The position numbers were made by a program, and so were the translations under genes. DNA of 64,000 nucleotides from Flavobacteriales bacterium (GTDB lineage: Bacteria > Bacteroidota > Bacteroidia > Flavobacteriales_F > PHOS-HE28), in contig JBGTIB010000306.1 in assembly GCA_041745875.1 (NCBI GenBank), forward strand, positions 298 through 64,297, written 5' to 3'. Every line of letters starts with the position of its first letter. Positions within the stretch are counted from its first letter, which is position 1. The notes under the pieces are model-generated. The model was not told where the DNA came from. It searched no databases and saw only the letters and a list, made by a program, of their open reading frames with translations. Of this stretch, positions 1-64,000 are shown piece by piece.

Positions 1-139
1 CGGACCGCTCCAGCAGCCTGCGGCGCAGTGCAGCGTGGTTCAACTTCTGGCGGAAGGGGTGAGGGCTCTCGCCCATGCGTAAGGTCTCCGGGCGGGCAAC
101 GGGCAAGGGAACGTTTACAGCAAAGACCACCACAGCATC

Positions 140-601
140 ATGGAAGAACCCATCACCATCATCCCCGAAGCGAACCACGCCCTGCGCGAGGATCTTTTCC
201 GCTTCGCGCAGCAGCAGGAAGTGCAGTTGGCCGAGCGCATCTTGTGGGCGCTGCGGAACAGTCCGGTGGAGTTGTTCATGCACGTAACACGCCAGGTGGG
301 TGCGGAGGGCGAACCACCGATCACCGCCGAGGACCTTGCACTGATGGAACTGGAAGATGGCCGGCCGATACGCATGATCACGGCCAGTACCAAGATCACC
401 ACGGACAACATTTCCGTGGAACTGGAGGAGAGCGGTGTCTACTGCAGGCCATTGCACGCGAAGCAGCTGCTGGACCTGTGCCTGGAACGCGGCATTCTAG
501 GCATCGAATTGGATGGCGGCTTATCGACGGCGGTCCTGATCGGTCCCATTGCCAGGGATAAGCCATTGGGGGTCCATGCGCATCCCGAACCTTCGGCTTG
601 A
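140..601 (+). CDS. hypothetical protein (153 aa)
   Basis: ATG-initiated ORF with GC3-rich codon usage like neighbouring genes; no motif recognised. Confidence 0.4.
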   Translation: MEEPITIIPEANHALREDLFRFAQQQEVQLAERILWALRNSPVELFMHVTRQVGAEGEPPITAEDLALMELEDGRPIRMITASTKITTDNISVELEESGVYCRPLHAKQLLDLCLERGILGIELDGGLSTAVLIGPIARDKPLGVHAHPEPSA

Positions 602-933
602 GGGAAAGGTGGATGATCGTTGTCGGTTGTCCGTCACCGCGAGCGGAGCGAAGCAGGTCGGTTGTCGGTGAGTCGAGGTGGTCCGGTGGTTCGGAGCAAG
701 CCTTAAGTGGCCGGAGGCCAAAAGGCTTTTTGAGGCCAAGGGATCGTCCTATGACGTTTGACGGCTGACCGTTGCTTTGGTCTTGGTGAGCTGATGGTCC
801 GGGCCAAGGGTCTATGGTGGCCGTTGCTTGGTGCCTTGGAATAAGCGGCCTAACAGCCCAGGACCTTTTCGCTCCGCGACCTTGGACCTGTGCCTACAAC
901 CATCACTTTTACCTGGACCAAAGGTGGCCGTTT

Positions 934-1023
934 GAACCTCCGCAGGGTCTCTCGACGCAGGAGGGGACCCAGCGGGACTTGCAAGCGCAGGGTCCCTTGC
1001 AGGAGACCCTGCGCAGGTCTGAA
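934..1023. repeat. REP/MITE-like nested palindrome, long form (diverged copy)
   Basis: gaacctccgcagggtctc...gagaccctgcgcaggtc; same architecture as the copies at 6131, 8168 and 11566; intergenic. Confidence 0.7.
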
Positions 1024-1156
1024 TGCTCCCCATCTGGCCGTAGCGTGGCGCAATACTGAGCGTAGCCTCATGCCTTCACTAAAGCTATGGCAGAGGAACT
1101 GTGACTACCCCCAACTCCCGCGAGACAGTGACTCGTGGTCCCCATATCTGATCGTT

Positions 1157-1194
1157 TAAAACCTCCGCCGGCTCCATTCTTCGGGCCTCTCCGG
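1157..1194. repeat. REP-like element, short form
   Basis: aaaacctccgccggctcc-attcttc-gggcctctccgg resembles the outer arms of the long form. Confidence 0.45.
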
Positions 1195-1206
1195 TATGCG
1201 TGTCCC

Positions 1207-2106
1207 TCAGGTGTCCAAGATCAAGCGATACCCCACCCCGCGGATGTTGGCGATGCGCACGTTGGGGTCGGCCTCCAGCTTCTTGCGCAGTTTGGAGACG
1301 AAGACATCGAGGGTGCGGCCCACGTAGTCGCTGCTGTTGCCCCACACTTCCTTCAGCATCTGCTCGCGCGCCACGGTCTCGTTCACGTTACCGTGCAGCA
1401 GGTGCAGCAGGTCGGCTTCCTTGGCGCTCAGTTCCGTCCGCTGGTCCTGGAAGCTCAGTTCCAGTTTGGCCCTATCGAACAGGAACGCGCCGATGGGCAC
1501 GGCTGTGCCCTTGGGGGCTTCCTCCGGTGGTGCCTTCCGGCGGAACAGCACGAAGGCGATGAGCGCAAGGAGAAGGAGCAGGGCGCCCGCCAAGATCCAC
1601 CCATTGGGTGCTTGGCTGTCCGGGGGCACACTACCCGGAAGTCCTGCCAGCTGTTCCTCGGGTGCCGGGGCATGCAACAGCGTTACCCGCAAGGTGTAGC
1701 ACGCACTGGGCACCGCACGCGAGATGCAGGGCATCATGGTGAGGTTGTCGGCAGCGCGGTGCTCGTAGCTGTGCACCACTTCGCGCGTTCCACAGCGCTC
1801 CACTTCCACCACGTAGTCCGCCGCGAGGCGTGTGGCCGCCATCACACTATCCACCGTGGCGGCCAAGCGCTCTGGGACGAAGCCGAACTCGGTGTCGAAG
1901 GAGATGAGGTAGCTGTCCGCCTCGCGTTGCACCGGTAGCACCAAGGAGCTGCTGTCCCCAAGGGCCAACAGCACCGCGTGGCCCACCATGCGCATGCCCA
2001 CATGCTCGTGCGGCGAAAGTGTTCCGGCCTGTTGCGCACGCAGGGGTGCCAGCAGCGCAACGAGACCGAGAGCCAGCACAAGGTGCCGTGGAAGGGTCGC
2101 GGTCAT
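1207..2106 (-). CDS. membrane-anchored transcriptional regulator with C-terminal OmpR/PhoB-type winged-helix domain
   Basis: Signal-like N-terminus MTATLPRHLVLALGLVALLAPLRAQQ, ~170-aa outer domain, TM segment WILAGALLLLLALIAFVLF. C-terminus LSAKEADLLHLLHGNVNETVAREQMLKEVWG...GRTLDVFVSKLRKKLE...IANIRGVGYRLI matches Trans_reg_C. Start moved to Met13 of the ORF-track ORF (2106). Confidence 0.75.
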   Translation of the reverse strand: MTATLPRHLVLALGLVALLAPLRAQQAGTLSPHEHVGMRMVGHAVLLALGDSSSLVLPVQREADSYLISFDTEFGFVPERLAATVDSVMAATRLAADYVVEVERCGTREVVHSYEHRAADNLTMMPCISRAVPSACYTLRVTLLHAPAPEEQLAGLPGSVPPDSQAPNGWILAGALLLLLALIAFVLFRRKAPPEEAPKGTAVPIGAFLFDRAKLELSFQDQRTELSAKEADLLHLLHGNVNETVAREQMLKEVWGNSSDYVGRTLDVFVSKLRKKLEADPNVRIANIRGVGYRLILDT

Positions 2107-2233
2107 GGCCCGAAGGTACCGGGCTAAGTGCTTGATCCACACTGTTTCACGTTCGGTTTACAGTATTTTACACTACGTAGCACTCCTTGGTGCACGACCG
2201 CCCCACCTTTAGCGTACCAACGCAAAAGCACCC

Positions 2234-2794
2234 ATGATAAGCACCTTGGAAGCCCCCGCACTTGCACTTGTTCTTGCCACCGCATTCCTCTCTGTGGAAT
2301 GCGCTGTGATCGATGCCCCCGCACCCTCAACAGGTCTTCAGGGACCGGTGAGGACCTTCGACCCGCTGAGCCTGCCGAAGGACAGCACGGCACGCGAACC
2401 CTTCCTGGACCCCACAGCCTTGTTCTCCGACCAGGTCTATCTGGTGCGTCCGCTGCACCAGGAGGCCGAAGGTAGCGAGCACAACGCCCGCCACGGCAGG
2501 CAGGCCCGCTTCGTGGGCGGCGAGCAGGCCATGGTGAGCTACTTAAAGACGCAGGTGCTGCAACACATTGCACCGGGCATTGGCTGGTTGAAACCACCGG
2601 TGGTGCATTTCCAAGTGGATGCCATGGGTGCGCCCACCCAGGTGGAATTGGTGATTACCTCGGGCAATGCGGACCTGGATGTGGCGCTGGTGCGGATCTT
2701 CAAGGAGATGCCGCGCTGGGAACCGGCCACCGATGCGGGGGGCCAAGCGGTGGCACAAGCCTTCCAATTCGTTGTTGGTCCGGGCGGATGTTGA
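2234..2794 (+). CDS. TonB C-terminal-domain-like secreted protein
   Basis: C-terminal GNADLDVALVRIFKEMPRWEPATDAGGQAVAQAFQFVV resembles TonB_C; hydrophobic N-terminus; ends in GGC. Confidence 0.6.
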   Translation: MISTLEAPALALVLATAFLSVECAVIDAPAPSTGLQGPVRTFDPLSLPKDSTAREPFLDPTALFSDQVYLVRPLHQEAEGSEHNARHGRQARFVGGEQAMVSYLKTQVLQHIAPGIGWLKPPVVHFQVDAMGAPTQVELVITSGNADLDVALVRIFKEMPRWEPATDAGGQAVAQAFQFVVGPGGC

Positions 2795-2818
2795 ATAGAA
2801 CCTGCTAACACGAACACC

Positions 2819-3628
2819 ATGAGAACGACCATGAACAGCACGACACCGGTTTTAGTGGCACTGCTATCCATCGCCATTGGATGCCAGGGGCAGCCGGGTC
2901 CCGGGCCAGTGGGTGGTAAACCCATGGCCAGCGCGGCCACCGTTCCATTGCACCTGGACCTGAGCACCTACCTGTATGGAACGTACACGGAGATCGCGTA
3001 CGACCTGGACTCCCGCTTCCTGCTAACGGTGACCAAGGAACAGCTGCGCGCGGCGCGGACGATCCACGACATTGTTCCGGGCCATCTGAAGCAGGAGCTG
3101 GTCTCCTATTCCGCGGTGAGTATCCGGACCCTTGAAAACGAGGACCAGACCGACATGGTCGCGGTGGGCAGCGACCACGTGCTGAGTGCGGCGCAACTTG
3201 AGCTCCTGCGGTCCCTGGACTATTCCAGCAATTTCGTGATCCACGCGGAATACACAGAGACGAACCCAGCGAACGGATCGATCGGTCGGTACCTGGCCAC
3301 GCCACACCTTACGATCGTGCCTGAGCAGGAAGCAGTGAACAGCACCGGCAACATGGCGATGATCGCACACGTGAAGAACGGCACCTCGGCGTTCGCTTAC
3401 TCGGTGGATGCCGGTACCCTCCGGCCAGGAAAGATCACCTTCACCGTGAACCAGGAAGGCACGGTCTCGGATGTCCGCATATCGGTAAGCTCCGGCTATC
3501 CCGCGCTGGACCAACGGGTGATCGAACTGGTGCACACCTTGCCCGGGACCTGGAAACCCGCCACCAACGCAGCGGGCGACGCGGTGGAACAGGAATTCGT
3601 GTTCTCTTTCGGCACGGTGGGTTGCTGA
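2819..3628 (+). CDS. TonB C-terminal-domain-like lipoprotein (paralog-like C-terminus)
   Basis: Lipobox-like LLSIAIGC; C-terminal GYPALDQRVIELVHTLPGTWKPATNAAGDAVEQEFVFSF resembles TonB_C; ends in VGC. Confidence 0.6.
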   Translation: MRTTMNSTTPVLVALLSIAIGCQGQPGPGPVGGKPMASAATVPLHLDLSTYLYGTYTEIAYDLDSRFLLTVTKEQLRAARTIHDIVPGHLKQELVSYSAVSIRTLENEDQTDMVAVGSDHVLSAAQLELLRSLDYSSNFVIHAEYTETNPANGSIGRYLATPHLTIVPEQEAVNSTGNMAMIAHVKNGTSAFAYSVDAGTLRPGKITFTVNQEGTVSDVRISVSSGYPALDQRVIELVHTLPGTWKPATNAAGDAVEQEFVFSFGTVGC

Positions 3629-3677
3629 GCGGGAGCAAGGCGGCTTTGCTTGATGGCTCAATACTTCCGCCGGGTCT

Positions 3678-3714
3678 AAACCTCCGCCGGGTCTCCGTCT
3701 TCGGGACCCTGCGG
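3678..3714. repeat. REP-like element, short form
   Basis: aaacctccgccgggtctcc-gtcttc-gggaccctgcgg hairpin, intergenic. Confidence 0.5.
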
Positions 3715-4027
3715 CCAAATCCCCGATTCCAGAGTATCTTACTCTAGTGTCCCCCCCAACGCACCAGCCCCAGCCGCCTCCCCCGTTCTCTGGGGGATTT
3801 GGCCGGGGCTGATCTGCCTGGTGTGTGGGCGTGCTTCGCTTAGGCGGCGGCCATGGCGCGGCAGGGCTCGCTCTTGCTGTAGTTTGTTGTCGGTTGTCAG
3901 GGGGCGTTGGAGGTGCCTTAGATCCATGTTGCGGATGAGCACCCAATTGCATCCTCGCTGCACCGATGGCGCTCACAGCGAACCATTAGAACTTGCCCGG
4001 CTGCAGGCTGTCGGCATTGAAGCGGCT

Positions 4028-4072
4028 CCCAAACCGACGCAGGGGGCCCTTTCAGGAGACCCTGGGAGTTTA
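4028..4072. repeat. REP-like element, short form
   Basis: cccaaaccgacgcagggggcc-ctttca-ggagaccctgggagttt; outer arms of the family without the inner hairpin. Confidence 0.5.
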
Positions 4073-4150
4073 ACTTCGTCCAGGAACAGGATCACGACAG
4101 GCGGCCTGCGGCAAGCGCAGGCCCGTGATACACACTGAACCCACCTCGCG

Positions 4151-4834
4151 ATGGTAAAGAACATACTCCGCAGCCTTACGCCACCCCTGATCTGGAAGGC
4201 GGTGGCAAAGCTTCGGCGCGCTAAGCTTGGTGGCCGTGTTGCCAAGTGGGAACATGGGGTGGAGCAGCCACCGGAGTACTACGACTGGTCGTTCGAGCGG
4301 GGTGGGCATTGGCGTTCGCATTACACGGAGTCCCACTACTATCCGCTTTGGACGGTCGTGGCGGATAGGGTGCTGCGCGCTGGGGCCGAGCGCATACTGG
4401 ACATCGGGTGTGGTCCCGGCCAAGTGGCAAGCCTCCTTTTCGATAAGGGTATCCCCCGGTACTTGGGCTTGGACTTCAGTCCGGCCCGCGTGCAGCAGGC
4501 GCGTACGGTTTGTCCGGGATACCGATTCGAGGTTGCTGACGTTTTCGAGACCGATCTGCTGGACGAATGGGATCACGATTGCGTCCTGGTCATGGAGTTT
4601 CTGGAACACGTGGAGCGCGACCTTGACTTTCTAAGGCGGATCAAGCCTGGCACGAGAGTGATAGCAACGGTCCCTAATTTCTCAAGTACCGGCCATGTCA
4701 GGTACTTCGATAGCGTGGAAAGTGTGAAGGAAAGGTATGCAGCGTGCTTTGCGTCGCTGGATGTGAAAGTCCACTTGGGCAACGCAAAAGGCACAAAATA
4801 TTACCTGATGGAGGGCCTTGTGGGTACGCACTAG
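4151..4834 (+). CDS. class I SAM-dependent methyltransferase
   Basis: Motif I ILDIGCGPGQVASLL, later VLVMEFLEHV (post-II/III region). Confidence 0.75.
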   Translation: MVKNILRSLTPPLIWKAVAKLRRAKLGGRVAKWEHGVEQPPEYYDWSFERGGHWRSHYTESHYYPLWTVVADRVLRAGAERILDIGCGPGQVASLLFDKGIPRYLGLDFSPARVQQARTVCPGYRFEVADVFETDLLDEWDHDCVLVMEFLEHVERDLDFLRRIKPGTRVIATVPNFSSTGHVRYFDSVESVKERYAACFASLDVKVHLGNAKGTKYYLMEGLVGTH

Positions 4835-5106
4835 AGATCCCCACTCCCGCGGATCTACGATCCGTGGTCACTCCCACCCAGCCCCCTAATTTCACCACCC
4901 GCCCCAAGCTTAGCGCGACCCCATGCCCCGCTTCCGATCCCCATCCCCAACACCTACCTGAACCATCACGATAGCACCCACCTGGCCCGTATCGCATCCC
5001 TGGTGGTTCGGTAAGGCACGGACCTTCGCCCCCACCCGACCAGGCAAGGGCGCCAGCGGGTGGGCTACTGACCAGGACCTTCGGCAAACAAGCCGGTGGC
5101 ACGTAG

Positions 5107-5661
5107 TTGAAATACATGGAACAGCTGGAACACATCCTGGGCAATGACCCGGGCGCCAGAACGAAGCACTATCCGAAAGGTGCCGTCATCCAGCATCCCG
5201 GCAGTTCCAATGCACAGAGGTACTATGTGCGAAAAGGCATCCTGAGAAGCTACATCATAGACAGCAAGGGGAAGGAGCACATTTTCAGCTTCGCCTGTGA
5301 AGGTTGGATCATTGCCGATGTGGAAGCGCTGGAGTTCGGCAAACCCGCGGAATTGTACATCGACTGTATCGAGGACGCGGAGGTGATCCTGTTCGACAAG
5401 GAGATCGGCGCATTCCAAAAGCTCACCAAGGAAGAGGTGGTGGACTATACCCACCTGCTCTACCGCCGAATGGGCATTCTGCAGCGGCGGGTATTGATGC
5501 TGCTGAGCGCCCCGGCAGCGGATCGGTACGACTACTTCCTGAAGACCTACCCCGAACTGCCCGACCGCATCCCCCAGCGCATGATCGCGGCATTCCTGGG
5601 TATCACGCCACAAGCCCTCAGCACCATCCGGTCTAAGCGCTTCGCCACGCCACGGAAGTGA
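5107..5661 (+). CDS. Crp/Fnr family transcriptional regulator
   Basis: cNMP-binding-like N-terminus (YYVRKGILRSYIIDSKGKEHIFSFACEGWII) and C-terminal HTH (IPQRMIAAFLGITPQALSTIR). Confidence 0.75.
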   Translation: MKYMEQLEHILGNDPGARTKHYPKGAVIQHPGSSNAQRYYVRKGILRSYIIDSKGKEHIFSFACEGWIIADVEALEFGKPAELYIDCIEDAEVILFDKEIGAFQKLTKEEVVDYTHLLYRRMGILQRRVLMLLSAPAADRYDYFLKTYPELPDRIPQRMIAAFLGITPQALSTIRSKRFATPRK

Positions 5662-5672
5662 TCTGTTCATCT

Positions 5673-6085
5673 GCCATTGGTGTCCGGGGAAATGTGGTAC
5701 AACACCGGCTGCGACCCCTCCGGGGTCGAAACTCTGTCATCACATCCCATTCAACATGCTGTGACCCCTCCGGGGTCAGTCCGGTATCAACGTGGGTTAT
5801 GACCCCGAAGGGGTTACAGCATATAGCTCCGTCATCCATCCCATTCAACAAGCTGTGACCCCTCCGGGGTCAGTCCAGTATCAACGTGGGTTATGACCCC
5901 GAAGGGGTCACAGCATATAGCCCGAAGGGCGTTGACGGCGATCGTGCATTTTCGACCCCGGCGGGGTCGCAGCCGGTATTCACGTCGGCATATCAGAAGC
6001 AAGCCCCCTGGTAGATGATCCCTTCAATTTGCGCTGACGGACGGGCCGTTCCGGCTATCTCCAAATTTTCCCCGGACACCAATGG
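5673..6085. mobile_element. non-autonomous MITE-like element (about 412 bp)
   Basis: Perfect 19-bp terminal inverted repeats ccattggtgtccggggaaa (5674-5692) / tttccccggacaccaatgg (6067-6085). Flanking direct repeat TTCATCT (5666-5672 and 6086-6092). An uninterrupted TTCATCT site lies in the paralogous sequence at 6291-6297. No ORF; the interior is a hairpin array. Confidence 0.75.
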
Positions 6086-6130
6086 TTCATCTACATGAAT
6101 GCATGGCAAAACGCATGTGCTGAACTTCCA

Positions 6131-6234
6131 CCCAAACCTGCGCAGGGTCTCCCGACGCAGGAGGGGACCCTGCGGTACGATCGGCTTACCGCAGGGTCCT
6201 CTGCGAGAGACCCTGCGGAGGTTTGGAGGTTTGG
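6131..6234. repeat. REP/MITE-like nested palindrome, long form
   Basis: cccaaacctgcgcagggtctcccgacgcaggaggggaccctgcggtacg...accgcagggtcctctgcgagagaccctgcggaggtttgg. Confidence 0.8.
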
Positions 6235-6354
6235 ACGCCACAAGCCCTCAGCACCATCCGGTCCAAACGCCTCGCCACGGAAGTGAAGCGTTCATCTACA
6301 TGAATGCATGGCAACAGGCAAGTGCTGAGCTTTGACCTCTTGATCCCAGCACCC

Positions 6355-6573
6355 ATGAAGAAGGACTATACCAACGGCGAGATCACCATTACATGGCAAC
6401 CCGAGCTTTGCCAGCACGCAGGGGTTTGTGTAAGGACCCTTCCACAGGTGTACAAGCCCGGGTCCTCCCCCTGGATAAGCATGGAAAATGCTTCCACGGA
6501 AGAGTTGAAGGAGCAGGTCAATAGGTGCCCGTCGGGGGCTTTGCGTTTTACAGAGACCCTACAGGACCAATGA
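6355..6573 (+). CDS. small (4Fe-4S)-binding-like protein (divergent mono-cluster type)
   Basis: MKKDYTNGEITITWQPELCQHAGVCV...RCPSGALRF; start moved to the internal ATG at 6355; stop overlaps the next start (ATGA at 6570-6573). Confidence 0.6.
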   Translation: MKKDYTNGEITITWQPELCQHAGVCVRTLPQVYKPGSSPWISMENASTEELKEQVNRCPSGALRFTETLQDQ

Positions 6574-8081
6574 GCACGCCGAGAATAGCCGACAGGAAGC
6601 CCATGAAGGTGGCCTTGGAAAAAGGCGAAGAGCGCTTCTGGTGCGCCTGCGGAACAAGCAAGACCCAGCCATTCTGCGATGGCTCCCATAGGACCACGGA
6701 CATCACCCCCAAGGCTTTTGTGGCCGAGGAGTCCGGCGATGCCTACCTGTGCATGTGCAAGCACAGCAAAAATGCCCCGTACTGCGATGGCACGCATGCC
6801 AAGCTGGGGCAGGCCCAGGAAAGCGGCGAAGCACCAGCGCCATCAGGCAACGGCAGCACCAAGGAGGAGCCCACGCTGGCGTACATCAAGGCATTGGCCA
6901 GGGATGGCCTGTCGAAGACGGGGCATCACGGGGAAATGGGTGCCATGGGCGTGCCCGGTCCGGAGCTTCCCCAGTGGAAGGACATACAGATCCTGACCGC
7001 TCAGTTGGCCAGCAAACCCCTGATGGAGGATGTGCCCGTGGGTACGGGCTTGATCATCGGCCCCAATGCCAGAAAGCCCTTGGAACTGAAGATCCCCTTG
7101 TTCGTGTCCGATATGAGTTTCGGGGCGCTGTCCGAGGAGGCCAAGATCGCCTTGGCCAAGGGAGCTGAAATGGCAGGCACCGGAATTTGTTCGGGTGAAG
7201 GGGGCATGCTGGACGAAGAGCAACAGGCCAATACCAAGTACTTCTACGAATACGCTTCAGCCAAATTCGGATTCGATTGGGACAAGTTGAAGCGGGTGCA
7301 AGCCTTTCATTTCAAAGGAGGACAAGGTGCCAAGACGGGCACTGGTGGCCACCTCTCCGGAAGCAAGGTGACCGGCAAGATCGCCCAGGTGCGCAACCTG
7401 CCCGAAGGCACCCCCGCCGTTTCGCCACCCACCTTCGACGACCTGCATACAGCGAACGACTTCAAGGCCTTTGCCGACAAGGTCAGGGAGATCACCGGGG
7501 GCATACCCATCGGGTTCAAGCTATCCGCCAATCACATTGAACAGGACATCCTGTTCGCCTTGGATGCCAGTGCGGATTACATCATCCTGGATGGCCGGGG
7601 TGGTGGTACAGGTGCGGCGCCGCTCATTTTCCGGAACAACATCTCCGTGCCTACCATCCCTGCATTGGCCAGGGCAAGACAGTATTTGGATAAGGTGGGA
7701 AGAAAGGATGTGACCCTCATCATCACGGGTGGCATCCGTGTGCCGGACGATTTCATCAAAGCCATGGCACTGGGTGCGGATGGCATTGCCCTTTCGAACT
7801 CGGCATTGCAGTCCATTGGTTGTGTGGCCGCCAGAATGTGCAACACGAACAACTGCCCGGCCGGCATTGCGACCCAGAAGCCTGCCTTGCGGAAGTTGTT
7901 GAACGTCGATCGTTCTGCGCAGCAGCTGTTCAATTTCTTTTCGGCCTCCACCACGTTGATGAGCGTGATGGCACGTGCCTGCGGGCACGAACACCTGGAC
8001 CAGTTCAATACCCACGACCTGACCACTTGGAAGAAGGACATGGCGGAACTTACCGGGATCAGGTTCGCGGGGGTGCATTGA
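6570..8081 (+). CDS. CDGSH iron-sulfur domain fused to glutamate-synthase-like FMN-binding domain protein
   Basis: Two CDGSH motifs (CACGTSKTQPFCDGSH; CMCKHSKNAPYCDGTH). These are followed by a GltS domain-2-like region (FVSDMSFGALS, GEGG, FKGGQGAKTGTGGHL, ILDGRGGGTGAAP, GGIR..DD..KA.ALGAD, CNTNNCPAGIATQ). Confidence 0.8.
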   Translation: MSTPRIADRKPMKVALEKGEERFWCACGTSKTQPFCDGSHRTTDITPKAFVAEESGDAYLCMCKHSKNAPYCDGTHAKLGQAQESGEAPAPSGNGSTKEEPTLAYIKALARDGLSKTGHHGEMGAMGVPGPELPQWKDIQILTAQLASKPLMEDVPVGTGLIIGPNARKPLELKIPLFVSDMSFGALSEEAKIALAKGAEMAGTGICSGEGGMLDEEQQANTKYFYEYASAKFGFDWDKLKRVQAFHFKGGQGAKTGTGGHLSGSKVTGKIAQVRNLPEGTPAVSPPTFDDLHTANDFKAFADKVREITGGIPIGFKLSANHIEQDILFALDASADYIILDGRGGGTGAAPLIFRNNISVPTIPALARARQYLDKVGRKDVTLIITGGIRVPDDFIKAMALGADGIALSNSALQSIGCVAARMCNTNNCPAGIATQKPALRKLLNVDRSAQQLFNFFSASTTLMSVMARACGHEHLDQFNTHDLTTWKKDMAELTGIRFAGVH

Positions 8082-8167
8082 ACGTACCGGCCGGTTCTTG
8101 AACCTGCGCAGGTTGCGATGGCCTTACAACCCCACGAAGCGCTCCACACGCAGTGCCAGGGCTTGCG

Positions 8168-8267
8168 CCCCAAACCTCCGCAGGGTCTCCCGACGCAGGA
8201 GGGGACCCTGCGGTACGATCGCGCATACCGCAGGGTCCTCTGCGAGAGACCCTGCGGAGGTTTGGGG
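8168..8267. repeat. REP/MITE-like nested palindrome, long form
   Basis: Near-identical to the 6131 and 11566 copies. Confidence 0.8.
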
Positions 8268-8270
8268 AAG

Positions 8271-8411
8271 TGCACTGGTCCAGTTGCCGGTGCCGCAACT
8301 CACATCCAGCACATGCGCGTCCTTGGATAACGCCGGCAATGCTTCCAGCCAATCGCAGAGGTATGGATCGACGCTGCGGGTCGTGTTGTAGTGGTTCCGA
8401 TGCGGTGGTAA
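8271..8411 (-). pseudogene. SAM-dependent methyltransferase fragment (N-terminal ~45 aa) abutting a REP-like element
   Basis: Minus-strand reading gives ...HYNTTRSVDPYLCDWLEALPALSKDAHVLDVSCGTGNWTSAL (motif I) and then runs directly into element sequence. No plausible start codon and no methyltransferase core. Confidence 0.5.
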
Positions 8412-8430
8412 GTTGTCGTTGGCAGAAGGG

Positions 8431-9078
8431 TCAAGGCGCGGGATGATCCGGGATATTCAACCCAAGAATCACATCCTTTTCAGCGACTTGCAGCTCTTCC
8501 TCGAACCGGATGCGAAGGATGCCACTCCCGGCGCGTTCCTCAAGACCTTCCCGCTTGAGCAATGGGTCATCATCGAACACAAGATCATCGATGTAATATT
8601 CATTGATGTCCGGTTCCTTCACCACCACATGGATGTGCGCCGGCAGACCGCCTTCGGGATAGGGTGCGGGCCGTAGGGTGTGGATCATGTAGCGGCCCTG
8701 GGCATCGCTCTTCACCCAACCCCGCAAGCTGCCATGTTCCCTCGGATCCTGTGCATGCCGTTGAGCGTAGATCCCCTGTGCGTCGGTATGCCAATAGTAC
8801 AGGATCACATCAGGCACAGGTGTATTTCCATCCATTCTCAGAACCCGTCCGGCGACCTTTAGTTTCTGCGCATCCTCATACCAACCTTCCGTAGTGTCGC
8901 TGGAGTGGATGGAAGAAGGCATTCCCTCGTACATCAGTTCGCATCCGTCGCAACCACCGCCGACCTTGACCTGCGAGCGTTGTACACGCTCATTACCGTC
9001 TCCGGATCCTTCGTTCGTTGCACAGCTCAGAAGACCTGTGGCGATGCAGACGGAGCTGAGCAAAAGGTGAGTTGCCAT
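8431..9078 (-). CDS. intradiol ring-cleavage dioxygenase-like lipoprotein
   Basis: Lipobox LLSC; VILYYWHTDAQGIY...GSLRGWVKSDAQGRYMIHTLRPAPYP....PAHIHVVV resembles the dioxygenase_C fold. Confidence 0.65.
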   Translation of the reverse strand: MATHLLLSSVCIATGLLSCATNEGSGDGNERVQRSQVKVGGGCDGCELMYEGMPSSIHSSDTTEGWYEDAQKLKVAGRVLRMDGNTPVPDVILYYWHTDAQGIYAQRHAQDPREHGSLRGWVKSDAQGRYMIHTLRPAPYPEGGLPAHIHVVVKEPDINEYYIDDLVFDDDPLLKREGLEERAGSGILRIRFEEELQVAEKDVILGLNIPDHPAP

Positions 9079-9152
9079 GGATGGTATCCGTGAAAGTTAA
9101 TGATCTTATTTCAGCTTAGTGCGCCACCGGACCTTCCCCGAACCATAGAATG

Positions 9153-10127
9153 TTATTCCGGCATGTATTGCTCCACAAAGAATTTCCTTCGCAGATACTG
9201 TTCTCTCCATTCCGGCGCCAGGCGATCCAGCAACAGGCCTTCCGCAAGACCCACTTCATAGAAGCACGCCCGCTGCGTGACCGCCAGATCGCAACTTTCG
9301 ATCCCGGCCGCCGAAGCGATCAGCTCATCACGGACATCGGTATAGGTGGTCCCATCGTCCGGCAGGTCCTGCGGCAACGAACGGTCACTTACCAGGTCCG
9401 CGAAGCGGTACTCGGTGTAACGCGCCAAGCCCTCCTGCCACAGTTGAAAGGAGAAATAGCGATAGTCCTTCTCGTCCAACGCTGACTTGAAGCGTTCACG
9501 CGCCTCTTTGTACCCGGACAATAACGCAGTACCCCGATCCTTGACGGCCGCTGCAAGTGCGGCCATGTAGTTCGCGTAGTGCGACAACACCCGCTCATCC
9601 TGGTAAGGGAACGGGTAGTTCAGCATCCACATCCCGGTCCGGTCCCCACCGGACAGGTCGAGCGAATCCACCATCCGGTAATGATCCGGTGCAGCGCTCT
9701 GATATTGGTGGAAATGCTCGTGCAGTACGGTGAGTATCCATTCCGCGGAACGTTTGCCGGTGTTCTCCGGTGTACCCACCACGATGGTGCTCTGGCCTTC
9801 GACGGCCGGGAAAGTGGCGAGCAACTGCGGCGGGAAAACCCGGGCACGGTGGAACACTTCGGCACCCAGCATCGGATCGACCCCAAGTGAAATGAAGTCT
9901 ACCGATGGCGACGGATGATGGATGAGGTACTCGATGCTGTCCATGACCAGCAGCAGTGTAAAGGGCACCTCATTGAACCCGGCCCAGAGATCGTCGCCAT
10001 ATGCTTCAGCGATGTCCATGGCCTCCTTGATGCGCAGCTTATCCTCCAAGCGCATCCGCGGCTGGTCCTGTGCCAGGCTGAATGATCCCAGGAAGCCGAA
10101 CAACATGATCGAGATCAAGTGGCGCAT
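9153..10127 (-). CDS. secreted hypothetical protein with HExxH motif (possible zinc metallopeptidase-like)
   Basis: Signal peptide MRHLISIMLFGFLGSFSLAQ; VLHEHFHQYQ motif. Confidence 0.55.
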   Translation of the reverse strand: MRHLISIMLFGFLGSFSLAQDQPRMRLEDKLRIKEAMDIAEAYGDDLWAGFNEVPFTLLLVMDSIEYLIHHPSPSVDFISLGVDPMLGAEVFHRARVFPPQLLATFPAVEGQSTIVVGTPENTGKRSAEWILTVLHEHFHQYQSAAPDHYRMVDSLDLSGGDRTGMWMLNYPFPYQDERVLSHYANYMAALAAAVKDRGTALLSGYKEARERFKSALDEKDYRYFSFQLWQEGLARYTEYRFADLVSDRSLPQDLPDDGTTYTDVRDELIASAAGIESCDLAVTQRACFYEVGLAEGLLLDRLAPEWREQYLRRKFFVEQYMPE

Positions 10128-10280
10128 GTATCGAAAGTAGAAGGCACGAACGCCACAAGCATAGGGTTCTTACCGACGGTTGTGAAAGTGATGGAAGGTG
10201 GTCTGTCAACCGTGTCCGTATGATCATAGAGGCATGGAATACCAAGGGGCCACGAAGCTTGTGGATGCGGTGAGCAAGCG

Positions 10281-11330
10281 CTAGCGTTGCCCTCCTGTAG
10301 TTCCTTCCAACGCCCTCTCGAGTGCCTTTTGGAATTCGTCGGGTTTGTCCATCCAAATGCTGTGGCCTGCGTCGTCCACTATTTCCAGTTGGGCATCCGG
10401 AAGCCTGGGCACCACATGCGGCCATAGTGCCGGACCCAGATCCACGTAGTCGCAGGTCCCCATGATCACATGCACCGGACCTTTGAACGCTTGTAAGGCG
10501 GGCCAGAATTCCTTCACCCGTTCTTCATACTGCGGATCGCTGAGCAGCGCATTCGCAGCCTTTTGGGAATAAAAGGCCATTCCACCCTGCATGCTGCGCC
10601 AGTTCTTATTGTTGCACGTATTGACGGTGGTGAACGAGATACGCCAGGCCTGGGTCCAGGCACGGTCCTTCAACACTCCGAGCAGGTTCAATTCCTGTGG
10701 TGGAACATGCATCAATGTGTCGGGGACAAGTCCTTCAGCGCGCATGGTGGCCACCGTACGTTGGTTAATGTCCTCGATGAACGCATTGGTGCGTTCCACC
10801 ATCTCTACGGAATCCGCCTGGGGCCACACTTCCCTTACGAACGCCATGTTCGGGCCCATGGAGAAAGGCGCAGGGTGTACCGCACCGATGAGCACAAGGC
10901 CTCTTACCCGCGCAGGGTGTCTGGCCAGGTATGCGTAGCTGAGTGCGGTGCCCATGGAGTGTGCTACGAGCGTCAGCTGATCCAGCCGCAATGAGCGGCG
11001 CAACTCCTCCAGGTCCTGTACCATGCGGTCCAGCGTAATGGTGCTGTCCGGTACTGGTGACCTCAGGGAGCCACGCTGGTCGTAGAACACACATCGATAG
11101 TTAGTACCCTGCCGTCCCACTGGATCGAGCAGATAGGAATGTTCAGCGCCCCAACCACCGTGCAACACGATCACCGTATCACCAGTGGCCGAGGCCTTTC
11201 CTGTCTCGTGGACATACAATAGATGACCATCGCTGGTATGCAAATACCATTGCTCACTTTGGGCTTGTGCGGTGCTGATCGGACCCGCGCACAGGATAAC
11301 GAGCAGATGAAGTTTGAACGTCTTGAACAT
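10281..11330 (-). CDS. secreted alpha/beta hydrolase
   Basis: Signal peptide; VIVLHGGWG oxyanion-region motif; nucleophile elbow AHSMGT; C-terminal DDAGHS. Confidence 0.75.
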   Translation of the reverse strand: MFKTFKLHLLVILCAGPISTAQAQSEQWYLHTSDGHLLYVHETGKASATGDTVIVLHGGWGAEHSYLLDPVGRQGTNYRCVFYDQRGSLRSPVPDSTITLDRMVQDLEELRRSLRLDQLTLVAHSMGTALSYAYLARHPARVRGLVLIGAVHPAPFSMGPNMAFVREVWPQADSVEMVERTNAFIEDINQRTVATMRAEGLVPDTLMHVPPQELNLLGVLKDRAWTQAWRISFTTVNTCNNKNWRSMQGGMAFYSQKAANALLSDPQYEERVKEFWPALQAFKGPVHVIMGTCDYVDLGPALWPHVVPRLPDAQLEIVDDAGHSIWMDKPDEFQKALERALEGTTGGQR

Positions 11331-11405
11331 GTGGACAAATTAGTAAAGCCATGCTGGATCTCGTCCAAGACGGCTGGGCGAGCAATGCCGGGCCTTTCAG
11401 CACGC

Positions 11406-11483
11406 CTTTGGACCTTCGCGGGGTCTGCTGCAAGGGATCCCTGCAAGACGTGGGTAGCTTCAGACGAGCCTGCGGAGGTCTGG
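11406..11483. repeat. REP-like element, degenerate copy
   Basis: ctttggaccttcgcggggtctgc...gcctgcggaggtctggg. Confidence 0.4.
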
Positions 11484-11565
11484 GACATCGTGCGGATCGG
11501 AAACCGGCCTCGCTCATGCGCCCAATGGAGGGCGACAGATCGGCCCATGCCTTCACACACCGTGT

Positions 11566-11663
11566 CCCAAACCTCCGCAGGGTCTCCCGACGCAGGAGGG
11601 TACCCTGCGGTACGAACGCGCAAACCGCAGGGTCCTCTGCGAGAGACCCTGCAGAGGTTTGGG
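11566..11663. repeat. REP/MITE-like nested palindrome, long form
   Basis: cccaaacctccgcagggtctcccgacgcaggagggtaccctgcggtacg...accgcagggtcctctgcgagagaccctgcagaggtttggg. Confidence 0.8.
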
Positions 11664-11877
11664 AAGTTCCTGGGAGGTCATTGAAGCAAGGAGCGTTAGG
11701 TACAAAGATGGTGTCTGAGGCCGCACCCGCAGCGGCGTCTTGTGCGGTACTTCGTTGCTGCGGTCAGTATGCAAGCGCAGACTCGCCGACCGGCAGGTGG
11801 CGCCGTTCAACGCCGACGCAACCGAACAGCCCTGTGGTCGTCTTCCCTGCGGAACCGATCCCGCCGACCCGCACACC

Positions 11878-13419
11878 ATGAGGACAACCCTGCTCACCGT
11901 TGCACTGCTGCTCATCCTGGACACCACCGCACAACAACCCTTCGCCCGTTATTTCGGCGATACGGCGAGCCTGTCGTTCCGGCGCATCGTGGCGGCCGGC
12001 GATGGCAACTACGTCGTGGCCGGCGTCACGTACAGTTGGGTGCCGGGCAGCTACGACGCCTTCCTGGCCAAGGTCGATCCCGCCGGCGAGTTGATCTGGC
12101 AGAAGCAGTACCAGGGCATGCACGACCAGCAATTCCGCGCTATCGCGGCCACCAGCGACCAGGGCCTCATCACCATCGGTTCCACCAACAGCAATGGCGA
12201 CGTGCAGCACGACGTGCTCATCCTGAAAATGAACAACGACGGTGAAACCCAGTGGGGGCGCACCATCGGCAACCTGGGGATGAACGAGAACGGGGTATCG
12301 GTACAGGAGATCGCGGGCGGTGGGTTCCGGATCGCGGCCTCCGGTGGCTGGACGGGTGCGCTGCTGGCACAACTCAATGCCACGGGCGATGCCGTATGGG
12401 CACATCGCTATGCGGTGCCCTTTTCTTCGCCCACCGTGCCGGTCGATGTGCGCAACACCGCCGATGGCGGGGCCATCCTGCTGTGCCGGCGTTTCACAGC
12501 GCTGTCCACCCACGACCTGGTGGTCTTCAAGACCGATGCGGTCGGATCCGTTCAGTGGGTCCGCGCGATCGGTGGCACAGGGAACGAAACGCCGCAGCAC
12601 ATCGAACAAAGCCCCGATGGCGGATACTTCATTTCCGCGAACAGCAACAGCTTTTTCCCCCATACGCAGCTTCTCATCAAGCTCTCTTCCGCAGGTACCC
12701 TGGAGTGGTGCCGTGGTTTCACCGAGGGAGGGGCCGGGGGTGCCTTCGTCGTGATGCCCGATGGGGGTGTCTGCCTCGCCAGCAATTCCAGCTCTTGGTT
12801 CGTGCTGATCCGCGTGGATGCGCAGGGCGAACTGCTCTGGGCCACACGCCAGCGCAATGGTCCACCAAGCAATTACCTGCAGGCCAACTCCATCTGCCGC
12901 ACCGACGATGGCTTCCTGATCTCGGGCGACACCCGGCCGATGGTCGGCGCCGACCTGCAGGGGCTGATCCTGAAGACCGACCTGTTGGGCAACTCCTGCT
13001 TCAGTTCAGACCAGGTCGTGGACCCTCTGCTCCTGACACCCGAACAGAACACCGACTTCACCGATGGCGTGGAGCAGATCCTCACCGTACCGTACATGCT
13101 AAGCGAGGCCCCCACGAACATGCTACGGATCGACCCCTGTGCACCAAGCTGGGTCGATGCGCTGCCTGGCCTTGTTGCTTCCGTCCATCCGAACCCCTTC
13201 ACCGGCAGACTGGTGATCACCACCTCGTCCCCTGGAGCCATGGACATCGCGCTGTACGATGCGCTCGGCCGCGCGGTCCATGTGCAGCAGGGGCAAAGCG
13301 CTGCCGATGGCGAAGTGATCATCGAGGGCCAGGTACTGCAGCAGCTGGCCAGGGGCATCTACCTGTTGCGCATCGAACAGGGAGGCGGGCAGGTGTTTCG
13401 GAAGTTGCTGAAGGAATAG
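11878..13419 (+). CDS. T9SS C-terminal-sorting-domain protein with beta-propeller-like repeats
   Basis: Signal peptide MRTTLLTVALLLILDTTAQQ at the internal ATG. Repeats of type G..I.G.T.S...D..L.K.D..G...W. C-terminal VHPNPFTGRLVI...GIYLLRIEQGGGQVFRKLLK is a T9SS CTD. Confidence 0.75.
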   Translation: MRTTLLTVALLLILDTTAQQPFARYFGDTASLSFRRIVAAGDGNYVVAGVTYSWVPGSYDAFLAKVDPAGELIWQKQYQGMHDQQFRAIAATSDQGLITIGSTNSNGDVQHDVLILKMNNDGETQWGRTIGNLGMNENGVSVQEIAGGGFRIAASGGWTGALLAQLNATGDAVWAHRYAVPFSSPTVPVDVRNTADGGAILLCRRFTALSTHDLVVFKTDAVGSVQWVRAIGGTGNETPQHIEQSPDGGYFISANSNSFFPHTQLLIKLSSAGTLEWCRGFTEGGAGGAFVVMPDGGVCLASNSSSWFVLIRVDAQGELLWATRQRNGPPSNYLQANSICRTDDGFLISGDTRPMVGADLQGLILKTDLLGNSCFSSDQVVDPLLLTPEQNTDFTDGVEQILTVPYMLSEAPTNMLRIDPCAPSWVDALPGLVASVHPNPFTGRLVITTSSPGAMDIALYDALGRAVHVQQGQSAADGEVIIEGQVLQQLARGIYLLRIEQGGGQVFRKLLKE

Positions 13420-13486
13420 GGTGGGCTGTAGTTGGGTGCGATCAGCACCGGGAGCGATGCACCACCTGGGACGCTGTTCCATGCCG

Positions 13487-13534
13487 TACGGGATCCGCAG
13501 GGTCTTCTGCGAGAGATCCTCCGGAGGTTGGAGG
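13487..13534. repeat. REP-like element, right half only
   Basis: gtacgggatccgcagggtcttctgcgagagatcctccggaggttggagg. Confidence 0.55.
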
Positions 13535-13686
13535 CTCGCACTGACATGTCGCGGATGACGCAGATGATGCAAGCTCACGGGACCTTGTGTTCGTGCTACA
13601 GCACCCGTCCCTAACTTTACACTGCAAGCGGATACCATGGACATCGCGCACATGAAGTCGCATCTGGTCGGACCCTATACGCTACA

Positions 13687-15177
13687 ATGATGCAACATCG
13701 GGGATCGGCGGCTTGTCCAAGTTTCTGGCGGATCGGTGTGCTGGCCACCTTGCTCATCGCTTGTCCTGCGATCGCCCAGAACAGTTTTATACGCACGTAC
13801 GGTTCCGATACGGTGAGCGATCAAGGATACTGCGTGATCCAAACCGCGGATGGTGGTTATTATCTCGCTGGTCTCGATGTCGTTGAAGATAGTGTGCTGA
13901 CTTACACGGGCCATGGTGTGATCCTGCGCGTGAATGCCGACGGTGATGAACTTTGGCGCAGGGCATATGGCGAGCCCGGCATGGCCAGCATGGGTTTCGA
14001 GCATATGATCCAAACTTCCGATGGCCACCTGTTGGTGACCGGTTTCCTCGATCATGGATGGACCGGAAATGCATCCGGTAAGGATACGTACATCGCGAAA
14101 CTTGATACGGCAGGCAACTTGATCTGGACCCATGTTGGCGGACAGGCACTTGCCCAGTGGGCATTCCGGTCAAGGGAAACACCGGATGGTGGTTCCATTT
14201 CGGCCGGCAGCGATCAGTTCATGAGTTCCGGTCAACATTATGCCAGCCACCTCGTGCGCCTGAACGATCTCGGTGACACGCTATGGACGCGTAGCTATCA
14301 CAACCCGAACCCCAATTGGTACCAGAACGCCTATTGCGTGGAGATCATGCCGGATTCCGGTTACGTATTGGCCGGCAAGCAGCGCTACTGGAGCCTGGCC
14401 TATGTGCATGTGATCCGTACCAACTCCTTGGGCGACACGCTCTGGACAAAGCGCTTGGAGGACCTTGGTTCAGGCGAAGCACGCGATGTGGTGGTGTCGA
14501 ACACCGGCAATATCCTGATCACCGGTTATGGCACAGCCAGCGGATACTCCAACCCTTTCCTTACCGAACTCGACCCTGATGGCAATGTGCTCTGGAGCCG
14601 GATCTACGATCATGCGGTCTCAGGCTGGTCCTATTCGCTATGCAAGACCCAGGAGGGTTATGCCCTGTTCGGCTTGACCTACGAGTACAAGCTCCACTTG
14701 ATCCATGTGGACCTGGCGGGCGATACCCTTTGGTCCAAACAATTTGAGATCGGATCGATCAATTACGGACATAGCGTGATCCAAACCACCGATGGAGGCT
14801 TCGCTATGACCGGCATAACTGGTACCACAGGCGTGGCAGGCAGCCCTGACATGTTCCTCATCAAGACCGATGCTTCCGGCAACGTACTTACTTCAACACA
14901 CGATGTTGCTTCGGATCCATCCGTTCCGGTCGTGCTGTTCCCCAATCCCACCCACAACGAAGCCACCGTACAATTCACAACACCCGACGCGCGCAGGTTT
15001 TCGCTACAGCTACGCGATGTCCATGGGCGGGTGATCAAGAACATCCTTGTGAACGAGCATCGTGGTCCTGGACAATACCGGGAGACTTTCGATCTGACGG
15101 GACTGGCACCAGGGAGCTATTATGTTGTGCTCAGTGATGCAGGTCGTGCGGTGACGGTAAAAGTGTTGAAGCTCTGA
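13687..15177 (+). CDS. T9SS C-terminal-sorting-domain protein with beta-propeller-like repeats (paralog type of 11878)
   Basis: Six or more repeats such as GNILITGYGTASGYSNPFLTELDPDGNVLWSRIY; C-terminal LFPNPTHNEATVQF...GSYYVVLSDAGRAVTVKVLKL. Confidence 0.75.
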   Translation: MMQHRGSAACPSFWRIGVLATLLIACPAIAQNSFIRTYGSDTVSDQGYCVIQTADGGYYLAGLDVVEDSVLTYTGHGVILRVNADGDELWRRAYGEPGMASMGFEHMIQTSDGHLLVTGFLDHGWTGNASGKDTYIAKLDTAGNLIWTHVGGQALAQWAFRSRETPDGGSISAGSDQFMSSGQHYASHLVRLNDLGDTLWTRSYHNPNPNWYQNAYCVEIMPDSGYVLAGKQRYWSLAYVHVIRTNSLGDTLWTKRLEDLGSGEARDVVVSNTGNILITGYGTASGYSNPFLTELDPDGNVLWSRIYDHAVSGWSYSLCKTQEGYALFGLTYEYKLHLIHVDLAGDTLWSKQFEIGSINYGHSVIQTTDGGFAMTGITGTTGVAGSPDMFLIKTDASGNVLTSTHDVASDPSVPVVLFPNPTHNEATVQFTTPDARRFSLQLRDVHGRVIKNILVNEHRGPGQYRETFDLTGLAPGSYYVVLSDAGRAVTVKVLKL

Positions 15178-15179
15178 GT

Positions 15180-15210
15180 GGCATGACGCGCGGGTCGCGT
15201 GCCCACTTTT
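15180..15210 (+). terminator. possible intrinsic terminator
   Basis: Imperfect GC-rich hairpin ggcatgacgcg-cgggt-cgcgtgcc followed by cacTTTT, 3 nt after the stop. Confidence 0.35.
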
Positions 15211-15321
15211 GACCGTCGTGCGAGAACCTTCGACCTTGAGCCTCGTTGCCGACTGATACTATGGTCCCGGTGAAGAGATGATCGGAGCTCGCTACCGTAC
15301 TTTGCCATAAAGCACCGCGCC

Positions 15322-15948
15322 ATGGACAACTTCGATCCGAAGCAGCACTGGGAGAACATCTATGCGAGGAAGGCGGCCACCGATGTGAGCTGGTATCAGG
15401 CCATGCCCCAGGTCTCGCTCGACCTTTTTGCGGAGTACCGGGTTCCGCTCGATGCACGAGTGATCGATGTGGGCGGCGGCGACAGCCTGCTGGTGGATCA
15501 TTTGCTGGAGCGCGGCCACACGGCCGTATCGGTGCTGGATATCAGCGGGGCCGCACTGGCGAAAGCCAGGGAACGGCTGGGCCCCAAGGCGGCACAGGTG
15601 GAATGGATCGAGGCGGATGCGACCGTGTTCGAGGTGGCGGAAGGATTCGATGTGTGGCACGACCGTGCCGTGTTCCACTTCCTCACCGACGATGCTGCCG
15701 TGGAGCGCTACCTGGAACGCCTCGCGAAATACCTGAAGCCGGGTGGACTGCTGATCCTGGCCACCTTCAGCGAGGATGGTCCGCAGAAATGCAGTGGCAT
15801 TGATGTGCATCGCTACAGCGAGGCGGAAATGACCGCGCGCCTACAGCGCCTGTGCGACCGCATCCGCTGTTTCAAGGTGGACCATGTGACGCCATCCGAT
15901 ACGGTGCAGAACTTTCTCTTTTGTGCATTCCGTAGGGCGGCTTTTTGA
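15322..15948 (+). CDS. class I SAM-dependent methyltransferase
   Basis: Motif I VIDVGGGDSLLVDHLLERG; VWHDRAVFHFL. Confidence 0.75.
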   Translation: MDNFDPKQHWENIYARKAATDVSWYQAMPQVSLDLFAEYRVPLDARVIDVGGGDSLLVDHLLERGHTAVSVLDISGAALAKARERLGPKAAQVEWIEADATVFEVAEGFDVWHDRAVFHFLTDDAAVERYLERLAKYLKPGGLLILATFSEDGPQKCSGIDVHRYSEAEMTARLQRLCDRIRCFKVDHVTPSDTVQNFLFCAFRRAAF

Positions 15949-16026
15949 GCGGAGGGAGGGAAGGGCCTACGACGACACTGCGCGCGTGGTGCGGCAGACG
16001 ACCGACGGATGCATGGTTTCGATGAG

Positions 16027-16103
16027 CCCCCAAACCTGCTCAGGTTTGACTGACCCAGGAGAGGTCCGATGCCTACCGGACCTGCTGAGGTTTTGAGGGT
16101 CAG
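16027..16103. repeat. palindromic intergenic element, diverged relative of the REP family
   Basis: cccccaaacctgctcaggtttg...ggacctgctgaggttttgagggtcag. Confidence 0.4.
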
Positions 16104-16164
16104 CCGCCCGACCGACCGTGAAATTGCAATGCTTCGGCTTGTTGCGGTCCGGTAGTTTCGCCGC

Positions 16165-16623
16165 ATGGATCTGCACGCACGTCTCCAGGCACTCGGCCAC
16201 ATCCTGCCTGCAGCAAGCACACCGGGTGGCAACTACGTGTCGGTGAACTTACGCGGACACACCGCCTTCGTGGCCATTCAGTTCCCCATCCGCGATGGCG
16301 CATTCCTGTACCAAGGCCTTCTGGGCGATACGCTCACCACCGCCGATGGCCGCGCCGCCATGGAACTCTGCGCCCTCAACGTACTGGCACAGATCGATGC
16401 GAAGGTCGGCTTCGACCGTGTGGAAGGGCTTGATCACATCGACGCCATGTACCGCGCTGCACCGGGCTGGGACGATGCCCCCATGGTGGTGGACGGCGCA
16501 TCGGACCTTTTCGTGGAAGTGCTCGGGGACAAGGGCCTCCACAGTCGCGCCATCTTCGGTGCGGCGGATCTGCCGCGGGGTTTCTGTGTGGGGCTGACGT
16601 GCCGCTTCACACTGAAAGGGTGA
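16165..16623 (+). CDS. RidA/YjgF family protein
   Basis: Typical N-terminus LP.....GNYV......G...F..GQ.P and overall size; recognised by eye only. Confidence 0.6.
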   Translation: MDLHARLQALGHILPAASTPGGNYVSVNLRGHTAFVAIQFPIRDGAFLYQGLLGDTLTTADGRAAMELCALNVLAQIDAKVGFDRVEGLDHIDAMYRAAPGWDDAPMVVDGASDLFVEVLGDKGLHSRAIFGAADLPRGFCVGLTCRFTLKG

Positions 16624-17161
16624 TCGAACGATCGTCCTCAACCTCGCCCTGCTTTCCCGACGCCCACGCGGCATACGGCGTATGTGCCGCGGCCATCTCC
16701 CGGTACAACCACGCCATGCGGTCCAGGAACCAGAGCTTGCCGGCATAGACCAGTGCGGCACCGAGGAGTGTTGCCCACAGGTGGTATTGCACCACACCGT
16801 AGATCACGAACAACGAACCGATCGCGGCCACCCCGCTGAGCACAAGCGGAGCCGTGCGATGGTGTTCCGGCACGGGCACCTCCTTGCGCGCCATCCACAC
16901 ACGTTCGCCCAGCACGGCGTGCGAAGCCCAGTTTCGCATGTGCTTCGGCTGTGGGAAGAGCAGGGGGTTCGCCCAGTTCCATACAAGCACCAAGGCGACA
17001 GGCACGAGGCACCACCAGCCCAGCCAGAGACGGCTCCACACGGCAAGGATCAACAGTGGCATCACCGTGTTGCGGGTCCATACGCTCCACGGGTTGGCAT
17101 GGCGCAGCCAGGTACGCTCGTCGAGCGCAAAGATCTTGGCCATGCGCTGTTCGATGTTCAT
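16607..17161 (-). CDS. integral membrane protein of unknown function
   Basis: Four hydrophobic segments; its start lies 4 nt inside the end of the RND gene (overlap 17158-17161), so it is probably co-transcribed. Confidence 0.6.
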   Translation of the reverse strand: MNIEQRMAKIFALDERTWLRHANPWSVWTRNTVMPLLILAVWSRLWLGWWCLVPVALVLVWNWANPLLFPQPKHMRNWASHAVLGERVWMARKEVPVPEHHRTAPLVLSGVAAIGSLFVIYGVVQYHLWATLLGAALVYAGKLWFLDRMAWLYREMAAAHTPYAAWASGKQGEVEDDRSITLSV

Positions 17162-20100
17162 GCCTCAGCCCCGATCGGTTTCACTGACCCGTGTCCATCA
17201 GCACCGTGCAGCACTGGTTGCGGTTTCTTCAGGTCCACCACGGGCACGAAGCGGTACAGCACCTTTACCAGCAACAGGAACATCACCGGCACGATCACCA
17301 GGGTGAGGAAGGTGGCGAAGATGAGCCCGAAGATGACCGTCCAGCTCATGGGTCCCCAGAACACCACGTTGTCGCCGCCGATGAAGACCTGCGGATCGAG
17401 GTGGGTGAAGAGCGTGAAGAAGTTGATGTTGAGCCCGATCGCCAGGGGCATCAGGCCCAGTACGGTGGTGATGGCCGTGAGCAGCACAGGGCGCAGGCGA
17501 CGCGTACCGGCCTCTTCGATCGCACGCAGTACCTCGTGCATCGGCAGGCGTTGCTCGTCGCGAAGTCCCAGTTCGGCCTTCCGGCGGTTCTGCATCAACA
17601 TCATGAAGTCGATGAGCACGATGCTGTTGTTCACCACGATGCCCGCCAGGGAGATGATGCCCACCATGGTCATCATGATCACGAACTCCATGCGGAAGAT
17701 CACGAGTCCCATGAATACGCCGATCAAACTGAAGACCACCGAGCTGACGATGATCGCGGGGATGGCCGCGCTGTTGAACTGCGCCACGATGATCATGAAC
17801 ACCAGGAACACAGCGATCATCAATGCGGTGCTGAGGAAAGCCATCTGCTTTTCCTGCTCCTTCATTTCACCGGTGAACTCATAGGTGTACGCGGGATCCT
17901 TCTGGTAATCCTGCATGGCGTGCTGCACCTTGCCCACCACTTCGGCAGGGTTGAAGTCGCCGAGCACGTTGCTCTGCACCTGCACCATGCGGTCCAGGTT
18001 CTTGCGCTTCACCGCGCTGTAAGTACTGGTGTATCGCGTGGTGGCCAATGCGCTGATGGGCACCTGGCGGATCTTGCCATCGGCCTGGTCGCGGAAGGTG
18101 ATGCGCATGCTGGTGAGCACTTCCGGGTCGTAGCGGTACTGGTCCATCAGCCGCAGGTTCACAGGGTAGTCGTCCTCGCCTTCCTTGTAGGTGCTCACCT
18201 CGCGGCCGTAGAGCGCGGTGCGGATGGCATCGCCGATGGCATAGGTGCTCACGTTGTAGCGGCGCGCCTTGCTGCGGTCGATCTCCACGGGCATCTCGGG
18301 CTTGCCCAGTTCGATGTCGAGCTTCAACTCCTCCACACCGGCGATGTGCTGACCGATCAAGAACTGGCGCAGACGTTCGCCCTCGGCGATCAAGCCGTTC
18401 ACATCCTCACCCTTGATCTCGATGTTGATCGGCTTGCCCACCGGCGGACCGGCGGCATCCTTATCCACTACCATGGTCACGCCGGGCACGCCGCGCACGG
18501 CTTCGCGGATGGCCTCCATCACTTCCAATGTGTTGATGCCACGTCGCTCCGAGGACTTCACGAAGCTGACCTGCACGCGGGCCTTGTGCGGTGTGGCATC
18601 GAAGCTGGGCCCTGCCATGGGGTCGCTGGTGCCTTCGCCCACCTGCGCGATCAGCGAGCTGACCATGAAGTTGTGCAGGCCTTTCTGCACGGTGCCATCG
18701 GGCAGCGTATCGCTGATCTCCTCGTTGTATCGGGGGTCGCTCAGCACCTTGAAGATCCGCTCCTCCACCACGCGCGTGGTGAGGTCCGTTTCGCCGATGT
18801 CGGTGCCGATCGGTTTTTCGATGAACACGTTCACGTAGAGCGGTTCGTTCACCGGGAAGAAGAGCGTCTTGGGCGGGAACACTCCAACGAGCATGAAGGA
18901 GAAGAACAGCAGGCCGATGGTGCCCAGGAACATCCAGCGGGGCCGCGTGCCTTGCAGGGCCCACGCCAGGAAGCTGCGGTACTTGTCCTCCAGCCGCGGC
19001 ATGGTCACCGTCTGGAAACGCACCGAGGCCGGGTAAAGGAAATAGTGGTTGAGGAAACCGAAGAGCCCGAAGGCCAGCATCAGGTTGCCCAAAGTGAAGA
19101 GGGATCGTATCTCACCGAAGTATCCCAGCAGGCTGAAGACAAGACCGAGACCGGTCATCCAAGGGCCCACGGTGAAGGTGAGGAAACGTGTGGGCCCGTC
19201 CTGCGCCACCCGCATGTAGCGCGAGGCGAGCATGGGGTTGACGATAAGTCCCACGAACAGCGATGAGCCGAGCACCACCATCAGTGTGATGGGCAGGTAC
19301 TTCATGAACTCGCCCATGATGCCGGGCCAGAAGATCAGCGGAATGAACACCGCGACGGTGGTGGCCGTGCTGGCGATGATGGGCATGGCCACTTCGCCGA
19401 TGCCGTTCTTGGCGGCACGCAGGGGCGATTGCCCTTCGCTCATCAGGCGGTGGGTGTTCTCGATCACCACGATGCCATTGTCCACCAACATGCCCAATGC
19501 GAGCACGAGGCTGAAGAGCACCATCATATTGAGGGTGTAGCCCATGGAGCTGAGTACGATGAAGCTCAGCAGCATGCTCATGGGGATCGCAATGCCGACG
19601 AACAGGGCGTTGCGCAGACCCAGGAAGAACATGAGCACGCCCACCACCAGCAGGATCCCGAAGATGATGCTGTTCTCCAGTTCGTCCACCTGGGTGCGGG
19701 TCTGATCGCTCATGTCCCCCGTAAGTGTCACGTGCAGGTCCGCGGGGAACACGCTGCGCTCAAAGCGGCCGATGAGCGCCTTGATGCTGTCGGCGGCCAC
19801 CAGCAGGTTGCGTCCACTGCGCTTCATCACATCGATCATCACCACCGGTTGTCCATATTCCCGGGCGAAACTGGTGGGCTCCACATAGGTGAAGGCCACC
19901 TCGGCGATCTCGCCCAGGCGCACAATGTCCAGGTTCTCCTGTTTCACGATGATGGAACGCACCTGGTCCATGTCGGTGAACTCGCCGTTCACGCTCACGG
20001 TGCGGCGCAGTCCGTCCACCAGCACCTCACCCCCGCTGATGCTCACGTTCTCGCTCTGCACCGCCGAGGCCACATCGCCAAAGGAGATCTCACGTGCCTC

Positions 20101-20724
20101 CATCTTACGCAGGTCGAGGCTGATGCGCACCTCCTTTTTGGGCACGCCACGCAGTTCCACCTTGCTCACCTCCGGCAGGTCCTCGATCTTGTCCTCCAGC
20201 ATTTCGGCCCACTTGTTCAATTGGTCGATGCTGTAGTCGCCACTAAGGTTGATGTTGAGGATGGGCATGATCTCCGAGAAGTTCATCTCGAAGACATTGG
20301 GTTCGGCTGGCAGATCGGTCGGGAAATCGGGGTCGGCCTTGGCCTTGTCCACGGCATCCTTCACCTTGCGCAAGGCCTCGGAAGGCGTCACGTTGAAATC
20401 GAACTTCACGTGGATGGTGCTGAAGCCCTGCACACTGGTGCTGAGGACCTCATCGATGCCGGTGATGGTCTTGATCTCCTTCTCCAGAGGTCGGGTGATG
20501 AGCTTCTCCATGTCGTCCGGTGCGTTGCCGGGGTAGATGGTGCTCACGTAGATCTCCGGTGTCACCACCTCGGGGAATGCCTCGCGCGGCATGGTGTTGT
20601 AGGCGCTGAAACCGATGATGGCGATGAGGATGGACAGCACCATCACGGTGGCGCGGTTGTCAACGGCCCACGAGCTGATCGCGAAGCGTTTGTCCTGTAT
20701 GCTGTTGCCGTTGTCTTGTGACAT
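17158..20724 (-). CDS. efflux RND transporter permease subunit (AcrB/CzcA superfamily)
   Basis: 1188 aa; FAISSWAVDNRATVMVLSILIAIIG N-terminal TM; 12-TM / two-large-loop layout; LVDNGIVVIEN-type motifs. Confidence 0.9.
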   Translation of the reverse strand: MSQDNGNSIQDKRFAISSWAVDNRATVMVLSILIAIIGFSAYNTMPREAFPEVVTPEIYVSTIYPGNAPDDMEKLITRPLEKEIKTITGIDEVLSTSVQGFSTIHVKFDFNVTPSEALRKVKDAVDKAKADPDFPTDLPAEPNVFEMNFSEIMPILNINLSGDYSIDQLNKWAEMLEDKIEDLPEVSKVELRGVPKKEVRISLDLRKMEAREISFGDVASAVQSENVSISGGEVLVDGLRRTVSVNGEFTDMDQVRSIIVKQENLDIVRLGEIAEVAFTYVEPTSFAREYGQPVVMIDVMKRSGRNLLVAADSIKALIGRFERSVFPADLHVTLTGDMSDQTRTQVDELENSIIFGILLVVGVLMFFLGLRNALFVGIAIPMSMLLSFIVLSSMGYTLNMMVLFSLVLALGMLVDNGIVVIENTHRLMSEGQSPLRAAKNGIGEVAMPIIASTATTVAVFIPLIFWPGIMGEFMKYLPITLMVVLGSSLFVGLIVNPMLASRYMRVAQDGPTRFLTFTVGPWMTGLGLVFSLLGYFGEIRSLFTLGNLMLAFGLFGFLNHYFLYPASVRFQTVTMPRLEDKYRSFLAWALQGTRPRWMFLGTIGLLFFSFMLVGVFPPKTLFFPVNEPLYVNVFIEKPIGTDIGETDLTTRVVEERIFKVLSDPRYNEEISDTLPDGTVQKGLHNFMVSSLIAQVGEGTSDPMAGPSFDATPHKARVQVSFVKSSERRGINTLEVMEAIREAVRGVPGVTMVVDKDAAGPPVGKPINIEIKGEDVNGLIAEGERLRQFLIGQHIAGVEELKLDIELGKPEMPVEIDRSKARRYNVSTYAIGDAIRTALYGREVSTYKEGEDDYPVNLRLMDQYRYDPEVLTSMRITFRDQADGKIRQVPISALATTRYTSTYSAVKRKNLDRMVQVQSNVLGDFNPAEVVGKVQHAMQDYQKDPAYTYEFTGEMKEQEKQMAFLSTALMIAVFLVFMIIVAQFNSAAIPAIIVSSVVFSLIGVFMGLVIFRMEFVIMMTMVGIISLAGIVVNNSIVLIDFMMLMQNRRKAELGLRDEQRLPMHEVLRAIEEAGTRRLRPVLLTAITTVLGLMPLAIGLNINFFTLFTHLDPQVFIGGDNVVFWGPMSWTVIFGLIFATFLTLVIVPVMFLLLVKVLYRFVPVVDLKKPQPVLHGADGHGSVKPIGAEA

Positions 20725-20775
20725 GGTGTGCGTTCGTTGTAGCGTCAGCGCTTGTCTTCCGGTCCTTCAGTGGTC

Positions 20776-20995
20776 GTAGGTCGACCCGGTGGGTCGACGG
20801 TACAGGTGGTGTTGGTAATATGCTTCTGGCCAGTTGTCGTTGCGCACAGCACTGTAGGTCGACCCACTGGGTCGACGGTACAGTTGCCATGGGGAACGTT
20901 TTGCAGGCCAGCTGTCGTTGCGCACAGCACTGTAGGTCGACCCGGTGGGTCGACGCTACGGGTGCCATGGGAAACGTATTGCAGGCCTGCTGACA
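20776..20995. repeat. three tandem 78-bp repeats, each with a GTCGACCCnnTGGGTCGAC hairpin
   Basis: Units start at 20776, 20854 and 20932; they share gtaggtcgaccc..tgggtcgacg.tac and gtcgttgcgcacagcact; located between the adaptor stop and the pump start. Confidence 0.85.
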
Positions 20996-22150
20996 TCATG
21001 CACCCCTTAACACCTGTACCTCCTGTTTATCAACCACCAGACGTGATCCCTGATCGATCAGCGTATCGCCGCTTTTCAGCGCAGTGCCTTCGCTGTCCAG
21101 CAGCAGTTCGCCACCCTGGTTGCTGAGCACCTTCACTTGCACCTTCCGGCTGCGCATGGTGCCATCCTTCTCCTCCAGTATATACACGTAGCTCTCGCCT
21201 GTGCTGTTCTCCATCACCAGGCGGCTGGGCACCACCAGGGCATCGGACACGTCCATGTCGCGGATACGCACGTTGGCCAGCTGGTTGGGGCGCAATTTGG
21301 TGCCGTTCTCCATGCGAAGGTTCACTTTGAAGCTGCGGTTGTTGGGGTTGATGTACTGACCGATCTGGTCGATGGTGGCGGCGATCGTATCGTTGGTCTC
21401 GGGAATGATCACCTGCACGGGATCGCCCATCGTCACCTTGGTCAGCAGGTCCTCGGCGAGGTCCACCTCGATGCTCGCCTTGCCTAGTGCAACCACACGG
21501 GCCACGGGTTGCATGGGGTTGGCCATGTCGCCCAGGTTGGGGAAGATCTCGTCCACCACGCCATCGAATGGCGCGATGATCTGGGCGCTGTGGAGTTGAT
21601 CCTTCAGTGCCGAGAGCTGTGCTTCGCCTGCTTCCTTACGGCTCTTCGCTTCAAGGAACTGCACCTCGCTCCCGACCTTCTGATCCCACAATTTCGCTTG
21701 GCGCTCGAAAACGGTACGGGCCAACTCCACATTCACCTCCGCCTGCTGGATGTTCTGGCGCAGGGCATCGGTGTTGATGTCCACGATCGCCTGTCCCCTG
21801 CGCACGGACTGCCCTTGTTGCACCAGGATCCGGCGTACCTCACCACCGGTGGAACTGTAGATCAGCGCGTTCTGGTCGGCACGCACGCTGCCATGCGCTT
21901 CGGTCCAGTGCGCGAACTCGCGCGGTTGCAGAACATAGGTCGTCACCATGGGCAGGGTGCGCTGTTGCTCGGGGTCGTTCTTCGCCAGCCAGGCCTCCAC
22001 CTTGGCGATGTCGGCATTGAGCGCTTCGCGCGCGGTCTTCAGTGAGTCACGCTCGCTGCGTTTGGCGACCACTTCTGCGTCGATGTCGCTACTGCCGCCG
22101 CAACCGGCCAGCACGGCGATGATCAGGAAGGGGAGGAGGATGGTTCTCAT
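20996..22150 (-). CDS. efflux RND periplasmic adaptor (MFP) lipoprotein
   Basis: Start moved to MRTILLPFLIIAVLAGCGG (lipobox LAGC); coiled-coil, lipoyl and beta-barrel pattern (IIAPFDGVV, VQVIIPE). Confidence 0.85.
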   Translation of the reverse strand: MRTILLPFLIIAVLAGCGGSSDIDAEVVAKRSERDSLKTAREALNADIAKVEAWLAKNDPEQQRTLPMVTTYVLQPREFAHWTEAHGSVRADQNALIYSSTGGEVRRILVQQGQSVRRGQAIVDINTDALRQNIQQAEVNVELARTVFERQAKLWDQKVGSEVQFLEAKSRKEAGEAQLSALKDQLHSAQIIAPFDGVVDEIFPNLGDMANPMQPVARVVALGKASIEVDLAEDLLTKVTMGDPVQVIIPETNDTIAATIDQIGQYINPNNRSFKVNLRMENGTKLRPNQLANVRIRDMDVSDALVVPSRLVMENSTGESYVYILEEKDGTMRSRKVQVKVLSNQGGELLLDSEGTALKSGDTLIDQGSRLVVDKQEVQVLRGA

Positions 22151-22170
22151 GAGGGTCGTGGAGTGCGTGT

Positions 22171-23505
22171 TCAGAAACGATCGAGTGCTTTGCGTAGTTC
22201 GGCGCGGGCGTTCACCAGGTCCACCAGTCGTTGGATGTAGCTCTGCTGGGTGGTGATGTACTGGTTCTGCTCCTGGGTCAGTTCGAAGCTGGAGGCCACC
22301 CCTTCGGTGAACTTCAGACTGGTACGGTCGAAGACGCGGCGCGAGAGTTCCATGCGTTCCTTCTCGTTGCGGTAGAGGTTCTGCGCGGTGATCACGTCGG
22401 AACGACGCTGGGCATGTTCCAGCTCCAGTCGCTGGGTGGTGAGTTCCAGGTTCACCTCGGCCTGTTGCTGTCCGAGCTTCATCTGCGCCACCTTGCTGGC
22501 ACGCATGCCACTGCTGAAGATGGGGACGTTGAGCTGCAGGCCCCAGAGCGTGGCCGGGAACCAGGGGATGGGCCCATCGATGGGTTCGAAGGTGTTGGCA
22601 TTCCATTGCTGCTGATGGCTGAAGTAACCGCTGAGACTGGGCATGTAGGCGGCCCGGGCGTTCTTCAACTCCAGCGCGCTGGCGCGGATGTAGGTGTTGG
22701 CGATGCGCTGGTCGATATGCCGTTCGCGGTCCATGGGTTCCTCGGCCAGGGCCATTTCCGCCGGGTCGTTGATCAGCTTCTCCAGGTCGTCGGTCAGTTC
22801 GATCGGAGCGCTCAGGGGCATGCCCAGCATGAAGCGCAGGTAGTTCCGGGCCAGTTCAGCCTGGCGCTCGAACACCATTTGCTGGTCGCGCGCACTGGCC
22901 ACCTCGATGCGCAGGCGGTCCACGTCGGTCTCCTCCATGAAACCGTTCTCGTACATGATCTCGCTGTCGCTGAGGCTGCGCTCCAGTACGGGCAGCACCT
23001 CGCCCAGAAGCCGGCTGCCCTCGTCGGCCGCGAGCACACCGTAGTAGGCCTTTGCGGCCTGCACGCGGGTGTCCTTCACGTTGCGCTCCAGTTCCTCGTC
23101 GGCCATCTTGCGGCCTTCCTTGGCGGCCTGCAGCCCCACCAGATAGCTGCCATCGAAGATCAACTGATCGAGGCGCACACCACCGTTGGCGCTCCAGGGC
23201 AGCCCGAACTGTGCTTCGATGAACTCGGGTCCGCTGCCGAAGAAGTTGGGGATCACCTGCGTGGGCACGTCCAGGTAGTTCAACACCGACCCCGAGGCGC
23301 TTACCTGCGGCAGACCGATGGCGATCACCTCTTTGATGCGCGCCCGTGCCTTGTCGGCCTCCAGCTCGCTGTTCTGCACCTGGTAGCTCTGTTTGGCTGC
23401 CAGGTCCACGGCCTGTTGCAGGCTGAGCTGCACGGGGCCCTGGGCAAGGACGGGGAGGGCGATCAAGGCCCAAAGACCGGAGAGTAGGATCGTGCGCATG
23501 TTCAT
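22171..23505 (-). CDS. TolC family outer membrane efflux protein
   Basis: Signal peptide; LSLQQAVDLA start and two repeat halves typical of OEP/TolC. Confidence 0.85.
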   Translation of the reverse strand: MNMRTILLSGLWALIALPVLAQGPVQLSLQQAVDLAAKQSYQVQNSELEADKARARIKEVIAIGLPQVSASGSVLNYLDVPTQVIPNFFGSGPEFIEAQFGLPWSANGGVRLDQLIFDGSYLVGLQAAKEGRKMADEELERNVKDTRVQAAKAYYGVLAADEGSRLLGEVLPVLERSLSDSEIMYENGFMEETDVDRLRIEVASARDQQMVFERQAELARNYLRFMLGMPLSAPIELTDDLEKLINDPAEMALAEEPMDRERHIDQRIANTYIRASALELKNARAAYMPSLSGYFSHQQQWNANTFEPIDGPIPWFPATLWGLQLNVPIFSSGMRASKVAQMKLGQQQAEVNLELTTQRLELEHAQRRSDVITAQNLYRNEKERMELSRRVFDRTSLKFTEGVASSFELTQEQNQYITTQQSYIQRLVDLVNARAELRKALDRF

Positions 23506-24146
23506 TTGCGGGTCGCCGTGGTGACCGGCGTGACGTTTCGTTCCTTCAGCACCTTCTTCATCAGGTACTTCCGCCCCTTGTCGCTGGCGATGCCGCGGAT
23601 GTGGTAGCGGAACAGTTCCCAGATCACATCCTCGAAGCGGTATTTGTCCGACGGGAAAAGCTCCCCATCGAAGGTGACATCGAAGCGTGAGATGTAGATG
23701 CGTGCGATGATGTCGATGTCGAGGTCATCGCGGTAGAGGCCTTCTGCGATGCCCTTCTTAAGATTCCCGGAAATGCACCGGTAGATATCCGCACGCTCGG
23801 TGCTCTCCAGCAGGTCCCAGGCCTCGGGGTGGTACTTCTGGAGGTCGAAGTGTACGGAAGGGTGCACCTGGCCGACCTGCCCGGCCACCCAGCGGGCGAT
23901 CTCGAAGCTCTCGTCGATGGCATTATGGCCCTTGGCGCAGATGCCCATGATGCACGTATTGTGGTGTTCGGCGATCTGTTTCACCGTGCGTTGCACCAGT
24001 TCGTTCTTATCCTTCACGAACTGGTACAAGGTCTTCTTGCTGATGCGCAGATGCTGGGCGATGTCGTCCATGTTCACGCTTCGGATGCCGAGGCGCATGA
24101 AGATCTTGCCGGCTTCGGCGATGATGTGCTGTTCGCGTTCTTCCAT
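23502..24146 (-). CDS. TetR/AcrR family transcriptional regulator
   Basis: HTH IRSVNMDDIAQHLRISKKTLYQFVKDKNELV; start placed at MEEREQHII (Met27 of the ORF-track ORF); stop overlaps the TolC start (ATGA). Confidence 0.8.
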   Translation of the reverse strand: MEEREQHIIAEAGKIFMRLGIRSVNMDDIAQHLRISKKTLYQFVKDKNELVQRTVKQIAEHHNTCIMGICAKGHNAIDESFEIARWVAGQVGQVHPSVHFDLQKYHPEAWDLLESTERADIYRCISGNLKKGIAEGLYRDDLDIDIIARIYISRFDVTFDGELFPSDKYRFEDVIWELFRYHIRGIASDKGRKYLMKKVLKERNVTPVTTATRK

Positions 24147-24183
24147 TTCGACGGGTGGCAAAAGTAGGGTGCCCGGATACGAT

Positions 24184-24212
24184 GGAAACATTCCGCTCAT
24201 GTAAATGTTTCC
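24184..24212. promoter_or_regulatory. candidate TetR operator (inverted repeat)
   Basis: ggaaacat-N13-atgtttcc, 38-66 nt upstream of the proposed TetR start. Confidence 0.3.
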
Positions 24213-24460
24213 GCCGTTTATCACAATTCCCGGAAGTGCCCGATCTCAGGTGGGCTGAAAAGACCTGGGACCTCATGTAACAACAGCTGACCGCTTACTA
24301 CTTGTGTAGTATTCCGCCGATCATCATCGTGCTGGACCTTCGTGACCTCAGTATGTAGCATGGTCGAACAGGAACAAGGGGCGACCTTGAGGCCTTCAGG
24401 GAAGGGCGCATTGTACTTCCAATGAGATCCATCACCTTCACTTCGCCATCGGAACATATC

Positions 24461-26557
24461 ATGGAACGGAGCACGCGGTACTTCCTTTTAGGATCACTGA
24501 TGCTCCTTATGCTGCCAGCAGCCGCACAGGACCTGGACAGTTTGCGTCGGGTATGGTCGGATGGCACCAGACCTGACAGTGTACGCTTCCTGGCTTGCTA
24601 TGACCTTGTCTGGGACGGTTACCTCTTCAGTGATCCGGACAGCGCGTTGCTCCTTTCCGAGGACCTTCAGCGCCAGGCAAGAAGCAGGGGCTCCATCAAA
24701 TTCGACGCACTCGCCTTCGACCTGATGGCCGTTGCCTGGTACGTAAAGGGCGATATGCGGAAAGCACTTTCCATCTATGCCATATCGCTGCCAATGCATG
24801 AGGGCATCAACAACACCGAAAGCGTGGCCGACGTGATCGGGAACATGGCGACCATGCATTCCTTCCTGGGCGAGCATCAACAAGCATTGGAACTCTACGA
24901 CCGTGCCCTACGGATGCATACCAGCCAGGCCGATACATTGGGCATGGCCAACGATATCAATGCCATGGGGCGGGTGCATATGGTGCGTGGCGATCATGCG
25001 CGCGCCATGGAACACTATATCCGCAGCCTCCAAATGCTTCATGAATTGGGTAACGACCGCGGCATCGCCACTGGTCTTGCCAACCTCGGCACCGTATACC
25101 TTCTGCAAGGGGACTATGCCGCAGCATTGCCCAGGTTCAGCGAGGCTCTTGTAATAGCTGAGCGCCTTGGTGATCTGGACCAGGTCGCCGAGGACCTGGC
25201 CCAATTGGGCATCTGTCATAGTGAATTGGGCGATACGGCCAACGCCATGCGCTGCTATAACAGGGCGCTGAGGGTCAATGAGGAATTAGGCGACCAACGC
25301 GGGGTGGTGATGGTCATCAACAAGCTTGCTGATATGCGCCAGCAACAGCAGAACCAATCCGAAGCACTTGCGCTCTATCGAAGGTCGGCGGAGATCGCCG
25401 CTAGGAACGAACTGCCCTTCGGCCATGCCACCGCCCTGGTGGGGGCCGCCACCACCCTTCTGCAGCAAGGCCACGCGCGCGAAGCACTCTCCACCGCCCG
25501 CAAGGCCGATGAGGTGGCCCGTAATGCGGAGGACATCTCTCTGGAGCGCGATGCTGCCGAATTGCTCTATCGCACACACCGCACCCTTGGGAACATGGCC
25601 GAGGCCCTTGTCCACCACGAACGCTACCTCGTGCTACGTGACAGCATGATGCGCGAAGAGAACCAGCGAGAGACCCTTCGGAACCAGTTCGCATATGACC
25701 AGGAACGGAAGAGCCTGGCCGACAGCCTGGCCCTTCGTACTGAACGACTTCTACACGCAGCAGCAATGGCGACACAACGGTCGCGCAACCAGTTGCTTGT
25801 CGGCGTTCTCGTGATGATGGTGCTGCTCGCCATCGGCATCTGGTACCGCATGCGTTTCATGGCCAGGGCCAACCGCACCATCATGGCCGCACAGCAACAA
25901 GTTTTGGCCCTGGAACGGCAACGTGAAGCTGAAACGGTGCGCACCCGGATCGCCCGCGACATACACGATGACATGGGCGGGGCGATCACCAAGATCGGCA
26001 TGCTCAGTACCGAAGCACGCCGCCTGATCGAAGCCGATACCGCATCAGCCAGCGAAACCCTTGCGCGCATCAGTTCGGTCTCCCGCGACCTGGCCATCTC
26101 CTTGCAGGACGTGGTCTCAACAGTGGATCCGCGATCCGATGATGTTGCAGCGGTCGTGGCACAGGCGCGTACCATGGCCATCCGCCTGTTGGAAGGTAGC
26201 CCCTTGGAGGCGGAGCTGTATTTCACCCACGAAGGAGGAGCACGTTCACTGGATCCCGAGCGCAAGCGAAGCCTGCTGTTACTGCTGAAGGAGGCCATCA
26301 CCAATGTGCTCAAACATGCCGGGGCCACGATCGTACGGATCACACTCGCCACGGACGATGAGCGTTTCGAGCTGATCGTCTCGGACAACGGCAAGGGCTT
26401 CGATCCGGAAGGGACTTCCAGTGGAAATGGCATGCGCAATATGCGCGCACGGGCAAGCTCGCTAGGGGCCGAACTGGAATTAAGGACCGCAACGGGACAA
26501 GGATGCACCGTGCAAGTACGCGGACCATTGCACGCATCACCTCTACTACCGAAGTAG
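24461..26557 (+). CDS. TPR-repeat sensor histidine kinase (HisKA_3 + HATPase_c)
   Basis: Signal peptide MERSTRYFLLGSLMLLMLPAAAQ; multiple TPR-like units (A..Y..AL.......D); TM LLVGVLVMMVLLAIGIWY; RIARDIHDDMGGAITKI (H-box); GNGMRNMRARA..LG. Confidence 0.85.
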   Translation: MERSTRYFLLGSLMLLMLPAAAQDLDSLRRVWSDGTRPDSVRFLACYDLVWDGYLFSDPDSALLLSEDLQRQARSRGSIKFDALAFDLMAVAWYVKGDMRKALSIYAISLPMHEGINNTESVADVIGNMATMHSFLGEHQQALELYDRALRMHTSQADTLGMANDINAMGRVHMVRGDHARAMEHYIRSLQMLHELGNDRGIATGLANLGTVYLLQGDYAAALPRFSEALVIAERLGDLDQVAEDLAQLGICHSELGDTANAMRCYNRALRVNEELGDQRGVVMVINKLADMRQQQQNQSEALALYRRSAEIAARNELPFGHATALVGAATTLLQQGHAREALSTARKADEVARNAEDISLERDAAELLYRTHRTLGNMAEALVHHERYLVLRDSMMREENQRETLRNQFAYDQERKSLADSLALRTERLLHAAAMATQRSRNQLLVGVLVMMVLLAIGIWYRMRFMARANRTIMAAQQQVLALERQREAETVRTRIARDIHDDMGGAITKIGMLSTEARRLIEADTASASETLARISSVSRDLAISLQDVVSTVDPRSDDVAAVVAQARTMAIRLLEGSPLEAELYFTHEGGARSLDPERKRSLLLLLKEAITNVLKHAGATIVRITLATDDERFELIVSDNGKGFDPEGTSSGNGMRNMRARASSLGAELELRTATGQGCTVQVRGPLHASPLLPK

Positions 26558-26598
26558 TATTCCAGAAGCCTTTACCACCATACAACTTTGCCAACCTC

Positions 26599-28452
26599 AT
26601 GAGGTGCCCCAATACCATTTGCCTCGCCTTGCTCATGACCAGCAATGCATGGTCACAGTCCGCGGATAGTACCGGCATTCCCATGTGGGATAGCCCGGCA
26701 ACACGCACGTTGGCGGATACGACAAGGATCATCACCCTGCTTGACAGTGCCCGGGCATGGGTGGGCCAGGGCGAGACGGAGCGACCCGTGCATGTTACAG
26801 CCGCTGCCTTGGAACTGATATCGGGCATCCCCTTGCCGAACTCCGCCGAGGACTGGTTGGGCATCCGGACCATGCAGGCCAACAAGCTGCAGGGTATCGC
26901 CCACCACTATGCGGGTCGTTATGCGAAGGCACTGGACAGCTTCCAACACATGGAAGTGGCAGCACACGCCCAGGGTCGCGATAAGGATGTTGCCGCCGCA
27001 CTCAACTACCAGGGTTACCAGTATCGCTCCATGGTCGAGTTGGAACGCGCACGCGCCATTACACTGCGCGCGTTGCGGATCCTGCAAGGTCTGCCCGAGG
27101 ATGGCAACCTGGCCAATACGTATTCCGGCCTGGGCGCGATCTATTTCGACCTGGCCCGCATGGACAGTGCCTTGATCCTGCAACAAAATGCGGTGGAACT
27201 AAATGAACGCCTGGGCTATGACTATTACGCTGCCTTGTGCAGGATGGCTGTCGCAGAGATCCACAATCACAATTCCCATTTCCAGGACGCCGCCGAGGAG
27301 ATCCGACTGGCACGACCTGCCGTGATGGAGGAGGGTAGCCCACCCGACCAGGTCATCTTCCTGTATCATGAGGCACGCGCGTTCATGGGCACCCAACGCA
27401 TCAAGGACGCCGAGGCCAGTGCGCGACAGGCCATGGACCTGGCCACCGAGGTCGGGAACGACGAGTATGTTTTCCGCAGCCTGGAATTATTGGCCTTGGT
27501 GGCCAGTGCCCAGGAACAGTTCGGGCTCGCCATGGAACTACAGGATTCGGCGAGAATGGCGCTGGTACGCACCCTTGATCTGGCCAAGGCACAGGAACTG
27601 ACCGAAGTGCGCCTGACCGCCGAGCATGAACGCGAAGCCGCCCAAGCACAACTGCTCCTGAACGAGGAGAAGCGTCAGAAGAAGTACATGATGATCGGCG
27701 GTGGGCTGGTGGCGTTGATCGCGGCACTGCTCCTTTGGTCCCTGCTGGCAGCGCGACGGAACGCAGCGTTGTTGCGATCGAAGAACGAGGAGATACTGCG
27801 CGCTCAAAGCAGGGTGGTCGAAGTGGAAAAGCAGCGCGAGAACGAAGCGGTGCGCACACGCATCGCGCGGGATATCCACGACGACATCGGCAGCGGGCTT
27901 ACCAAGATCACCATGCTCGGCAACGATGCCAAGCGCCGCATGAGCGATGCCTCTGAAGAGCTTCAATCGTCGCTGGACCGCATCATAGGCCACAGCCGCG
28001 AGGTTTCCGCAGCATTGAGCGATATCGTCTGGACCGTGGACCCCTTGCATGACACCAGTGCTGAACTCGTCTCCCATGCCCGCATGGTGACCCAGCGCTT
28101 GTTGGAGGACACGGACCTGCAGGCTGAATTGCGGTTCACACACAATGATCCATCGCACCCAGTATCGCCCAATACCAAACACCACGTGATGATGGTGTTG
28201 AAGGAGGCCCTGAACAACGCCATGAAATATGCGGGCAAAAGCAACGTGGTGGTGGAGTTCAAGGCAGGGGCGCACCGCGTGGACTTGCGCGTCTCAGATG
28301 ATGGACCAGGATTTGGCCCAGTGCTAACAGGACGTGAAGGGAATGGGCTACGCAACATGCGGAAGCGTGCGGAGGCCATCGGCGCAACGCTTACGATAAA
28401 CGCTTCTCCAGGTAAGGGTTGTACCGTATCGCTACAAGGAGCACTTGATTGA
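26599..28452 (+). CDS. TPR-repeat sensor histidine kinase (paralog)
   Basis: Same architecture: RIARDIHDDIGSGLTKI, GNGLRNMRKRAEAIG; start moved to MRCPNTICLALLMTSNAWSQ. Confidence 0.85.
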   Translation: MRCPNTICLALLMTSNAWSQSADSTGIPMWDSPATRTLADTTRIITLLDSARAWVGQGETERPVHVTAAALELISGIPLPNSAEDWLGIRTMQANKLQGIAHHYAGRYAKALDSFQHMEVAAHAQGRDKDVAAALNYQGYQYRSMVELERARAITLRALRILQGLPEDGNLANTYSGLGAIYFDLARMDSALILQQNAVELNERLGYDYYAALCRMAVAEIHNHNSHFQDAAEEIRLARPAVMEEGSPPDQVIFLYHEARAFMGTQRIKDAEASARQAMDLATEVGNDEYVFRSLELLALVASAQEQFGLAMELQDSARMALVRTLDLAKAQELTEVRLTAEHEREAAQAQLLLNEEKRQKKYMMIGGGLVALIAALLLWSLLAARRNAALLRSKNEEILRAQSRVVEVEKQRENEAVRTRIARDIHDDIGSGLTKITMLGNDAKRRMSDASEELQSSLDRIIGHSREVSAALSDIVWTVDPLHDTSAELVSHARMVTQRLLEDTDLQAELRFTHNDPSHPVSPNTKHHVMMVLKEALNNAMKYAGKSNVVVEFKAGAHRVDLRVSDDGPGFGPVLTGREGNGLRNMRKRAEAIGATLTINASPGKGCTVSLQGALD

Positions 28453-28481
28453 TCTTTTTTCCCGCCTATCTTGGCGGGGCC

Positions 28482-29123
28482 ATGTCCAATGTTCCAATTC
28501 GTGTCGCTGTGGTTGAGGATGATCGTGAGATCAGGGGTCTCCTACGCGGCATACTTGAGCGGGCCGAAGGGTTGCAAGTGGTTGGCACCTTCCCCGATGC
28601 GGAGGATTATTTGTCCGATCTGGAACGTATCGCGGCCGATGTGGTGCTGATGGACATCGGTTTACCGGGTATCAACGGGATCGAATGCGTTCGGCAGGCC
28701 AAGCCCATGAGACCCGCCACACAATACCTGATGAGCACGGTGTTCGAAAGTCCCGCGTACATACACCAGGCCTTGTGCGCCGGCGCCACGGGATATCTGG
28801 TGAAGAACGCCGAGCCCGAGGAGATCATCGCGGCCGTGCGCGACATTCACGCAGGTGGCTCACCCATGTCGCCGCCGATCGCGCGTCTGGTGGTGGCTTC
28901 CTTCCAACAGCAGGTGCAGCAAAGCATACAGGACCATTTGCTCACCGAGCGGGAACGGTCCGTGCTGGACCAACTGGCCAACGGGCTCATGTACAAGGAG
29001 ATCGCGGCCAAGGCGGGCATCAGCACGGAGACGGTGCGCAAGCACGTACGCAACATCTACGAGAAGTTGCAGGTGGGCTCGCGCATGGAGGCGGTTCGCA
29101 AGGCGTACCCGAACGGGCGGTGA
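28482..29123 (+). CDS. response regulator, NarL/LuxR family
   Basis: REC (RVAVVEDD...VVLMDIGLPGINGIE) + LuxR HTH (LTERERSVLDQLANGLMYKEIAAKAGISTETVRKHVRNIYEKL). Confidence 0.9.
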   Translation: MSNVPIRVAVVEDDREIRGLLRGILERAEGLQVVGTFPDAEDYLSDLERIAADVVLMDIGLPGINGIECVRQAKPMRPATQYLMSTVFESPAYIHQALCAGATGYLVKNAEPEEIIAAVRDIHAGGSPMSPPIARLVVASFQQQVQQSIQDHLLTERERSVLDQLANGLMYKEIAAKAGISTETVRKHVRNIYEKLQVGSRMEAVRKAYPNGR

Positions 29124-29153
29124 CACACGGCGCATACCACTAAGGTGTTATTG

Positions 29154-29180
29154 CCGGGTACCAAGCAGCCCGGTTCTTTT
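29154..29180 (+). terminator. possible intrinsic terminator after the response regulator
   Basis: ccggg-taccaagcag-cccgg followed by ttcTTTT. Confidence 0.35.
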
Positions 29181-29242
29181 GGATGGTCGCTCCAATTACG
29201 GAGCGAATGTCCATGGCACGCTACCGGGAAATTATCCGAAAC

Positions 29243-30937
29243 ATGCGCATCTCCGTGAGATCGGCGAAGGCATGCGCGGTCTTGGTCGCATTCCCTATGG
29301 GACTGCAGGCACAGGACCTGGGGCAGGTCGGCAGTAAAAAACCTTTCGGGCTGAATGGCAGCATCAGCCTGCAAGGTGGGCCGTACTTCTACAGTGGTGA
29401 CGGCGCCCCCCGCAACCAGCCGTTCTTCTGGAACAGTACGGGCACGTTGAACCTCTCCGTCTACGGGTGGCAGGCACCCTTCAGCTACTCGGTGGGTTCG
29501 CAGGAGCGCAGCTGGACCCAGCCCTTCAACCGCTACGGTGTAAGCCCGTACTACAAGTGGATCAGGTTGCACGTCGGCTATCGCAGCATGCGCTTCAACC
29601 CATACACGTTCGCAGGGCTCCAATTTCTGGGCGGGGGTGTGGAGCTTGAACCGAAGGGCTTCCGTTTCGCTGCATTCTATGGTCGGTTCAACAAGCCGAT
29701 CGCACAGGATACGCTTGGCACCATCGTTCCCATACCAGCCTATCGACGCATGGGTATGGGTGTCAAGGTCGGAGTAGGCAATCGGAGGAGCTATGCGGAC
29801 ATTATGCTGGTCCGGGCCCAGGATGACACGAACTCCATACCCGAAGTTCGATCGGGCACACGCATGGCCCCGATGGAGAACCTGGTCCTGGGCTTGAGCG
29901 GTCGTGTGGCGCTGGGGCCAAAGGTCACCTGGGAATTCGACCTGGGTGCCAGCGCGATGAACGAGGATGTGCGTGCACCGCGCGTGGACCCGAGCGACCT
30001 CCCTCGCTTCGCCGATGGCCTCTTCGTGCAACGCTACGGTAGCAAAGCGCTCTTTGCCGGGCACACGGCTCTGCGGTGGAACGCCCGGCGATTCACGATG
30101 CGTGTGCAGTACAAGGAAGTAGAACCGGGATATCGCTCCCTGGCCGCATTCTATCAGCAGACCGACCTGCGTGCCATCACCATGGAACCCAGCTTTCGTC
30201 TGGCAAAAGGAAAGTTGCGGGTCGGTGGCAGCTATGGCTTGCAACAGGACAACATCCGCAACACCAAAATGGCGGGGTCGCAGCGCCGCATCGGCTCGGC
30301 GAACGTGAGCTGGAACCCTTCGCAGAAGTACGGTCTCGATGCAAGTTTCTCCAATTATGGCATTGCTCAGCAGAGCGGACTTCAAGCGCTGAACGACACT
30401 TTCCGTGTGGCCCAGAACAACCGCAACATCGCGCTTTCCCAGCGCATGATGTTCACCAACAAGGTACGCACCTGGAATCTGATGCTATCCACCGGTCATC
30501 AGCAATTGCAAGACTTGAATCCCTTCGGCACCTATGCCACCACGGAGAACGAAGTGCTGTACGCGAACCTCTTCCTGTCTCGGGTGCGCATGCGCGACAA
30601 CCTGATGGTGAACGGCGGATTGAACGCGAACAGCAACGCCACCGCCACCGGCCGGTTCCTGCTCATTGGCCCCTCCTTGGGCTGTTCTCGTCCGTTCGCG
30701 GAACAGAGGCTCACCCTTTCCCTGAGCGCAAGCTTCAACAAGGCGTTCCTCAACGGACAGGATGCGGGCAGCACACTCAATGCAAGCCATATGATGAACT
30801 ACCGAATAGGCAAAATGCACCGCCTCCAATTATCCATCACGGCCCTGCTGAACAAGACCTCTTTCGTGGCTGCACGCGAATTCACCGAAGTGCGTTTCAT
30901 GGGCGGCTATGTATTGACCTTCCAAACCAAGTCCTGA
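29243..30937 (+). CDS. outer-membrane beta-barrel protein of unknown family
   Basis: Signal peptide MRISVRSAKACAVLVAFPMGLQAQ; alternating-hydrophobic strands with aromatic girdle residues throughout (LSVYGWQAPFSYSVG, VGYRSMRFNPYTFAG, FRFAAFYGRF). Confidence 0.65.
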   Translation: MRISVRSAKACAVLVAFPMGLQAQDLGQVGSKKPFGLNGSISLQGGPYFYSGDGAPRNQPFFWNSTGTLNLSVYGWQAPFSYSVGSQERSWTQPFNRYGVSPYYKWIRLHVGYRSMRFNPYTFAGLQFLGGGVELEPKGFRFAAFYGRFNKPIAQDTLGTIVPIPAYRRMGMGVKVGVGNRRSYADIMLVRAQDDTNSIPEVRSGTRMAPMENLVLGLSGRVALGPKVTWEFDLGASAMNEDVRAPRVDPSDLPRFADGLFVQRYGSKALFAGHTALRWNARRFTMRVQYKEVEPGYRSLAAFYQQTDLRAITMEPSFRLAKGKLRVGGSYGLQQDNIRNTKMAGSQRRIGSANVSWNPSQKYGLDASFSNYGIAQQSGLQALNDTFRVAQNNRNIALSQRMMFTNKVRTWNLMLSTGHQQLQDLNPFGTYATTENEVLYANLFLSRVRMRDNLMVNGGLNANSNATATGRFLLIGPSLGCSRPFAEQRLTLSLSASFNKAFLNGQDAGSTLNASHMMNYRIGKMHRLQLSITALLNKTSFVAAREFTEVRFMGGYVLTFQTKS

Positions 30938-30940
30938 GCC

Positions 30941-33900
30941 ATGGACCGATCGATTTCCCTGCCATTGGGCTTTGCCGCAACGCTATTGCTACAAGTGAAC
31001 ATGACGCATGCGCAAGACCCCTACCCGATCCAGATCACCATTGCGGTGCTGCCGCCCTATTCGGCGAGCATGCAATACTATTTCACCGATGCGGCCAACA
31101 TGGCCTTCTTCATCACGAACAACACCGACGAAGAAAGATACATCTACCTGGCCGGATCCATTGCCACCGTCGATGGCAGCATTTCCGCAGTGGTGGATGG
31201 TAGTATGCCTTGGAACGCACAGGCGCTCGTGATCCCTCCGAATGTGGTCAGTATGGAGTTCAGGGGAGGTACTCTGGAACCAATTCTGCAGGCCATAGGC
31301 AGCAATCCCGCTTCGCTCGATGGCATTTCCGAAGAGCAGCTTCGGCTGGGTATCCTGCCCGAGGGTAATTACAGGATCTGTCTCCAAGCCTTCGACTATT
31401 CCAACCCCGGCCTGGAGCTTTCGCGAGAGGGTGCATGTTCCAACATCATCTCGATCCGCGAAGGAGAACCTCCCGAACCACTGAACCCCACATGCGGAGC
31501 GGACGGTAACGGTGAGATGTTGACGCCCCAGACCCCGCAGCTCATCAACTTCATGTGGGTGTTGCCCGGAGGGCCGCCACCCGGGGCCCTTGTAAGCTAT
31601 GAGTTCCGGCTCGTTCGCATCGACAGCCCCTCCAATGCGCAGGCCGCCCTGGAGACCAGTACCGATGTGGTGCACGAGCAGGAGGTGATGACCACCATCC
31701 TGAACTATACGCAGATGATGCCAGCGTTGGAGGAAGGGCGCATGTATGCATGGTGGGTGCGCGCCATCCCGTTCCCACAAGATGCCGTGGTGTTCCGCAA
31801 CAACGGCTATATGCGGCCCTGTACATTCACCTATGCGGAACATGCAGATTCGGAATTCTCGTTGACCTATCCCGCGCAACATGACACCCTGCCCTGGGAT
31901 CTGCTGCCGATAATGGCCCGTTTCGAACCGCACGCCGGACCCTATGACATGCCCACCACGGGCCGCTTTTATAGCCGCCTGGTCACCACCGAGAACAGCG
32001 CAACGCTCAACACCATCCATCGCCAGGGTGAGAACGATGACATCCGCTGGGAGCAAGGCTACTTCCGCGCGCAATACGAATTGCTTGGCAGGCCGGCCGA
32101 CTTCACCGAAGAGCAGGCCCGGCACATCAACATCTACACCAATACACCTGCGATCCAGGACCGCTTCAAACGGGGAAGGCGATATGTACTGGAAGGGGAC
32201 ATCCGCACAAAGGATACCGACAACAGTGACGTCCGATATGGAGATGTGAGCGGCCTCTTCGTATCGGGCATGGGCAAGCCTCGGCCCCTGACCCCGGAGC
32301 ACAACGCGACCCTGCCCAAGAACGGGGGAGATACGACCACGACCGGTTTTTCGCCGGTCGTCCTTCGCTTTCAAACCGCCGAGACGCCCTTCGCACTGCG
32401 CCCTCCATTCCCCATACGCATCCTATACGGCAGCAATGCGCCCACCACCACCCAAGGCACGGCACACGAACGCTGGCTTCTGGAGGTCTCGCGCAGCCCC
32501 ACCATGAGCAACCCCATCCTGAGCAGCAGCGTGGAACTCGGGCCAACACTGTTGGTGGACCCCGCATGTGATGAGGAGTGCATGAGGAGCACCTTTTACT
32601 ACGTCGACTCCGTGCACTTCACTCCATCGGATACCGGAACCTTCTATTGGCGTGTCGCATGGATGCTTGACCCCACATCCGCCATGGGCGAGACCTACCA
32701 CGATGGCCCCGTACGCCAGTTCCGGATCACCGCCAATGATACCGTCCCACCACCGGCCGAACAGGAGGAGGAGCGGCCGCGTGAATGCGTGAGCATTTGC
32801 CGCGCGGAGCCCACACCCATTGCACAACGGATACCTGTGATGGACGTCGGTGTGAACGATACTGTCTCCGTGGGCCTGTTCAACATGCTCATCTCATCGA
32901 TCACCTGGACGGGTGGTAGTGCGAACGGGGAAGGCTTCATCCCCGTGCCCTTCATGAACTGCCCCATGAAGGTGAGCTTCACCAATGCACAGATCAATGA
33001 ACACAAGGTGCTGTACACTGGCGAAGTGCTGGGCCAATACGATAATGAAGCCATTGTACCGGCGGCATGGCGCACAGGTGCAGGGCTGGCCGCAGGATTC
33101 AGCCCGGGTGCGGTGCAGGCGATCGATGACTACCTCAATGCCACTGGACGGCTTACCACGCAAATGACCGGCAACATCCCCATGGGGCTCCCCATCGGGA
33201 TCGCCACCGATGTGCCAGGCGGTCGCTTTACGGTGGGCATCGTGGGGATGCAGTTCACCGATAGCGTCGCAAAGCTCAATGCGATGATGAGCGTACCGGT
33301 GCCTGAACTGGGCTTCAACTACGGGCTTGGGGTCAGCGATCAAGTGTTCCAACCCGATGGTGTTGGTTGCCCCGACCAGGATGCACTGCTCTACCTGGTG
33401 GATGATGTGCGCGTAGGCGTTGGTGGTGATACACTGGTGGTGCGCAGTACGCGGTTCGAGCCGGGCAACTACATCAATGTGGTGGACTCGGGCACCTTCG
33501 CGGCATGGGATTGCCGAGGCTTCCGCGCGCTGCAGCTCGATGCGGAATGGCGCTTCAGCCGCGACCACCTGCGCGAGGACAGGACCGATGGCACCTCCGG
33601 CCCGGACAAGATCATAGCCTCGCTGAAGACCCGCACCGGGCGCGGAGGTTTCATGGGACGTGTGGACTTCAATAAACCCTTCCACGTCGACGGTGCCGAG
33701 GGCTGGGGGATCGCCGTGCAGGAAGCCTGGTTGGACCTGGCCAGCTACACGAACCCGCCCGACATGAGCCTTTCTCCGGAGGTGGCCCAGCGGGTGGGCC
33801 TGATGGACGCCAATGGCGTTGCAGACCCCACGTGGCGTGGCTTCTACCTGAAACGCGCAATGCTCCGATTGCCCGATGGCGTGAAACGCTTTGGCAATAC

Positions 33901-36900
33901 CGAGCGCGTAACGGCCTTGATCGATGACATGGTGGTACACAACGGCCAGCTCACAGCGAGCTTCAAACTGGCCAGCTTGATCGGTGTGAACGAAGGCGAC
34001 CTGGCCGGTTGGGCGATCTCAGTTGATACGTTGCAAATGGACATCATCGCCAACAGTTTCAGCCAGGCCGTCATGAAAGGCCGCATGCGGACCGCAGTGA
34101 GCTCCACCCTTCTGGACTACACCGCATTGTGGCGGCAAAACCCGATCACATCCGACCATTGGATCGAATTCCTGATCGAACCCCAGGAGGATGTCCTGAT
34201 CCCGGTCCCCTTCCTTTCCGCCAACCTGCTGCTCGAAGAGACCAGTACGGTGGTGGGCACGCTCGGGCATGAACAAACTGGGAACTATGCGAAGGCCACC
34301 CTCAACGGATCGCTCACCCTGGCCAGTCCACCCTCGGCAGCCGTGGCGATGAACATCAGTGGTGTCGCCTTCGAGAACCTCTGGTTCAGTACACAAGAGC
34401 CCTACACCAACATTGACAGCACGGCGCTTTTCTCACACGCCAGTCCGCAGAAGTACATGGGTGGAGAACCTTTGGATGACGCCGGAGCGCCACCGACGTC
34501 GGGGGGCAGTACCGGCGGATTCCCCATCAGCATCACGCGCGTCACCGGTGAGCGCACCACCATCGATGGCAAGCCTGCTGCCGGTCTCGCCTACGACATC
34601 AACCTGAACCTGACGGGCACCTCGAACATCTTCGTCGCCACCACGCGCGTGGCCACGCTGGGCGTGCTCAACACGACCGAGATCCACCAGTGGGGCGATC
34701 ATGAGATGCGGCTGGATTCCATCGGCGTTGACGGAGAGATCGGATCCGTGAAAGTGAATGGTGGGTTGAAGTGGTACCGCGACAGCCCGACCTATGGTAA
34801 TGGCATCAAGGGGAGCCTACGCGCAGAGTTCATGAACCGCAAGGTGCAGGTGGAAGCTGCCGCGCAATTCGGGTCGGTGAACGGCTACAAGTACTGGTAT
34901 GTGGATGCCATGGTGGCCAAGAAACCCGGCTGGAACTGGCCCTCTCCGATCACGATCTACGGTTTCGGGGGTGCTGCATGGTATCACATGAAGAAGCATG
35001 GCGCCCTGCCCCAGGCAGCCATGCTTACCGTCGATCAGCTACTCGCCGATGTGGATCCTTCCATGGAACCGGGGTATACCTACAGCGGCCTTGCCTTCAC
35101 GCCGGACCAAGGTGTTGGTTTCGGCTTGGAGGCAACACTGGTCTTCAGTGATCCGGGCACCACCAGTACCTACAACGGCAACGTCTCCCTGGGAGCGCAA
35201 TTCAATAACACCACAGGGGGCTTGCTGGAACTGTACCTGGATGGCGACCTCTATGTGATGAAGGAAGTGAACAGTGTCGGGCACGTGCCCATATATGGCA
35301 ACGGCCGGATCAGCTATGACTTCCCCAACGATGTATTCGCGGCCGGGTTCGAGATGTTCGTGAATGTAGGACCGGGCAAGGTTTACGGTTTGGGACCGCA
35401 GAACCGCGCAGGGCGACTCGATCTATTCGTGAATTCCGACTCGTGGCACTTGCACGTCGGCAACCCGGATGATCGCGTGCAGTTGACGATCGCCGGGCTC
35501 ACCACGGGAGGCTTCTATTTCATGGTAGGCGATGACCTTCCCCAGGTACCCATGCCCCCGCCTGAGGTGGCGAACCTCGTTCCTGCTGGTTACCTGGTAC
35601 GCGACGATCTGAGTGATGCTGGTGGGGTGGCGTTCGGTGCGAACGTGTACTTCGCGCATGCCGACACCGTGCTGATCTTCTACTACAAGCTGAACGGGCA
35701 GTTCGGGTTCGACATCACTTTCCGCGATGCTGGCGAACTGGTCTGCATGGGCGAGACAGATCCTGGTATCGGCCCCTTCTATGCGCGGGGCCAACTGTAT
35801 GCGCATATGGGCGCTGCCGTCGGCATCATCCTGGACGCCGGTTTCTTTTCGGGAAGCTATCACCTGTTCGATGTGGGCCTGGCCGGCTTGTTCCAATGCG
35901 GCTTCGCCAACCCCTCCTGGCTGAAGGGCTTTGTATACGGCGAGTACAGCATCCTGCATGGCATGGTGCGTGGCTCGATCAACCTGCCATTCCAGGCCGG
36001 AGACCAATGCGAGCCGCCGAACAGTGGCCTCCTCGACGGCTTGAACCCCATCGGCGACCTCAGCCCTGAAGATTTCAGTGGCCTGCCGCCGCTCTGCACG
36101 GATGCGAAAGTGTGCGGTGTGGATTGCGGCACCATGCCCGAAGCCATATTCAATATGAAGGTCGATCATGCATTCACCATGCACGAAATGCGCTCGAACG
36201 GTACCTGGCTGCCACGCACCTTCAAGCTGGAGGTCGAGCACTTCGAACTGCGCAAGAAGAGCACCAATGCCCTCGTCGCAGGCACCATCAGCATGGCCAC
36301 GAACAAGGAGATGGCTACGCTGGGCCCCAACGCCTACCTGGAGCCCAACACCGAGTTCACGGTATCCATAAAAGTCCGTGCCCAGGAACTGAAGAACGGC
36401 ATCTGGGAGGTGGTGAAGAGGGACAATGTGCCCGTGATATGGATGAAGAAGCACAGCTTCAAGACCAATACGGGGATCGAAGAATTGCGCCCGCAGGACG
36501 TGGCTTGGAGCTACCCCTTCCTACGCCAGCGATTCCTGCTGCAGGACGAATGCCGCAACGGGATCATCGACTGCAAAAGCAGCTTGGCCGACCAGCCGGT
36601 GTTCAAAGCTCCACCAGGAAGGCGGCGTGAGTACCGCGTGGTCTTCGTACCCGTCACAGGTGGGGCCATGGTGGAGCGCGATGTCGAACTGAACCTTACG
36701 GATAGCACGACCGCATTGTCCTTCGCGATACCACCCTTACAGAACAGCAAGACCTACACCTTGAAGGTGGTGGCGCGCGACGTGATCGATGCATCCACCA
36801 TGGGCATTACCGAGGAAGGTCCTGCTTCTTCCGGCGGCTTCAACCCGCAGGAACATATGCAGGGGCTGTTGAATACCCAGGTACAGAACACCGGGATCGC

Positions 36901-37933
36901 TGTTGTCGGTGGTTCGTCCACCGCGTTGCACGGAGGCATGGTGAACGTTTTCCGGAGATCGCTGGAGGGCTACACCTTGCGGGAGGATGAGAAACTCATC
37001 TATGAGTATTCATTCCGAACCTCGCAGCACAATACCCTTTCCGCAAAGGCTGCCGCGCTGGCGAACAGTGGTACCAACTACCTGGCCAGCACACATGTGC
37101 CAGCCCGCGAAACTTTGGAGCCCGCCTTCATAGGCGAAGGCTTCGACACTTTCGATGCGAATGGGTTCAACAGCACACGCAACACGGGCCCCTTTACCAT
37201 TCACCCCATGGTGTTCCTGTATGCCACCAACACGGACAACTGGATGAGCAACTGGGCCAAGCCCGTGCTCTATGACTACTACGCCATCATCAAGGACGCA
37301 GGTTGCAGCGACATGCAGCTGGCACGTTCCACGATCACATTTGGTGGCGAAATGTTCGGCACCACCATTATCCGCGACACGCCCGATACCATCGGGATGC
37401 CACCATACAACACCGTACGCTTCCACCCCAACACGCTCATCTGGTCCGCGCTTTCCGACAGCGAGGCGGTACCCAGCATCGGTTCGGGCTTGCCCGGAGC
37501 TGCTGGCGGCATCAACAGCATGGGCGATGGCTCTTCGGGGAACCAGACCATCCTGCAAATAACCACAGGGGCTTGGACCAGGAACGATTACATCCGGCTG
37601 AAGACCATCACCAACGATGTGATCGTCAACTGCGGACCGCTGATCCCTGTGATCGACGGAGCAGGAGAGCCATGGGGCGGATTTGCGGAACCGTTGCGCA
37701 GCAAAGTGCTTGCATTCCTGAACGGATACCGCCGCATGTACAACGGCAGCTACCGCACCACCTTACGCTTTATTCCGCCGCCCAGTTGCCCTTGGAACTA
37801 CATCGAACAAGGTGATGAGCTCCTTGCACCAGGCACATCCGGGGAGGCCGTGTACAGCCATCCGCTCGGTGCCGCGCCACCCATGCCCGGGGCAGGTCCA
37901 TTGCCAGGGGGAGGTGGCATCATCCAGAACTAA
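30941..37933 (+). CDS. giant secreted protein (2330 aa), function unknown
   Basis: Uninterrupted ORF; signal peptide MDRSISLPLGFAATLLLQVNMTHAQ; starts 3 nt after the OMP stop; no T9SS CTD or S74 domain recognised. Confidence 0.85.
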   Translation: MDRSISLPLGFAATLLLQVNMTHAQDPYPIQITIAVLPPYSASMQYYFTDAANMAFFITNNTDEERYIYLAGSIATVDGSISAVVDGSMPWNAQALVIPPNVVSMEFRGGTLEPILQAIGSNPASLDGISEEQLRLGILPEGNYRICLQAFDYSNPGLELSREGACSNIISIREGEPPEPLNPTCGADGNGEMLTPQTPQLINFMWVLPGGPPPGALVSYEFRLVRIDSPSNAQAALETSTDVVHEQEVMTTILNYTQMMPALEEGRMYAWWVRAIPFPQDAVVFRNNGYMRPCTFTYAEHADSEFSLTYPAQHDTLPWDLLPIMARFEPHAGPYDMPTTGRFYSRLVTTENSATLNTIHRQGENDDIRWEQGYFRAQYELLGRPADFTEEQARHINIYTNTPAIQDRFKRGRRYVLEGDIRTKDTDNSDVRYGDVSGLFVSGMGKPRPLTPEHNATLPKNGGDTTTTGFSPVVLRFQTAETPFALRPPFPIRILYGSNAPTTTQGTAHERWLLEVSRSPTMSNPILSSSVELGPTLLVDPACDEECMRSTFYYVDSVHFTPSDTGTFYWRVAWMLDPTSAMGETYHDGPVRQFRITANDTVPPPAEQEEERPRECVSICRAEPTPIAQRIPVMDVGVNDTVSVGLFNMLISSITWTGGSANGEGFIPVPFMNCPMKVSFTNAQINEHKVLYTGEVLGQYDNEAIVPAAWRTGAGLAAGFSPGAVQAIDDYLNATGRLTTQMTGNIPMGLPIGIATDVPGGRFTVGIVGMQFTDSVAKLNAMMSVPVPELGFNYGLGVSDQVFQPDGVGCPDQDALLYLVDDVRVGVGGDTLVVRSTRFEPGNYINVVDSGTFAAWDCRGFRALQLDAEWRFSRDHLREDRTDGTSGPDKIIASLKTRTGRGGFMGRVDFNKPFHVDGAEGWGIAVQEAWLDLASYTNPPDMSLSPEVAQRVGLMDANGVADPTWRGFYLKRAMLRLPDGVKRFGNTERVTALIDDMVVHNGQLTASFKLASLIGVNEGDLAGWAISVDTLQMDIIANSFSQAVMKGRMRTAVSSTLLDYTALWRQNPITSDHWIEFLIEPQEDVLIPVPFLSANLLLEETSTVVGTLGHEQTGNYAKATLNGSLTLASPPSAAVAMNISGVAFENLWFSTQEPYTNIDSTALFSHASPQKYMGGEPLDDAGAPPTSGGSTGGFPISITRVTGERTTIDGKPAAGLAYDINLNLTGTSNIFVATTRVATLGVLNTTEIHQWGDHEMRLDSIGVDGEIGSVKVNGGLKWYRDSPTYGNGIKGSLRAEFMNRKVQVEAAAQFGSVNGYKYWYVDAMVAKKPGWNWPSPITIYGFGGAAWYHMKKHGALPQAAMLTVDQLLADVDPSMEPGYTYSGLAFTPDQGVGFGLEATLVFSDPGTTSTYNGNVSLGAQFNNTTGGLLELYLDGDLYVMKEVNSVGHVPIYGNGRISYDFPNDVFAAGFEMFVNVGPGKVYGLGPQNRAGRLDLFVNSDSWHLHVGNPDDRVQLTIAGLTTGGFYFMVGDDLPQVPMPPPEVANLVPAGYLVRDDLSDAGGVAFGANVYFAHADTVLIFYYKLNGQFGFDITFRDAGELVCMGETDPGIGPFYARGQLYAHMGAAVGIILDAGFFSGSYHLFDVGLAGLFQCGFANPSWLKGFVYGEYSILHGMVRGSINLPFQAGDQCEPPNSGLLDGLNPIGDLSPEDFSGLPPLCTDAKVCGVDCGTMPEAIFNMKVDHAFTMHEMRSNGTWLPRTFKLEVEHFELRKKSTNALVAGTISMATNKEMATLGPNAYLEPNTEFTVSIKVRAQELKNGIWEVVKRDNVPVIWMKKHSFKTNTGIEELRPQDVAWSYPFLRQRFLLQDECRNGIIDCKSSLADQPVFKAPPGRRREYRVVFVPVTGGAMVERDVELNLTDSTTALSFAIPPLQNSKTYTLKVVARDVIDASTMGITEEGPASSGGFNPQEHMQGLLNTQVQNTGIAVVGGSSTALHGGMVNVFRRSLEGYTLREDEKLIYEYSFRTSQHNTLSAKAAALANSGTNYLASTHVPARETLEPAFIGEGFDTFDANGFNSTRNTGPFTIHPMVFLYATNTDNWMSNWAKPVLYDYYAIIKDAGCSDMQLARSTITFGGEMFGTTIIRDTPDTIGMPPYNTVRFHPNTLIWSALSDSEAVPSIGSGLPGAAGGINSMGDGSSGNQTILQITTGAWTRNDYIRLKTITNDVIVNCGPLIPVIDGAGEPWGGFAEPLRSKVLAFLNGYRRMYNGSYRTTLRFIPPPSCPWNYIEQGDELLAPGTSGEAVYSHPLGAAPPMPGAGPLPGGGGIIQN

Positions 37934-37938
37934 TAGCC

Positions 37939-40002
37939 ATGCGCAACACGATCATCCAACTGCTCCTGCTTGTTGCCATCGCGCATCAGGCCAAAGGCCA
38001 GACCATACACGCCATCGCACGCAATCATGCCGATTCGGTAGTGCTGCGCTGGGCACCGGTGAGCGCCACTGCTTGGGCGCGCTACGCACAACACGGCTAT
38101 CGCGTGGAACGCATCGCGATCACCCATACCACTTCGCGCCGCGATGCCTTCACGCGTGTGGGACCGGACAGCATCCTGCCCTTCACGGTGGATGAACTGG
38201 TGGCGCGCTTCCCGGCCGACCACGCCGGTGCGGCCGCACTCGCACAACTAATGCACACGCCCCCCAAGTCGCCCACCCCGGAACCCGGGGACATGATGGC
38301 GGCGAAAGCTTCAGCGGACGAACTGACCATGCGCTGGTCCACCTGCCTGATGATCGCGGACCTCGATGCGTCCATCGCGCAAGCGCAGGGATTGCGCCTG
38401 GTGGACCGCGATACGAAGCCGAACACGAGCTACCTCTACCGGGTGATCGTGCTGGACCCGGAATACCCGGATACGACCCTCGTGAGCGTGGACCGCTCCC
38501 TAGGGCCCGAAGTGCAGCCCCGCGGACCAGAGCTGTATGCAGAGGAGAACGAGCGCCGCGTGACATTGCGCTGGGAACGGGAAGTTGCCAATACGGACTT
38601 CTCCGGCTTCTGGGTGGAACGTTCGCGCGATGGCAACACCTGGTCGCGACTTTCGACAGCGCCTTTCATCTCCACGGATGGTGATCCCGACAAACCCAAC
38701 CCATTCCACTACTTCACGGACACCACGCTCACACGCAACTACGAACCACATCACTACCGGGTGCTCGGCATCACACCCTTCGGAGAGTTGAGCACGGATG
38801 CCCCAGCGATCATCGCCATGGGACGCGACCGCACACCGCCGCCACAACCGGTGATAACAGAGGTCAAGGATGAGAACGGTCGCTTGGTGGTGCATTGGGA
38901 TCAAGCCGAAAGTGCACCGGACCTGCGCGGGTACCGCGTGGAGAAAGCACCCACCGCCAAGGGAGGACATTATCCTTTGCATAGCGGCATGCTAACCACA
39001 AGTACCCGCCAGTTCACGGACACCAGTACCTTCCTGATCGGCGAGAACCACTACCGCGTGGTGGCGATCGATACAGCAGGGAACGAATCGCGCTCGCCCG
39101 GAGGCTACGGCTTCCTGCGCGACTCCATTCCACCCGCTCCGCCTACTGGACTGGAGGGCGTCATCGACACCAGCGGTGTGGTCACCCTGCGGTGGAACCT
39201 GGGTCCGGAAATGGACATCAAGGGCTACCGTGTCTTCTTTGCGAACGCCGCCGATCACGAATTCAACAACCTCACCCCCGAGCCTTTCGCGGACACCGTC
39301 TTCGTGGACACGCTGCAGATGAACACGCTCACCAAGCGCATCCACTACCGCGTGGTGGCCGTGGACCGCAACTTCAACCACAGCGCGATGAGCGCAGTGC
39401 TCACGCTTACCCGGCCCGATCTGATCGCACCCGTGCCACCGGTCTTCAAACACTATGTGGTGAGCGACACGGCCGTGGTGATCCACTTCATCCCCAGCAG
39501 CAGCAAGGATGTCATGCGGCATCAACTGTTGCGCAGGGAGCACAACGATACCACATGGAAGGAGGTGTTGGTGCTGCCGAGCAGTGACAAGCGGCGTGAG
39601 TGGACCGACCGCAACGTGAGCGGACCGGCGTACTACAGCTACACCATGTTCGCGGTGGACAGCGCAGGCAATCGATCGGTCCGCGCAATGCCCTTGGATG
39701 TGCGTGTACACGCAAGGCTGAAACATGCTTCCGTCGGACAAGTGAAAGCCACGCGCATCGATGCCCGCACCGTGCAAGTGGGTTGGGCCCCTGCCACTGG
39801 CGCCGTGAAACACTACCTCGTCCTGCGCTCCAAGGACGACGGTGCTCCTGTGGCCGTGGGTTCGGTACCGGGTGATGCCCACACCTTCACGGATATTCGC
39901 CTGGCGGGCAAAGGCAGCTACAGCTACCTGGTGCAGGCGGTGTTCGAGGATGGCGGTTCCTCGCCCCTGGCGCGCACCCATGCGGCGCTCGATATGCGCT
40001 GA
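37939..40002 (+). CDS. secreted protein with multiple fibronectin type III-like domains
   Basis: Signal peptide; recurring Fn3-type signatures (VVLRWAP...GYRVERI; TLRWERE...GFWVERS; VVHWDQA...GYRVEKA; TLRWNLG...GYRVFFA; VQVGWAP...HYLVLRS); starts 5 nt after the giant ORF. Confidence 0.75.
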   Translation: MRNTIIQLLLLVAIAHQAKGQTIHAIARNHADSVVLRWAPVSATAWARYAQHGYRVERIAITHTTSRRDAFTRVGPDSILPFTVDELVARFPADHAGAAALAQLMHTPPKSPTPEPGDMMAAKASADELTMRWSTCLMIADLDASIAQAQGLRLVDRDTKPNTSYLYRVIVLDPEYPDTTLVSVDRSLGPEVQPRGPELYAEENERRVTLRWEREVANTDFSGFWVERSRDGNTWSRLSTAPFISTDGDPDKPNPFHYFTDTTLTRNYEPHHYRVLGITPFGELSTDAPAIIAMGRDRTPPPQPVITEVKDENGRLVVHWDQAESAPDLRGYRVEKAPTAKGGHYPLHSGMLTTSTRQFTDTSTFLIGENHYRVVAIDTAGNESRSPGGYGFLRDSIPPAPPTGLEGVIDTSGVVTLRWNLGPEMDIKGYRVFFANAADHEFNNLTPEPFADTVFVDTLQMNTLTKRIHYRVVAVDRNFNHSAMSAVLTLTRPDLIAPVPPVFKHYVVSDTAVVIHFIPSSSKDVMRHQLLRREHNDTTWKEVLVLPSSDKRREWTDRNVSGPAYYSYTMFAVDSAGNRSVRAMPLDVRVHARLKHASVGQVKATRIDARTVQVGWAPATGAVKHYLVLRSKDDGAPVAVGSVPGDAHTFTDIRLAGKGSYSYLVQAVFEDGGSSPLARTHAALDMR

Positions 40003-40088
40003 GTTTCATCTACTACTCACGTGGTATTGATGGTGCTCTACCGCACCCAGTACTTCGTCAACGCATTCACCGCGCAACCGCGATAAAG

Positions 40089-40574
40089 ATGACCAACGCC
40101 ATGCATCGAACATTGCTACTCCTTCCAATCATCCTCGCGTTGCCATCAGCCGCCCAGGAGGTGGTGGGCAGTGGCGGCGGCTATCACAGCGATACCGGTG
40201 TGGCGATCTCCTACACCATCGGCGAGGCCATGATCTCCACTGTGAGCACAGGCGGCACCACCCTCACGCAGGGCTTCCAACAGCCGTGGGCAGCGATCAC
40301 GACATATAATGACGAACCTGCACCGCAGGAGGGTGCGATCACTGTCTACCCCAACCCGGTGCGCCACGTGTTGCATGTCGCCATGGAAGGCATGCCCGAT
40401 GGACATCGCTATGTGCTACATGATGCTGCTGGCCGACAGATCACGGACGGCAACATCGCATCCACCATCACCGACATCAACATGGAGACCTACGCCAGCG
40501 GCGGGTACATCCTGCGCATCCTCGGACCCAAGAACAACACTGCCCGTTCCTTCAAGATCAACGTCACCCACTAA
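40089..40574 (+). CDS. small T9SS C-terminal-sorting-domain protein (161 aa)
   Basis: Signal peptide; ~60-aa mature region ending LTQGFQQP; CTD ITVYPNPVRHVLHV...GGYILRILGPKNNTARSFKINV. Confidence 0.75.
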   Translation: MTNAMHRTLLLLPIILALPSAAQEVVGSGGGYHSDTGVAISYTIGEAMISTVSTGGTTLTQGFQQPWAAITTYNDEPAPQEGAITVYPNPVRHVLHVAMEGMPDGHRYVLHDAAGRQITDGNIASTITDINMETYASGGYILRILGPKNNTARSFKINVTH

Positions 40575-40577
40575 GCC

Positions 40578-43550
40578 ATGAAAAAGACCCTCCTCCTTCT
40601 CACGGTCCTTGCGCTCTCCCTGGGTGCATGGGCGCAAGCGCCGCAGCGCATCAGCTACCAGGCCATCCTGCGCGATGCCGGTGGTGCCATACAACCGAAC
40701 ACCAGCGCCACGCTCGGCCTCGCCGTGCTACAGGGCAGTGCCGGTGGACCTGTGGTGTACAACGAGAACCACGCGGTGACCACCAATGCTTTTGGACTGG
40801 CGAACGTTGCGCTTGGCGGAGGCACCGTGGTCACGGGCACATTCGCCCAGATCGATTGGAGCGATGGACCATATTTCGTGCGCACCAGTGTGAACGGCAC
40901 GCCCATCGGCACAAGTCAGTTGCTTAGCGTGCCTTATGCCCTCTTCGCGGAAACGAGCAACACGCCCGGGCAACAAGGGGAACAGGGCGAACAAGGCATA
41001 CCGGGTGAGCAGGGAATACAAGGCATTCAAGGGCCACAAGGTGACCCGGGACCACAAGGTGAACAGGGCGTACAAGGGCCTCCAGGGGCTGATGGCACGG
41101 GAGTGTCCATCCTGGGCTCACTTCCTGACGAGAACGATCTGCCTGCCACCGGGACAAATGGCGATGCTTACTTGGTGGATGGCGACCTCTATGTATGGAG
41201 TGCCAACACCAGTACATGGGAGAATGTTGGAAATATTCAAGGTCCACAGGGGATCCAGGGCATTCAAGGAATACAAGGAATACAAGGAATACCCGGCACG
41301 GCTGGCACCAATGGCACAAATGGCACGAACGGTATCGACGGAAGAACAGTCCTAAACGGTAACATCAACCCAGCTGCGGGTACTGGAGCCAACGGCGATT
41401 TCTACATCAACACATCTGCGAACATGCTCTTCGGTCCCAAGACAGCAGGTGTTTGGGGAACAGGTGTCTCCTTGGTTGGACCGGCCGGACTTCCAGGTGT
41501 ACCCGGAACCAACGGGACCAATGGTGTTGATGGCGCTCCCGGTACCAATGGTACAAATGGTATAAATGGCGTTGACGGAAGAACAGTGCTTAACGGGAAC
41601 ACCAACCCGGCCCCAGGAACGGGAGCGAACGGTGACTTCTACATCAACACATCTGCGAATACGCTATTCGGCCCCAAGACCGCTGGTGCTTGGGGAACAG
41701 GTGTTTCCTTGGTTGGACCTGCGGGAACGCCAGGCACACCCGGAACCAACGGGACCAATGGAACCGATGGGGCGCCAGGTTCCAATGGGACCAACGGCAC
41801 CAACGGCAAGACCGTGCTGAACGGTGCTGCGGACCCCACTGGCGGGATCGGCACCGATGGCGATTTCTACATCAACACCAGCACGAACTTCATCTTCGGG
41901 CCGAAGACCGGGGGCGCGTGGGGTGCGGGCACTTCGCTGGTGGGACCTGAAGGCCCAGGAGGTGGCGGTAGTGGTTGGGCGCTCACGGGGAATGCAGGAA
42001 CTGTTCCCGCGACGAATTTTGTCGGAACCACGGACGCTCAAGCACTTGCTTTTCGCGTCGAGAACGTTCCTGCTGGAACGATCGCGACGGACTCCGTGAA
42101 CGGAACGACAAGTTTTGGCAAGATGGCCCTGCGTGCCAATACCACCGGCACATTGAACACAGCCATCGGCTTCCAATCACTCCGCCTCAATACGGACGGA
42201 TACTGGAATACATCCGTAGGCTATCAGACGATGTATGGCAATACCAGCGGTTATGGCAACACGGCAACAGGTACCGGGGCTATGCAGAACAACACCGCAG
42301 GCCATAGCAATTCGGCTTACGGGTACCGCGCGCTATACTTCAATACAACAGGCCTCCGTAACGTCGCAATAGGCAGTACCGCCCTATATACCAACAATGC
42401 GGGCTCGAACAATGTGGCCGTCGGATGGAACGCACTTCGTATGAACACCACAGGTTCCTCAAACGTCGCCATCGGTATCCGTGCGCTACAAGAGAATTCG
42501 AACCGCAGCAACCTTGTCGCAATTGGAGATAGCGCCCTATTCAACAATGGTATCGGAGCGGCGCCGATCAATGATATCGACTCACCGAACGAAGCCGCCG
42601 GCAACGTGGCCGTGGGCAGTAAAGCATTGTTCGCAAATACCATAGGCAAGTTCAATACTGCAACGGGTTCCGGGGCATTGGATGCCAATATCAGTGGTGA
42701 TCGAAATACGGGCATGGGCAATGGTGCGTTGAGCGGAAGCGCATTTGCGGACGAATGCACGGCGATCGGTGCCAGCGCACAAGGCAATACCTCGGGTTCC
42801 TTCAACACGTCGGTCGGATATAGGGCCATCCCTGGGGGAACAGGAACTTACAACACTGCTGTGGGCCATAACGCCGGCCAACTGTTCACGACTACGACAT
42901 ACTCGGCCGCACTCGGGCATCTCGCCTTGGGTAACGTGACCTCCGGAGGTTCGAATACCGGGGTTGGCAGCTTTGCTGGGCCATCCTCCGCCACATCGAG
43001 CAACTCCACTTCCTTGGGCTACCAAGCCACTTGCACAGCAGGCAACATGGCCCGTGTGGGCAACACCGCCGTGTCGAGTATCGGGGGATACGCGGGCTGG
43101 ACCACCCTACCCAGTGATGGCCGATTCAAACTAAACGTGGCCACTGACGTGAAGGGATTGGACTTCGTGATGCGGCTGCGACCGGTAACCTACAATGTGG
43201 ACGTGAACAAGATCGCGGCCCATTTGGGAGAGGATACCTACCTGGACGAGAATGGTGTTCGCACACCATTGCCCTTGAACTCCGACATCACTGCGGCGCG
43301 CGATGAGAAATCCGCCATACGATATACCGGTTTTATCGCCCAGGAAGTTGATGCTGCCGCTCAGGCGGTCGGCTTCGATTTCAGTGGAGTGGATAAGTCA
43401 CGCGATGGAGATGACATGCTCGGCCTTCGCTACGCTGAATTCGTTGTCCCCCTTGTAAAAGCCGTGCAAGAACAACAATCCATGATCGAGGCACAACAAA
43501 AGGAGATCGACGAACTGAAAGCACTGGTGCATCAACTACTCAAGCGCTGA
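40578..43550 (+). CDS. collagen-like repeat / tail-fibre-domain protein with C-terminal S74 intramolecular chaperone domain
   Basis: GXY tracts (GQQGEQGEQGIPGEQGIQGIQGPQGDPGPQGEQGVQGPPGADG; GPQGIQGIQGIQGIQGIPGTAGTNGTNGTNGIDG). C-terminal SDGRFKLNV...LRPVTYNVD...GFIAQEVDAAA...GLRYAEFVVPLVKAVQEQQ + coiled coil. Confidence 0.85.
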   Translation: MKKTLLLLTVLALSLGAWAQAPQRISYQAILRDAGGAIQPNTSATLGLAVLQGSAGGPVVYNENHAVTTNAFGLANVALGGGTVVTGTFAQIDWSDGPYFVRTSVNGTPIGTSQLLSVPYALFAETSNTPGQQGEQGEQGIPGEQGIQGIQGPQGDPGPQGEQGVQGPPGADGTGVSILGSLPDENDLPATGTNGDAYLVDGDLYVWSANTSTWENVGNIQGPQGIQGIQGIQGIQGIPGTAGTNGTNGTNGIDGRTVLNGNINPAAGTGANGDFYINTSANMLFGPKTAGVWGTGVSLVGPAGLPGVPGTNGTNGVDGAPGTNGTNGINGVDGRTVLNGNTNPAPGTGANGDFYINTSANTLFGPKTAGAWGTGVSLVGPAGTPGTPGTNGTNGTDGAPGSNGTNGTNGKTVLNGAADPTGGIGTDGDFYINTSTNFIFGPKTGGAWGAGTSLVGPEGPGGGGSGWALTGNAGTVPATNFVGTTDAQALAFRVENVPAGTIATDSVNGTTSFGKMALRANTTGTLNTAIGFQSLRLNTDGYWNTSVGYQTMYGNTSGYGNTATGTGAMQNNTAGHSNSAYGYRALYFNTTGLRNVAIGSTALYTNNAGSNNVAVGWNALRMNTTGSSNVAIGIRALQENSNRSNLVAIGDSALFNNGIGAAPINDIDSPNEAAGNVAVGSKALFANTIGKFNTATGSGALDANISGDRNTGMGNGALSGSAFADECTAIGASAQGNTSGSFNTSVGYRAIPGGTGTYNTAVGHNAGQLFTTTTYSAALGHLALGNVTSGGSNTGVGSFAGPSSATSSNSTSLGYQATCTAGNMARVGNTAVSSIGGYAGWTTLPSDGRFKLNVATDVKGLDFVMRLRPVTYNVDVNKIAAHLGEDTYLDENGVRTPLPLNSDITAARDEKSAIRYTGFIAQEVDAAAQAVGFDFSGVDKSRDGDDMLGLRYAEFVVPLVKAVQEQQSMIEAQQKEIDELKALVHQLLKR

Positions 43551-43844
43551 TCGACATCCGGACCGAACGGGCATCGAAGGTGGATCCTCCTCCTCCGGTG
43601 CCCGTTCATCATTTACACACCGTGCGACCGCAGCACTCCTTCTGTTCCATGGGCTGGGTTGAATTCCGGTACTCATGGATGGGGTCACCCCCCAGCCAGC
43701 TGTACCACCTATGTAGTATTTCAGAAACCCTATCATCATTGGATCTTCGTTGCACTGAACAGCGACCATGCCGCTGAGCAATGAAGATGACGCCTTCTCA
43801 TCAATATGACACACAAGCGTCCTCCATCTCGGAGGAACAGGGCA

Positions 43845-43890
43845 TGTCGGGTTCTTACTTGAACCCGTCCTGGCAGCTGTATTTGCTTCG
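43845..43890 (+). promoter_or_regulatory. conserved bipartite motif copy 1 (TGTCGGGTTyTTACTTG-N20/21-TTGCTTCG)
   Basis: One of five copies; ends 7 nt before the ATG at 43898. Confidence 0.55.
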
Positions 43891-43897
43891 TCGATCC

Positions 43898-45628
43898 ATG
43901 TCGCGGTCCATCCTATTCATTGCGTTCATTGTTGTCTCTCTTCACGTGGAAGCCCAGAGCGTGGGCATCAGCGCGGATGGGGCAGCACCACACGCATCGG
44001 CCCTGCTCGATGTGAACGTGGCCGCATTGGCGGCGAACAACAAGAAGGGCCTGCTTGTGCCGCGCATGAATACCAGCGAACGGGAAGCCATCGCTGATCC
44101 CGCCCAAGGATTGTTGGTATTCGACATCACGCTGAACGAATTCTGGTTCCACGATGGGACCGCCTGGATGGCTGTAGCGGCAACGAGCACGATCTGGTCC
44201 GTTACCGGGAACGCAGGCACCGGGGCCACCGACTTCATCGGCACGAACGCCGGTAGTACAACGCTCGAATTCCGTGCGAACAACGAGCGTGTCGGCTACA
44301 CGGCAGACGGGGTGTCCCGGGTCTCCTTCGGTCATCTGGCCATGCCTCTTGCGACAGGTGTGAACAATACTGCCTTTGGTAAGAACGCTTTACAGAACCT
44401 TGGCACGGGAACGAACAACACGGCGATAGGAACCAATGCATTGAACGCCTTGACCACAGGTGTGTCGAACACCGCCGTGGGCTATCATGCCTTGCGATAT
44501 GCGACCGGATCGCGGAACACCGCGCTGGGCTACAATGCGATGGAGCAGAATACCACCGGTTCGGACAACACGGCGATCGGGCTGAGCGCGTCCCGTTACA
44601 ATCTCATTGGCAGCCGGAACACCGCCGTGGGCAGTGGAGCGCTGGAGAACAACACCAGTTCGGACAATACCGCCGTAGGCTACCAGGCATTGCAAAGCAA
44701 CACCACGGGCGAGTCGAACTCGGCGATGGGCTCGCGGTGCATGGCGAACCAGACAGTGGGGTCGCGGAACACAGCGATGGGCTATCTGGCCATGGAGCTG
44801 AATGTGAGCGGTATTCGCAACTGCGCCATCGGAGCGAGTGCGAGCCGGAACAATCTCACCGGTTCCTACAATGTGGCTTTCGGAAAGGACGCACTACGAT
44901 CGAATCTCAGCTCCTACAATACCGCAAGCGGCATGACCAGTGCCTTCAGTGTCACCACCGGCAGCTACAATACGGCCCTCGGCTATTTCACGTTGATCGC
45001 GGTGACCACAGGCAATTACAATACGGGGATCGGGCCGTTCGCAGGACCCGAGGGGAACTACACCAACACCACGGCCATCGGCAATGCCGCGACGCCAACC
45101 GCCAACAACCGCATCACCATCGGCAGCGTGGCCAACAACAACCTCACCGGTGGCCACGGTACCTGGCAGAATTTCTCCGATGCGCGCTTCAAGAAGAATG
45201 TTCGTTCCGATGTGCCCGGGCTGGACCTCATTCTGCGCCTTCGCCCGGTCACCTACCTCCTTGATGCCGAAGCGATCGAGAAGCGCACGGGTTCCTGGCA
45301 GCGCATGGATACAATGACCACCGGTGACCTTCGGGCCACGTACATGCAAAGGCTCGCCGAGGTTACAAGCGATCGCCAGACCGGATTCATCGCGCAGGAA
45401 GTGGAGGCGGCCGTCGAAGCCATCGGCTATCCGTTCGATGGGGTACATCACCCTGCGGATGACGCCGATCACTATACGCTCGGCTACGAGCAGTTCACCC
45501 TGCCTTTGATCAATGCGGTGAAGGAGCAACAAATGCAGATCGAAGAAATGGAGGCCTTGAACGCCAGGCTACACCAGCGTGTGCAGGAGCTTATCGAGTT
45601 ACGCGCCGAACGAACAGCGAAGCCATGA
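43898..45628 (+). CDS. tail-fibre-domain protein (S74 C-terminal chaperone domain)
   Basis: Signal peptide MSRSILFIAFIVVSLHVEAQ; N-terminal module GISADGAAPHASALLDV...GLLVPRMNTSEREAI..PAQGLLVFD...FWFHDGTAW; NTA.G..AL..NT.G repeats; SDARFKKNV...LRPVTYLLD. Confidence 0.85.
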   Translation: MSRSILFIAFIVVSLHVEAQSVGISADGAAPHASALLDVNVAALAANNKKGLLVPRMNTSEREAIADPAQGLLVFDITLNEFWFHDGTAWMAVAATSTIWSVTGNAGTGATDFIGTNAGSTTLEFRANNERVGYTADGVSRVSFGHLAMPLATGVNNTAFGKNALQNLGTGTNNTAIGTNALNALTTGVSNTAVGYHALRYATGSRNTALGYNAMEQNTTGSDNTAIGLSASRYNLIGSRNTAVGSGALENNTSSDNTAVGYQALQSNTTGESNSAMGSRCMANQTVGSRNTAMGYLAMELNVSGIRNCAIGASASRNNLTGSYNVAFGKDALRSNLSSYNTASGMTSAFSVTTGSYNTALGYFTLIAVTTGNYNTGIGPFAGPEGNYTNTTAIGNAATPTANNRITIGSVANNNLTGGHGTWQNFSDARFKKNVRSDVPGLDLILRLRPVTYLLDAEAIEKRTGSWQRMDTMTTGDLRATYMQRLAEVTSDRQTGFIAQEVEAAVEAIGYPFDGVHHPADDADHYTLGYEQFTLPLINAVKEQQMQIEEMEALNARLHQRVQELIELRAERTAKP

Positions 45629-47373
45629 TGCGCACCTGTTCAGCACTACCGACGCGCTTCGTGCTCGCACTGTTATGGTGCGTGCCGTTCGGCATGAGCG
45701 CTCAAAATGTCGGCATCAGCTTGGATGGGGCCGTCCCGCATGCAAGTGCCCTGCTCGACGTGGATGTGAGCGGATCGCCCGCCAATGGCAAACGCGGTAT
45801 GCTGATACCACGCATGACCACGGCCGAACGCGTGGCCATGCCCGCACCGGCTACCAGCACGCTGGTCTATGACACCACCGCGAACGGCTTCTGGTACTTC
45901 AACGGTATGGCATGGGTCCCCTGGGCACTGGTGGACAATGGATGGCGTACGACCGGCAATGCGGGGCTCACACAAGGGACGCATTTCATCGGCACGACGG
46001 ATGATGCCAACGTACGATTGCGGGTGAACAATGTGCAGGCGGGCCACCTCGCCGATGGCATTACCAGTTTCGGAGCCAATGCGGGCGCCACCACGGGAAC
46101 GGACCACACGGCCTTCGGCTACCAAGCGGCAGCGGGTTTGGATGCATTGAACGAGGTACGGAACACAGCGGTGGGATACCGTGCTGCGCTGAGCGTGACC
46201 GGTACGGCGAATAACACTGTGATAGGCAGCGAAGCTTTGTTGGCGGCAAGCGTGCTGTCATTTGTCAACACGGTGATCGGCCATCGGGCGCTGGCCTCTA
46301 CGGAATATGCCACAGCATGTGTAGCGGTAGGTCACCGTGCATCGGAACTCGCTATCAATATCAGTTCTTCCGCAGTGGTAGGGGCCCAGGCCGGGGCCAA
46401 TGGTACGGTCGATGGGAGCGTAGCCGTCGGCTATCAAGCAGGAATGGCAGGGCTCGACTATGGTCACGCGGTTTTCGGTAGCCGAGCTGCTGGCGCCAGG
46501 GCTTTCGGTGCGAACGCTTCACTTGCGCTCAATACGAATGTCGTAGCGAATGCCTTCGGTTACAGCGCGCTCGCCAGCACCACTACCGGGGACAGGAATG
46601 TCGCGGTAGGGTATACCGCCCTAGTAGCCAACACCACCGGTTCGTACAACACGGCCATCGGCGCACGTGCCATGATAAGTTCCACAGGCAGTTTCAATTC
46701 GGCCACAGGTTACCTGGCGCTGGGTAACCTGATCAGTGGTACGAACAACACAGCGCTGGGTGCGCTCGCAGGTCCGACCAACACAGCGTTGAGCTTCACC
46801 AGTGCCATCGGGTACAACAGTGTGCCGACCGCCAACGGAAGGATGGTATTCGGTACCACCTTGAGCACCAACCTCACCGGAGGATATGGCGCCTGGCAGA
46901 ACCCATCCGATGCACGCTTCAAGCGCGATGTGCGTACCGATGTGCCGGGCATCGAGTTCATCAGGCTGCTCAGGCCGGTGACATACAACCTGGATGCACC
47001 GGCGATCGAGCATTTCACAGGCGCGGAAGCGCGACTGGCCAGCTTGGAGGACCCCGTTCCGTTACAAGAGCATCGACAAGGATGGCACGCGGTCGCCAAT
47101 GCACGGTGCACAGGTCTGCTTGCACAGGAAGTAGCAGCGGCATTGGACAGTTTGGGGGCTGAACTGGACATCGTTCACCGGCCTGCGAACGAACAAGATC
47201 ACTACACGCTTTCCTATGCGGCGCTTGTGGTACCGCTGGTGCGAACCGTACAACAGCAGCAGGAACGGATAGCAGCGCTGCGCACATCCAACCGCGCCTT
47301 GATCGAGCAGCTCGAAGCCCTTGAACGGCATGAGGTGGAGACGCACTGGTCAGCACAGCGCAGGGAACAGTAG
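45625..47373 (+). CDS. tail-fibre-domain protein (S74 C-terminal chaperone domain)
   Basis: ATGA overlap with the upstream gene; same N-terminal module (GISLDGAVPHASALLDV...GMLIPRMTTAERVAM); SDARFKRDV...LRPVTYNLD. Confidence 0.85.
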   Translation: MMRTCSALPTRFVLALLWCVPFGMSAQNVGISLDGAVPHASALLDVDVSGSPANGKRGMLIPRMTTAERVAMPAPATSTLVYDTTANGFWYFNGMAWVPWALVDNGWRTTGNAGLTQGTHFIGTTDDANVRLRVNNVQAGHLADGITSFGANAGATTGTDHTAFGYQAAAGLDALNEVRNTAVGYRAALSVTGTANNTVIGSEALLAASVLSFVNTVIGHRALASTEYATACVAVGHRASELAINISSSAVVGAQAGANGTVDGSVAVGYQAGMAGLDYGHAVFGSRAAGARAFGANASLALNTNVVANAFGYSALASTTTGDRNVAVGYTALVANTTGSYNTAIGARAMISSTGSFNSATGYLALGNLISGTNNTALGALAGPTNTALSFTSAIGYNSVPTANGRMVFGTTLSTNLTGGYGAWQNPSDARFKRDVRTDVPGIEFIRLLRPVTYNLDAPAIEHFTGAEARLASLEDPVPLQEHRQGWHAVANARCTGLLAQEVAAALDSLGAELDIVHRPANEQDHYTLSYAALVVPLVRTVQQQQERIAALRTSNRALIEQLEALERHEVETHWSAQRREQ

Positions 47374-47374
47374 C

Positions 47375-49153
47375 ATGCAACGTAAGACCTTCAACCTGGT
47401 ATTGGCGATCGGCGTAAGCTGCTTGACCGGCGTTACGACCAATGCGCAGGTCGGCATCAACACCAATGGGGGCGCACCCGCTGCCTCCGCCATGCTCGAT
47501 GTGGATGCAAGCGCGTTGCCCGCCAATGGGAAGCGGGGCTTGCTACTGCCGCGGATGACCGCCGGAGAGCGTGAAGCGATCCCAGCTCCGGCAACCGGAC
47601 TTCTCGTGTATGAGACGACCACCAATGCCTATTGGTACTTCAATGGAACGCTCTGGATGCAATTATTCGGATCGTACACGGACTGGCAGTTCCCAGGCAA
47701 CACGGGCATCGTGCCGGGCACGCATTTCCTGGGCACCAACACTGCCGTACCGCTGGAATTCCGGCGCAACAATATGCGCAGCGCCTGGGTCTCGTCCGCA
47801 GGAACGAATACCGCATGGGGTTACCTGGCGCTGGCAGTGAACTCAGGCACGAACAATACGGCGCTCGGATCCAGGGCGCTGGCTGCCAGCACGACCGGTT
47901 CGAGGAACACGGCCGTGGGTTCGAATGCCCTGGCCAACAGTGGTAGCTCGAACAGTGTGGCTGTTGGCGCGAACGCCCTACGTGTTGGAACATCCGTGAT
48001 CGCCCAGACCGCAGTAGGGGCCCGCGCCATGGAGAACTATACAAGCGGTGCGGGCAATACGGCCGTTGGGTCGAACGCACTCTTGGTGGCAACCCCCACG
48101 AATTGCACTGCGGTTGGGCAGATCGCACTGCAATATTCGACGGGTGCGAACAACACAGTATTCGGCAATCAAACGATGATCGCCAATACGAATGGCTCGG
48201 GGAATACCGCGTTCGGATCTTTGGCCTTATCCAGCCTTGCGTCCGGCTCCAACAATACGCTCATAGGCCGTATGAATTATTTCACTTCTGGTAGCGACAA
48301 CACCAGCGTCGGGGCCTTTTACTATTTGACAAGTGGTACCGGGAATTGTGGTATTGGAGGGGGTGGGGGAGACAATACCGGCAACTACAACACGCTAATG
48401 GGTTCCGGGTCACACCTGGACAATGATGATGGCGCTTACGGTACGGCGTTGGGTGCAGGAACGCTGGGGTATATGCCGAACACCCCCTCATCAACGGACT
48501 TTTGCACGGCCGCAGGTTATGTTGCCTTTACCGGCATCACGGCAAACAATATGACGGCCATCGGATACAACGCCATGGCACCTGGCGGTAACGTGATCCG
48601 CTTCGGTAACGCGGCCAACAACACCGGCCTTATTGGCGGCTTCGGGGCGTGGCAGAACCTTAGCGATGCGCGATACAAGAAGAACGTGCGAGAGAACGTG
48701 CCTGGACTGGACTTCATCCTCCGGCTGCGCCCGGTCACCTATCGCTTTGATGTGAACGCTTACGACACGTTCACTGGTCTCGCCGATCACATGACCCCCG
48801 AACGGAGTTCTGAAGAGCTTGCCACTTACACTACCCACGCAAATGCCTCGTCTGACATCCGCCGCATCGGCTTCATCGCACAGGAAGTGGAAAGCGCCGC
48901 CGAATCACTGGGCTTCGAGTTCTCCGGGGTGCATCGACCCATGGACGACAAGGACCACTACACCATCGGCTACGAACAGTTCGTGGTGCCCCTGGTGAAA
49001 GCGGTACAGGAGCAGCAGGAGCAGCTTGACACCATGCTCGTTGAGTTGAACGCAGCGATGCTCCGTGTGGAACTACTAAGCGCCGACATACGCGAGGGCG
49101 TTACACTTCCCGCAATGCCGCCGCGCACTTCGGCAAACTCCCAACGGCCATGA
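47375..49153 (+). CDS. tail-fibre-domain protein (S74 C-terminal chaperone domain)
   Basis: Start at MQRKTFNLVLAIGVSCLTGVTTNAQ, 1 nt after the previous stop; same N-terminal module; SDARYKKNV...LRPVTYRFD. Confidence 0.85.
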   Translation: MQRKTFNLVLAIGVSCLTGVTTNAQVGINTNGGAPAASAMLDVDASALPANGKRGLLLPRMTAGEREAIPAPATGLLVYETTTNAYWYFNGTLWMQLFGSYTDWQFPGNTGIVPGTHFLGTNTAVPLEFRRNNMRSAWVSSAGTNTAWGYLALAVNSGTNNTALGSRALAASTTGSRNTAVGSNALANSGSSNSVAVGANALRVGTSVIAQTAVGARAMENYTSGAGNTAVGSNALLVATPTNCTAVGQIALQYSTGANNTVFGNQTMIANTNGSGNTAFGSLALSSLASGSNNTLIGRMNYFTSGSDNTSVGAFYYLTSGTGNCGIGGGGGDNTGNYNTLMGSGSHLDNDDGAYGTALGAGTLGYMPNTPSSTDFCTAAGYVAFTGITANNMTAIGYNAMAPGGNVIRFGNAANNTGLIGGFGAWQNLSDARYKKNVRENVPGLDFILRLRPVTYRFDVNAYDTFTGLADHMTPERSSEELATYTTHANASSDIRRIGFIAQEVESAAESLGFEFSGVHRPMDDKDHYTIGYEQFVVPLVKAVQEQQEQLDTMLVELNAAMLRVELLSADIREGVTLPAMPPRTSANSQRP

Positions 49154-50670
49154 AATTCCCGGGACTACTCTCTGCCTTGTTATGTGCTCCGGCAGCATTC
49201 GGGCAACTGTGTTCGGCAGAGGGTGTTGTGATCTCCATTGCCACAGGTACCGTGCTCACCGTGGAAGGTGACATCCTGCTGAACACCAGCGCCACCTGTG
49301 CCAATCAGGGCGAGTTGCGCGTGGCCGGCGATTGGACCAATGCCAGCGGTGGTTCCGTGATGACCGCCGCCAGTGCCGGTGTGGTCCACTTGTACGATGG
49401 CCCCCAAACGATCGATGGTACTTCCGTCACCGACTTCCGCAACCTGCGCATCAGTGGCGGGGACAAAACCCTTGAACAGGATGCAGTGGTCGGTCTGCCT
49501 GGTTCAGCCACTGGAACACTGGACCTCGATGGGGCCACGCTGCTGCTGAACGGACGCACGTTCTCCGTGTTCAATGCCGCCGCGACCGCTGTGGTCGACA
49601 ATGGGGGCAGCGTACGCAGCGAGAGCGTCGATCTGGCAAGCCGCTTCCAGTGGGCACTTGGCGCGGATGTGGGCGAGCATCGCATCCCTTTCAGCACGGC
49701 GGCGGGTACTGCTTTGCCATTCGCCTTTACGCCAGTAGCGCCCTACGCCGCCAACACTTTGTTGAGCGTTGCCACCTATCCCACAGCACCGGACAACACA
49801 CCCTACGCGGTGACCCCGAACCAGCAGGTGTTGCACATCATGGGCTTCGAGGTGGTGGACAACAGCCCCAATACCGTGGACCGTTTCTGGCTGGTGGACC
49901 TGCCCAACGGAAACTTCACTGGCGAGTTGCTCCTGAGCTACACGCCGCCGGAGGATGCGACCATGGGCCCCGGCCCTGTGCGCGCCCAGCGCTGGCTTGA
50001 GAGTGCAGGTACCTGGCAACCGCCACTGCCCGGGCAAAGCAACCCCGGCTTGCGCGAAGCCTTGGTACCAGCAGTGCTGTTCAGCGAAAGCGTGAACCCC
50101 GTGAATGAGCACATCTGGGCAATGGCCTACGCCAATTTGCCCCTGCCTATTGAACTGATCGCCTTCGACGCCATCGCCGTGGACAACGCCCATGTCCATT
50201 GCCTGTGGACCACCGCCAGCGAACGTGACAACGACCACTTTACCGTGGAGCGCAGCCGCGATGCGGTGCTGTTCGAGGAGGTGGGACAGGTACCAGGTGC
50301 CGGTCATTCCAATACCCCCTTGCATTACACCTTCAACGACATGAGGCCCTATCCGGGCGTGAGCTACTACCGCCTGCGCCAGACGGACTTCGATGGTACC
50401 GCGACGTGGTCACAGGCAGTCCCCGTTCACTTTACGACAACAGTTGGCGTAAGCGTGTACCCCAACCCGAACAATGGCGCGTTCACCATACATCGGCAGC
50501 AGGCGGACCTTCCGCTGTCCTTGCAACTGACCGACGGCCTGGGCAGGCTTGTACACAGTTGGAACATGCCCCAGGGAGTGGACCGGCAGTCCGTACAGTT
50601 CGACCTGGCCAGCGGTGCTTACACCCTCCGTTGGGACAACGAGCAACTGAAGCTGGTCATCAGCCGGTGA
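49150..50670 (+). CDS. T9SS C-terminal-sorting-domain protein
   Basis: ATGA overlap with the upstream fibre gene; signal peptide; LPIELIAFDA...VERSRDAVLFEEVG...SYYRLRQTDFDG module; CTD VSVYPNPNNGAFTI. Confidence 0.8.
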   Translation: MKFPGLLSALLCAPAAFGQLCSAEGVVISIATGTVLTVEGDILLNTSATCANQGELRVAGDWTNASGGSVMTAASAGVVHLYDGPQTIDGTSVTDFRNLRISGGDKTLEQDAVVGLPGSATGTLDLDGATLLLNGRTFSVFNAAATAVVDNGGSVRSESVDLASRFQWALGADVGEHRIPFSTAAGTALPFAFTPVAPYAANTLLSVATYPTAPDNTPYAVTPNQQVLHIMGFEVVDNSPNTVDRFWLVDLPNGNFTGELLLSYTPPEDATMGPGPVRAQRWLESAGTWQPPLPGQSNPGLREALVPAVLFSESVNPVNEHIWAMAYANLPLPIELIAFDAIAVDNAHVHCLWTTASERDNDHFTVERSRDAVLFEEVGQVPGAGHSNTPLHYTFNDMRPYPGVSYYRLRQTDFDGTATWSQAVPVHFTTTVGVSVYPNPNNGAFTIHRQQADLPLSLQLTDGLGRLVHSWNMPQGVDRQSVQFDLASGAYTLRWDNEQLKLVISR

Positions 50671-50725
50671 GGAGCTGTTGACCCCGCCGCCTTCTCAAGG
50701 ACCCGCACGCCAGTGCGCCACTTCA

Positions 50726-50770
50726 TGTCGGGTTTTTACTTGCCGAACGCCCTCGCATCTTCTTGCTTCG
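50726..50770 (+). promoter_or_regulatory. conserved bipartite motif copy 2
   Basis: tgtcgggtttttacttg-N20-ttgcttcg, 44 nt upstream of the AraC ATG. Confidence 0.55.
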
Positions 50771-50814
50771 GAGATCTCTTCAGACCCCCGCCTAACCCGA
50801 ACGTGGTATTTCAA

Positions 50815-51738
50815 ATGCCGCCGCAGCCCCCAACCTTCGGTGTACCGAACGGTAGCCCCATGGATGCCTGGTCCGAAGCGATGCCCAAATCCGAAAGCCA
50901 ACTTCAAGCGCCACCCCTGTTCGCCGACTACGGTGAGTACATCCCCGTTGCGAACGATCCCTTGTTCGGCGTGGTGCAGCGTATGGCGCATATGCATTTC
51001 CTGGCTCCGCTGCCACCGGAGCAGCTGGCACCGGACAGCTACATCAAGTTGGCATTGATCCTGGATGGTGAGCCACACTACTTCGATGGCCAAGGCGAAC
51101 CCCTGGACTGGCACGATGGCTTTGCCGGTCATGTCCCCCCTCGCAAAGGCATTGTGACAAAAAGTGATGGACCTGTCCGCTGCCTGATGGCAAACTTCTA
51201 TCCGAGTGCCTTCTTCCAACTGTTCGGAGGCCCGGTAGATCGGTTCAATGGTCTCATGATACCACCCGAACAACTGCTGGGCGATGGTGCTGCGACGCTC
51301 TATGCGGGAGTGCGCGCCACCCATGACCCACGGATAGCACTCGATGTGGTGAAGTGTTTCCTGCGCGAACTGATCACAGAACAGGCACCCGCGCAACCGT
51401 CACCCATCGCGCGACTCGAACATTACATCCGCGAACGCAAAGGCATGGTGCTGGTGAACGAGCTCGCCGAGCTGGCAGGTCTTTCCGAACGCCAGCTTCA
51501 GCGCCGCTTCAAGGAGGAGGTGGGTCTTTCGCCCAAAGCCTTCTGTTCGGTGGTGCGCTTCAACCACGTGTACAGCGAAATGAAACGCACTGGAAAACTG
51601 GACCTTGATGTAGCCCTGGCCTGTGGCTACTTCGATGAGAGCCACATGATGAAGGATCTCTCCTACTTTCTGGGTAAGGCGCCAAAACGTTTCGTATCGC
51701 TCATTCGCCCCATGGTGGACCTGAACCTGGGGCACTGA
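50815..51738 (+). CDS. AraC/XylS family transcriptional regulator (copy A)
   Basis: C-terminal dual HTH (VNELAELAGLSERQLQRRFKEEVGLSPKAFCSVVRFNHVY...ACGYFDESHMMKDLSYFLGKAP). Start set at MPPQPP because the paralog's upstream extension is in a different frame. Confidence 0.8.
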   Translation: MPPQPPTFGVPNGSPMDAWSEAMPKSESQLQAPPLFADYGEYIPVANDPLFGVVQRMAHMHFLAPLPPEQLAPDSYIKLALILDGEPHYFDGQGEPLDWHDGFAGHVPPRKGIVTKSDGPVRCLMANFYPSAFFQLFGGPVDRFNGLMIPPEQLLGDGAATLYAGVRATHDPRIALDVVKCFLRELITEQAPAQPSPIARLEHYIRERKGMVLVNELAELAGLSERQLQRRFKEEVGLSPKAFCSVVRFNHVYSEMKRTGKLDLDVALACGYFDESHMMKDLSYFLGKAPKRFVSLIRPMVDLNLGH

Positions 51739-51759
51739 TAACAAATGCTTCATACGCCG

Positions 51760-51804
51760 TGTCGGGTTCTTACTTGAACGGGGCGGTCGCCTGCTATTGC
51801 TTCG
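51760..51804 (+). promoter_or_regulatory. conserved bipartite motif copy 3
   Basis: tgtcgggttcttacttg-N20-ttgcttcg, begins 21 nt after the AraC stop and ends 105 nt upstream of the 51910 ATG. Confidence 0.55.
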
Positions 51805-51909
51805 AGGTCCGAACCGATAAGACCGTCATACCACACGCATATCACTGAGCACGCGGCACCATAATTCAAATTCCCCTTGTAGCAAGGTCATTGATCCGCG
51901 TTGCACTCC

Positions 51910-54831
51910 ATGAAGCGCTTCCTTCTCCTTCCATTGTTGATGGTCCTTTCATTCGGGGGATACACCCAAGGAGTAGGGATCAACAACCCCACCCCGGATC
52001 CTTCCGCCTTGCTTGACGTGAACAGCACAACCAAGGGCGTGCTCCTTTCACGGATGACCTCTGTGCAACGCGTGGCCATTCCTGCACCTGCCACTGGACT
52101 ACTTGTGTTCGATAGCACACTGAACGAGTTCTGGTACTTCGACGGCACCGCATGGGTGCCTTTACTATCGGCCACGAAAGGATGGGCCTTGAACGGCAAT
52201 GCCGGAACGGTTGATGGCACGCACTTCCTGGGCACTACGGATAACATTCCCCTGAGCTTTCGGGTGAATGGGGTGCAAGCCGGTCGCATTGACCACTTGA
52301 TATCAAATAGCTACTACGGCTTTAATGCCGGAGCAGGAACTACGACAGGGTACGGCAATACCGCGAACGGGCAAGCCGCATTACAAAGCAACACGACCGG
52401 ATATCGGAACGTTGCCATCGGCAACTATGCGCTCAGTGCCAACACGACGGGTTTCTGGAACACTGCGACCGGAGTGAGTGCTTTGGCATCCAATACAACA
52501 GGTAGGGACAATGTAGCCTATGGTGGTGGTGGCCTCTTCAACAATACGAACGGCAACTTCAACACCGCCGTTGGAGGGGTGGCCCTTCGTCAAAACACGG
52601 AAGGTTCCAGCAACACGGCGATCGGCCTCAGCGCACTCTACAACAATGTCGCAGGGTCCAAGGCTACCGCCATTGGAGAATTCGCCATGTTCAATTCCAA
52701 CAATACGACCACCGCTTTCATCAATCAGAATGTGGCCATCGGAGCTTACGCATTATATGGGTCGACCACCATAGCTAATAATACCGGAAACAACAATACG
52801 GCCGTTGGGTATGAGACCCTTCGGAACAATTCCTCCGGCAGGGGAAATACGGCTATGGGTACCGTAGCATTACGTGCGAACACCATCGGCAATTGGAATA
52901 CCGCGGTGGGCGATAGCGCGTTGTTCGCCAACACTTCCGGGATCAACAACACTGCCAATGGGGCGTTCGCGCTCAGGACCAATTCAACAGGCGCCCAGAA
53001 CACAGCGGTCGGAAGGGATGCTTTGCTTGTCAATACGACTGGTTCTTTGAACGAAGCCTTTGGGTACCGTGCCCTCTACAGCAACACCACCGGCAATAGG
53101 AACGCGGCAATGGGAGACAGTGCCTTGTTCTACAATACGACCGGATCCGACAACGCGGCTTTCGGTTCCAAGACGTTGCTTTCCAACACCACAGGCCGGT
53201 TCAACACAGCCAGTGGTAGGGAAGCAATGAGGTCCAACACTACCGGCAGCTCCAATGCAGCTCTTGGCTACCGGGCCATGTACAGCAATACCAGCGGCTC
53301 AGATAACGTGGCCGTGGGAGATAGCGCCCTCCTCGCCAACACGATCGCAAGCTACAATACCGCCATTGGCAAACATGCATTGCGGTCGAACTCTGCAAAC
53401 TACAACACCGGGGTGGGCTACCAGGCTTTGTTCGCGAACACCTTCGGTTATATGAATAGTGCTTTCGGAGGCCAGGCGCTGCGGAACAACATTTCCGGGG
53501 TCTTCAATACGGCAGTGGGTTACAGCTCTCTGAACCAGAACACCCTGGGCGGTGATAACACGGCGATCGGATACTCCAGCATGGGTCAGAATACAACTGG
53601 AAACCGGAACGCCGCGACCGGTTATTGGGCTTTGACCAAGAACACCACCGGTGCATACAACACGGCCACTGGAGCGGAGGCCATGCGGGAAAATACTTCC
53701 GGAGAGGACAACGTCGCTCAGGGTTACCAGGCCTTATGGTCCAATAGCACGGGAAGCAATAACACCGCAGCCGGTAGACGCGCATTGGCAACTAATCGCA
53801 CCGGATCTTCGGCGACCGCTATAGGTTACGGTGCGATGGAGAACAGTAATTCCAGTACGACACCATTCACCAATTACAGCGTGGCTATTGGTTTCGAGGC
53901 CCTGAGGGGGTCGGCTTTAGCAGCCTCCAATACGGGCAACTATAATTCCGCTGTTGGCTATCAGGCCCTGTATTCCAATTCCATGGGCTACGACAACGTG
54001 GCCATGGGAGTGGAGGCCATGTATGCCAATACCACCGGAAATCGAAATAGTGCCATTGGCCGAAGTGCGCTGTACAGCAATACCACTGGCTACGGTAATA
54101 GCGCCATGGGATTTGCTGCACTCACTTTCAACACGACGGGATATGGGAATACCGCTTCAGGTCGCGGGGCATTGTACGCGAACACGACGGGCGTTTCCAA
54201 TACGGCCGTTGGGCTTACTGCACTCTACACCAACACCACGGGCAATTACAACACCGCGATCGGCAACGCGGTGGATGTGGACGCCACCAACCGGGAGAAT
54301 ACGGTGACCATTGGTGGCACCGGCAATCTGGCACTGGGCGGAAGCAACCGCGTGCGTATCGGCAACAATGCCATGACCTCCATCGGTGGCCAGGTAGGTT
54401 TCGCTGCGATCTCTGACGAACGCACCAAGACCAATGTGTTGGAGAATGTTCCGGGGCTTGCGTTCATTACACGCCTCAAGCCGGTCACATACAAATTCAG
54501 TATCGCACAAAGCAATGCGGTGCAGGGGAAAATGGATACGGTCAGTTGGGCGGGTAAGTATGACATCGAGCAGATCCGTTTCACCGGCTTCCTTGCGCAG
54601 CAGGTGGAGCAAGCTGCCATGGACTCAGGGTACGACTTCAGTGGTGTGGACAAACCAGAGGACGGGCAAGGGCTTTGGGGCTTACGCTACGGGGAGTTCA
54701 CAGTACCCCTGGTAAAAGCGGTACAGGAAATGAACGACACCGTGCAGACGCAACAGATCCTGATCGTGCAATTGCAGGAAGAGTTGAAGGCCCTGCGCCA
54801 AGAACTGCAACAACTCCAGAACGGCCGGTGA
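51910..54831 (+). CDS. tail-fibre-domain protein with long 17-residue repeat shaft and S74 C-terminal chaperone domain
   Basis: Signal peptide MKRFLLLPLLMVLSFGGYTQ; N-terminal module GINNPTPDPSALLDV..GVLLSRMTSVQRVAIPAPATGLLVFD...FWYFDGTAW; dozens of NTA.G..AL..NTTG.. units; SDERTKTNV...LKPVTYKFS...VPLVKAVQE. Confidence 0.85.
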   Translation: MKRFLLLPLLMVLSFGGYTQGVGINNPTPDPSALLDVNSTTKGVLLSRMTSVQRVAIPAPATGLLVFDSTLNEFWYFDGTAWVPLLSATKGWALNGNAGTVDGTHFLGTTDNIPLSFRVNGVQAGRIDHLISNSYYGFNAGAGTTTGYGNTANGQAALQSNTTGYRNVAIGNYALSANTTGFWNTATGVSALASNTTGRDNVAYGGGGLFNNTNGNFNTAVGGVALRQNTEGSSNTAIGLSALYNNVAGSKATAIGEFAMFNSNNTTTAFINQNVAIGAYALYGSTTIANNTGNNNTAVGYETLRNNSSGRGNTAMGTVALRANTIGNWNTAVGDSALFANTSGINNTANGAFALRTNSTGAQNTAVGRDALLVNTTGSLNEAFGYRALYSNTTGNRNAAMGDSALFYNTTGSDNAAFGSKTLLSNTTGRFNTASGREAMRSNTTGSSNAALGYRAMYSNTSGSDNVAVGDSALLANTIASYNTAIGKHALRSNSANYNTGVGYQALFANTFGYMNSAFGGQALRNNISGVFNTAVGYSSLNQNTLGGDNTAIGYSSMGQNTTGNRNAATGYWALTKNTTGAYNTATGAEAMRENTSGEDNVAQGYQALWSNSTGSNNTAAGRRALATNRTGSSATAIGYGAMENSNSSTTPFTNYSVAIGFEALRGSALAASNTGNYNSAVGYQALYSNSMGYDNVAMGVEAMYANTTGNRNSAIGRSALYSNTTGYGNSAMGFAALTFNTTGYGNTASGRGALYANTTGVSNTAVGLTALYTNTTGNYNTAIGNAVDVDATNRENTVTIGGTGNLALGGSNRVRIGNNAMTSIGGQVGFAAISDERTKTNVLENVPGLAFITRLKPVTYKFSIAQSNAVQGKMDTVSWAGKYDIEQIRFTGFLAQQVEQAAMDSGYDFSGVDKPEDGQGLWGLRYGEFTVPLVKAVQEMNDTVQTQQILIVQLQEELKALRQELQQLQNGR

Positions 54832-55031
54832 GGTGGTTCACCAGCATGGCCTTCGGTGTATACAGGCAATAGGTCGACGGTCGATCGTGAACCATATATT
54901 GCTGAATTGCCCCGATCTGGAAATGATCTTATTGCGTAGATCCGCCATCCATGGCCTACTTCCTACGTGGCATTTTGAGCCTCGCGGACCGACCCGATCT
55001 TCGCCATTTAGTGCGCAGCGTTGAATGACCA

Positions 55032-55076
55032 TGTCGGGTTTTTACTTGCGCCATGTTCTCGCATTTTCTTGGTTCG
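55032..55076 (+). promoter_or_regulatory. conserved bipartite motif copy 4
   Basis: tgtcgggtttttacttg-N20-ttggttcg, 43 nt upstream of the AraC ATG. Confidence 0.5.
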
Positions 55077-55119
55077 AAGATCTCTTCGACCTGCGCCTAA
55101 CCCGAACGTGGTATTTCAA

Positions 55120-56043
55120 ATGCCGCCGCACCTCCCAACCTTCGGTGTTCCGAACGGCAGCCCCAAGGATGCCCGTCCCGAAGCGATGTCCGAGACCGAT
55201 CACGAACTTCAAGCGCCCCCGATCTTCGCCGACTACGGTGAGTATATCCCCACTGCGAACGAGCCCTTGTTCGGCATCGTGCAGCGCATGGCACAAATGC
55301 ACTTCCTGGCGCCGCTGCCACCCGAGCAATTGGCACCGGACAGCTACATCAAGCTGGCATTGATCCCGGAAGGGGAGCCACACTACTTCGATGGCCAGGG
55401 CGAACCCATGGATTGGCACGATGGGGTCGCAGGCCATGTACCGCCACGCAAAGGCATTGTTGCTACGAGCAATGGACCAGTACGCTGCCTGATGGTCAAC
55501 TTCTATCCAAGCGCATTCCACCGGCTTTTCGGTGGTCCGGTGGATCGGTTCAATGGGAGGATGGTACCACCAGAACAGGTGCTGGGCACTGCTGCAGCCA
55601 CGCTCTATGAGAATGTTCGCGCGACGATCCATGCACAGTCGACGATCGATGTCGTTAAGAATTTCCTGATCGACCTGGTCGCCAGGAAGGCCCCCGCTCC
55701 ACCATCATCCATTGCGCGTCTGGAGCATTACATCCGCGAACGAAAGGGCAAGGTGCTGGTGAATGAGCTCTCTGAACTTGCCGGACTTTCCGAGCGCCAA
55801 CTCCAGCGGCGCTTCAAGGAGGAGATCGGCCTTTCGCCCAAAGCCTTCTGTTCGGTGGTGCGCTTCAACCACGTGTACAGCGAAATGAAACGCATTGGAA
55901 AATTGGACCTGGACGTGGCCATTTCCTGTGGCTATTTTGACGAGAGCCACATGATGAAGGATCTCTCCTACTTTCTGGGTAAGGCACCAAAACGTTTCGT
56001 ATCGCTGATCCGCCCCATGGTGGACCTGAACCTGGGGCATTGA
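55120..56043 (+). CDS. AraC/XylS family transcriptional regulator (copy B, close paralog of 50815)
   Basis: Collinear and highly similar to copy A from MPP(Q/H)(P/L)PTFGVPNGSP to the identical C-terminus FVSLIRPMVDLNLGH. Confidence 0.8.
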   Translation: MPPHLPTFGVPNGSPKDARPEAMSETDHELQAPPIFADYGEYIPTANEPLFGIVQRMAQMHFLAPLPPEQLAPDSYIKLALIPEGEPHYFDGQGEPMDWHDGVAGHVPPRKGIVATSNGPVRCLMVNFYPSAFHRLFGGPVDRFNGRMVPPEQVLGTAAATLYENVRATIHAQSTIDVVKNFLIDLVARKAPAPPSSIARLEHYIRERKGKVLVNELSELAGLSERQLQRRFKEEIGLSPKAFCSVVRFNHVYSEMKRIGKLDLDVAISCGYFDESHMMKDLSYFLGKAPKRFVSLIRPMVDLNLGH

Positions 56044-56064
56044 TAACAAATGCTTCACACGCCA

Positions 56065-56110
56065 TGTCGGGTTCTTACTTGGACCAACCGCGCCGTCATT
56101 GTTGCTTGCG
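56065..56110 (+). promoter_or_regulatory. conserved bipartite motif copy 5
   Basis: tgtcgggttcttacttg-N20-ttgcttgcg, begins 21 nt after the AraC stop and lies upstream of the FGE-like array. Confidence 0.5.
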
Positions 56111-56296
56111 CCAGCCAGGCACGTTACTACCAACGTGGTATTGTATCCGGCATCCTCGTGTAGTCCTTTTGAAAGGTGGTCCTTCAACACGGAGATGACC
56201 GTTCACCATTCAACGAATATCAACACCAGCAGCGGATCGCATCAATAACACGATGGCCCGGCGGGCGCGCGCATATGCTCCACCACACACTACACC

Positions 56297-57859
56297 ATGC
56301 AAATGGAGACCCACGCACTCACACTCCTGTTCGCAGGCACGCTGGCGACCGCCCTCCACGCCAACAACATCCAGGTCACCAACACCACCCTCGTTGACAA
56401 TACCGGCAGCACCGTGAAGGTGCAGTTCGATGTGACCTGGGAGAACAGCTGGCGGGGTGAGGGGGTGAACAACTGGGATGCAGCATGGGTGTTCGTGAAG
56501 TACAAGCTTTTTGGCGATGACGCTTGCGACCATGTGGACCTTCAGCACACCGGTCATGTGGCCCCGAGCGGTTGCTTGATCGACAATGGCCTGCTCGCAC
56601 CGGGCGCGGCGTATGATGCGGCAAGCAACCCAGTGGTGGGTGTGTTCATCCGCCGCGATGTGGAGGGCACCGGCACGTTCGTGGCCACTGGCGTGCAATT
56701 GCTCTGGGACTATTCCACCCTGGGCGTATTCTTTGGTGACATCAGCGAAGTGCGCGTGTATGCCATTGAGATGGTGTACATCAATGAAGGTGCGTTCCAC
56801 CTGGGCAGTGGCGGTACGGAAACGAGCGCCTTCAAGACGGGCAATACCACACAACCCTACCACATCACTTCGGAGGATCCCATTCAGGTCTCTTTGAACC
56901 AGCAAGCACTCTGGGCGACCGGGGACATCGTGACCGGACCCCTTGCCGCCAACTTCCCCAAGGGCTTTGCGGCCAGCTACATGATGAAGTACGAGATCAG
57001 CCAGCAGCAGTATGTGGACTTCTTGAACAGCCTGACGCGCCAACAGCAGGACACACGGACCGGAACGGACCTGTCCATGGGCATCTCGGCCGTCACAGAT
57101 ACCTACGTAATGAGCGCCACGTCCTCCATTATTGCGCGCAACGCCATTCGATGCGATTCCAACATCGATCCCAACGGGACGATCACATTCTATTGCGATG
57201 CCAATGGGAACGGTACAGGTGGCGAAGCGGATGACGGCCTCTGGGTGGCGTGCGGCTTCCTGCATGGTGGCGACATGGCGGCCTACCTGGATTGGAGCGG
57301 CCTAAGGCCCATGACCGAACTGGAATTCGAGAAGGCTTGCCGGGGCGCGCTTCCGCCCTTGGTGAACGAGTTCCCATGGCGCAGTGCGAGCATATGCCTT
57401 CAAGCCTATGCGCTCGCCAGCAGTGGTGCCGCCGATGAAGCCATCTCATCGAACTACAGTACAACGGTGGGCAATGCGAACTATTCAAGCACCGGCTTGC
57501 TTGCTCCGGCGCGTGTGGGCATCTACGCCGCGCATCCCTCCAATGCCGGTCGTACCACGGCGGGGGCTGGCTATTACGGAACCATGGAGCTCGCCGGGAA
57601 CCTGTGGGAGTTCGCCGTTTCTCTCGCCACTACAGCAGGGCAGGCCTTTCCCGGCACCCATGGCGACGGGCGCCTTTCTGTGACCGGGCAGGGGGATCAA
57701 GCAGCATGGCCGACCCAGGCGTCCGGCTACGGCACAAGAGGTGGCACCTTCTCGTCCAATTCGGAGAACCTGCGCGTCTCCGACCGCGAGTTCGCCGGAG
57801 CTATCGTCCCGGTAAGAGCGAATAACCTAGGCGGCCGTGGAGTCCGCACAGCACCGTGA
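56297..57859 (+). CDS. secreted FGE-sulfatase (SUMF1/EgtB/PvdO-like, C-type-lectin fold) domain protein, paralog 1
   Basis: Signal peptide ..ATALHA/NNIQV; YMMKYEISQQQYVDFLNSL; DWSGLRPMTELEFEKACRG; EFPW; YYGTMELAGNLWEF; RGGTF; terminal GGRGVRTAP. Confidence 0.75.
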   Translation: MQMETHALTLLFAGTLATALHANNIQVTNTTLVDNTGSTVKVQFDVTWENSWRGEGVNNWDAAWVFVKYKLFGDDACDHVDLQHTGHVAPSGCLIDNGLLAPGAAYDAASNPVVGVFIRRDVEGTGTFVATGVQLLWDYSTLGVFFGDISEVRVYAIEMVYINEGAFHLGSGGTETSAFKTGNTTQPYHITSEDPIQVSLNQQALWATGDIVTGPLAANFPKGFAASYMMKYEISQQQYVDFLNSLTRQQQDTRTGTDLSMGISAVTDTYVMSATSSIIARNAIRCDSNIDPNGTITFYCDANGNGTGGEADDGLWVACGFLHGGDMAAYLDWSGLRPMTELEFEKACRGALPPLVNEFPWRSASICLQAYALASSGAADEAISSNYSTTVGNANYSSTGLLAPARVGIYAAHPSNAGRTTAGAGYYGTMELAGNLWEFAVSLATTAGQAFPGTHGDGRLSVTGQGDQAAWPTQASGYGTRGGTFSSNSENLRVSDREFAGAIVPVRANNLGGRGVRTAP

Positions 57860-57901
57860 ACCATGCTGCTCCACCAGAACCACACGAACACTACTGTACC
57901 A

Positions 57902-59401
57902 ATGCGATCGATCACTTTCCTCCCCCTCCTTTTGCTGCTGGCAGGCACCACCCTCCACGCCAACAACATCCAGGTCACCAACACCACCTTGGTGGACAAC
58001 ACCGGAAGCACCGTAAAGGTGCAATTCGATATCAGTTGGGAGAACAGCTGGCGCGGCGGCGGTGTGGCCAACTGGGATGCCGCATGGGTCTTTGTGAAGT
58101 ACCAACTGAGCAATGGTGCCTGGGGACATGCGCGCTTGGGCAATACCGGGCACACTGTGCCAACGGGCAGTTTGATGGAGATGGGCCTGCTCACCCCGGG
58201 CAGCTCATATGACGCCACCACGAACCCGGTGATCGGCACCTTTCTGCGGCGCGATGCCGATGGCACCGGCACCTTCAGCGCTTCCGGCGTGCAACTGTTC
58301 TGGGACCATGCGGCGCAGGGGATCCTCGCCAGCAACGATCTCACAGCGGTCCAAGTTTTCGCGGTGGAGATGGTGTACGTGAACGAAGGGCCGTTCATGC
58401 TCGGTGGCCCAGGCCTTTTGGAGCACAACAAGTTCCAGACAGCTATGAGCCAAGCTCCTTTTCAAGTTACTTCTGAAGCACCATTGGTGATCTCCTCTAC
58501 CGGGTTTTGGGCAATGGGGCATATCGTTGCTGGCACGTTGGGCGCCGCATTCCCAAAAGGCTATGCGGCGAGCTATGTGATGAAGTATGAGATCAGCCAG
58601 AAACAACTTGTGGACTTCCTGAATACGCTCCTCCGTGTCCAGCAAGATCTCTGTGTCTTGAACATGGAAGCCGAATGGGTACTGAATGGACAGAACACGA
58701 ACGATCCCATCTACCGTCAGGGTGTGGGAGCAAGTGGAGCGAACAACATAGGAGCGCCAGTCCACTTCCACACCTATTTCCCATTTGTTGCCAGCAATTA
58801 TCTGGATCGATCCCTGCTATACCGATACTTGGACTGGTCAGGATTGCGGCCCATGAGTGAAATGGAGTACGAGAAGGCATGCCGTGGGCCATTACCACCC
58901 ACCGGCAACGAGTATGCATGGGGCACTGAAGTCCTGGCGATCACAGCGAATGCCTATACATTGACCGATCCCGGATATGCAGGGGAGTCCATACTCACTG
59001 GTTTTGATAACTCCGGGAACGCGAATTTCACCGCTGCAGGAGGTGATGCATTCATTGTTGGCCCTTTCCGTGTCGGCATATTCGCCGCCCATCCCAACAA
59101 TAATGGACGCGCGGGTTCGGGTGCGAGCTATTATGGCATAATGGAACTCACGGGTAACGTGGGGGAACAGGTGGTGGGTGTGTCAACACTGACAGGGCAG
59201 AGTTACACGGGTATCCATGGCAACGGCACGTTGGACACGTGGGGTCTTGCCGACGTGCCTGGCTGGCCGATCGACCTCATGGTCAGGGGCGGATCGTTCT
59301 TCAGTGGATCGTTCCAGGGCTATGTTTCCTATCGGCAAGCCAGCAGTACTTCTGGTGGAGGTCCACCAAACGGTGGCCGCGGGGTGCGCACCGCACCTTG
59401 A
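57902..59401 (+). CDS. secreted FGE-sulfatase-domain protein, paralog 2
   Basis: MRSITFLPLLLLLAGTTLHA/NNIQV; YVMKYEISQKQLVDFLNTL; DWSGLRPMSEMEYEKACRG; EYAWG; YYGIMELTGNVGEQ; RGGSF; GGRGVRTAP. Confidence 0.75.
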   Translation: MRSITFLPLLLLLAGTTLHANNIQVTNTTLVDNTGSTVKVQFDISWENSWRGGGVANWDAAWVFVKYQLSNGAWGHARLGNTGHTVPTGSLMEMGLLTPGSSYDATTNPVIGTFLRRDADGTGTFSASGVQLFWDHAAQGILASNDLTAVQVFAVEMVYVNEGPFMLGGPGLLEHNKFQTAMSQAPFQVTSEAPLVISSTGFWAMGHIVAGTLGAAFPKGYAASYVMKYEISQKQLVDFLNTLLRVQQDLCVLNMEAEWVLNGQNTNDPIYRQGVGASGANNIGAPVHFHTYFPFVASNYLDRSLLYRYLDWSGLRPMSEMEYEKACRGPLPPTGNEYAWGTEVLAITANAYTLTDPGYAGESILTGFDNSGNANFTAAGGDAFIVGPFRVGIFAAHPNNNGRAGSGASYYGIMELTGNVGEQVVGVSTLTGQSYTGIHGNGTLDTWGLADVPGWPIDLMVRGGSFFSGSFQGYVSYRQASSTSGGGPPNGGRGVRTAP

Positions 59402-59436
59402 TCACTTCCCTTAATACGATCTCAGACCCTACACCC

Positions 59437-60981
59437 ATGCAAGCGTTCCACTTCCTTCCCCTCCTTGGCCTGCTGGCAGGCACCACCCTCCACGCCAACA
59501 ACATCCAGGTCACCAACACCACCCTGGTGGACAACACCGGCAGCACCGTGAAGGTGCAGTTCGACATCAGTTGGGAGAACAGCTGGCGCGGCGGCGGCGT
59601 GAACAACTGGGACGCGGCCTGGGTGTTCGTGAAGTACCGGCAGGGGCAGGGCAACTGGCAACATGTTTACGTGAACCTCTCGGGGCATACCGCGCCTGCG
59701 GGCAGCCTTATTGAACCAGGGCTGGTGGATCCGGGTGCAACCCACAATGCGACAAGTAATCCTGTTGTGGGCCTCTTCCTGCACCGCGATGCAGATGGCA
59801 ACGGCACCTTCACCGCCAACGGTGTGCAGTTGCTGTGGGACTACAGTGTGTTTGGTATCGCATTCAATGACATCAGCCAAGTGCAGGTGTTCGCCATTGA
59901 AATGGTGTATGTGAACCAAGGGGCGTTCGCGGCAGGCGGCGGTGGCACGGAAGTCTATGCCTTCACCCTTACCACCATCAGCACCGGCACGGCCAACACG
60001 GCACCCAGCGGCACCGGCAGCTTAGGCGGTCAGGCAGGAGGTTTCCCCACTGGGCAAACGGCACCCACTAGTGCCACCTGGCCCAACGGCTTCAACGCCT
60101 TCTACTGCATGAAGTACGAGGTAACGCAGCAGGGCTACGTGGACTTCCTGAACACCCTGACCTATACCCAGCAAGCAACGCGCACGGCCACGGCCCCCAC
60201 CAGCGCCGCAGGCACCGGGGCCTTGATCAGCACCAATGCCAACCGCAACGGCATTGACATCCAGATACCGGGCGTGAGCCCCAGCACCCCAGCGCAATAT
60301 GCCTGCAACCTGAACGGCAACGGCGTGTATGGCGAAGCCACGGACGGCATGGACGTCGCCTGCAACTATATGAGTTGGGGCGACCTGACGGCCTACTTGG
60401 ATTGGTGCGGCTTGAGGCCCATGACGGAATTGGAGTTCGAAAAGGCCTGCCGCGGACCCCTGTTGCCGGTGGCCAATGAATATCCATGGGGTACCACAAG
60501 CATCGCAGGCAGTGCCTACACACTGGCCAATCCCGGGGCAGCCAACGAGGGCATCGCCACCAACTACAGCAGCACTTTCGGGAATGCGAGCACTACCATC
60601 ACCGATGGCGCCATCGATGGCCCCCTGCGCGTGGGGATCTTTGCGGCCAATGTCAGCAATAGTGGCCGCGTAACGGCCGGTGCCAGCTACTACGGCATCA
60701 TGGAATTGGGCGGTAACCTGTGGGAGCGGCCGGTTACCATCGGCAATCCGAGCGGCCGGGCATTTACCGGCACGCATGGTAACGGGGTTTTGGCCGTAGG
60801 CGGCGATTCGGATGGGGTCACGTGGCCCACGCCTGGCACAGCGGACGGCGCTGGCTCTCGTGGCGGCCACTGGAACGGCGGTCAGCCGAACGCGTACGTT
60901 GCCACCCGCGGCATTGCCACCTTCGCCGTCAGCAGTCGCGACGATGACAATGGTGGCCGAGGTTGTCGCTTGGTGCCATAG
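59437..60981 (+). CDS. secreted FGE-sulfatase-domain protein, paralog 3
   Basis: MQAFHFLPLLGLLAGTTLHA/NNIQV; YCMKYEVTQQGYVDFLNTL; DWCGLRPMTELEFEKACRG; EYPWG; YYGIMELGGNLWER; RGGHW; GGRGCRLVP. Confidence 0.75.
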   Translation: MQAFHFLPLLGLLAGTTLHANNIQVTNTTLVDNTGSTVKVQFDISWENSWRGGGVNNWDAAWVFVKYRQGQGNWQHVYVNLSGHTAPAGSLIEPGLVDPGATHNATSNPVVGLFLHRDADGNGTFTANGVQLLWDYSVFGIAFNDISQVQVFAIEMVYVNQGAFAAGGGGTEVYAFTLTTISTGTANTAPSGTGSLGGQAGGFPTGQTAPTSATWPNGFNAFYCMKYEVTQQGYVDFLNTLTYTQQATRTATAPTSAAGTGALISTNANRNGIDIQIPGVSPSTPAQYACNLNGNGVYGEATDGMDVACNYMSWGDLTAYLDWCGLRPMTELEFEKACRGPLLPVANEYPWGTTSIAGSAYTLANPGAANEGIATNYSSTFGNASTTITDGAIDGPLRVGIFAANVSNSGRVTAGASYYGIMELGGNLWERPVTIGNPSGRAFTGTHGNGVLAVGGDSDGVTWPTPGTADGAGSRGGHWNGGQPNAYVATRGIATFAVSSRDDDNGGRGCRLVP

Positions 60982-61117
60982 CCGGGGTTTTCAAGCCCTA
61001 ACACAGGGGTATGGGGCCTAGCCCCATAGAAGATTAAGAAGACCAGTTAGCACCGAGATCACCACTCTGGCAACTGATCGCACCGGAACAGCAGCCCAGC
61101 AACACAAGAATAGACCG

Positions 61118-62698
61118 ATGAGCCCGAACAACGAACAAACCCCCTGCATCCTCCTTGCCGTGGTCCTGCTTTTGGTGGCGCAGAGCACGCGGGCCAACAA
61201 CATCCAGGTCACCAACATCACCCTGCAGGACAACACCGGCAGCTCCGTGATGCTGCACTTCGACCTGAGCTGGGAGAATAGCTGGCGAGGTGGTCCGGTA
61301 GCGAATTGGGATGCGGCATGGCTCTTCGCAAAGGTGAAGTTGAGCAGCGGCGAGTGGCAGCACATCCAGCTGGCGAACAGTGGGCCCGAAGCGCCCGCCG
61401 GCACGCAGATCGAATTGGGGCTGGTGCTTCCAGCAAGTGTTTACAACAGCAGCAGCAATCCGGTGGTGGGTGTGTTCCTGTACCGCAACACCAATGGCTA
61501 CGGGAACCTCGATGCCACCGATGTGCAACTTCTTTGGAACTACCAGGACCAGGGCATTGCGGTTCCGGTACAGGTGGCCGAAGTGCGCGTGTACGCCATC
61601 GAAATGGTGTACGTGAACGAAGGCGCGTTCATGGCAGGTGGTGGTGGTTTGGGCAGCGTGTACACCTACCCCACCACAAGCGTTCCTTATTCCGTGACGA
61701 GCGAGGCCGCGATCAACGTGGGCACCACGGCGGGCCAGCTGTACTACGCGGAAGGCTCCGGACAATCGGGCGATCGTGGTGGTCCCATTCCGGCCAACTA
61801 CCCCAAGGGCTTCAAGGCCTTCTATGCCATGAAGTACGAAGTGAGCCAGCAGGGTTATGCTGACTTTCTGAACACCTTGACCTTTGCCCAACAGCTCACA
61901 CGCACCGCCACCGCACCCAGCTCAGTGGCGGGCACCGGTGCGCTCTCCAGCAGCAATGCCGATCGCAACGGCATCGACATCAGCACGCCCGGCGTGGATC
62001 CCGGAACAGCGGCCGTGTATGCCTGCAACCTGAATGGCAACAGCGTGTACGGCGAAGCCGATGACGGCAAGGACATCGCGTGCAACCACCTGAGCATTTC
62101 GGACCTGTGGGCCTACCTGGACTGGAGCGGTTTGCGGCCCATGAGCGAACTGGAATTCGAGAAGGCCTGTCGCGGACCGAGCACTCCTGTGGCGAACGAG
62201 TACCCCTGGGGTGCCGGCATCGCACTGACGGGCTACACGCTCGCGGATGCAGGCACCACCAACGAAGGCATCGCCACGGCATACAGCCCCATCAACGGCA
62301 ATGCGGTCTGGCAGAACACCTCGGTGAACTTCGATGGGCCTGTGCGTGTGGGTGCCTTCGCCGCGAATGCGGGGAATACCGGCCGTGCATCGTCCGGTGC
62401 CAGCTATTACGGCATCATGGAACTGGGTGGCAATGTCAACGAGCGGGCGATCACACTAGGGCATCCCGGCGGTCGCAGTTACAGCGGGAACGGCCATGGC
62501 GACGGCATGTTGGCGGTCGATGGCACCGCCGATCCCGACACCTGGACCACCGCGATCACGGCCACCGGTTTCCGGGGTGGCGGCTGGAACGACTTCGCCG
62601 CCGGTCGCTTACAAACTTCCGACCGTGGCCTCGTGAACTGGGTCCGCCTGGATCGCTATGTCGACAGCGGCGGACGTGGCGTACGCACCGCACCTTGA
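61118..62698 (+). CDS. secreted FGE-sulfatase-domain protein, paralog 4
   Basis: Signal peptide ..VAQSTRA/NNIQV; YAMKYEVSQQGYADFLNTL; DWSGLRPMSELEFEKACRG; EYPWG; YYGIMELGGNVNER; RGGGW; GGRGVRTAP. Confidence 0.75.
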   Translation: MSPNNEQTPCILLAVVLLLVAQSTRANNIQVTNITLQDNTGSSVMLHFDLSWENSWRGGPVANWDAAWLFAKVKLSSGEWQHIQLANSGPEAPAGTQIELGLVLPASVYNSSSNPVVGVFLYRNTNGYGNLDATDVQLLWNYQDQGIAVPVQVAEVRVYAIEMVYVNEGAFMAGGGGLGSVYTYPTTSVPYSVTSEAAINVGTTAGQLYYAEGSGQSGDRGGPIPANYPKGFKAFYAMKYEVSQQGYADFLNTLTFAQQLTRTATAPSSVAGTGALSSSNADRNGIDISTPGVDPGTAAVYACNLNGNSVYGEADDGKDIACNHLSISDLWAYLDWSGLRPMSELEFEKACRGPSTPVANEYPWGAGIALTGYTLADAGTTNEGIATAYSPINGNAVWQNTSVNFDGPVRVGAFAANAGNTGRASSGASYYGIMELGGNVNERAITLGHPGGRSYSGNGHGDGMLAVDGTADPDTWTTAITATGFRGGGWNDFAAGRLQTSDRGLVNWVRLDRYVDSGGRGVRTAP

Positions 62699-62711
62699 TC
62701 CCTGCAGAGCC

Positions 62712-64000
62712 ATGAGCTACACAACACAGCGCGGTGCTCGCCTCATGAAGGCCCCACACTCCATCATCTGGTTGTTGCTGACCGTCCTTGCTACGGCGAA
62801 TGCGATGGCGCAGACGAACCCGACACCACAGAACATTCCCTACACGCAGGACTTCAGTGCCCTGGCACATAACAGCACTACGCTACCTGCGGGTTGGCAA
62901 GGGTGGCGCATCGGCGCTGCTGCTTCCACCAGCTACCAGGTGGTGCCCGCCACGGCCGACCTTCCGTTGATCGCATCGAGTACAGCGGCCACCACAACGG
63001 GCGGCATCCACAACTACGCCGGGAAGATCGGCTTCCTCAATTCAGGAACGGTGAACGCCGCAGTGGTTCTGGCGCTGAATACGCGTGCACGTACCAACAT
63101 CGAGGTCGCATTCGAACTGATGACCATCAGGAACCCTTATTCGGCCTTTCCTCCGAACCTGGGGTTCAGTGAAGCGGTGATGCAATACCGCATCGGCACA
63201 AGCGGCAATTTCACCACCCTGCCCGACACGGAATATCAGAGCAATTCCACCAACCAGACCGCTCCGGTCACCACGCCGCAGAACAGCCAGTCCTACAGCA
63301 TCACACTTCCTGCGGCATGCGAAGATCAGCCCGTAGTGCAACTCCGCTGGGTGGCGCGCGATGTGATAGCGGCCAGTTCCAGACCGAGCTTCGCTGTGGA
63401 CAACATCAGCGTCACCGGTACGTGCATTCCGGCCAGCGCAGAGATCAGTTATGCTGGCTCACCCTACTGCAGCGATGTCGGGATCGCGGATCCAACACTG
63501 ATCGGGACAAGTGGCGGGGTCTACACCGCAAGTGGAATGACCATCGATGCAGCCACCGGTACGATCACTTTGAACGGTAGCAGTTCCGGGAACGTGACCT
63601 ACACCATTGTTGCGGAGAACGGGTGCACGGGTGCTGAAGCCACTGCAGATGTGGTCATCAGTCAGGCCGCTTCGGCGGATGCCGGTGGAGCCTATACCTC
63701 GGTGGAGGCCGCGACAACTGCGATCTCCGCCATCGCCAACGGACCGGGCAGTTGGAGCGGCGGCCAGGGCACCTTCGCAGATGCGGGTACCCCCAGCACC
63801 ACTTACACGCCGATCCCGGCGGAATTGGGCTACACCGTGGTGCTCACCTGGACCACCGACGATCCCGATGGCGCCGGGCCGTGTTCCGCAGCGAGCGATG
63901 ATGCGTTGATGCACGTGGATTTCCTCGTCTACACACCCATGTTCTCCGGAGGAATTGGTCGGGGCGATGCCAGCACGGCCTACGAAGCACCACCGATCAC
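62712..64000 (+). CDS. secreted surface protein, 5' partial view (runs off the window end; not in the ORF track)
   Basis: My manual translation of this frame from the ATG at 62712 (alternative ATG at 62745, MKAPHSIIWLLLTVLATANAMAQ signal peptide) shows no stop to 64000. The N-terminal domain ends ...VQLRWVARDVIAASSRPSFAVDNISVTG. Confidence 0.65.
   Translation, partial: MSYTTQRGARLMKAPHSIIWLLLTVLATANAMAQTNPTPQNIPYTQDFSALAHNSTTLPAGWQGWRIGAAASTSYQVVPATADLPLIASSTAATTTGGIHNYAGKIGFLNSGTVNAAVVLALNTRARTNIEVAFELMTIRNPYSAFPPNLGFSEAVMQYRIGTSGNFTTLPDTEYQSNSTNQTAPVTTPQNSQSYSITLPAACEDQPVVQLRWVARDVIAASSRPSFAVDNISVTGTCIPASAEISYAGSPYCSDVGIADPTLIGTSGGVYTASGMTIDAATGTITLNGSSSGNVTYTIVAENGCTGAEATADVVISQAASADAGGAYTSVEAATTAISAIANGPGSWSGGQGTFADAGTPSTTYTPIPAELGYTVVLTWTTDDPDGAGPCSAASDDALMHVDFLVYTPMFSGGIGRGDASTAYEAPPI

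Follow-up and report, generated by a model that had tools for sequence, protein, structure and literature searches.

The window analysed here is a stretch of 64,000 nucleotides from a Flavobacteriales bacterium that carries, on the + strand, an array of four intact genes (A to D, Table 1) separated by gaps of 42, 35 and 136 nt; the number, sizes and spacing of these genes are exactly those given in a preliminary description of the same DNA. The starts of B and C were taken as the ATG preceding a hydrophobic signal peptide.

Table 1. Features of the array and its surroundings (positions in the window).
Feature	Position	Strand	Remarks
AraC-family regulator, second of two paralogs	55021..56043	+	HTH_18 and HTH_AraC matches; directly upstream of array
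18-nt motif ATGTCGGGTTCTTACTTG, extending to ...N~21...TTGCTTG	56064..56081	+	Putative operator or promoter element
Motif TACTAC-N7-GTATT	56125..56142	+	Putative promoter or response-regulator site, 172 nt 5' of gene A
Paralog A	56297..57859	+	520 aa; signal peptide, residues 1-22; N-terminal beta-sandwich, 23-165; FGE/CLec fold, ~216 to 520
Paralog A, VR-equivalent segment	57737-57841
Paralog B	57902..59401	+	499 aa; most divergent of the four copies; CNLNGN...DG insert absent
Paralog B, VR-equivalent segment	59285-59383
Paralog C	59437..60981	+	514 aa
Paralog C, VR-equivalent segment	60859-60963
Paralog D	61118..62698	+	526 aa
Paralog D, VR-equivalent segment	62573-62680
Partner gene	62745..64000	+	Signal peptide; runs past window end
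First Gly-rich repeat of partner, FSGGIGRGD	63942-63968

The four products are 44-57% identical to one another in pairwise comparison. Orthologs of C (81% identical) and D (85% identical) stand in the same order in another locus, L001, and, as these values exceed those between the paralogs, the four copies are old and retained. The differences between paralogs had been placed in insertions between the conserved blocks; these inter-block segments do differ (linker identity is 33%, with B lacking a 12-aa Cys-containing segment), but it is the last 35 residues, the VR-equivalent segment, that diverge most, with 25% identity against 51% in the core and 62% in the N-terminal domain. LHA or TRA closes each signal peptide, right before an invariant NNIQV, and none contains a lipobox cysteine (the single cysteine of D marks the start of its h-region), in keeping with the earlier statement that these are not lipoproteins. 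No T9SS C-terminal domain (Por_Secre_tail or CHU_C) is matched in A-D, which end with the tail of the FGE fold itself, GGRGVRTAP. Judged by their signal peptides, A-D are Sec-exported, and the term "secreted" applied to them holds in this sense, but it does not extend to surface exposure, given that there is neither a T9SS CTD nor a lipid anchor. Lacking a T9SS CTD, a lipobox or any other surface-targeting signal, the proteins would be periplasmic by default, a location that fits an adhesin-like role poorly unless the downstream partner carries them out.

The assignment to the FGE-sulfatase fold made at the outset is borne out by several approaches. PF03781 is matched above the gathering threshold by A (6.8e-7), C (8.5e-11) and D (1.5e-7), while B has no Pfam match at 0.01 and yet is matched from end to end by the family HMM (E=3e-181). 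An AF2 model of C (pLDDT 89.7, pTM 0.91) yields 35 significant Foldseek matches in the PDB, with E-values from 2e-8 to 1e-3, to FGE, CalU17, OvsA and EgtB; the best of these are FGE structures (e.g., 6xtq, E=2e-8), so that FGE/SUMF1 and the FGE-like domain of EgtB/OvoA/OvsA are the closest structural relatives found for the model. A profile comparison by hhalign with human FGE gives a probability of 95.6%, and the conserved blocks of A-D (xMKYEVSQ..DFLN, the RLPTEAEWE-like GLRPMTELEFEKACRG and GNxWE) can be aligned with those of FGE and EgtB, as the preliminary description had claimed. None of the four proteins has a match in NCBIfam, PADLOC or PHROGs, and a BFVD search returned two FGE-fold phage proteins only. 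The N-terminal module, described from the start as unrecognised, is a domain of ~145 aa that is all-beta in both AF2 models and forms a beta-sandwich; it has no Pfam or NCBIfam match, and a Foldseek search of the isolated domain against the PDB gave insignificant matches only (best E=0.044, TM ~0.3). These insignificant matches are beta-sandwiches such as CBM2/3 and the adenovirus knob.

In human FGE, the catalytic copper-binding cysteine pair, C336/C341, lies in the C-terminal loop. Among 67 family sequences, the frequency of cysteine after RGG and up to GGRG is at most 0.04, and A-D have no cysteine after RGG save a non-conserved one in the GGRGC of paralog C; as the hhalign alignment to human FGE stops short of the C-terminal loop, the loss of the pair rests on this absence of cysteines and not on a residue-by-residue alignment. 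With the copper-binding pair absent, A-D are not formylglycine-generating enzymes. The canonical cysteine of the EKACRG block is invariant, as are the charged residues E228, D322, R327, E331, E333, E335, K336, E371, R398, R411, E430 and H447, which might make up an active site, so far unrecognised, at another place on the fold. A DinB-like helical domain, which provides the histidine iron triad in enzymes of the EgtB/OvoA type, is not matched by Pfam, the N-domain being all-beta, and sulfatase genes are found neither among the window ORFs scanned nor among 122 flanking genes of other loci. A-D thus share their conserved blocks with FGE and EgtB and differ from them by the missing cysteine pair, sulfatase neighbours and DinB iron domain, as well as by a hypervariable active-site loop, large inserts and the added N-domain; the non-enzymatic, ligand-binding reading put forward in the preliminary description is supported.

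The segment from RGG to GGRG is the highest-entropy stretch of the mature family protein (2.5-2.8 bits), and two relatives, L028 and L063, provide a link between this variability and diversity-generating retroelement (DGR) cassettes that act on family members. In L028, the variable region (VR) coincides with the 3' terminus of the family gene, ahead of an Avd-like ORF, a reverse transcriptase (RT) and the template repeat (TR); all 23 of the 23 VR/TR mismatches fall at TR adenines (P=3e-14), and 14 of 23 do so in L063 (P=1e-5). The L028 VR matches the RGG...GGRGVR segment of A-D column for column. In family members without a DGR, the mean entropy is 3.28 bits in the 19 columns that the L028 TR can mutate versus 1.11 bits in 25 fixed columns of the same segment (P=7e-8), and the number of distinct residues among A-D themselves is 3.4 at L028-mutable columns versus 1.96 at fixed columns (P=8e-6). 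The 3' ends of A-D have no repeat in the rest of the 64-kb window, which also lacks an RT homolog, so that the DGR argument for A-D rests on homology; a distant DGR could lie outside the window. We read the four proteins as hard-wired specificity variants of a TvpA-type ligand-binding protein; since different residues occupy the DGR-mutable positions in A-D, the array may constitute a small repertoire of binding specificities.

TvpA, the Treponema denticola protein invoked here for comparison, is a lipoprotein. It has been described as surface-associated and represents a class of DGR proteins (category b, PMC5758913) which, like A-D, use the FGE-sulfatase/CLec fold without the formylglycine-generating residues, frame a C-terminal variable segment with the conserved scaffold RGG..W...R...GGRG.R and occur as several related copies per genome, the family members of L028 and L063 being DGR targets in turn. 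Unlike TvpA-class systems, the window is devoid of RT, Avd and TR, and diversity is fixed in four paralogs; A-D moreover start with a type I signal peptide, lack an anchor, carry the extra conserved ~145-aa beta-sandwich at the mature N-terminus and are followed by an obligate-looking partner with Gly-rich repeats for which no description was found. The family numbers more than 2,300 clusters at 50% identity in several phyla, with hosts that abound in activated sludge and in both fresh and sea water and include cultured strains of Algibacter and Winogradskyella. In terms of classification, its sequences place it in the FGE-type CLec class with an N-terminal extension, whose role as DGR target was known before (PMC5758913); in the survey of Wu et al. 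2018, 16 of 71 category b proteins had an N-terminal extension of unknown function (PMC5758913). The initial view that the array could not be assigned to any described system is therefore abandoned.

The fold also occurs in non-catalytic form in the Bacteroidota cell envelope, in GldJ, GldK and PorK. GldK and PorK use it structurally (PMC12635249, PMC12421860), and as the host belongs to the Bacteroidota and T9SS cargo genes lie nearby, A-D might be taken for paralogous components of the gliding/T9SS machinery. Such an identity is hardly credible: A-D lack the lipoprotein cysteine and stand outside any gldKLMN context, the ORFs scanned including no gldLMN or porLMN and the neighbours being an AraC regulator, fibre genes and the repeat protein, and the 35 significant PDB matches do not include PorK, even though PorK structures have been reported (PMC12635249, PMC12421860). 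Family members are also found in MAGs of Verrucomicrobiota, Lentisphaerae, Omnitrophota, Elusimicrobia and Proteobacteria. To our knowledge, these phyla lack a T9SS. GldK, which takes hold of the tail peptides of outer-membrane partners (PMC12635249), nevertheless sets a precedent for an FGE fold that binds a linear segment of a partner protein.

In a sample of loci that is biased towards Bacteroidota MAGs, with ORFs called by a simple rule, the gene directly 3' of the family gene encodes such a potential partner in about 56 of 70 cases: a secreted protein, often T9SS cargo, with 1-11 copies of a ~23-aa repeat, [FY]xGGxGRGD. A strict regular expression finds a motif-bearing + strand ORF less than 1 kb away in 45 of the 70 loci, and 9 further loci have repeat variants directly after a signal peptide. 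The motif reaches a density of 3.28 per 1000 aa near family genes versus a background of 0.127, and the 8 background ORFs that hold at least two motifs all adjoin family genes as well; reciprocally, an alignment-based search from the repeat alone leads to a family gene just upstream in 13 of 13 testable loci among the matches listed. The partner in the window is 52% identical to an 820-aa protein of L001, which has 8 repeats with a 23-aa period, the first at the same position as in the window partner. Its N-terminal domain of ~400 aa matches no family, and jackhmmer with the first 240 aa retrieves three close homologs only; only the repeats are of general occurrence, the domain being specific to the lineage. 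A T9SS CTD is present on 16 of 55 partners, some of which consist of nothing more than signal peptide, motif and CTD. The RGD of the repeat becomes DGF, SGY or GGG in other lineages, the constant part being the aromatic residue and the glycines. When the class of repeat is tested for covariation with the family protein, the best column lies in the N-domain; in 45 of 53 cases the class can already be predicted from the nearest neighbour, so that covariation is not separable from phylogeny. No fusion of the repeats with the family module in one polypeptide was found. Literature searches on the repeat, the family name and this architecture returned nothing specific, and the near-obligate pairing of the family gene with a downstream repeat protein is new here.

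In comparison with known two-component assemblies, the pairing recalls cohesin-dockerin in the way it might work: a surface-anchored protein bears 1-11 copies of a repeat of ~22-23 residues with Gly/Asp-rich turns and is genetically linked to modular proteins with varied functional heads. There is no sequence or fold relationship between the two systems, and the likeness is put forward as a hypothesis; instead of a docking site, the repeat could be a substrate or belong to a merely co-expressed protein.

FGE acts on the linear CxPxR motif of unfolded sulfatases, and FGE-family enzymes recognise linear peptides. This raises the question as to whether A-D, in line with the annotation "SUMF1/EgtB/PvdO family nonheme iron enzyme", modify the Gly-rich motif of the partner post-translationally in the periplasm, which would account for a tight pairing with a protein whose sole conserved feature is a short linear repeat, for the many invariant acidic, basic and histidine residues of the core and for the motif and the family module never being fused, as for an enzyme and its substrate. 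Such an activity seems rather unlikely, as the copper-binding pair and the helical domain for an EgtB/OvoA-type iron site are both missing, the repeat has no invariant modifiable side chain, and no other part of the protein varies as much as the loop in the place of the active site, which DGRs randomise in relatives, so that a conserved catalytic site cannot be reconciled with this position.

Upstream of the array, two DNA motifs point to co-regulation with fibre genes. The motif ATGTCGGGTTYTTACTTG / ATGTCGGGTTCTTACTTG has 5 copies in the window versus 0 expected (at 43844, 50725, 51759, 55031 and 56064), located before two fibre genes, both AraC genes and gene A, as the preliminary description had noticed for the array and the fibre genes; the 18-nt form, ATGTCGGGTTCTTACTTG, is absent from 85 other loci. 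TACTAC-N7-GTATT has 4 copies versus 0 expected (24296, 26544, 40011 and 56125) and is common to the array, a fibre operon and a TPR-histidine-kinase operon; it also precedes family genes in L001, L002 and L004 and fibre/CTD genes in L001 and L004. The AraC gene adjoining the array, a candidate local regulator, shares 83-87% nucleotide identity with its paralog at 50713-51738, which lies ahead of a fibre gene. Adjacency to S74 fibre genes is found in about 5 of 85 loci (4 of 67 upstream and 1 of 55 downstream genes), and the association was rejected as a general rule. The proposed link to fibres is supported by the shared cis-motifs; it is a lineage-specific minority pattern, made up of adjacency in those few loci and of a shared promoter-like motif in three related genomes. 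The general, near-obligate partner is the repeat protein, which escaped the preliminary description because its gene is cut by the window end.

Signalling and regulator genes form the most frequent class upstream of family genes (RR 6, HK 5, LytTR 3 and AraC 3 of 67, each kind thus being a minority); L001 and L002 have guanylate cyclases. In other bacterial systems, diversified sensors based on CLec domains of the FGE type have been reported (PMC7159879, PMC10907252). That A-D, exported by Sec and devoid of an onward sorting signal, would be periplasmic sensors or receptors signalling to neighbouring TPR-histidine kinases, guanylate cyclases, LytTR or AraC regulators is nonetheless improbable. 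The upstream regulators are heterogeneous and cytoplasmic (AraC, GerE), or they sense through TPR repeats without an evident periplasmic partner site; they are present in ~20% of loci versus ~80% for the repeat-protein partner, and a role in transcribing the operon through the motifs accounts for them more simply.

Tandem diverged paralogs are typical of immunity islands, and FGE-like periplasmic immunity proteins against T6SS effectors have been reported (bioRxiv 10.1101/2021.05.21.445229). Fusions of family members comprise Lcl_C, Fib_succ_major, Laminin_G_3, PKD, NHL and PT-HINT, counted as other binding modules, and the PT-HINT pre-toxin fusions could be taken to favour an array of periplasmic immunity proteins against toxins of other bacteria. 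In these fusions, however, the family module is the N-terminal targeting end of the toxin and no separate immunity gene is seen; no effector, T6SS or toxin gene adjoins the array or occurs in the sampled loci, PADLOC reports nothing, and the constant partner is the repeat protein and not a toxin. An immunity function is accordingly given very little credence.

The reading that we consider reasonably probable is that A-D are Sec-exported, non-catalytic binding proteins with a variable C-terminal site, paired with the Gly-rich-repeat protein. Each would combine the conserved N-terminal beta-sandwich with an FGE-type CLec fold whose RGG to GGRG(V)R segment, at the position of the FGE catalytic cysteine loop, would provide the ligand-binding surface; the segment randomised by DGRs in relatives would here be hard-wired in the form of four old, retained paralogs. 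The array is transcribed towards, and probably together with, the repeat protein, which may be a physical partner, that is, a scaffold or anchor bound via a conserved surface of the FGE-like protein, with the Trp-rich N-domain as a possible docking surface on A-D. The variable site would bind external ligands, perhaps polysaccharides or the surfaces of other cells. Coordinated expression with the fibre genes of the S74 type is probable, by way of the two upstream motifs that they share, and possibly also by way of the nearby AraC paralogs and a TPR-histidine-kinase/GerE two-component system.

A broader and more tentative proposal, which we hold to be possible though doubtful, is that the family and its repeat partner form a widespread, cohesin-dockerin-like two-protein display system that has escaped description. 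A secreted or T9SS-anchored scaffold would present its 23-aa docking repeats, Q[YF]xGGxG[RD]G[DF], in 1-11 copies, and exported FGE-fold heads would plug onto them through their Trp-rich N-terminal beta-sandwich, each head exposing a variable lectin site diversified by gene arrays, as here, or by DGRs.

Thousands of database proteins are labelled as formylglycine-generating or non-haem iron enzymes without having the residues for either chemistry; they may be re-read as variable binding proteins whose likely binding site is now located. DGR-driven diversification and diversification by paralog arrays are linked within one family, which amounts to a natural experiment on varying a recognition surface, and the near-obligate Gly-rich repeat partner turns an unexplained annotation into a testable two-gene module. 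If the display system proved true, it would endow these bacteria with a multivalent cell surface of variable specificity.

The array comprises four genes, here called A to D, that encode paralogs of the FGE-sulfatase (PF03781)/C-type-lectin fold and are separated by gaps of 42 (A-B), 35 (B-C) and 136 nt (C-D); ORFs, lengths, gaps and signal peptides were checked, and the coordinates and layout in the preliminary description proved correct. Pairwise identity among the four proteins is 44-57%. A Pfam scan places PF03781 above the gathering threshold in A, C and D and returns no match for B, which aligns end to end with the HMM of the family (the four paralogs and their homologs), while NCBIfam, PADLOC and PHROGs scans gave no matches for any of them. 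Each N-terminus carries a type I signal peptide that closes with LHA or TRA and directly precedes an invariant NNIQV, and a lipobox cysteine is absent from all four. In a related MAG (locus L001), C and D have orthologs (81% and 85% identity) with their order kept, and A and B have none; judging from this conservation of C and D, the window paralogs are old. Family genes form arrays, with two to five or more copies, at roughly 19 of the 85 sampled loci, which are mostly MAG fragments, biased towards Bacteroidota, with ORFs called by a simple longest-ORF rule.

Coordinates of the four paralogs, the downstream partner gene and the diversity-generating retroelement (DGR) features found next to family genes elsewhere (VR, variable region; TR, template repeat; RT, reverse transcriptase; Avd, DGR accessory ORF)
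Feature	Sequence	Position	Strand	Remarks
Paralog A	window	56297-57859	+	520 aa, intact ORF
Paralog B	window	57902-59401	+	499 aa, intact ORF
Paralog C	window	59437-60981	+	514 aa, intact ORF
Paralog D	window	61118-62698	+	526 aa, intact ORF
Partner gene	window	62745 to window end	+	first repeat FSGGIGRGD at 63942-63968
DGR cassette	L028	9992-15252		complete: VR at family gene 3' end, Avd-like ORF, RT, TR
DGR cassette	L063	9887-13465		complete: VR at family gene 3' end, Avd-like ORF, RT, TR
Avd-like ORF	L059	4238-4576		directly downstream of family gene, short contig

The AlphaFold2 model of C, built with 67 homologs (pLDDT 89.7, pTM 0.91), folds residues 21 to 165 or so into an all-β sandwich, and the rest of the model resembles solved formylglycine-generating enzymes (6xtq, E=2e-8), CalU17, OvsA and EgtB. 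PorK/GldK structures are absent among its 35 significant structural matches; a T9SS-structural role is among the less likely readings, as are periplasmic sensing and immunity. A separate model of the N-terminal domain matches nothing in the PDB significantly (best E=0.044), and the domain corresponds to no Pfam or NCBIfam model. A profile search with this domain retrieves 2,307 clusters at 50% identity, nearly all with the domain directly behind the signal peptide, and an FGE-sulfatase domain follows it in eight of nine atypical architectures tested. What had been described as an unrecognised N-terminal module is thus, by these matches, a genuine, conserved and widespread domain that forms a fixed pair with the FGE fold of this type.

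It is the structural blocks of the family that align with FGE and EgtB; the central part of the human FGE sequence in the profile alignment agrees with a second alignment. After the RGG block, where FGE has two copper-binding cysteines, no cysteine is conserved in the family (frequency at most 0.04), and sequence entropy there reaches its maximum for the mature protein (2.5-2.8 bits); the conserved cysteines of the family (224, 290, 309 and 338) sit outside this stretch. The family proteins lack the DinB-type helical domain that holds the iron site in EgtB and OvoA, and sulfatase genes were found neither among the window ORFs scanned nor among 122 genes flanking relatives. As far as sequence can tell, A to D are no enzymes of known kinds.

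Two family members outside the window, at loci L028 and L063, have DGR cassettes downstream. In L028, the 143 nt at the 3' end of the family gene form the VR, which is repeated beyond the Avd-like ORF and the RT; all 23 of the 23 mismatches between VR and TR lie at template adenines (P=3e-14), as do 14 of 23 in L063 (P=1e-5). Aligned with the window proteins, the VR coincides exactly with their RGG...GGRGVR segment. Within this segment, mean entropy in family members without a DGR is 3.28 bits at the 19 columns open to mutation by the L028 template versus 1.11 bits at the 25 fixed columns (P=7e-8), and the four window paralogs show 3.4 distinct residues at mutable columns versus 1.96 at fixed ones (P=8e-6). 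Identity among A to D falls from 62% for the N-terminal domain to 51% for the core and 25% for the VR-equivalent segment. Since the paralogs differ at the DGR-mutable columns and are least alike in the VR segment, they resemble fixed versions of a single binding scaffold. They can be placed beside the TvpA-type DGR variable proteins, although the window has neither an RT nor a template repeat. TvpA-type proteins are non-catalytic, ligand-binding proteins of the FGE fold, some of which carry N-terminal extensions with no assigned function (PMC5758913).

At most loci, a plus-strand gene begins 10-120 nt past the last family gene. The encoded proteins, all annotated as hypothetical, have no globular domain in common and share a short Gly-rich motif, [FY]xGGxGRGD, typically starting at the mature N-terminus (A|QYxGG...) and present in 1 to 11 copies spaced 21-27, most often 23, residues apart (for example, FSGGNGRGDVADLFVSAPIASSI); lineage variants include YEGSNGDGF, YxGGxGSGY, FxGSNDDGF and YxGGxGGG. 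The repeat has no Pfam or NCBIfam model. With the strict pattern, a motif-bearing ORF lies within 1 kb in 45 of the 70 loci with enough flank, and variant motifs in nine further loci bring the share with a partner to about 80% of the 70. Partner ORFs carry 3.28 motifs per 1000 aa versus 0.127 in the background, where all eight ORFs with two or more motifs also neighbour family genes. Pattern-based scans of the sequence collection covered about 600 candidates. When genomes were searched with the repeat alone, at least 14 loci were recovered, and a family gene ends just upstream in 13 of the 13 having upstream sequence. The L001 homolog of the window partner (52% identity) has eight repeats onward from the point where the first one begins in the window. 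The pairing also holds in L028, where the DGR cassette separates the family gene from the repeat gene. A fusion of the repeat to the family module was not found.

A T9SS C-terminal sorting domain (CTD) is present in 16 of 55 partners, several of which consist of a signal peptide, the motif or motifs and the CTD, and nothing else. Many others end in a domain of roughly 250 aa (…LEGPY…VDWVVVELR…LIQRDGD…HRNHLG…; as in the proteins of L002:11576-12664, L004:11556-12689 and L009:7017-8177), which also closes unrelated secreted proteins of these Flavobacteriales MAGs, such as carboxylesterases; Pfam does not model this domain, whose function may be sorting or anchoring. Position 112 of the family HMM, in the N-terminal domain (NP of S-N-P-V-V-G; residues 108-109 of C), tracks the class of the partner repeat, with Pro at 31 of the 32 loci of RGD type and Asp at 7 of the 10 of DGF type, a signal confounded with phylogeny that may hint at contact between N-terminal domain and repeat. 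The main rival reading is that A to D enzymatically modify the partner repeats, possibly from an active site elsewhere on the fold; against it, the loop at the usual active-site position is hypervariable and DGR-targeted, and the repeat has no invariant modifiable residue.

The association of the array with the S74-type surface fibre genes, proposed earlier, holds for cis-motifs in this lineage but fails as a general rule, as S74 fibre genes neighbour the family in only 4 of 67 loci upstream and 1 of 55 downstream. The motif ATGTCGGGTTYTTACTTG, specific to this genome among the loci compared, occurs five times in the window versus 0 expected: two copies precede fibre genes (43781 and 51901), each AraC paralog has one at its 5' end, and the fifth lies ahead of gene A. 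TACTAC-N7-GTATT occurs four times versus 0 expected, ahead of and inside the TPR-histidine-kinase operon (24296-24313, 26544-26561), ahead of the fibre operon (40011-40028) and 172 nt 5' of gene A (56125-56142). Three related MAGs (L001, L002, L004) have it as well, conserved ahead of family genes and of fibre/CTD genes; in two of them a TPR-HK/GerE pair directly precedes the family gene. The motif may be a promoter or a GerE response-regulator site. These common motifs make co-regulation of array and fibres plausible in this lineage.

The AraC paralogs (50713-51738 and 55021-56043; 83-87% nucleotide identity) are both flanked on each side by ATGTCGGGTTYTTACTTG, one preceding an S74 fibre gene and the other the array, a layout that would fit duplication of a regulator together with its site. 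The fibre cluster (40578-50670 and 51901-54831) encodes five fibre-like proteins and two small T9SS-CTD proteins; one fibre is collagen-like with an internal 237-nt tandem duplication (41295-41768), four have S74 intramolecular chaperone domains and NTAxG head repeats, and a 976-aa fibre matches phage tail-spike PHROGs.

Elsewhere in the window, three intergenic copies of a 98-nt element (6131-6228, 8169-8266, 11566-11663; 65-100% identical, internal palindromes) look like REP- or MITE-type repeats. Short hairpins mark a 78-nt unit in three tandem copies immediately 5' of an HlyD/RND efflux operon (20776-21009) and an 85-nt unit present twice at 96% identity (5743-5921). After a two-component system, three large plus-strand ORFs (29183-40002; 584, 2330 and 687 aa) have no Pfam match except one fn3 domain; the 584-aa protein lacks sequence relatives in the PDB, and the 687-aa protein has an equal-length counterpart at the L001 edge. 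A 559-aa ORF (11740-13419), unrelated to the array, shows weak similarity to the β-propeller alkylating enzyme CylK (E=3e-8 over about 95 residues).

A protein search for the family gives more than 6,500 matches, all under generic names (FGE or "SUMF1/EgtB/PvdO family nonheme iron enzyme"). Genome matches are mostly from Bacteroidota, including cultured Algibacter and Winogradskyella strains (among them Algibacter pectinivorans DSM 25730 and Winogradskyella poriferorum; loci L075, L077), with others in MAGs labelled Ignavibacteriae, Verrucomicrobiota, Lentisphaerae, Omnitrophota, Elusimicrobia, Bdellovibrionota and Proteobacteria. Longer members add binding modules (Lcl_C, Fib_succ_major, Laminin_G_3, PKD, NHL, SdrD_B) or, in some cases, PT-HINT pre-toxin modules, additions that fit a role in recognition. 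The best-supported reading of the array is a repertoire of four exported proteins without catalytic function that would bind through a variable C-terminal lectin-fold surface and work with the Gly-rich-repeat protein. A to D have no sorting signal beyond Sec; the repeats would serve as docking sites for these FGE-like proteins, and the partner would bring the complex to the cell surface.
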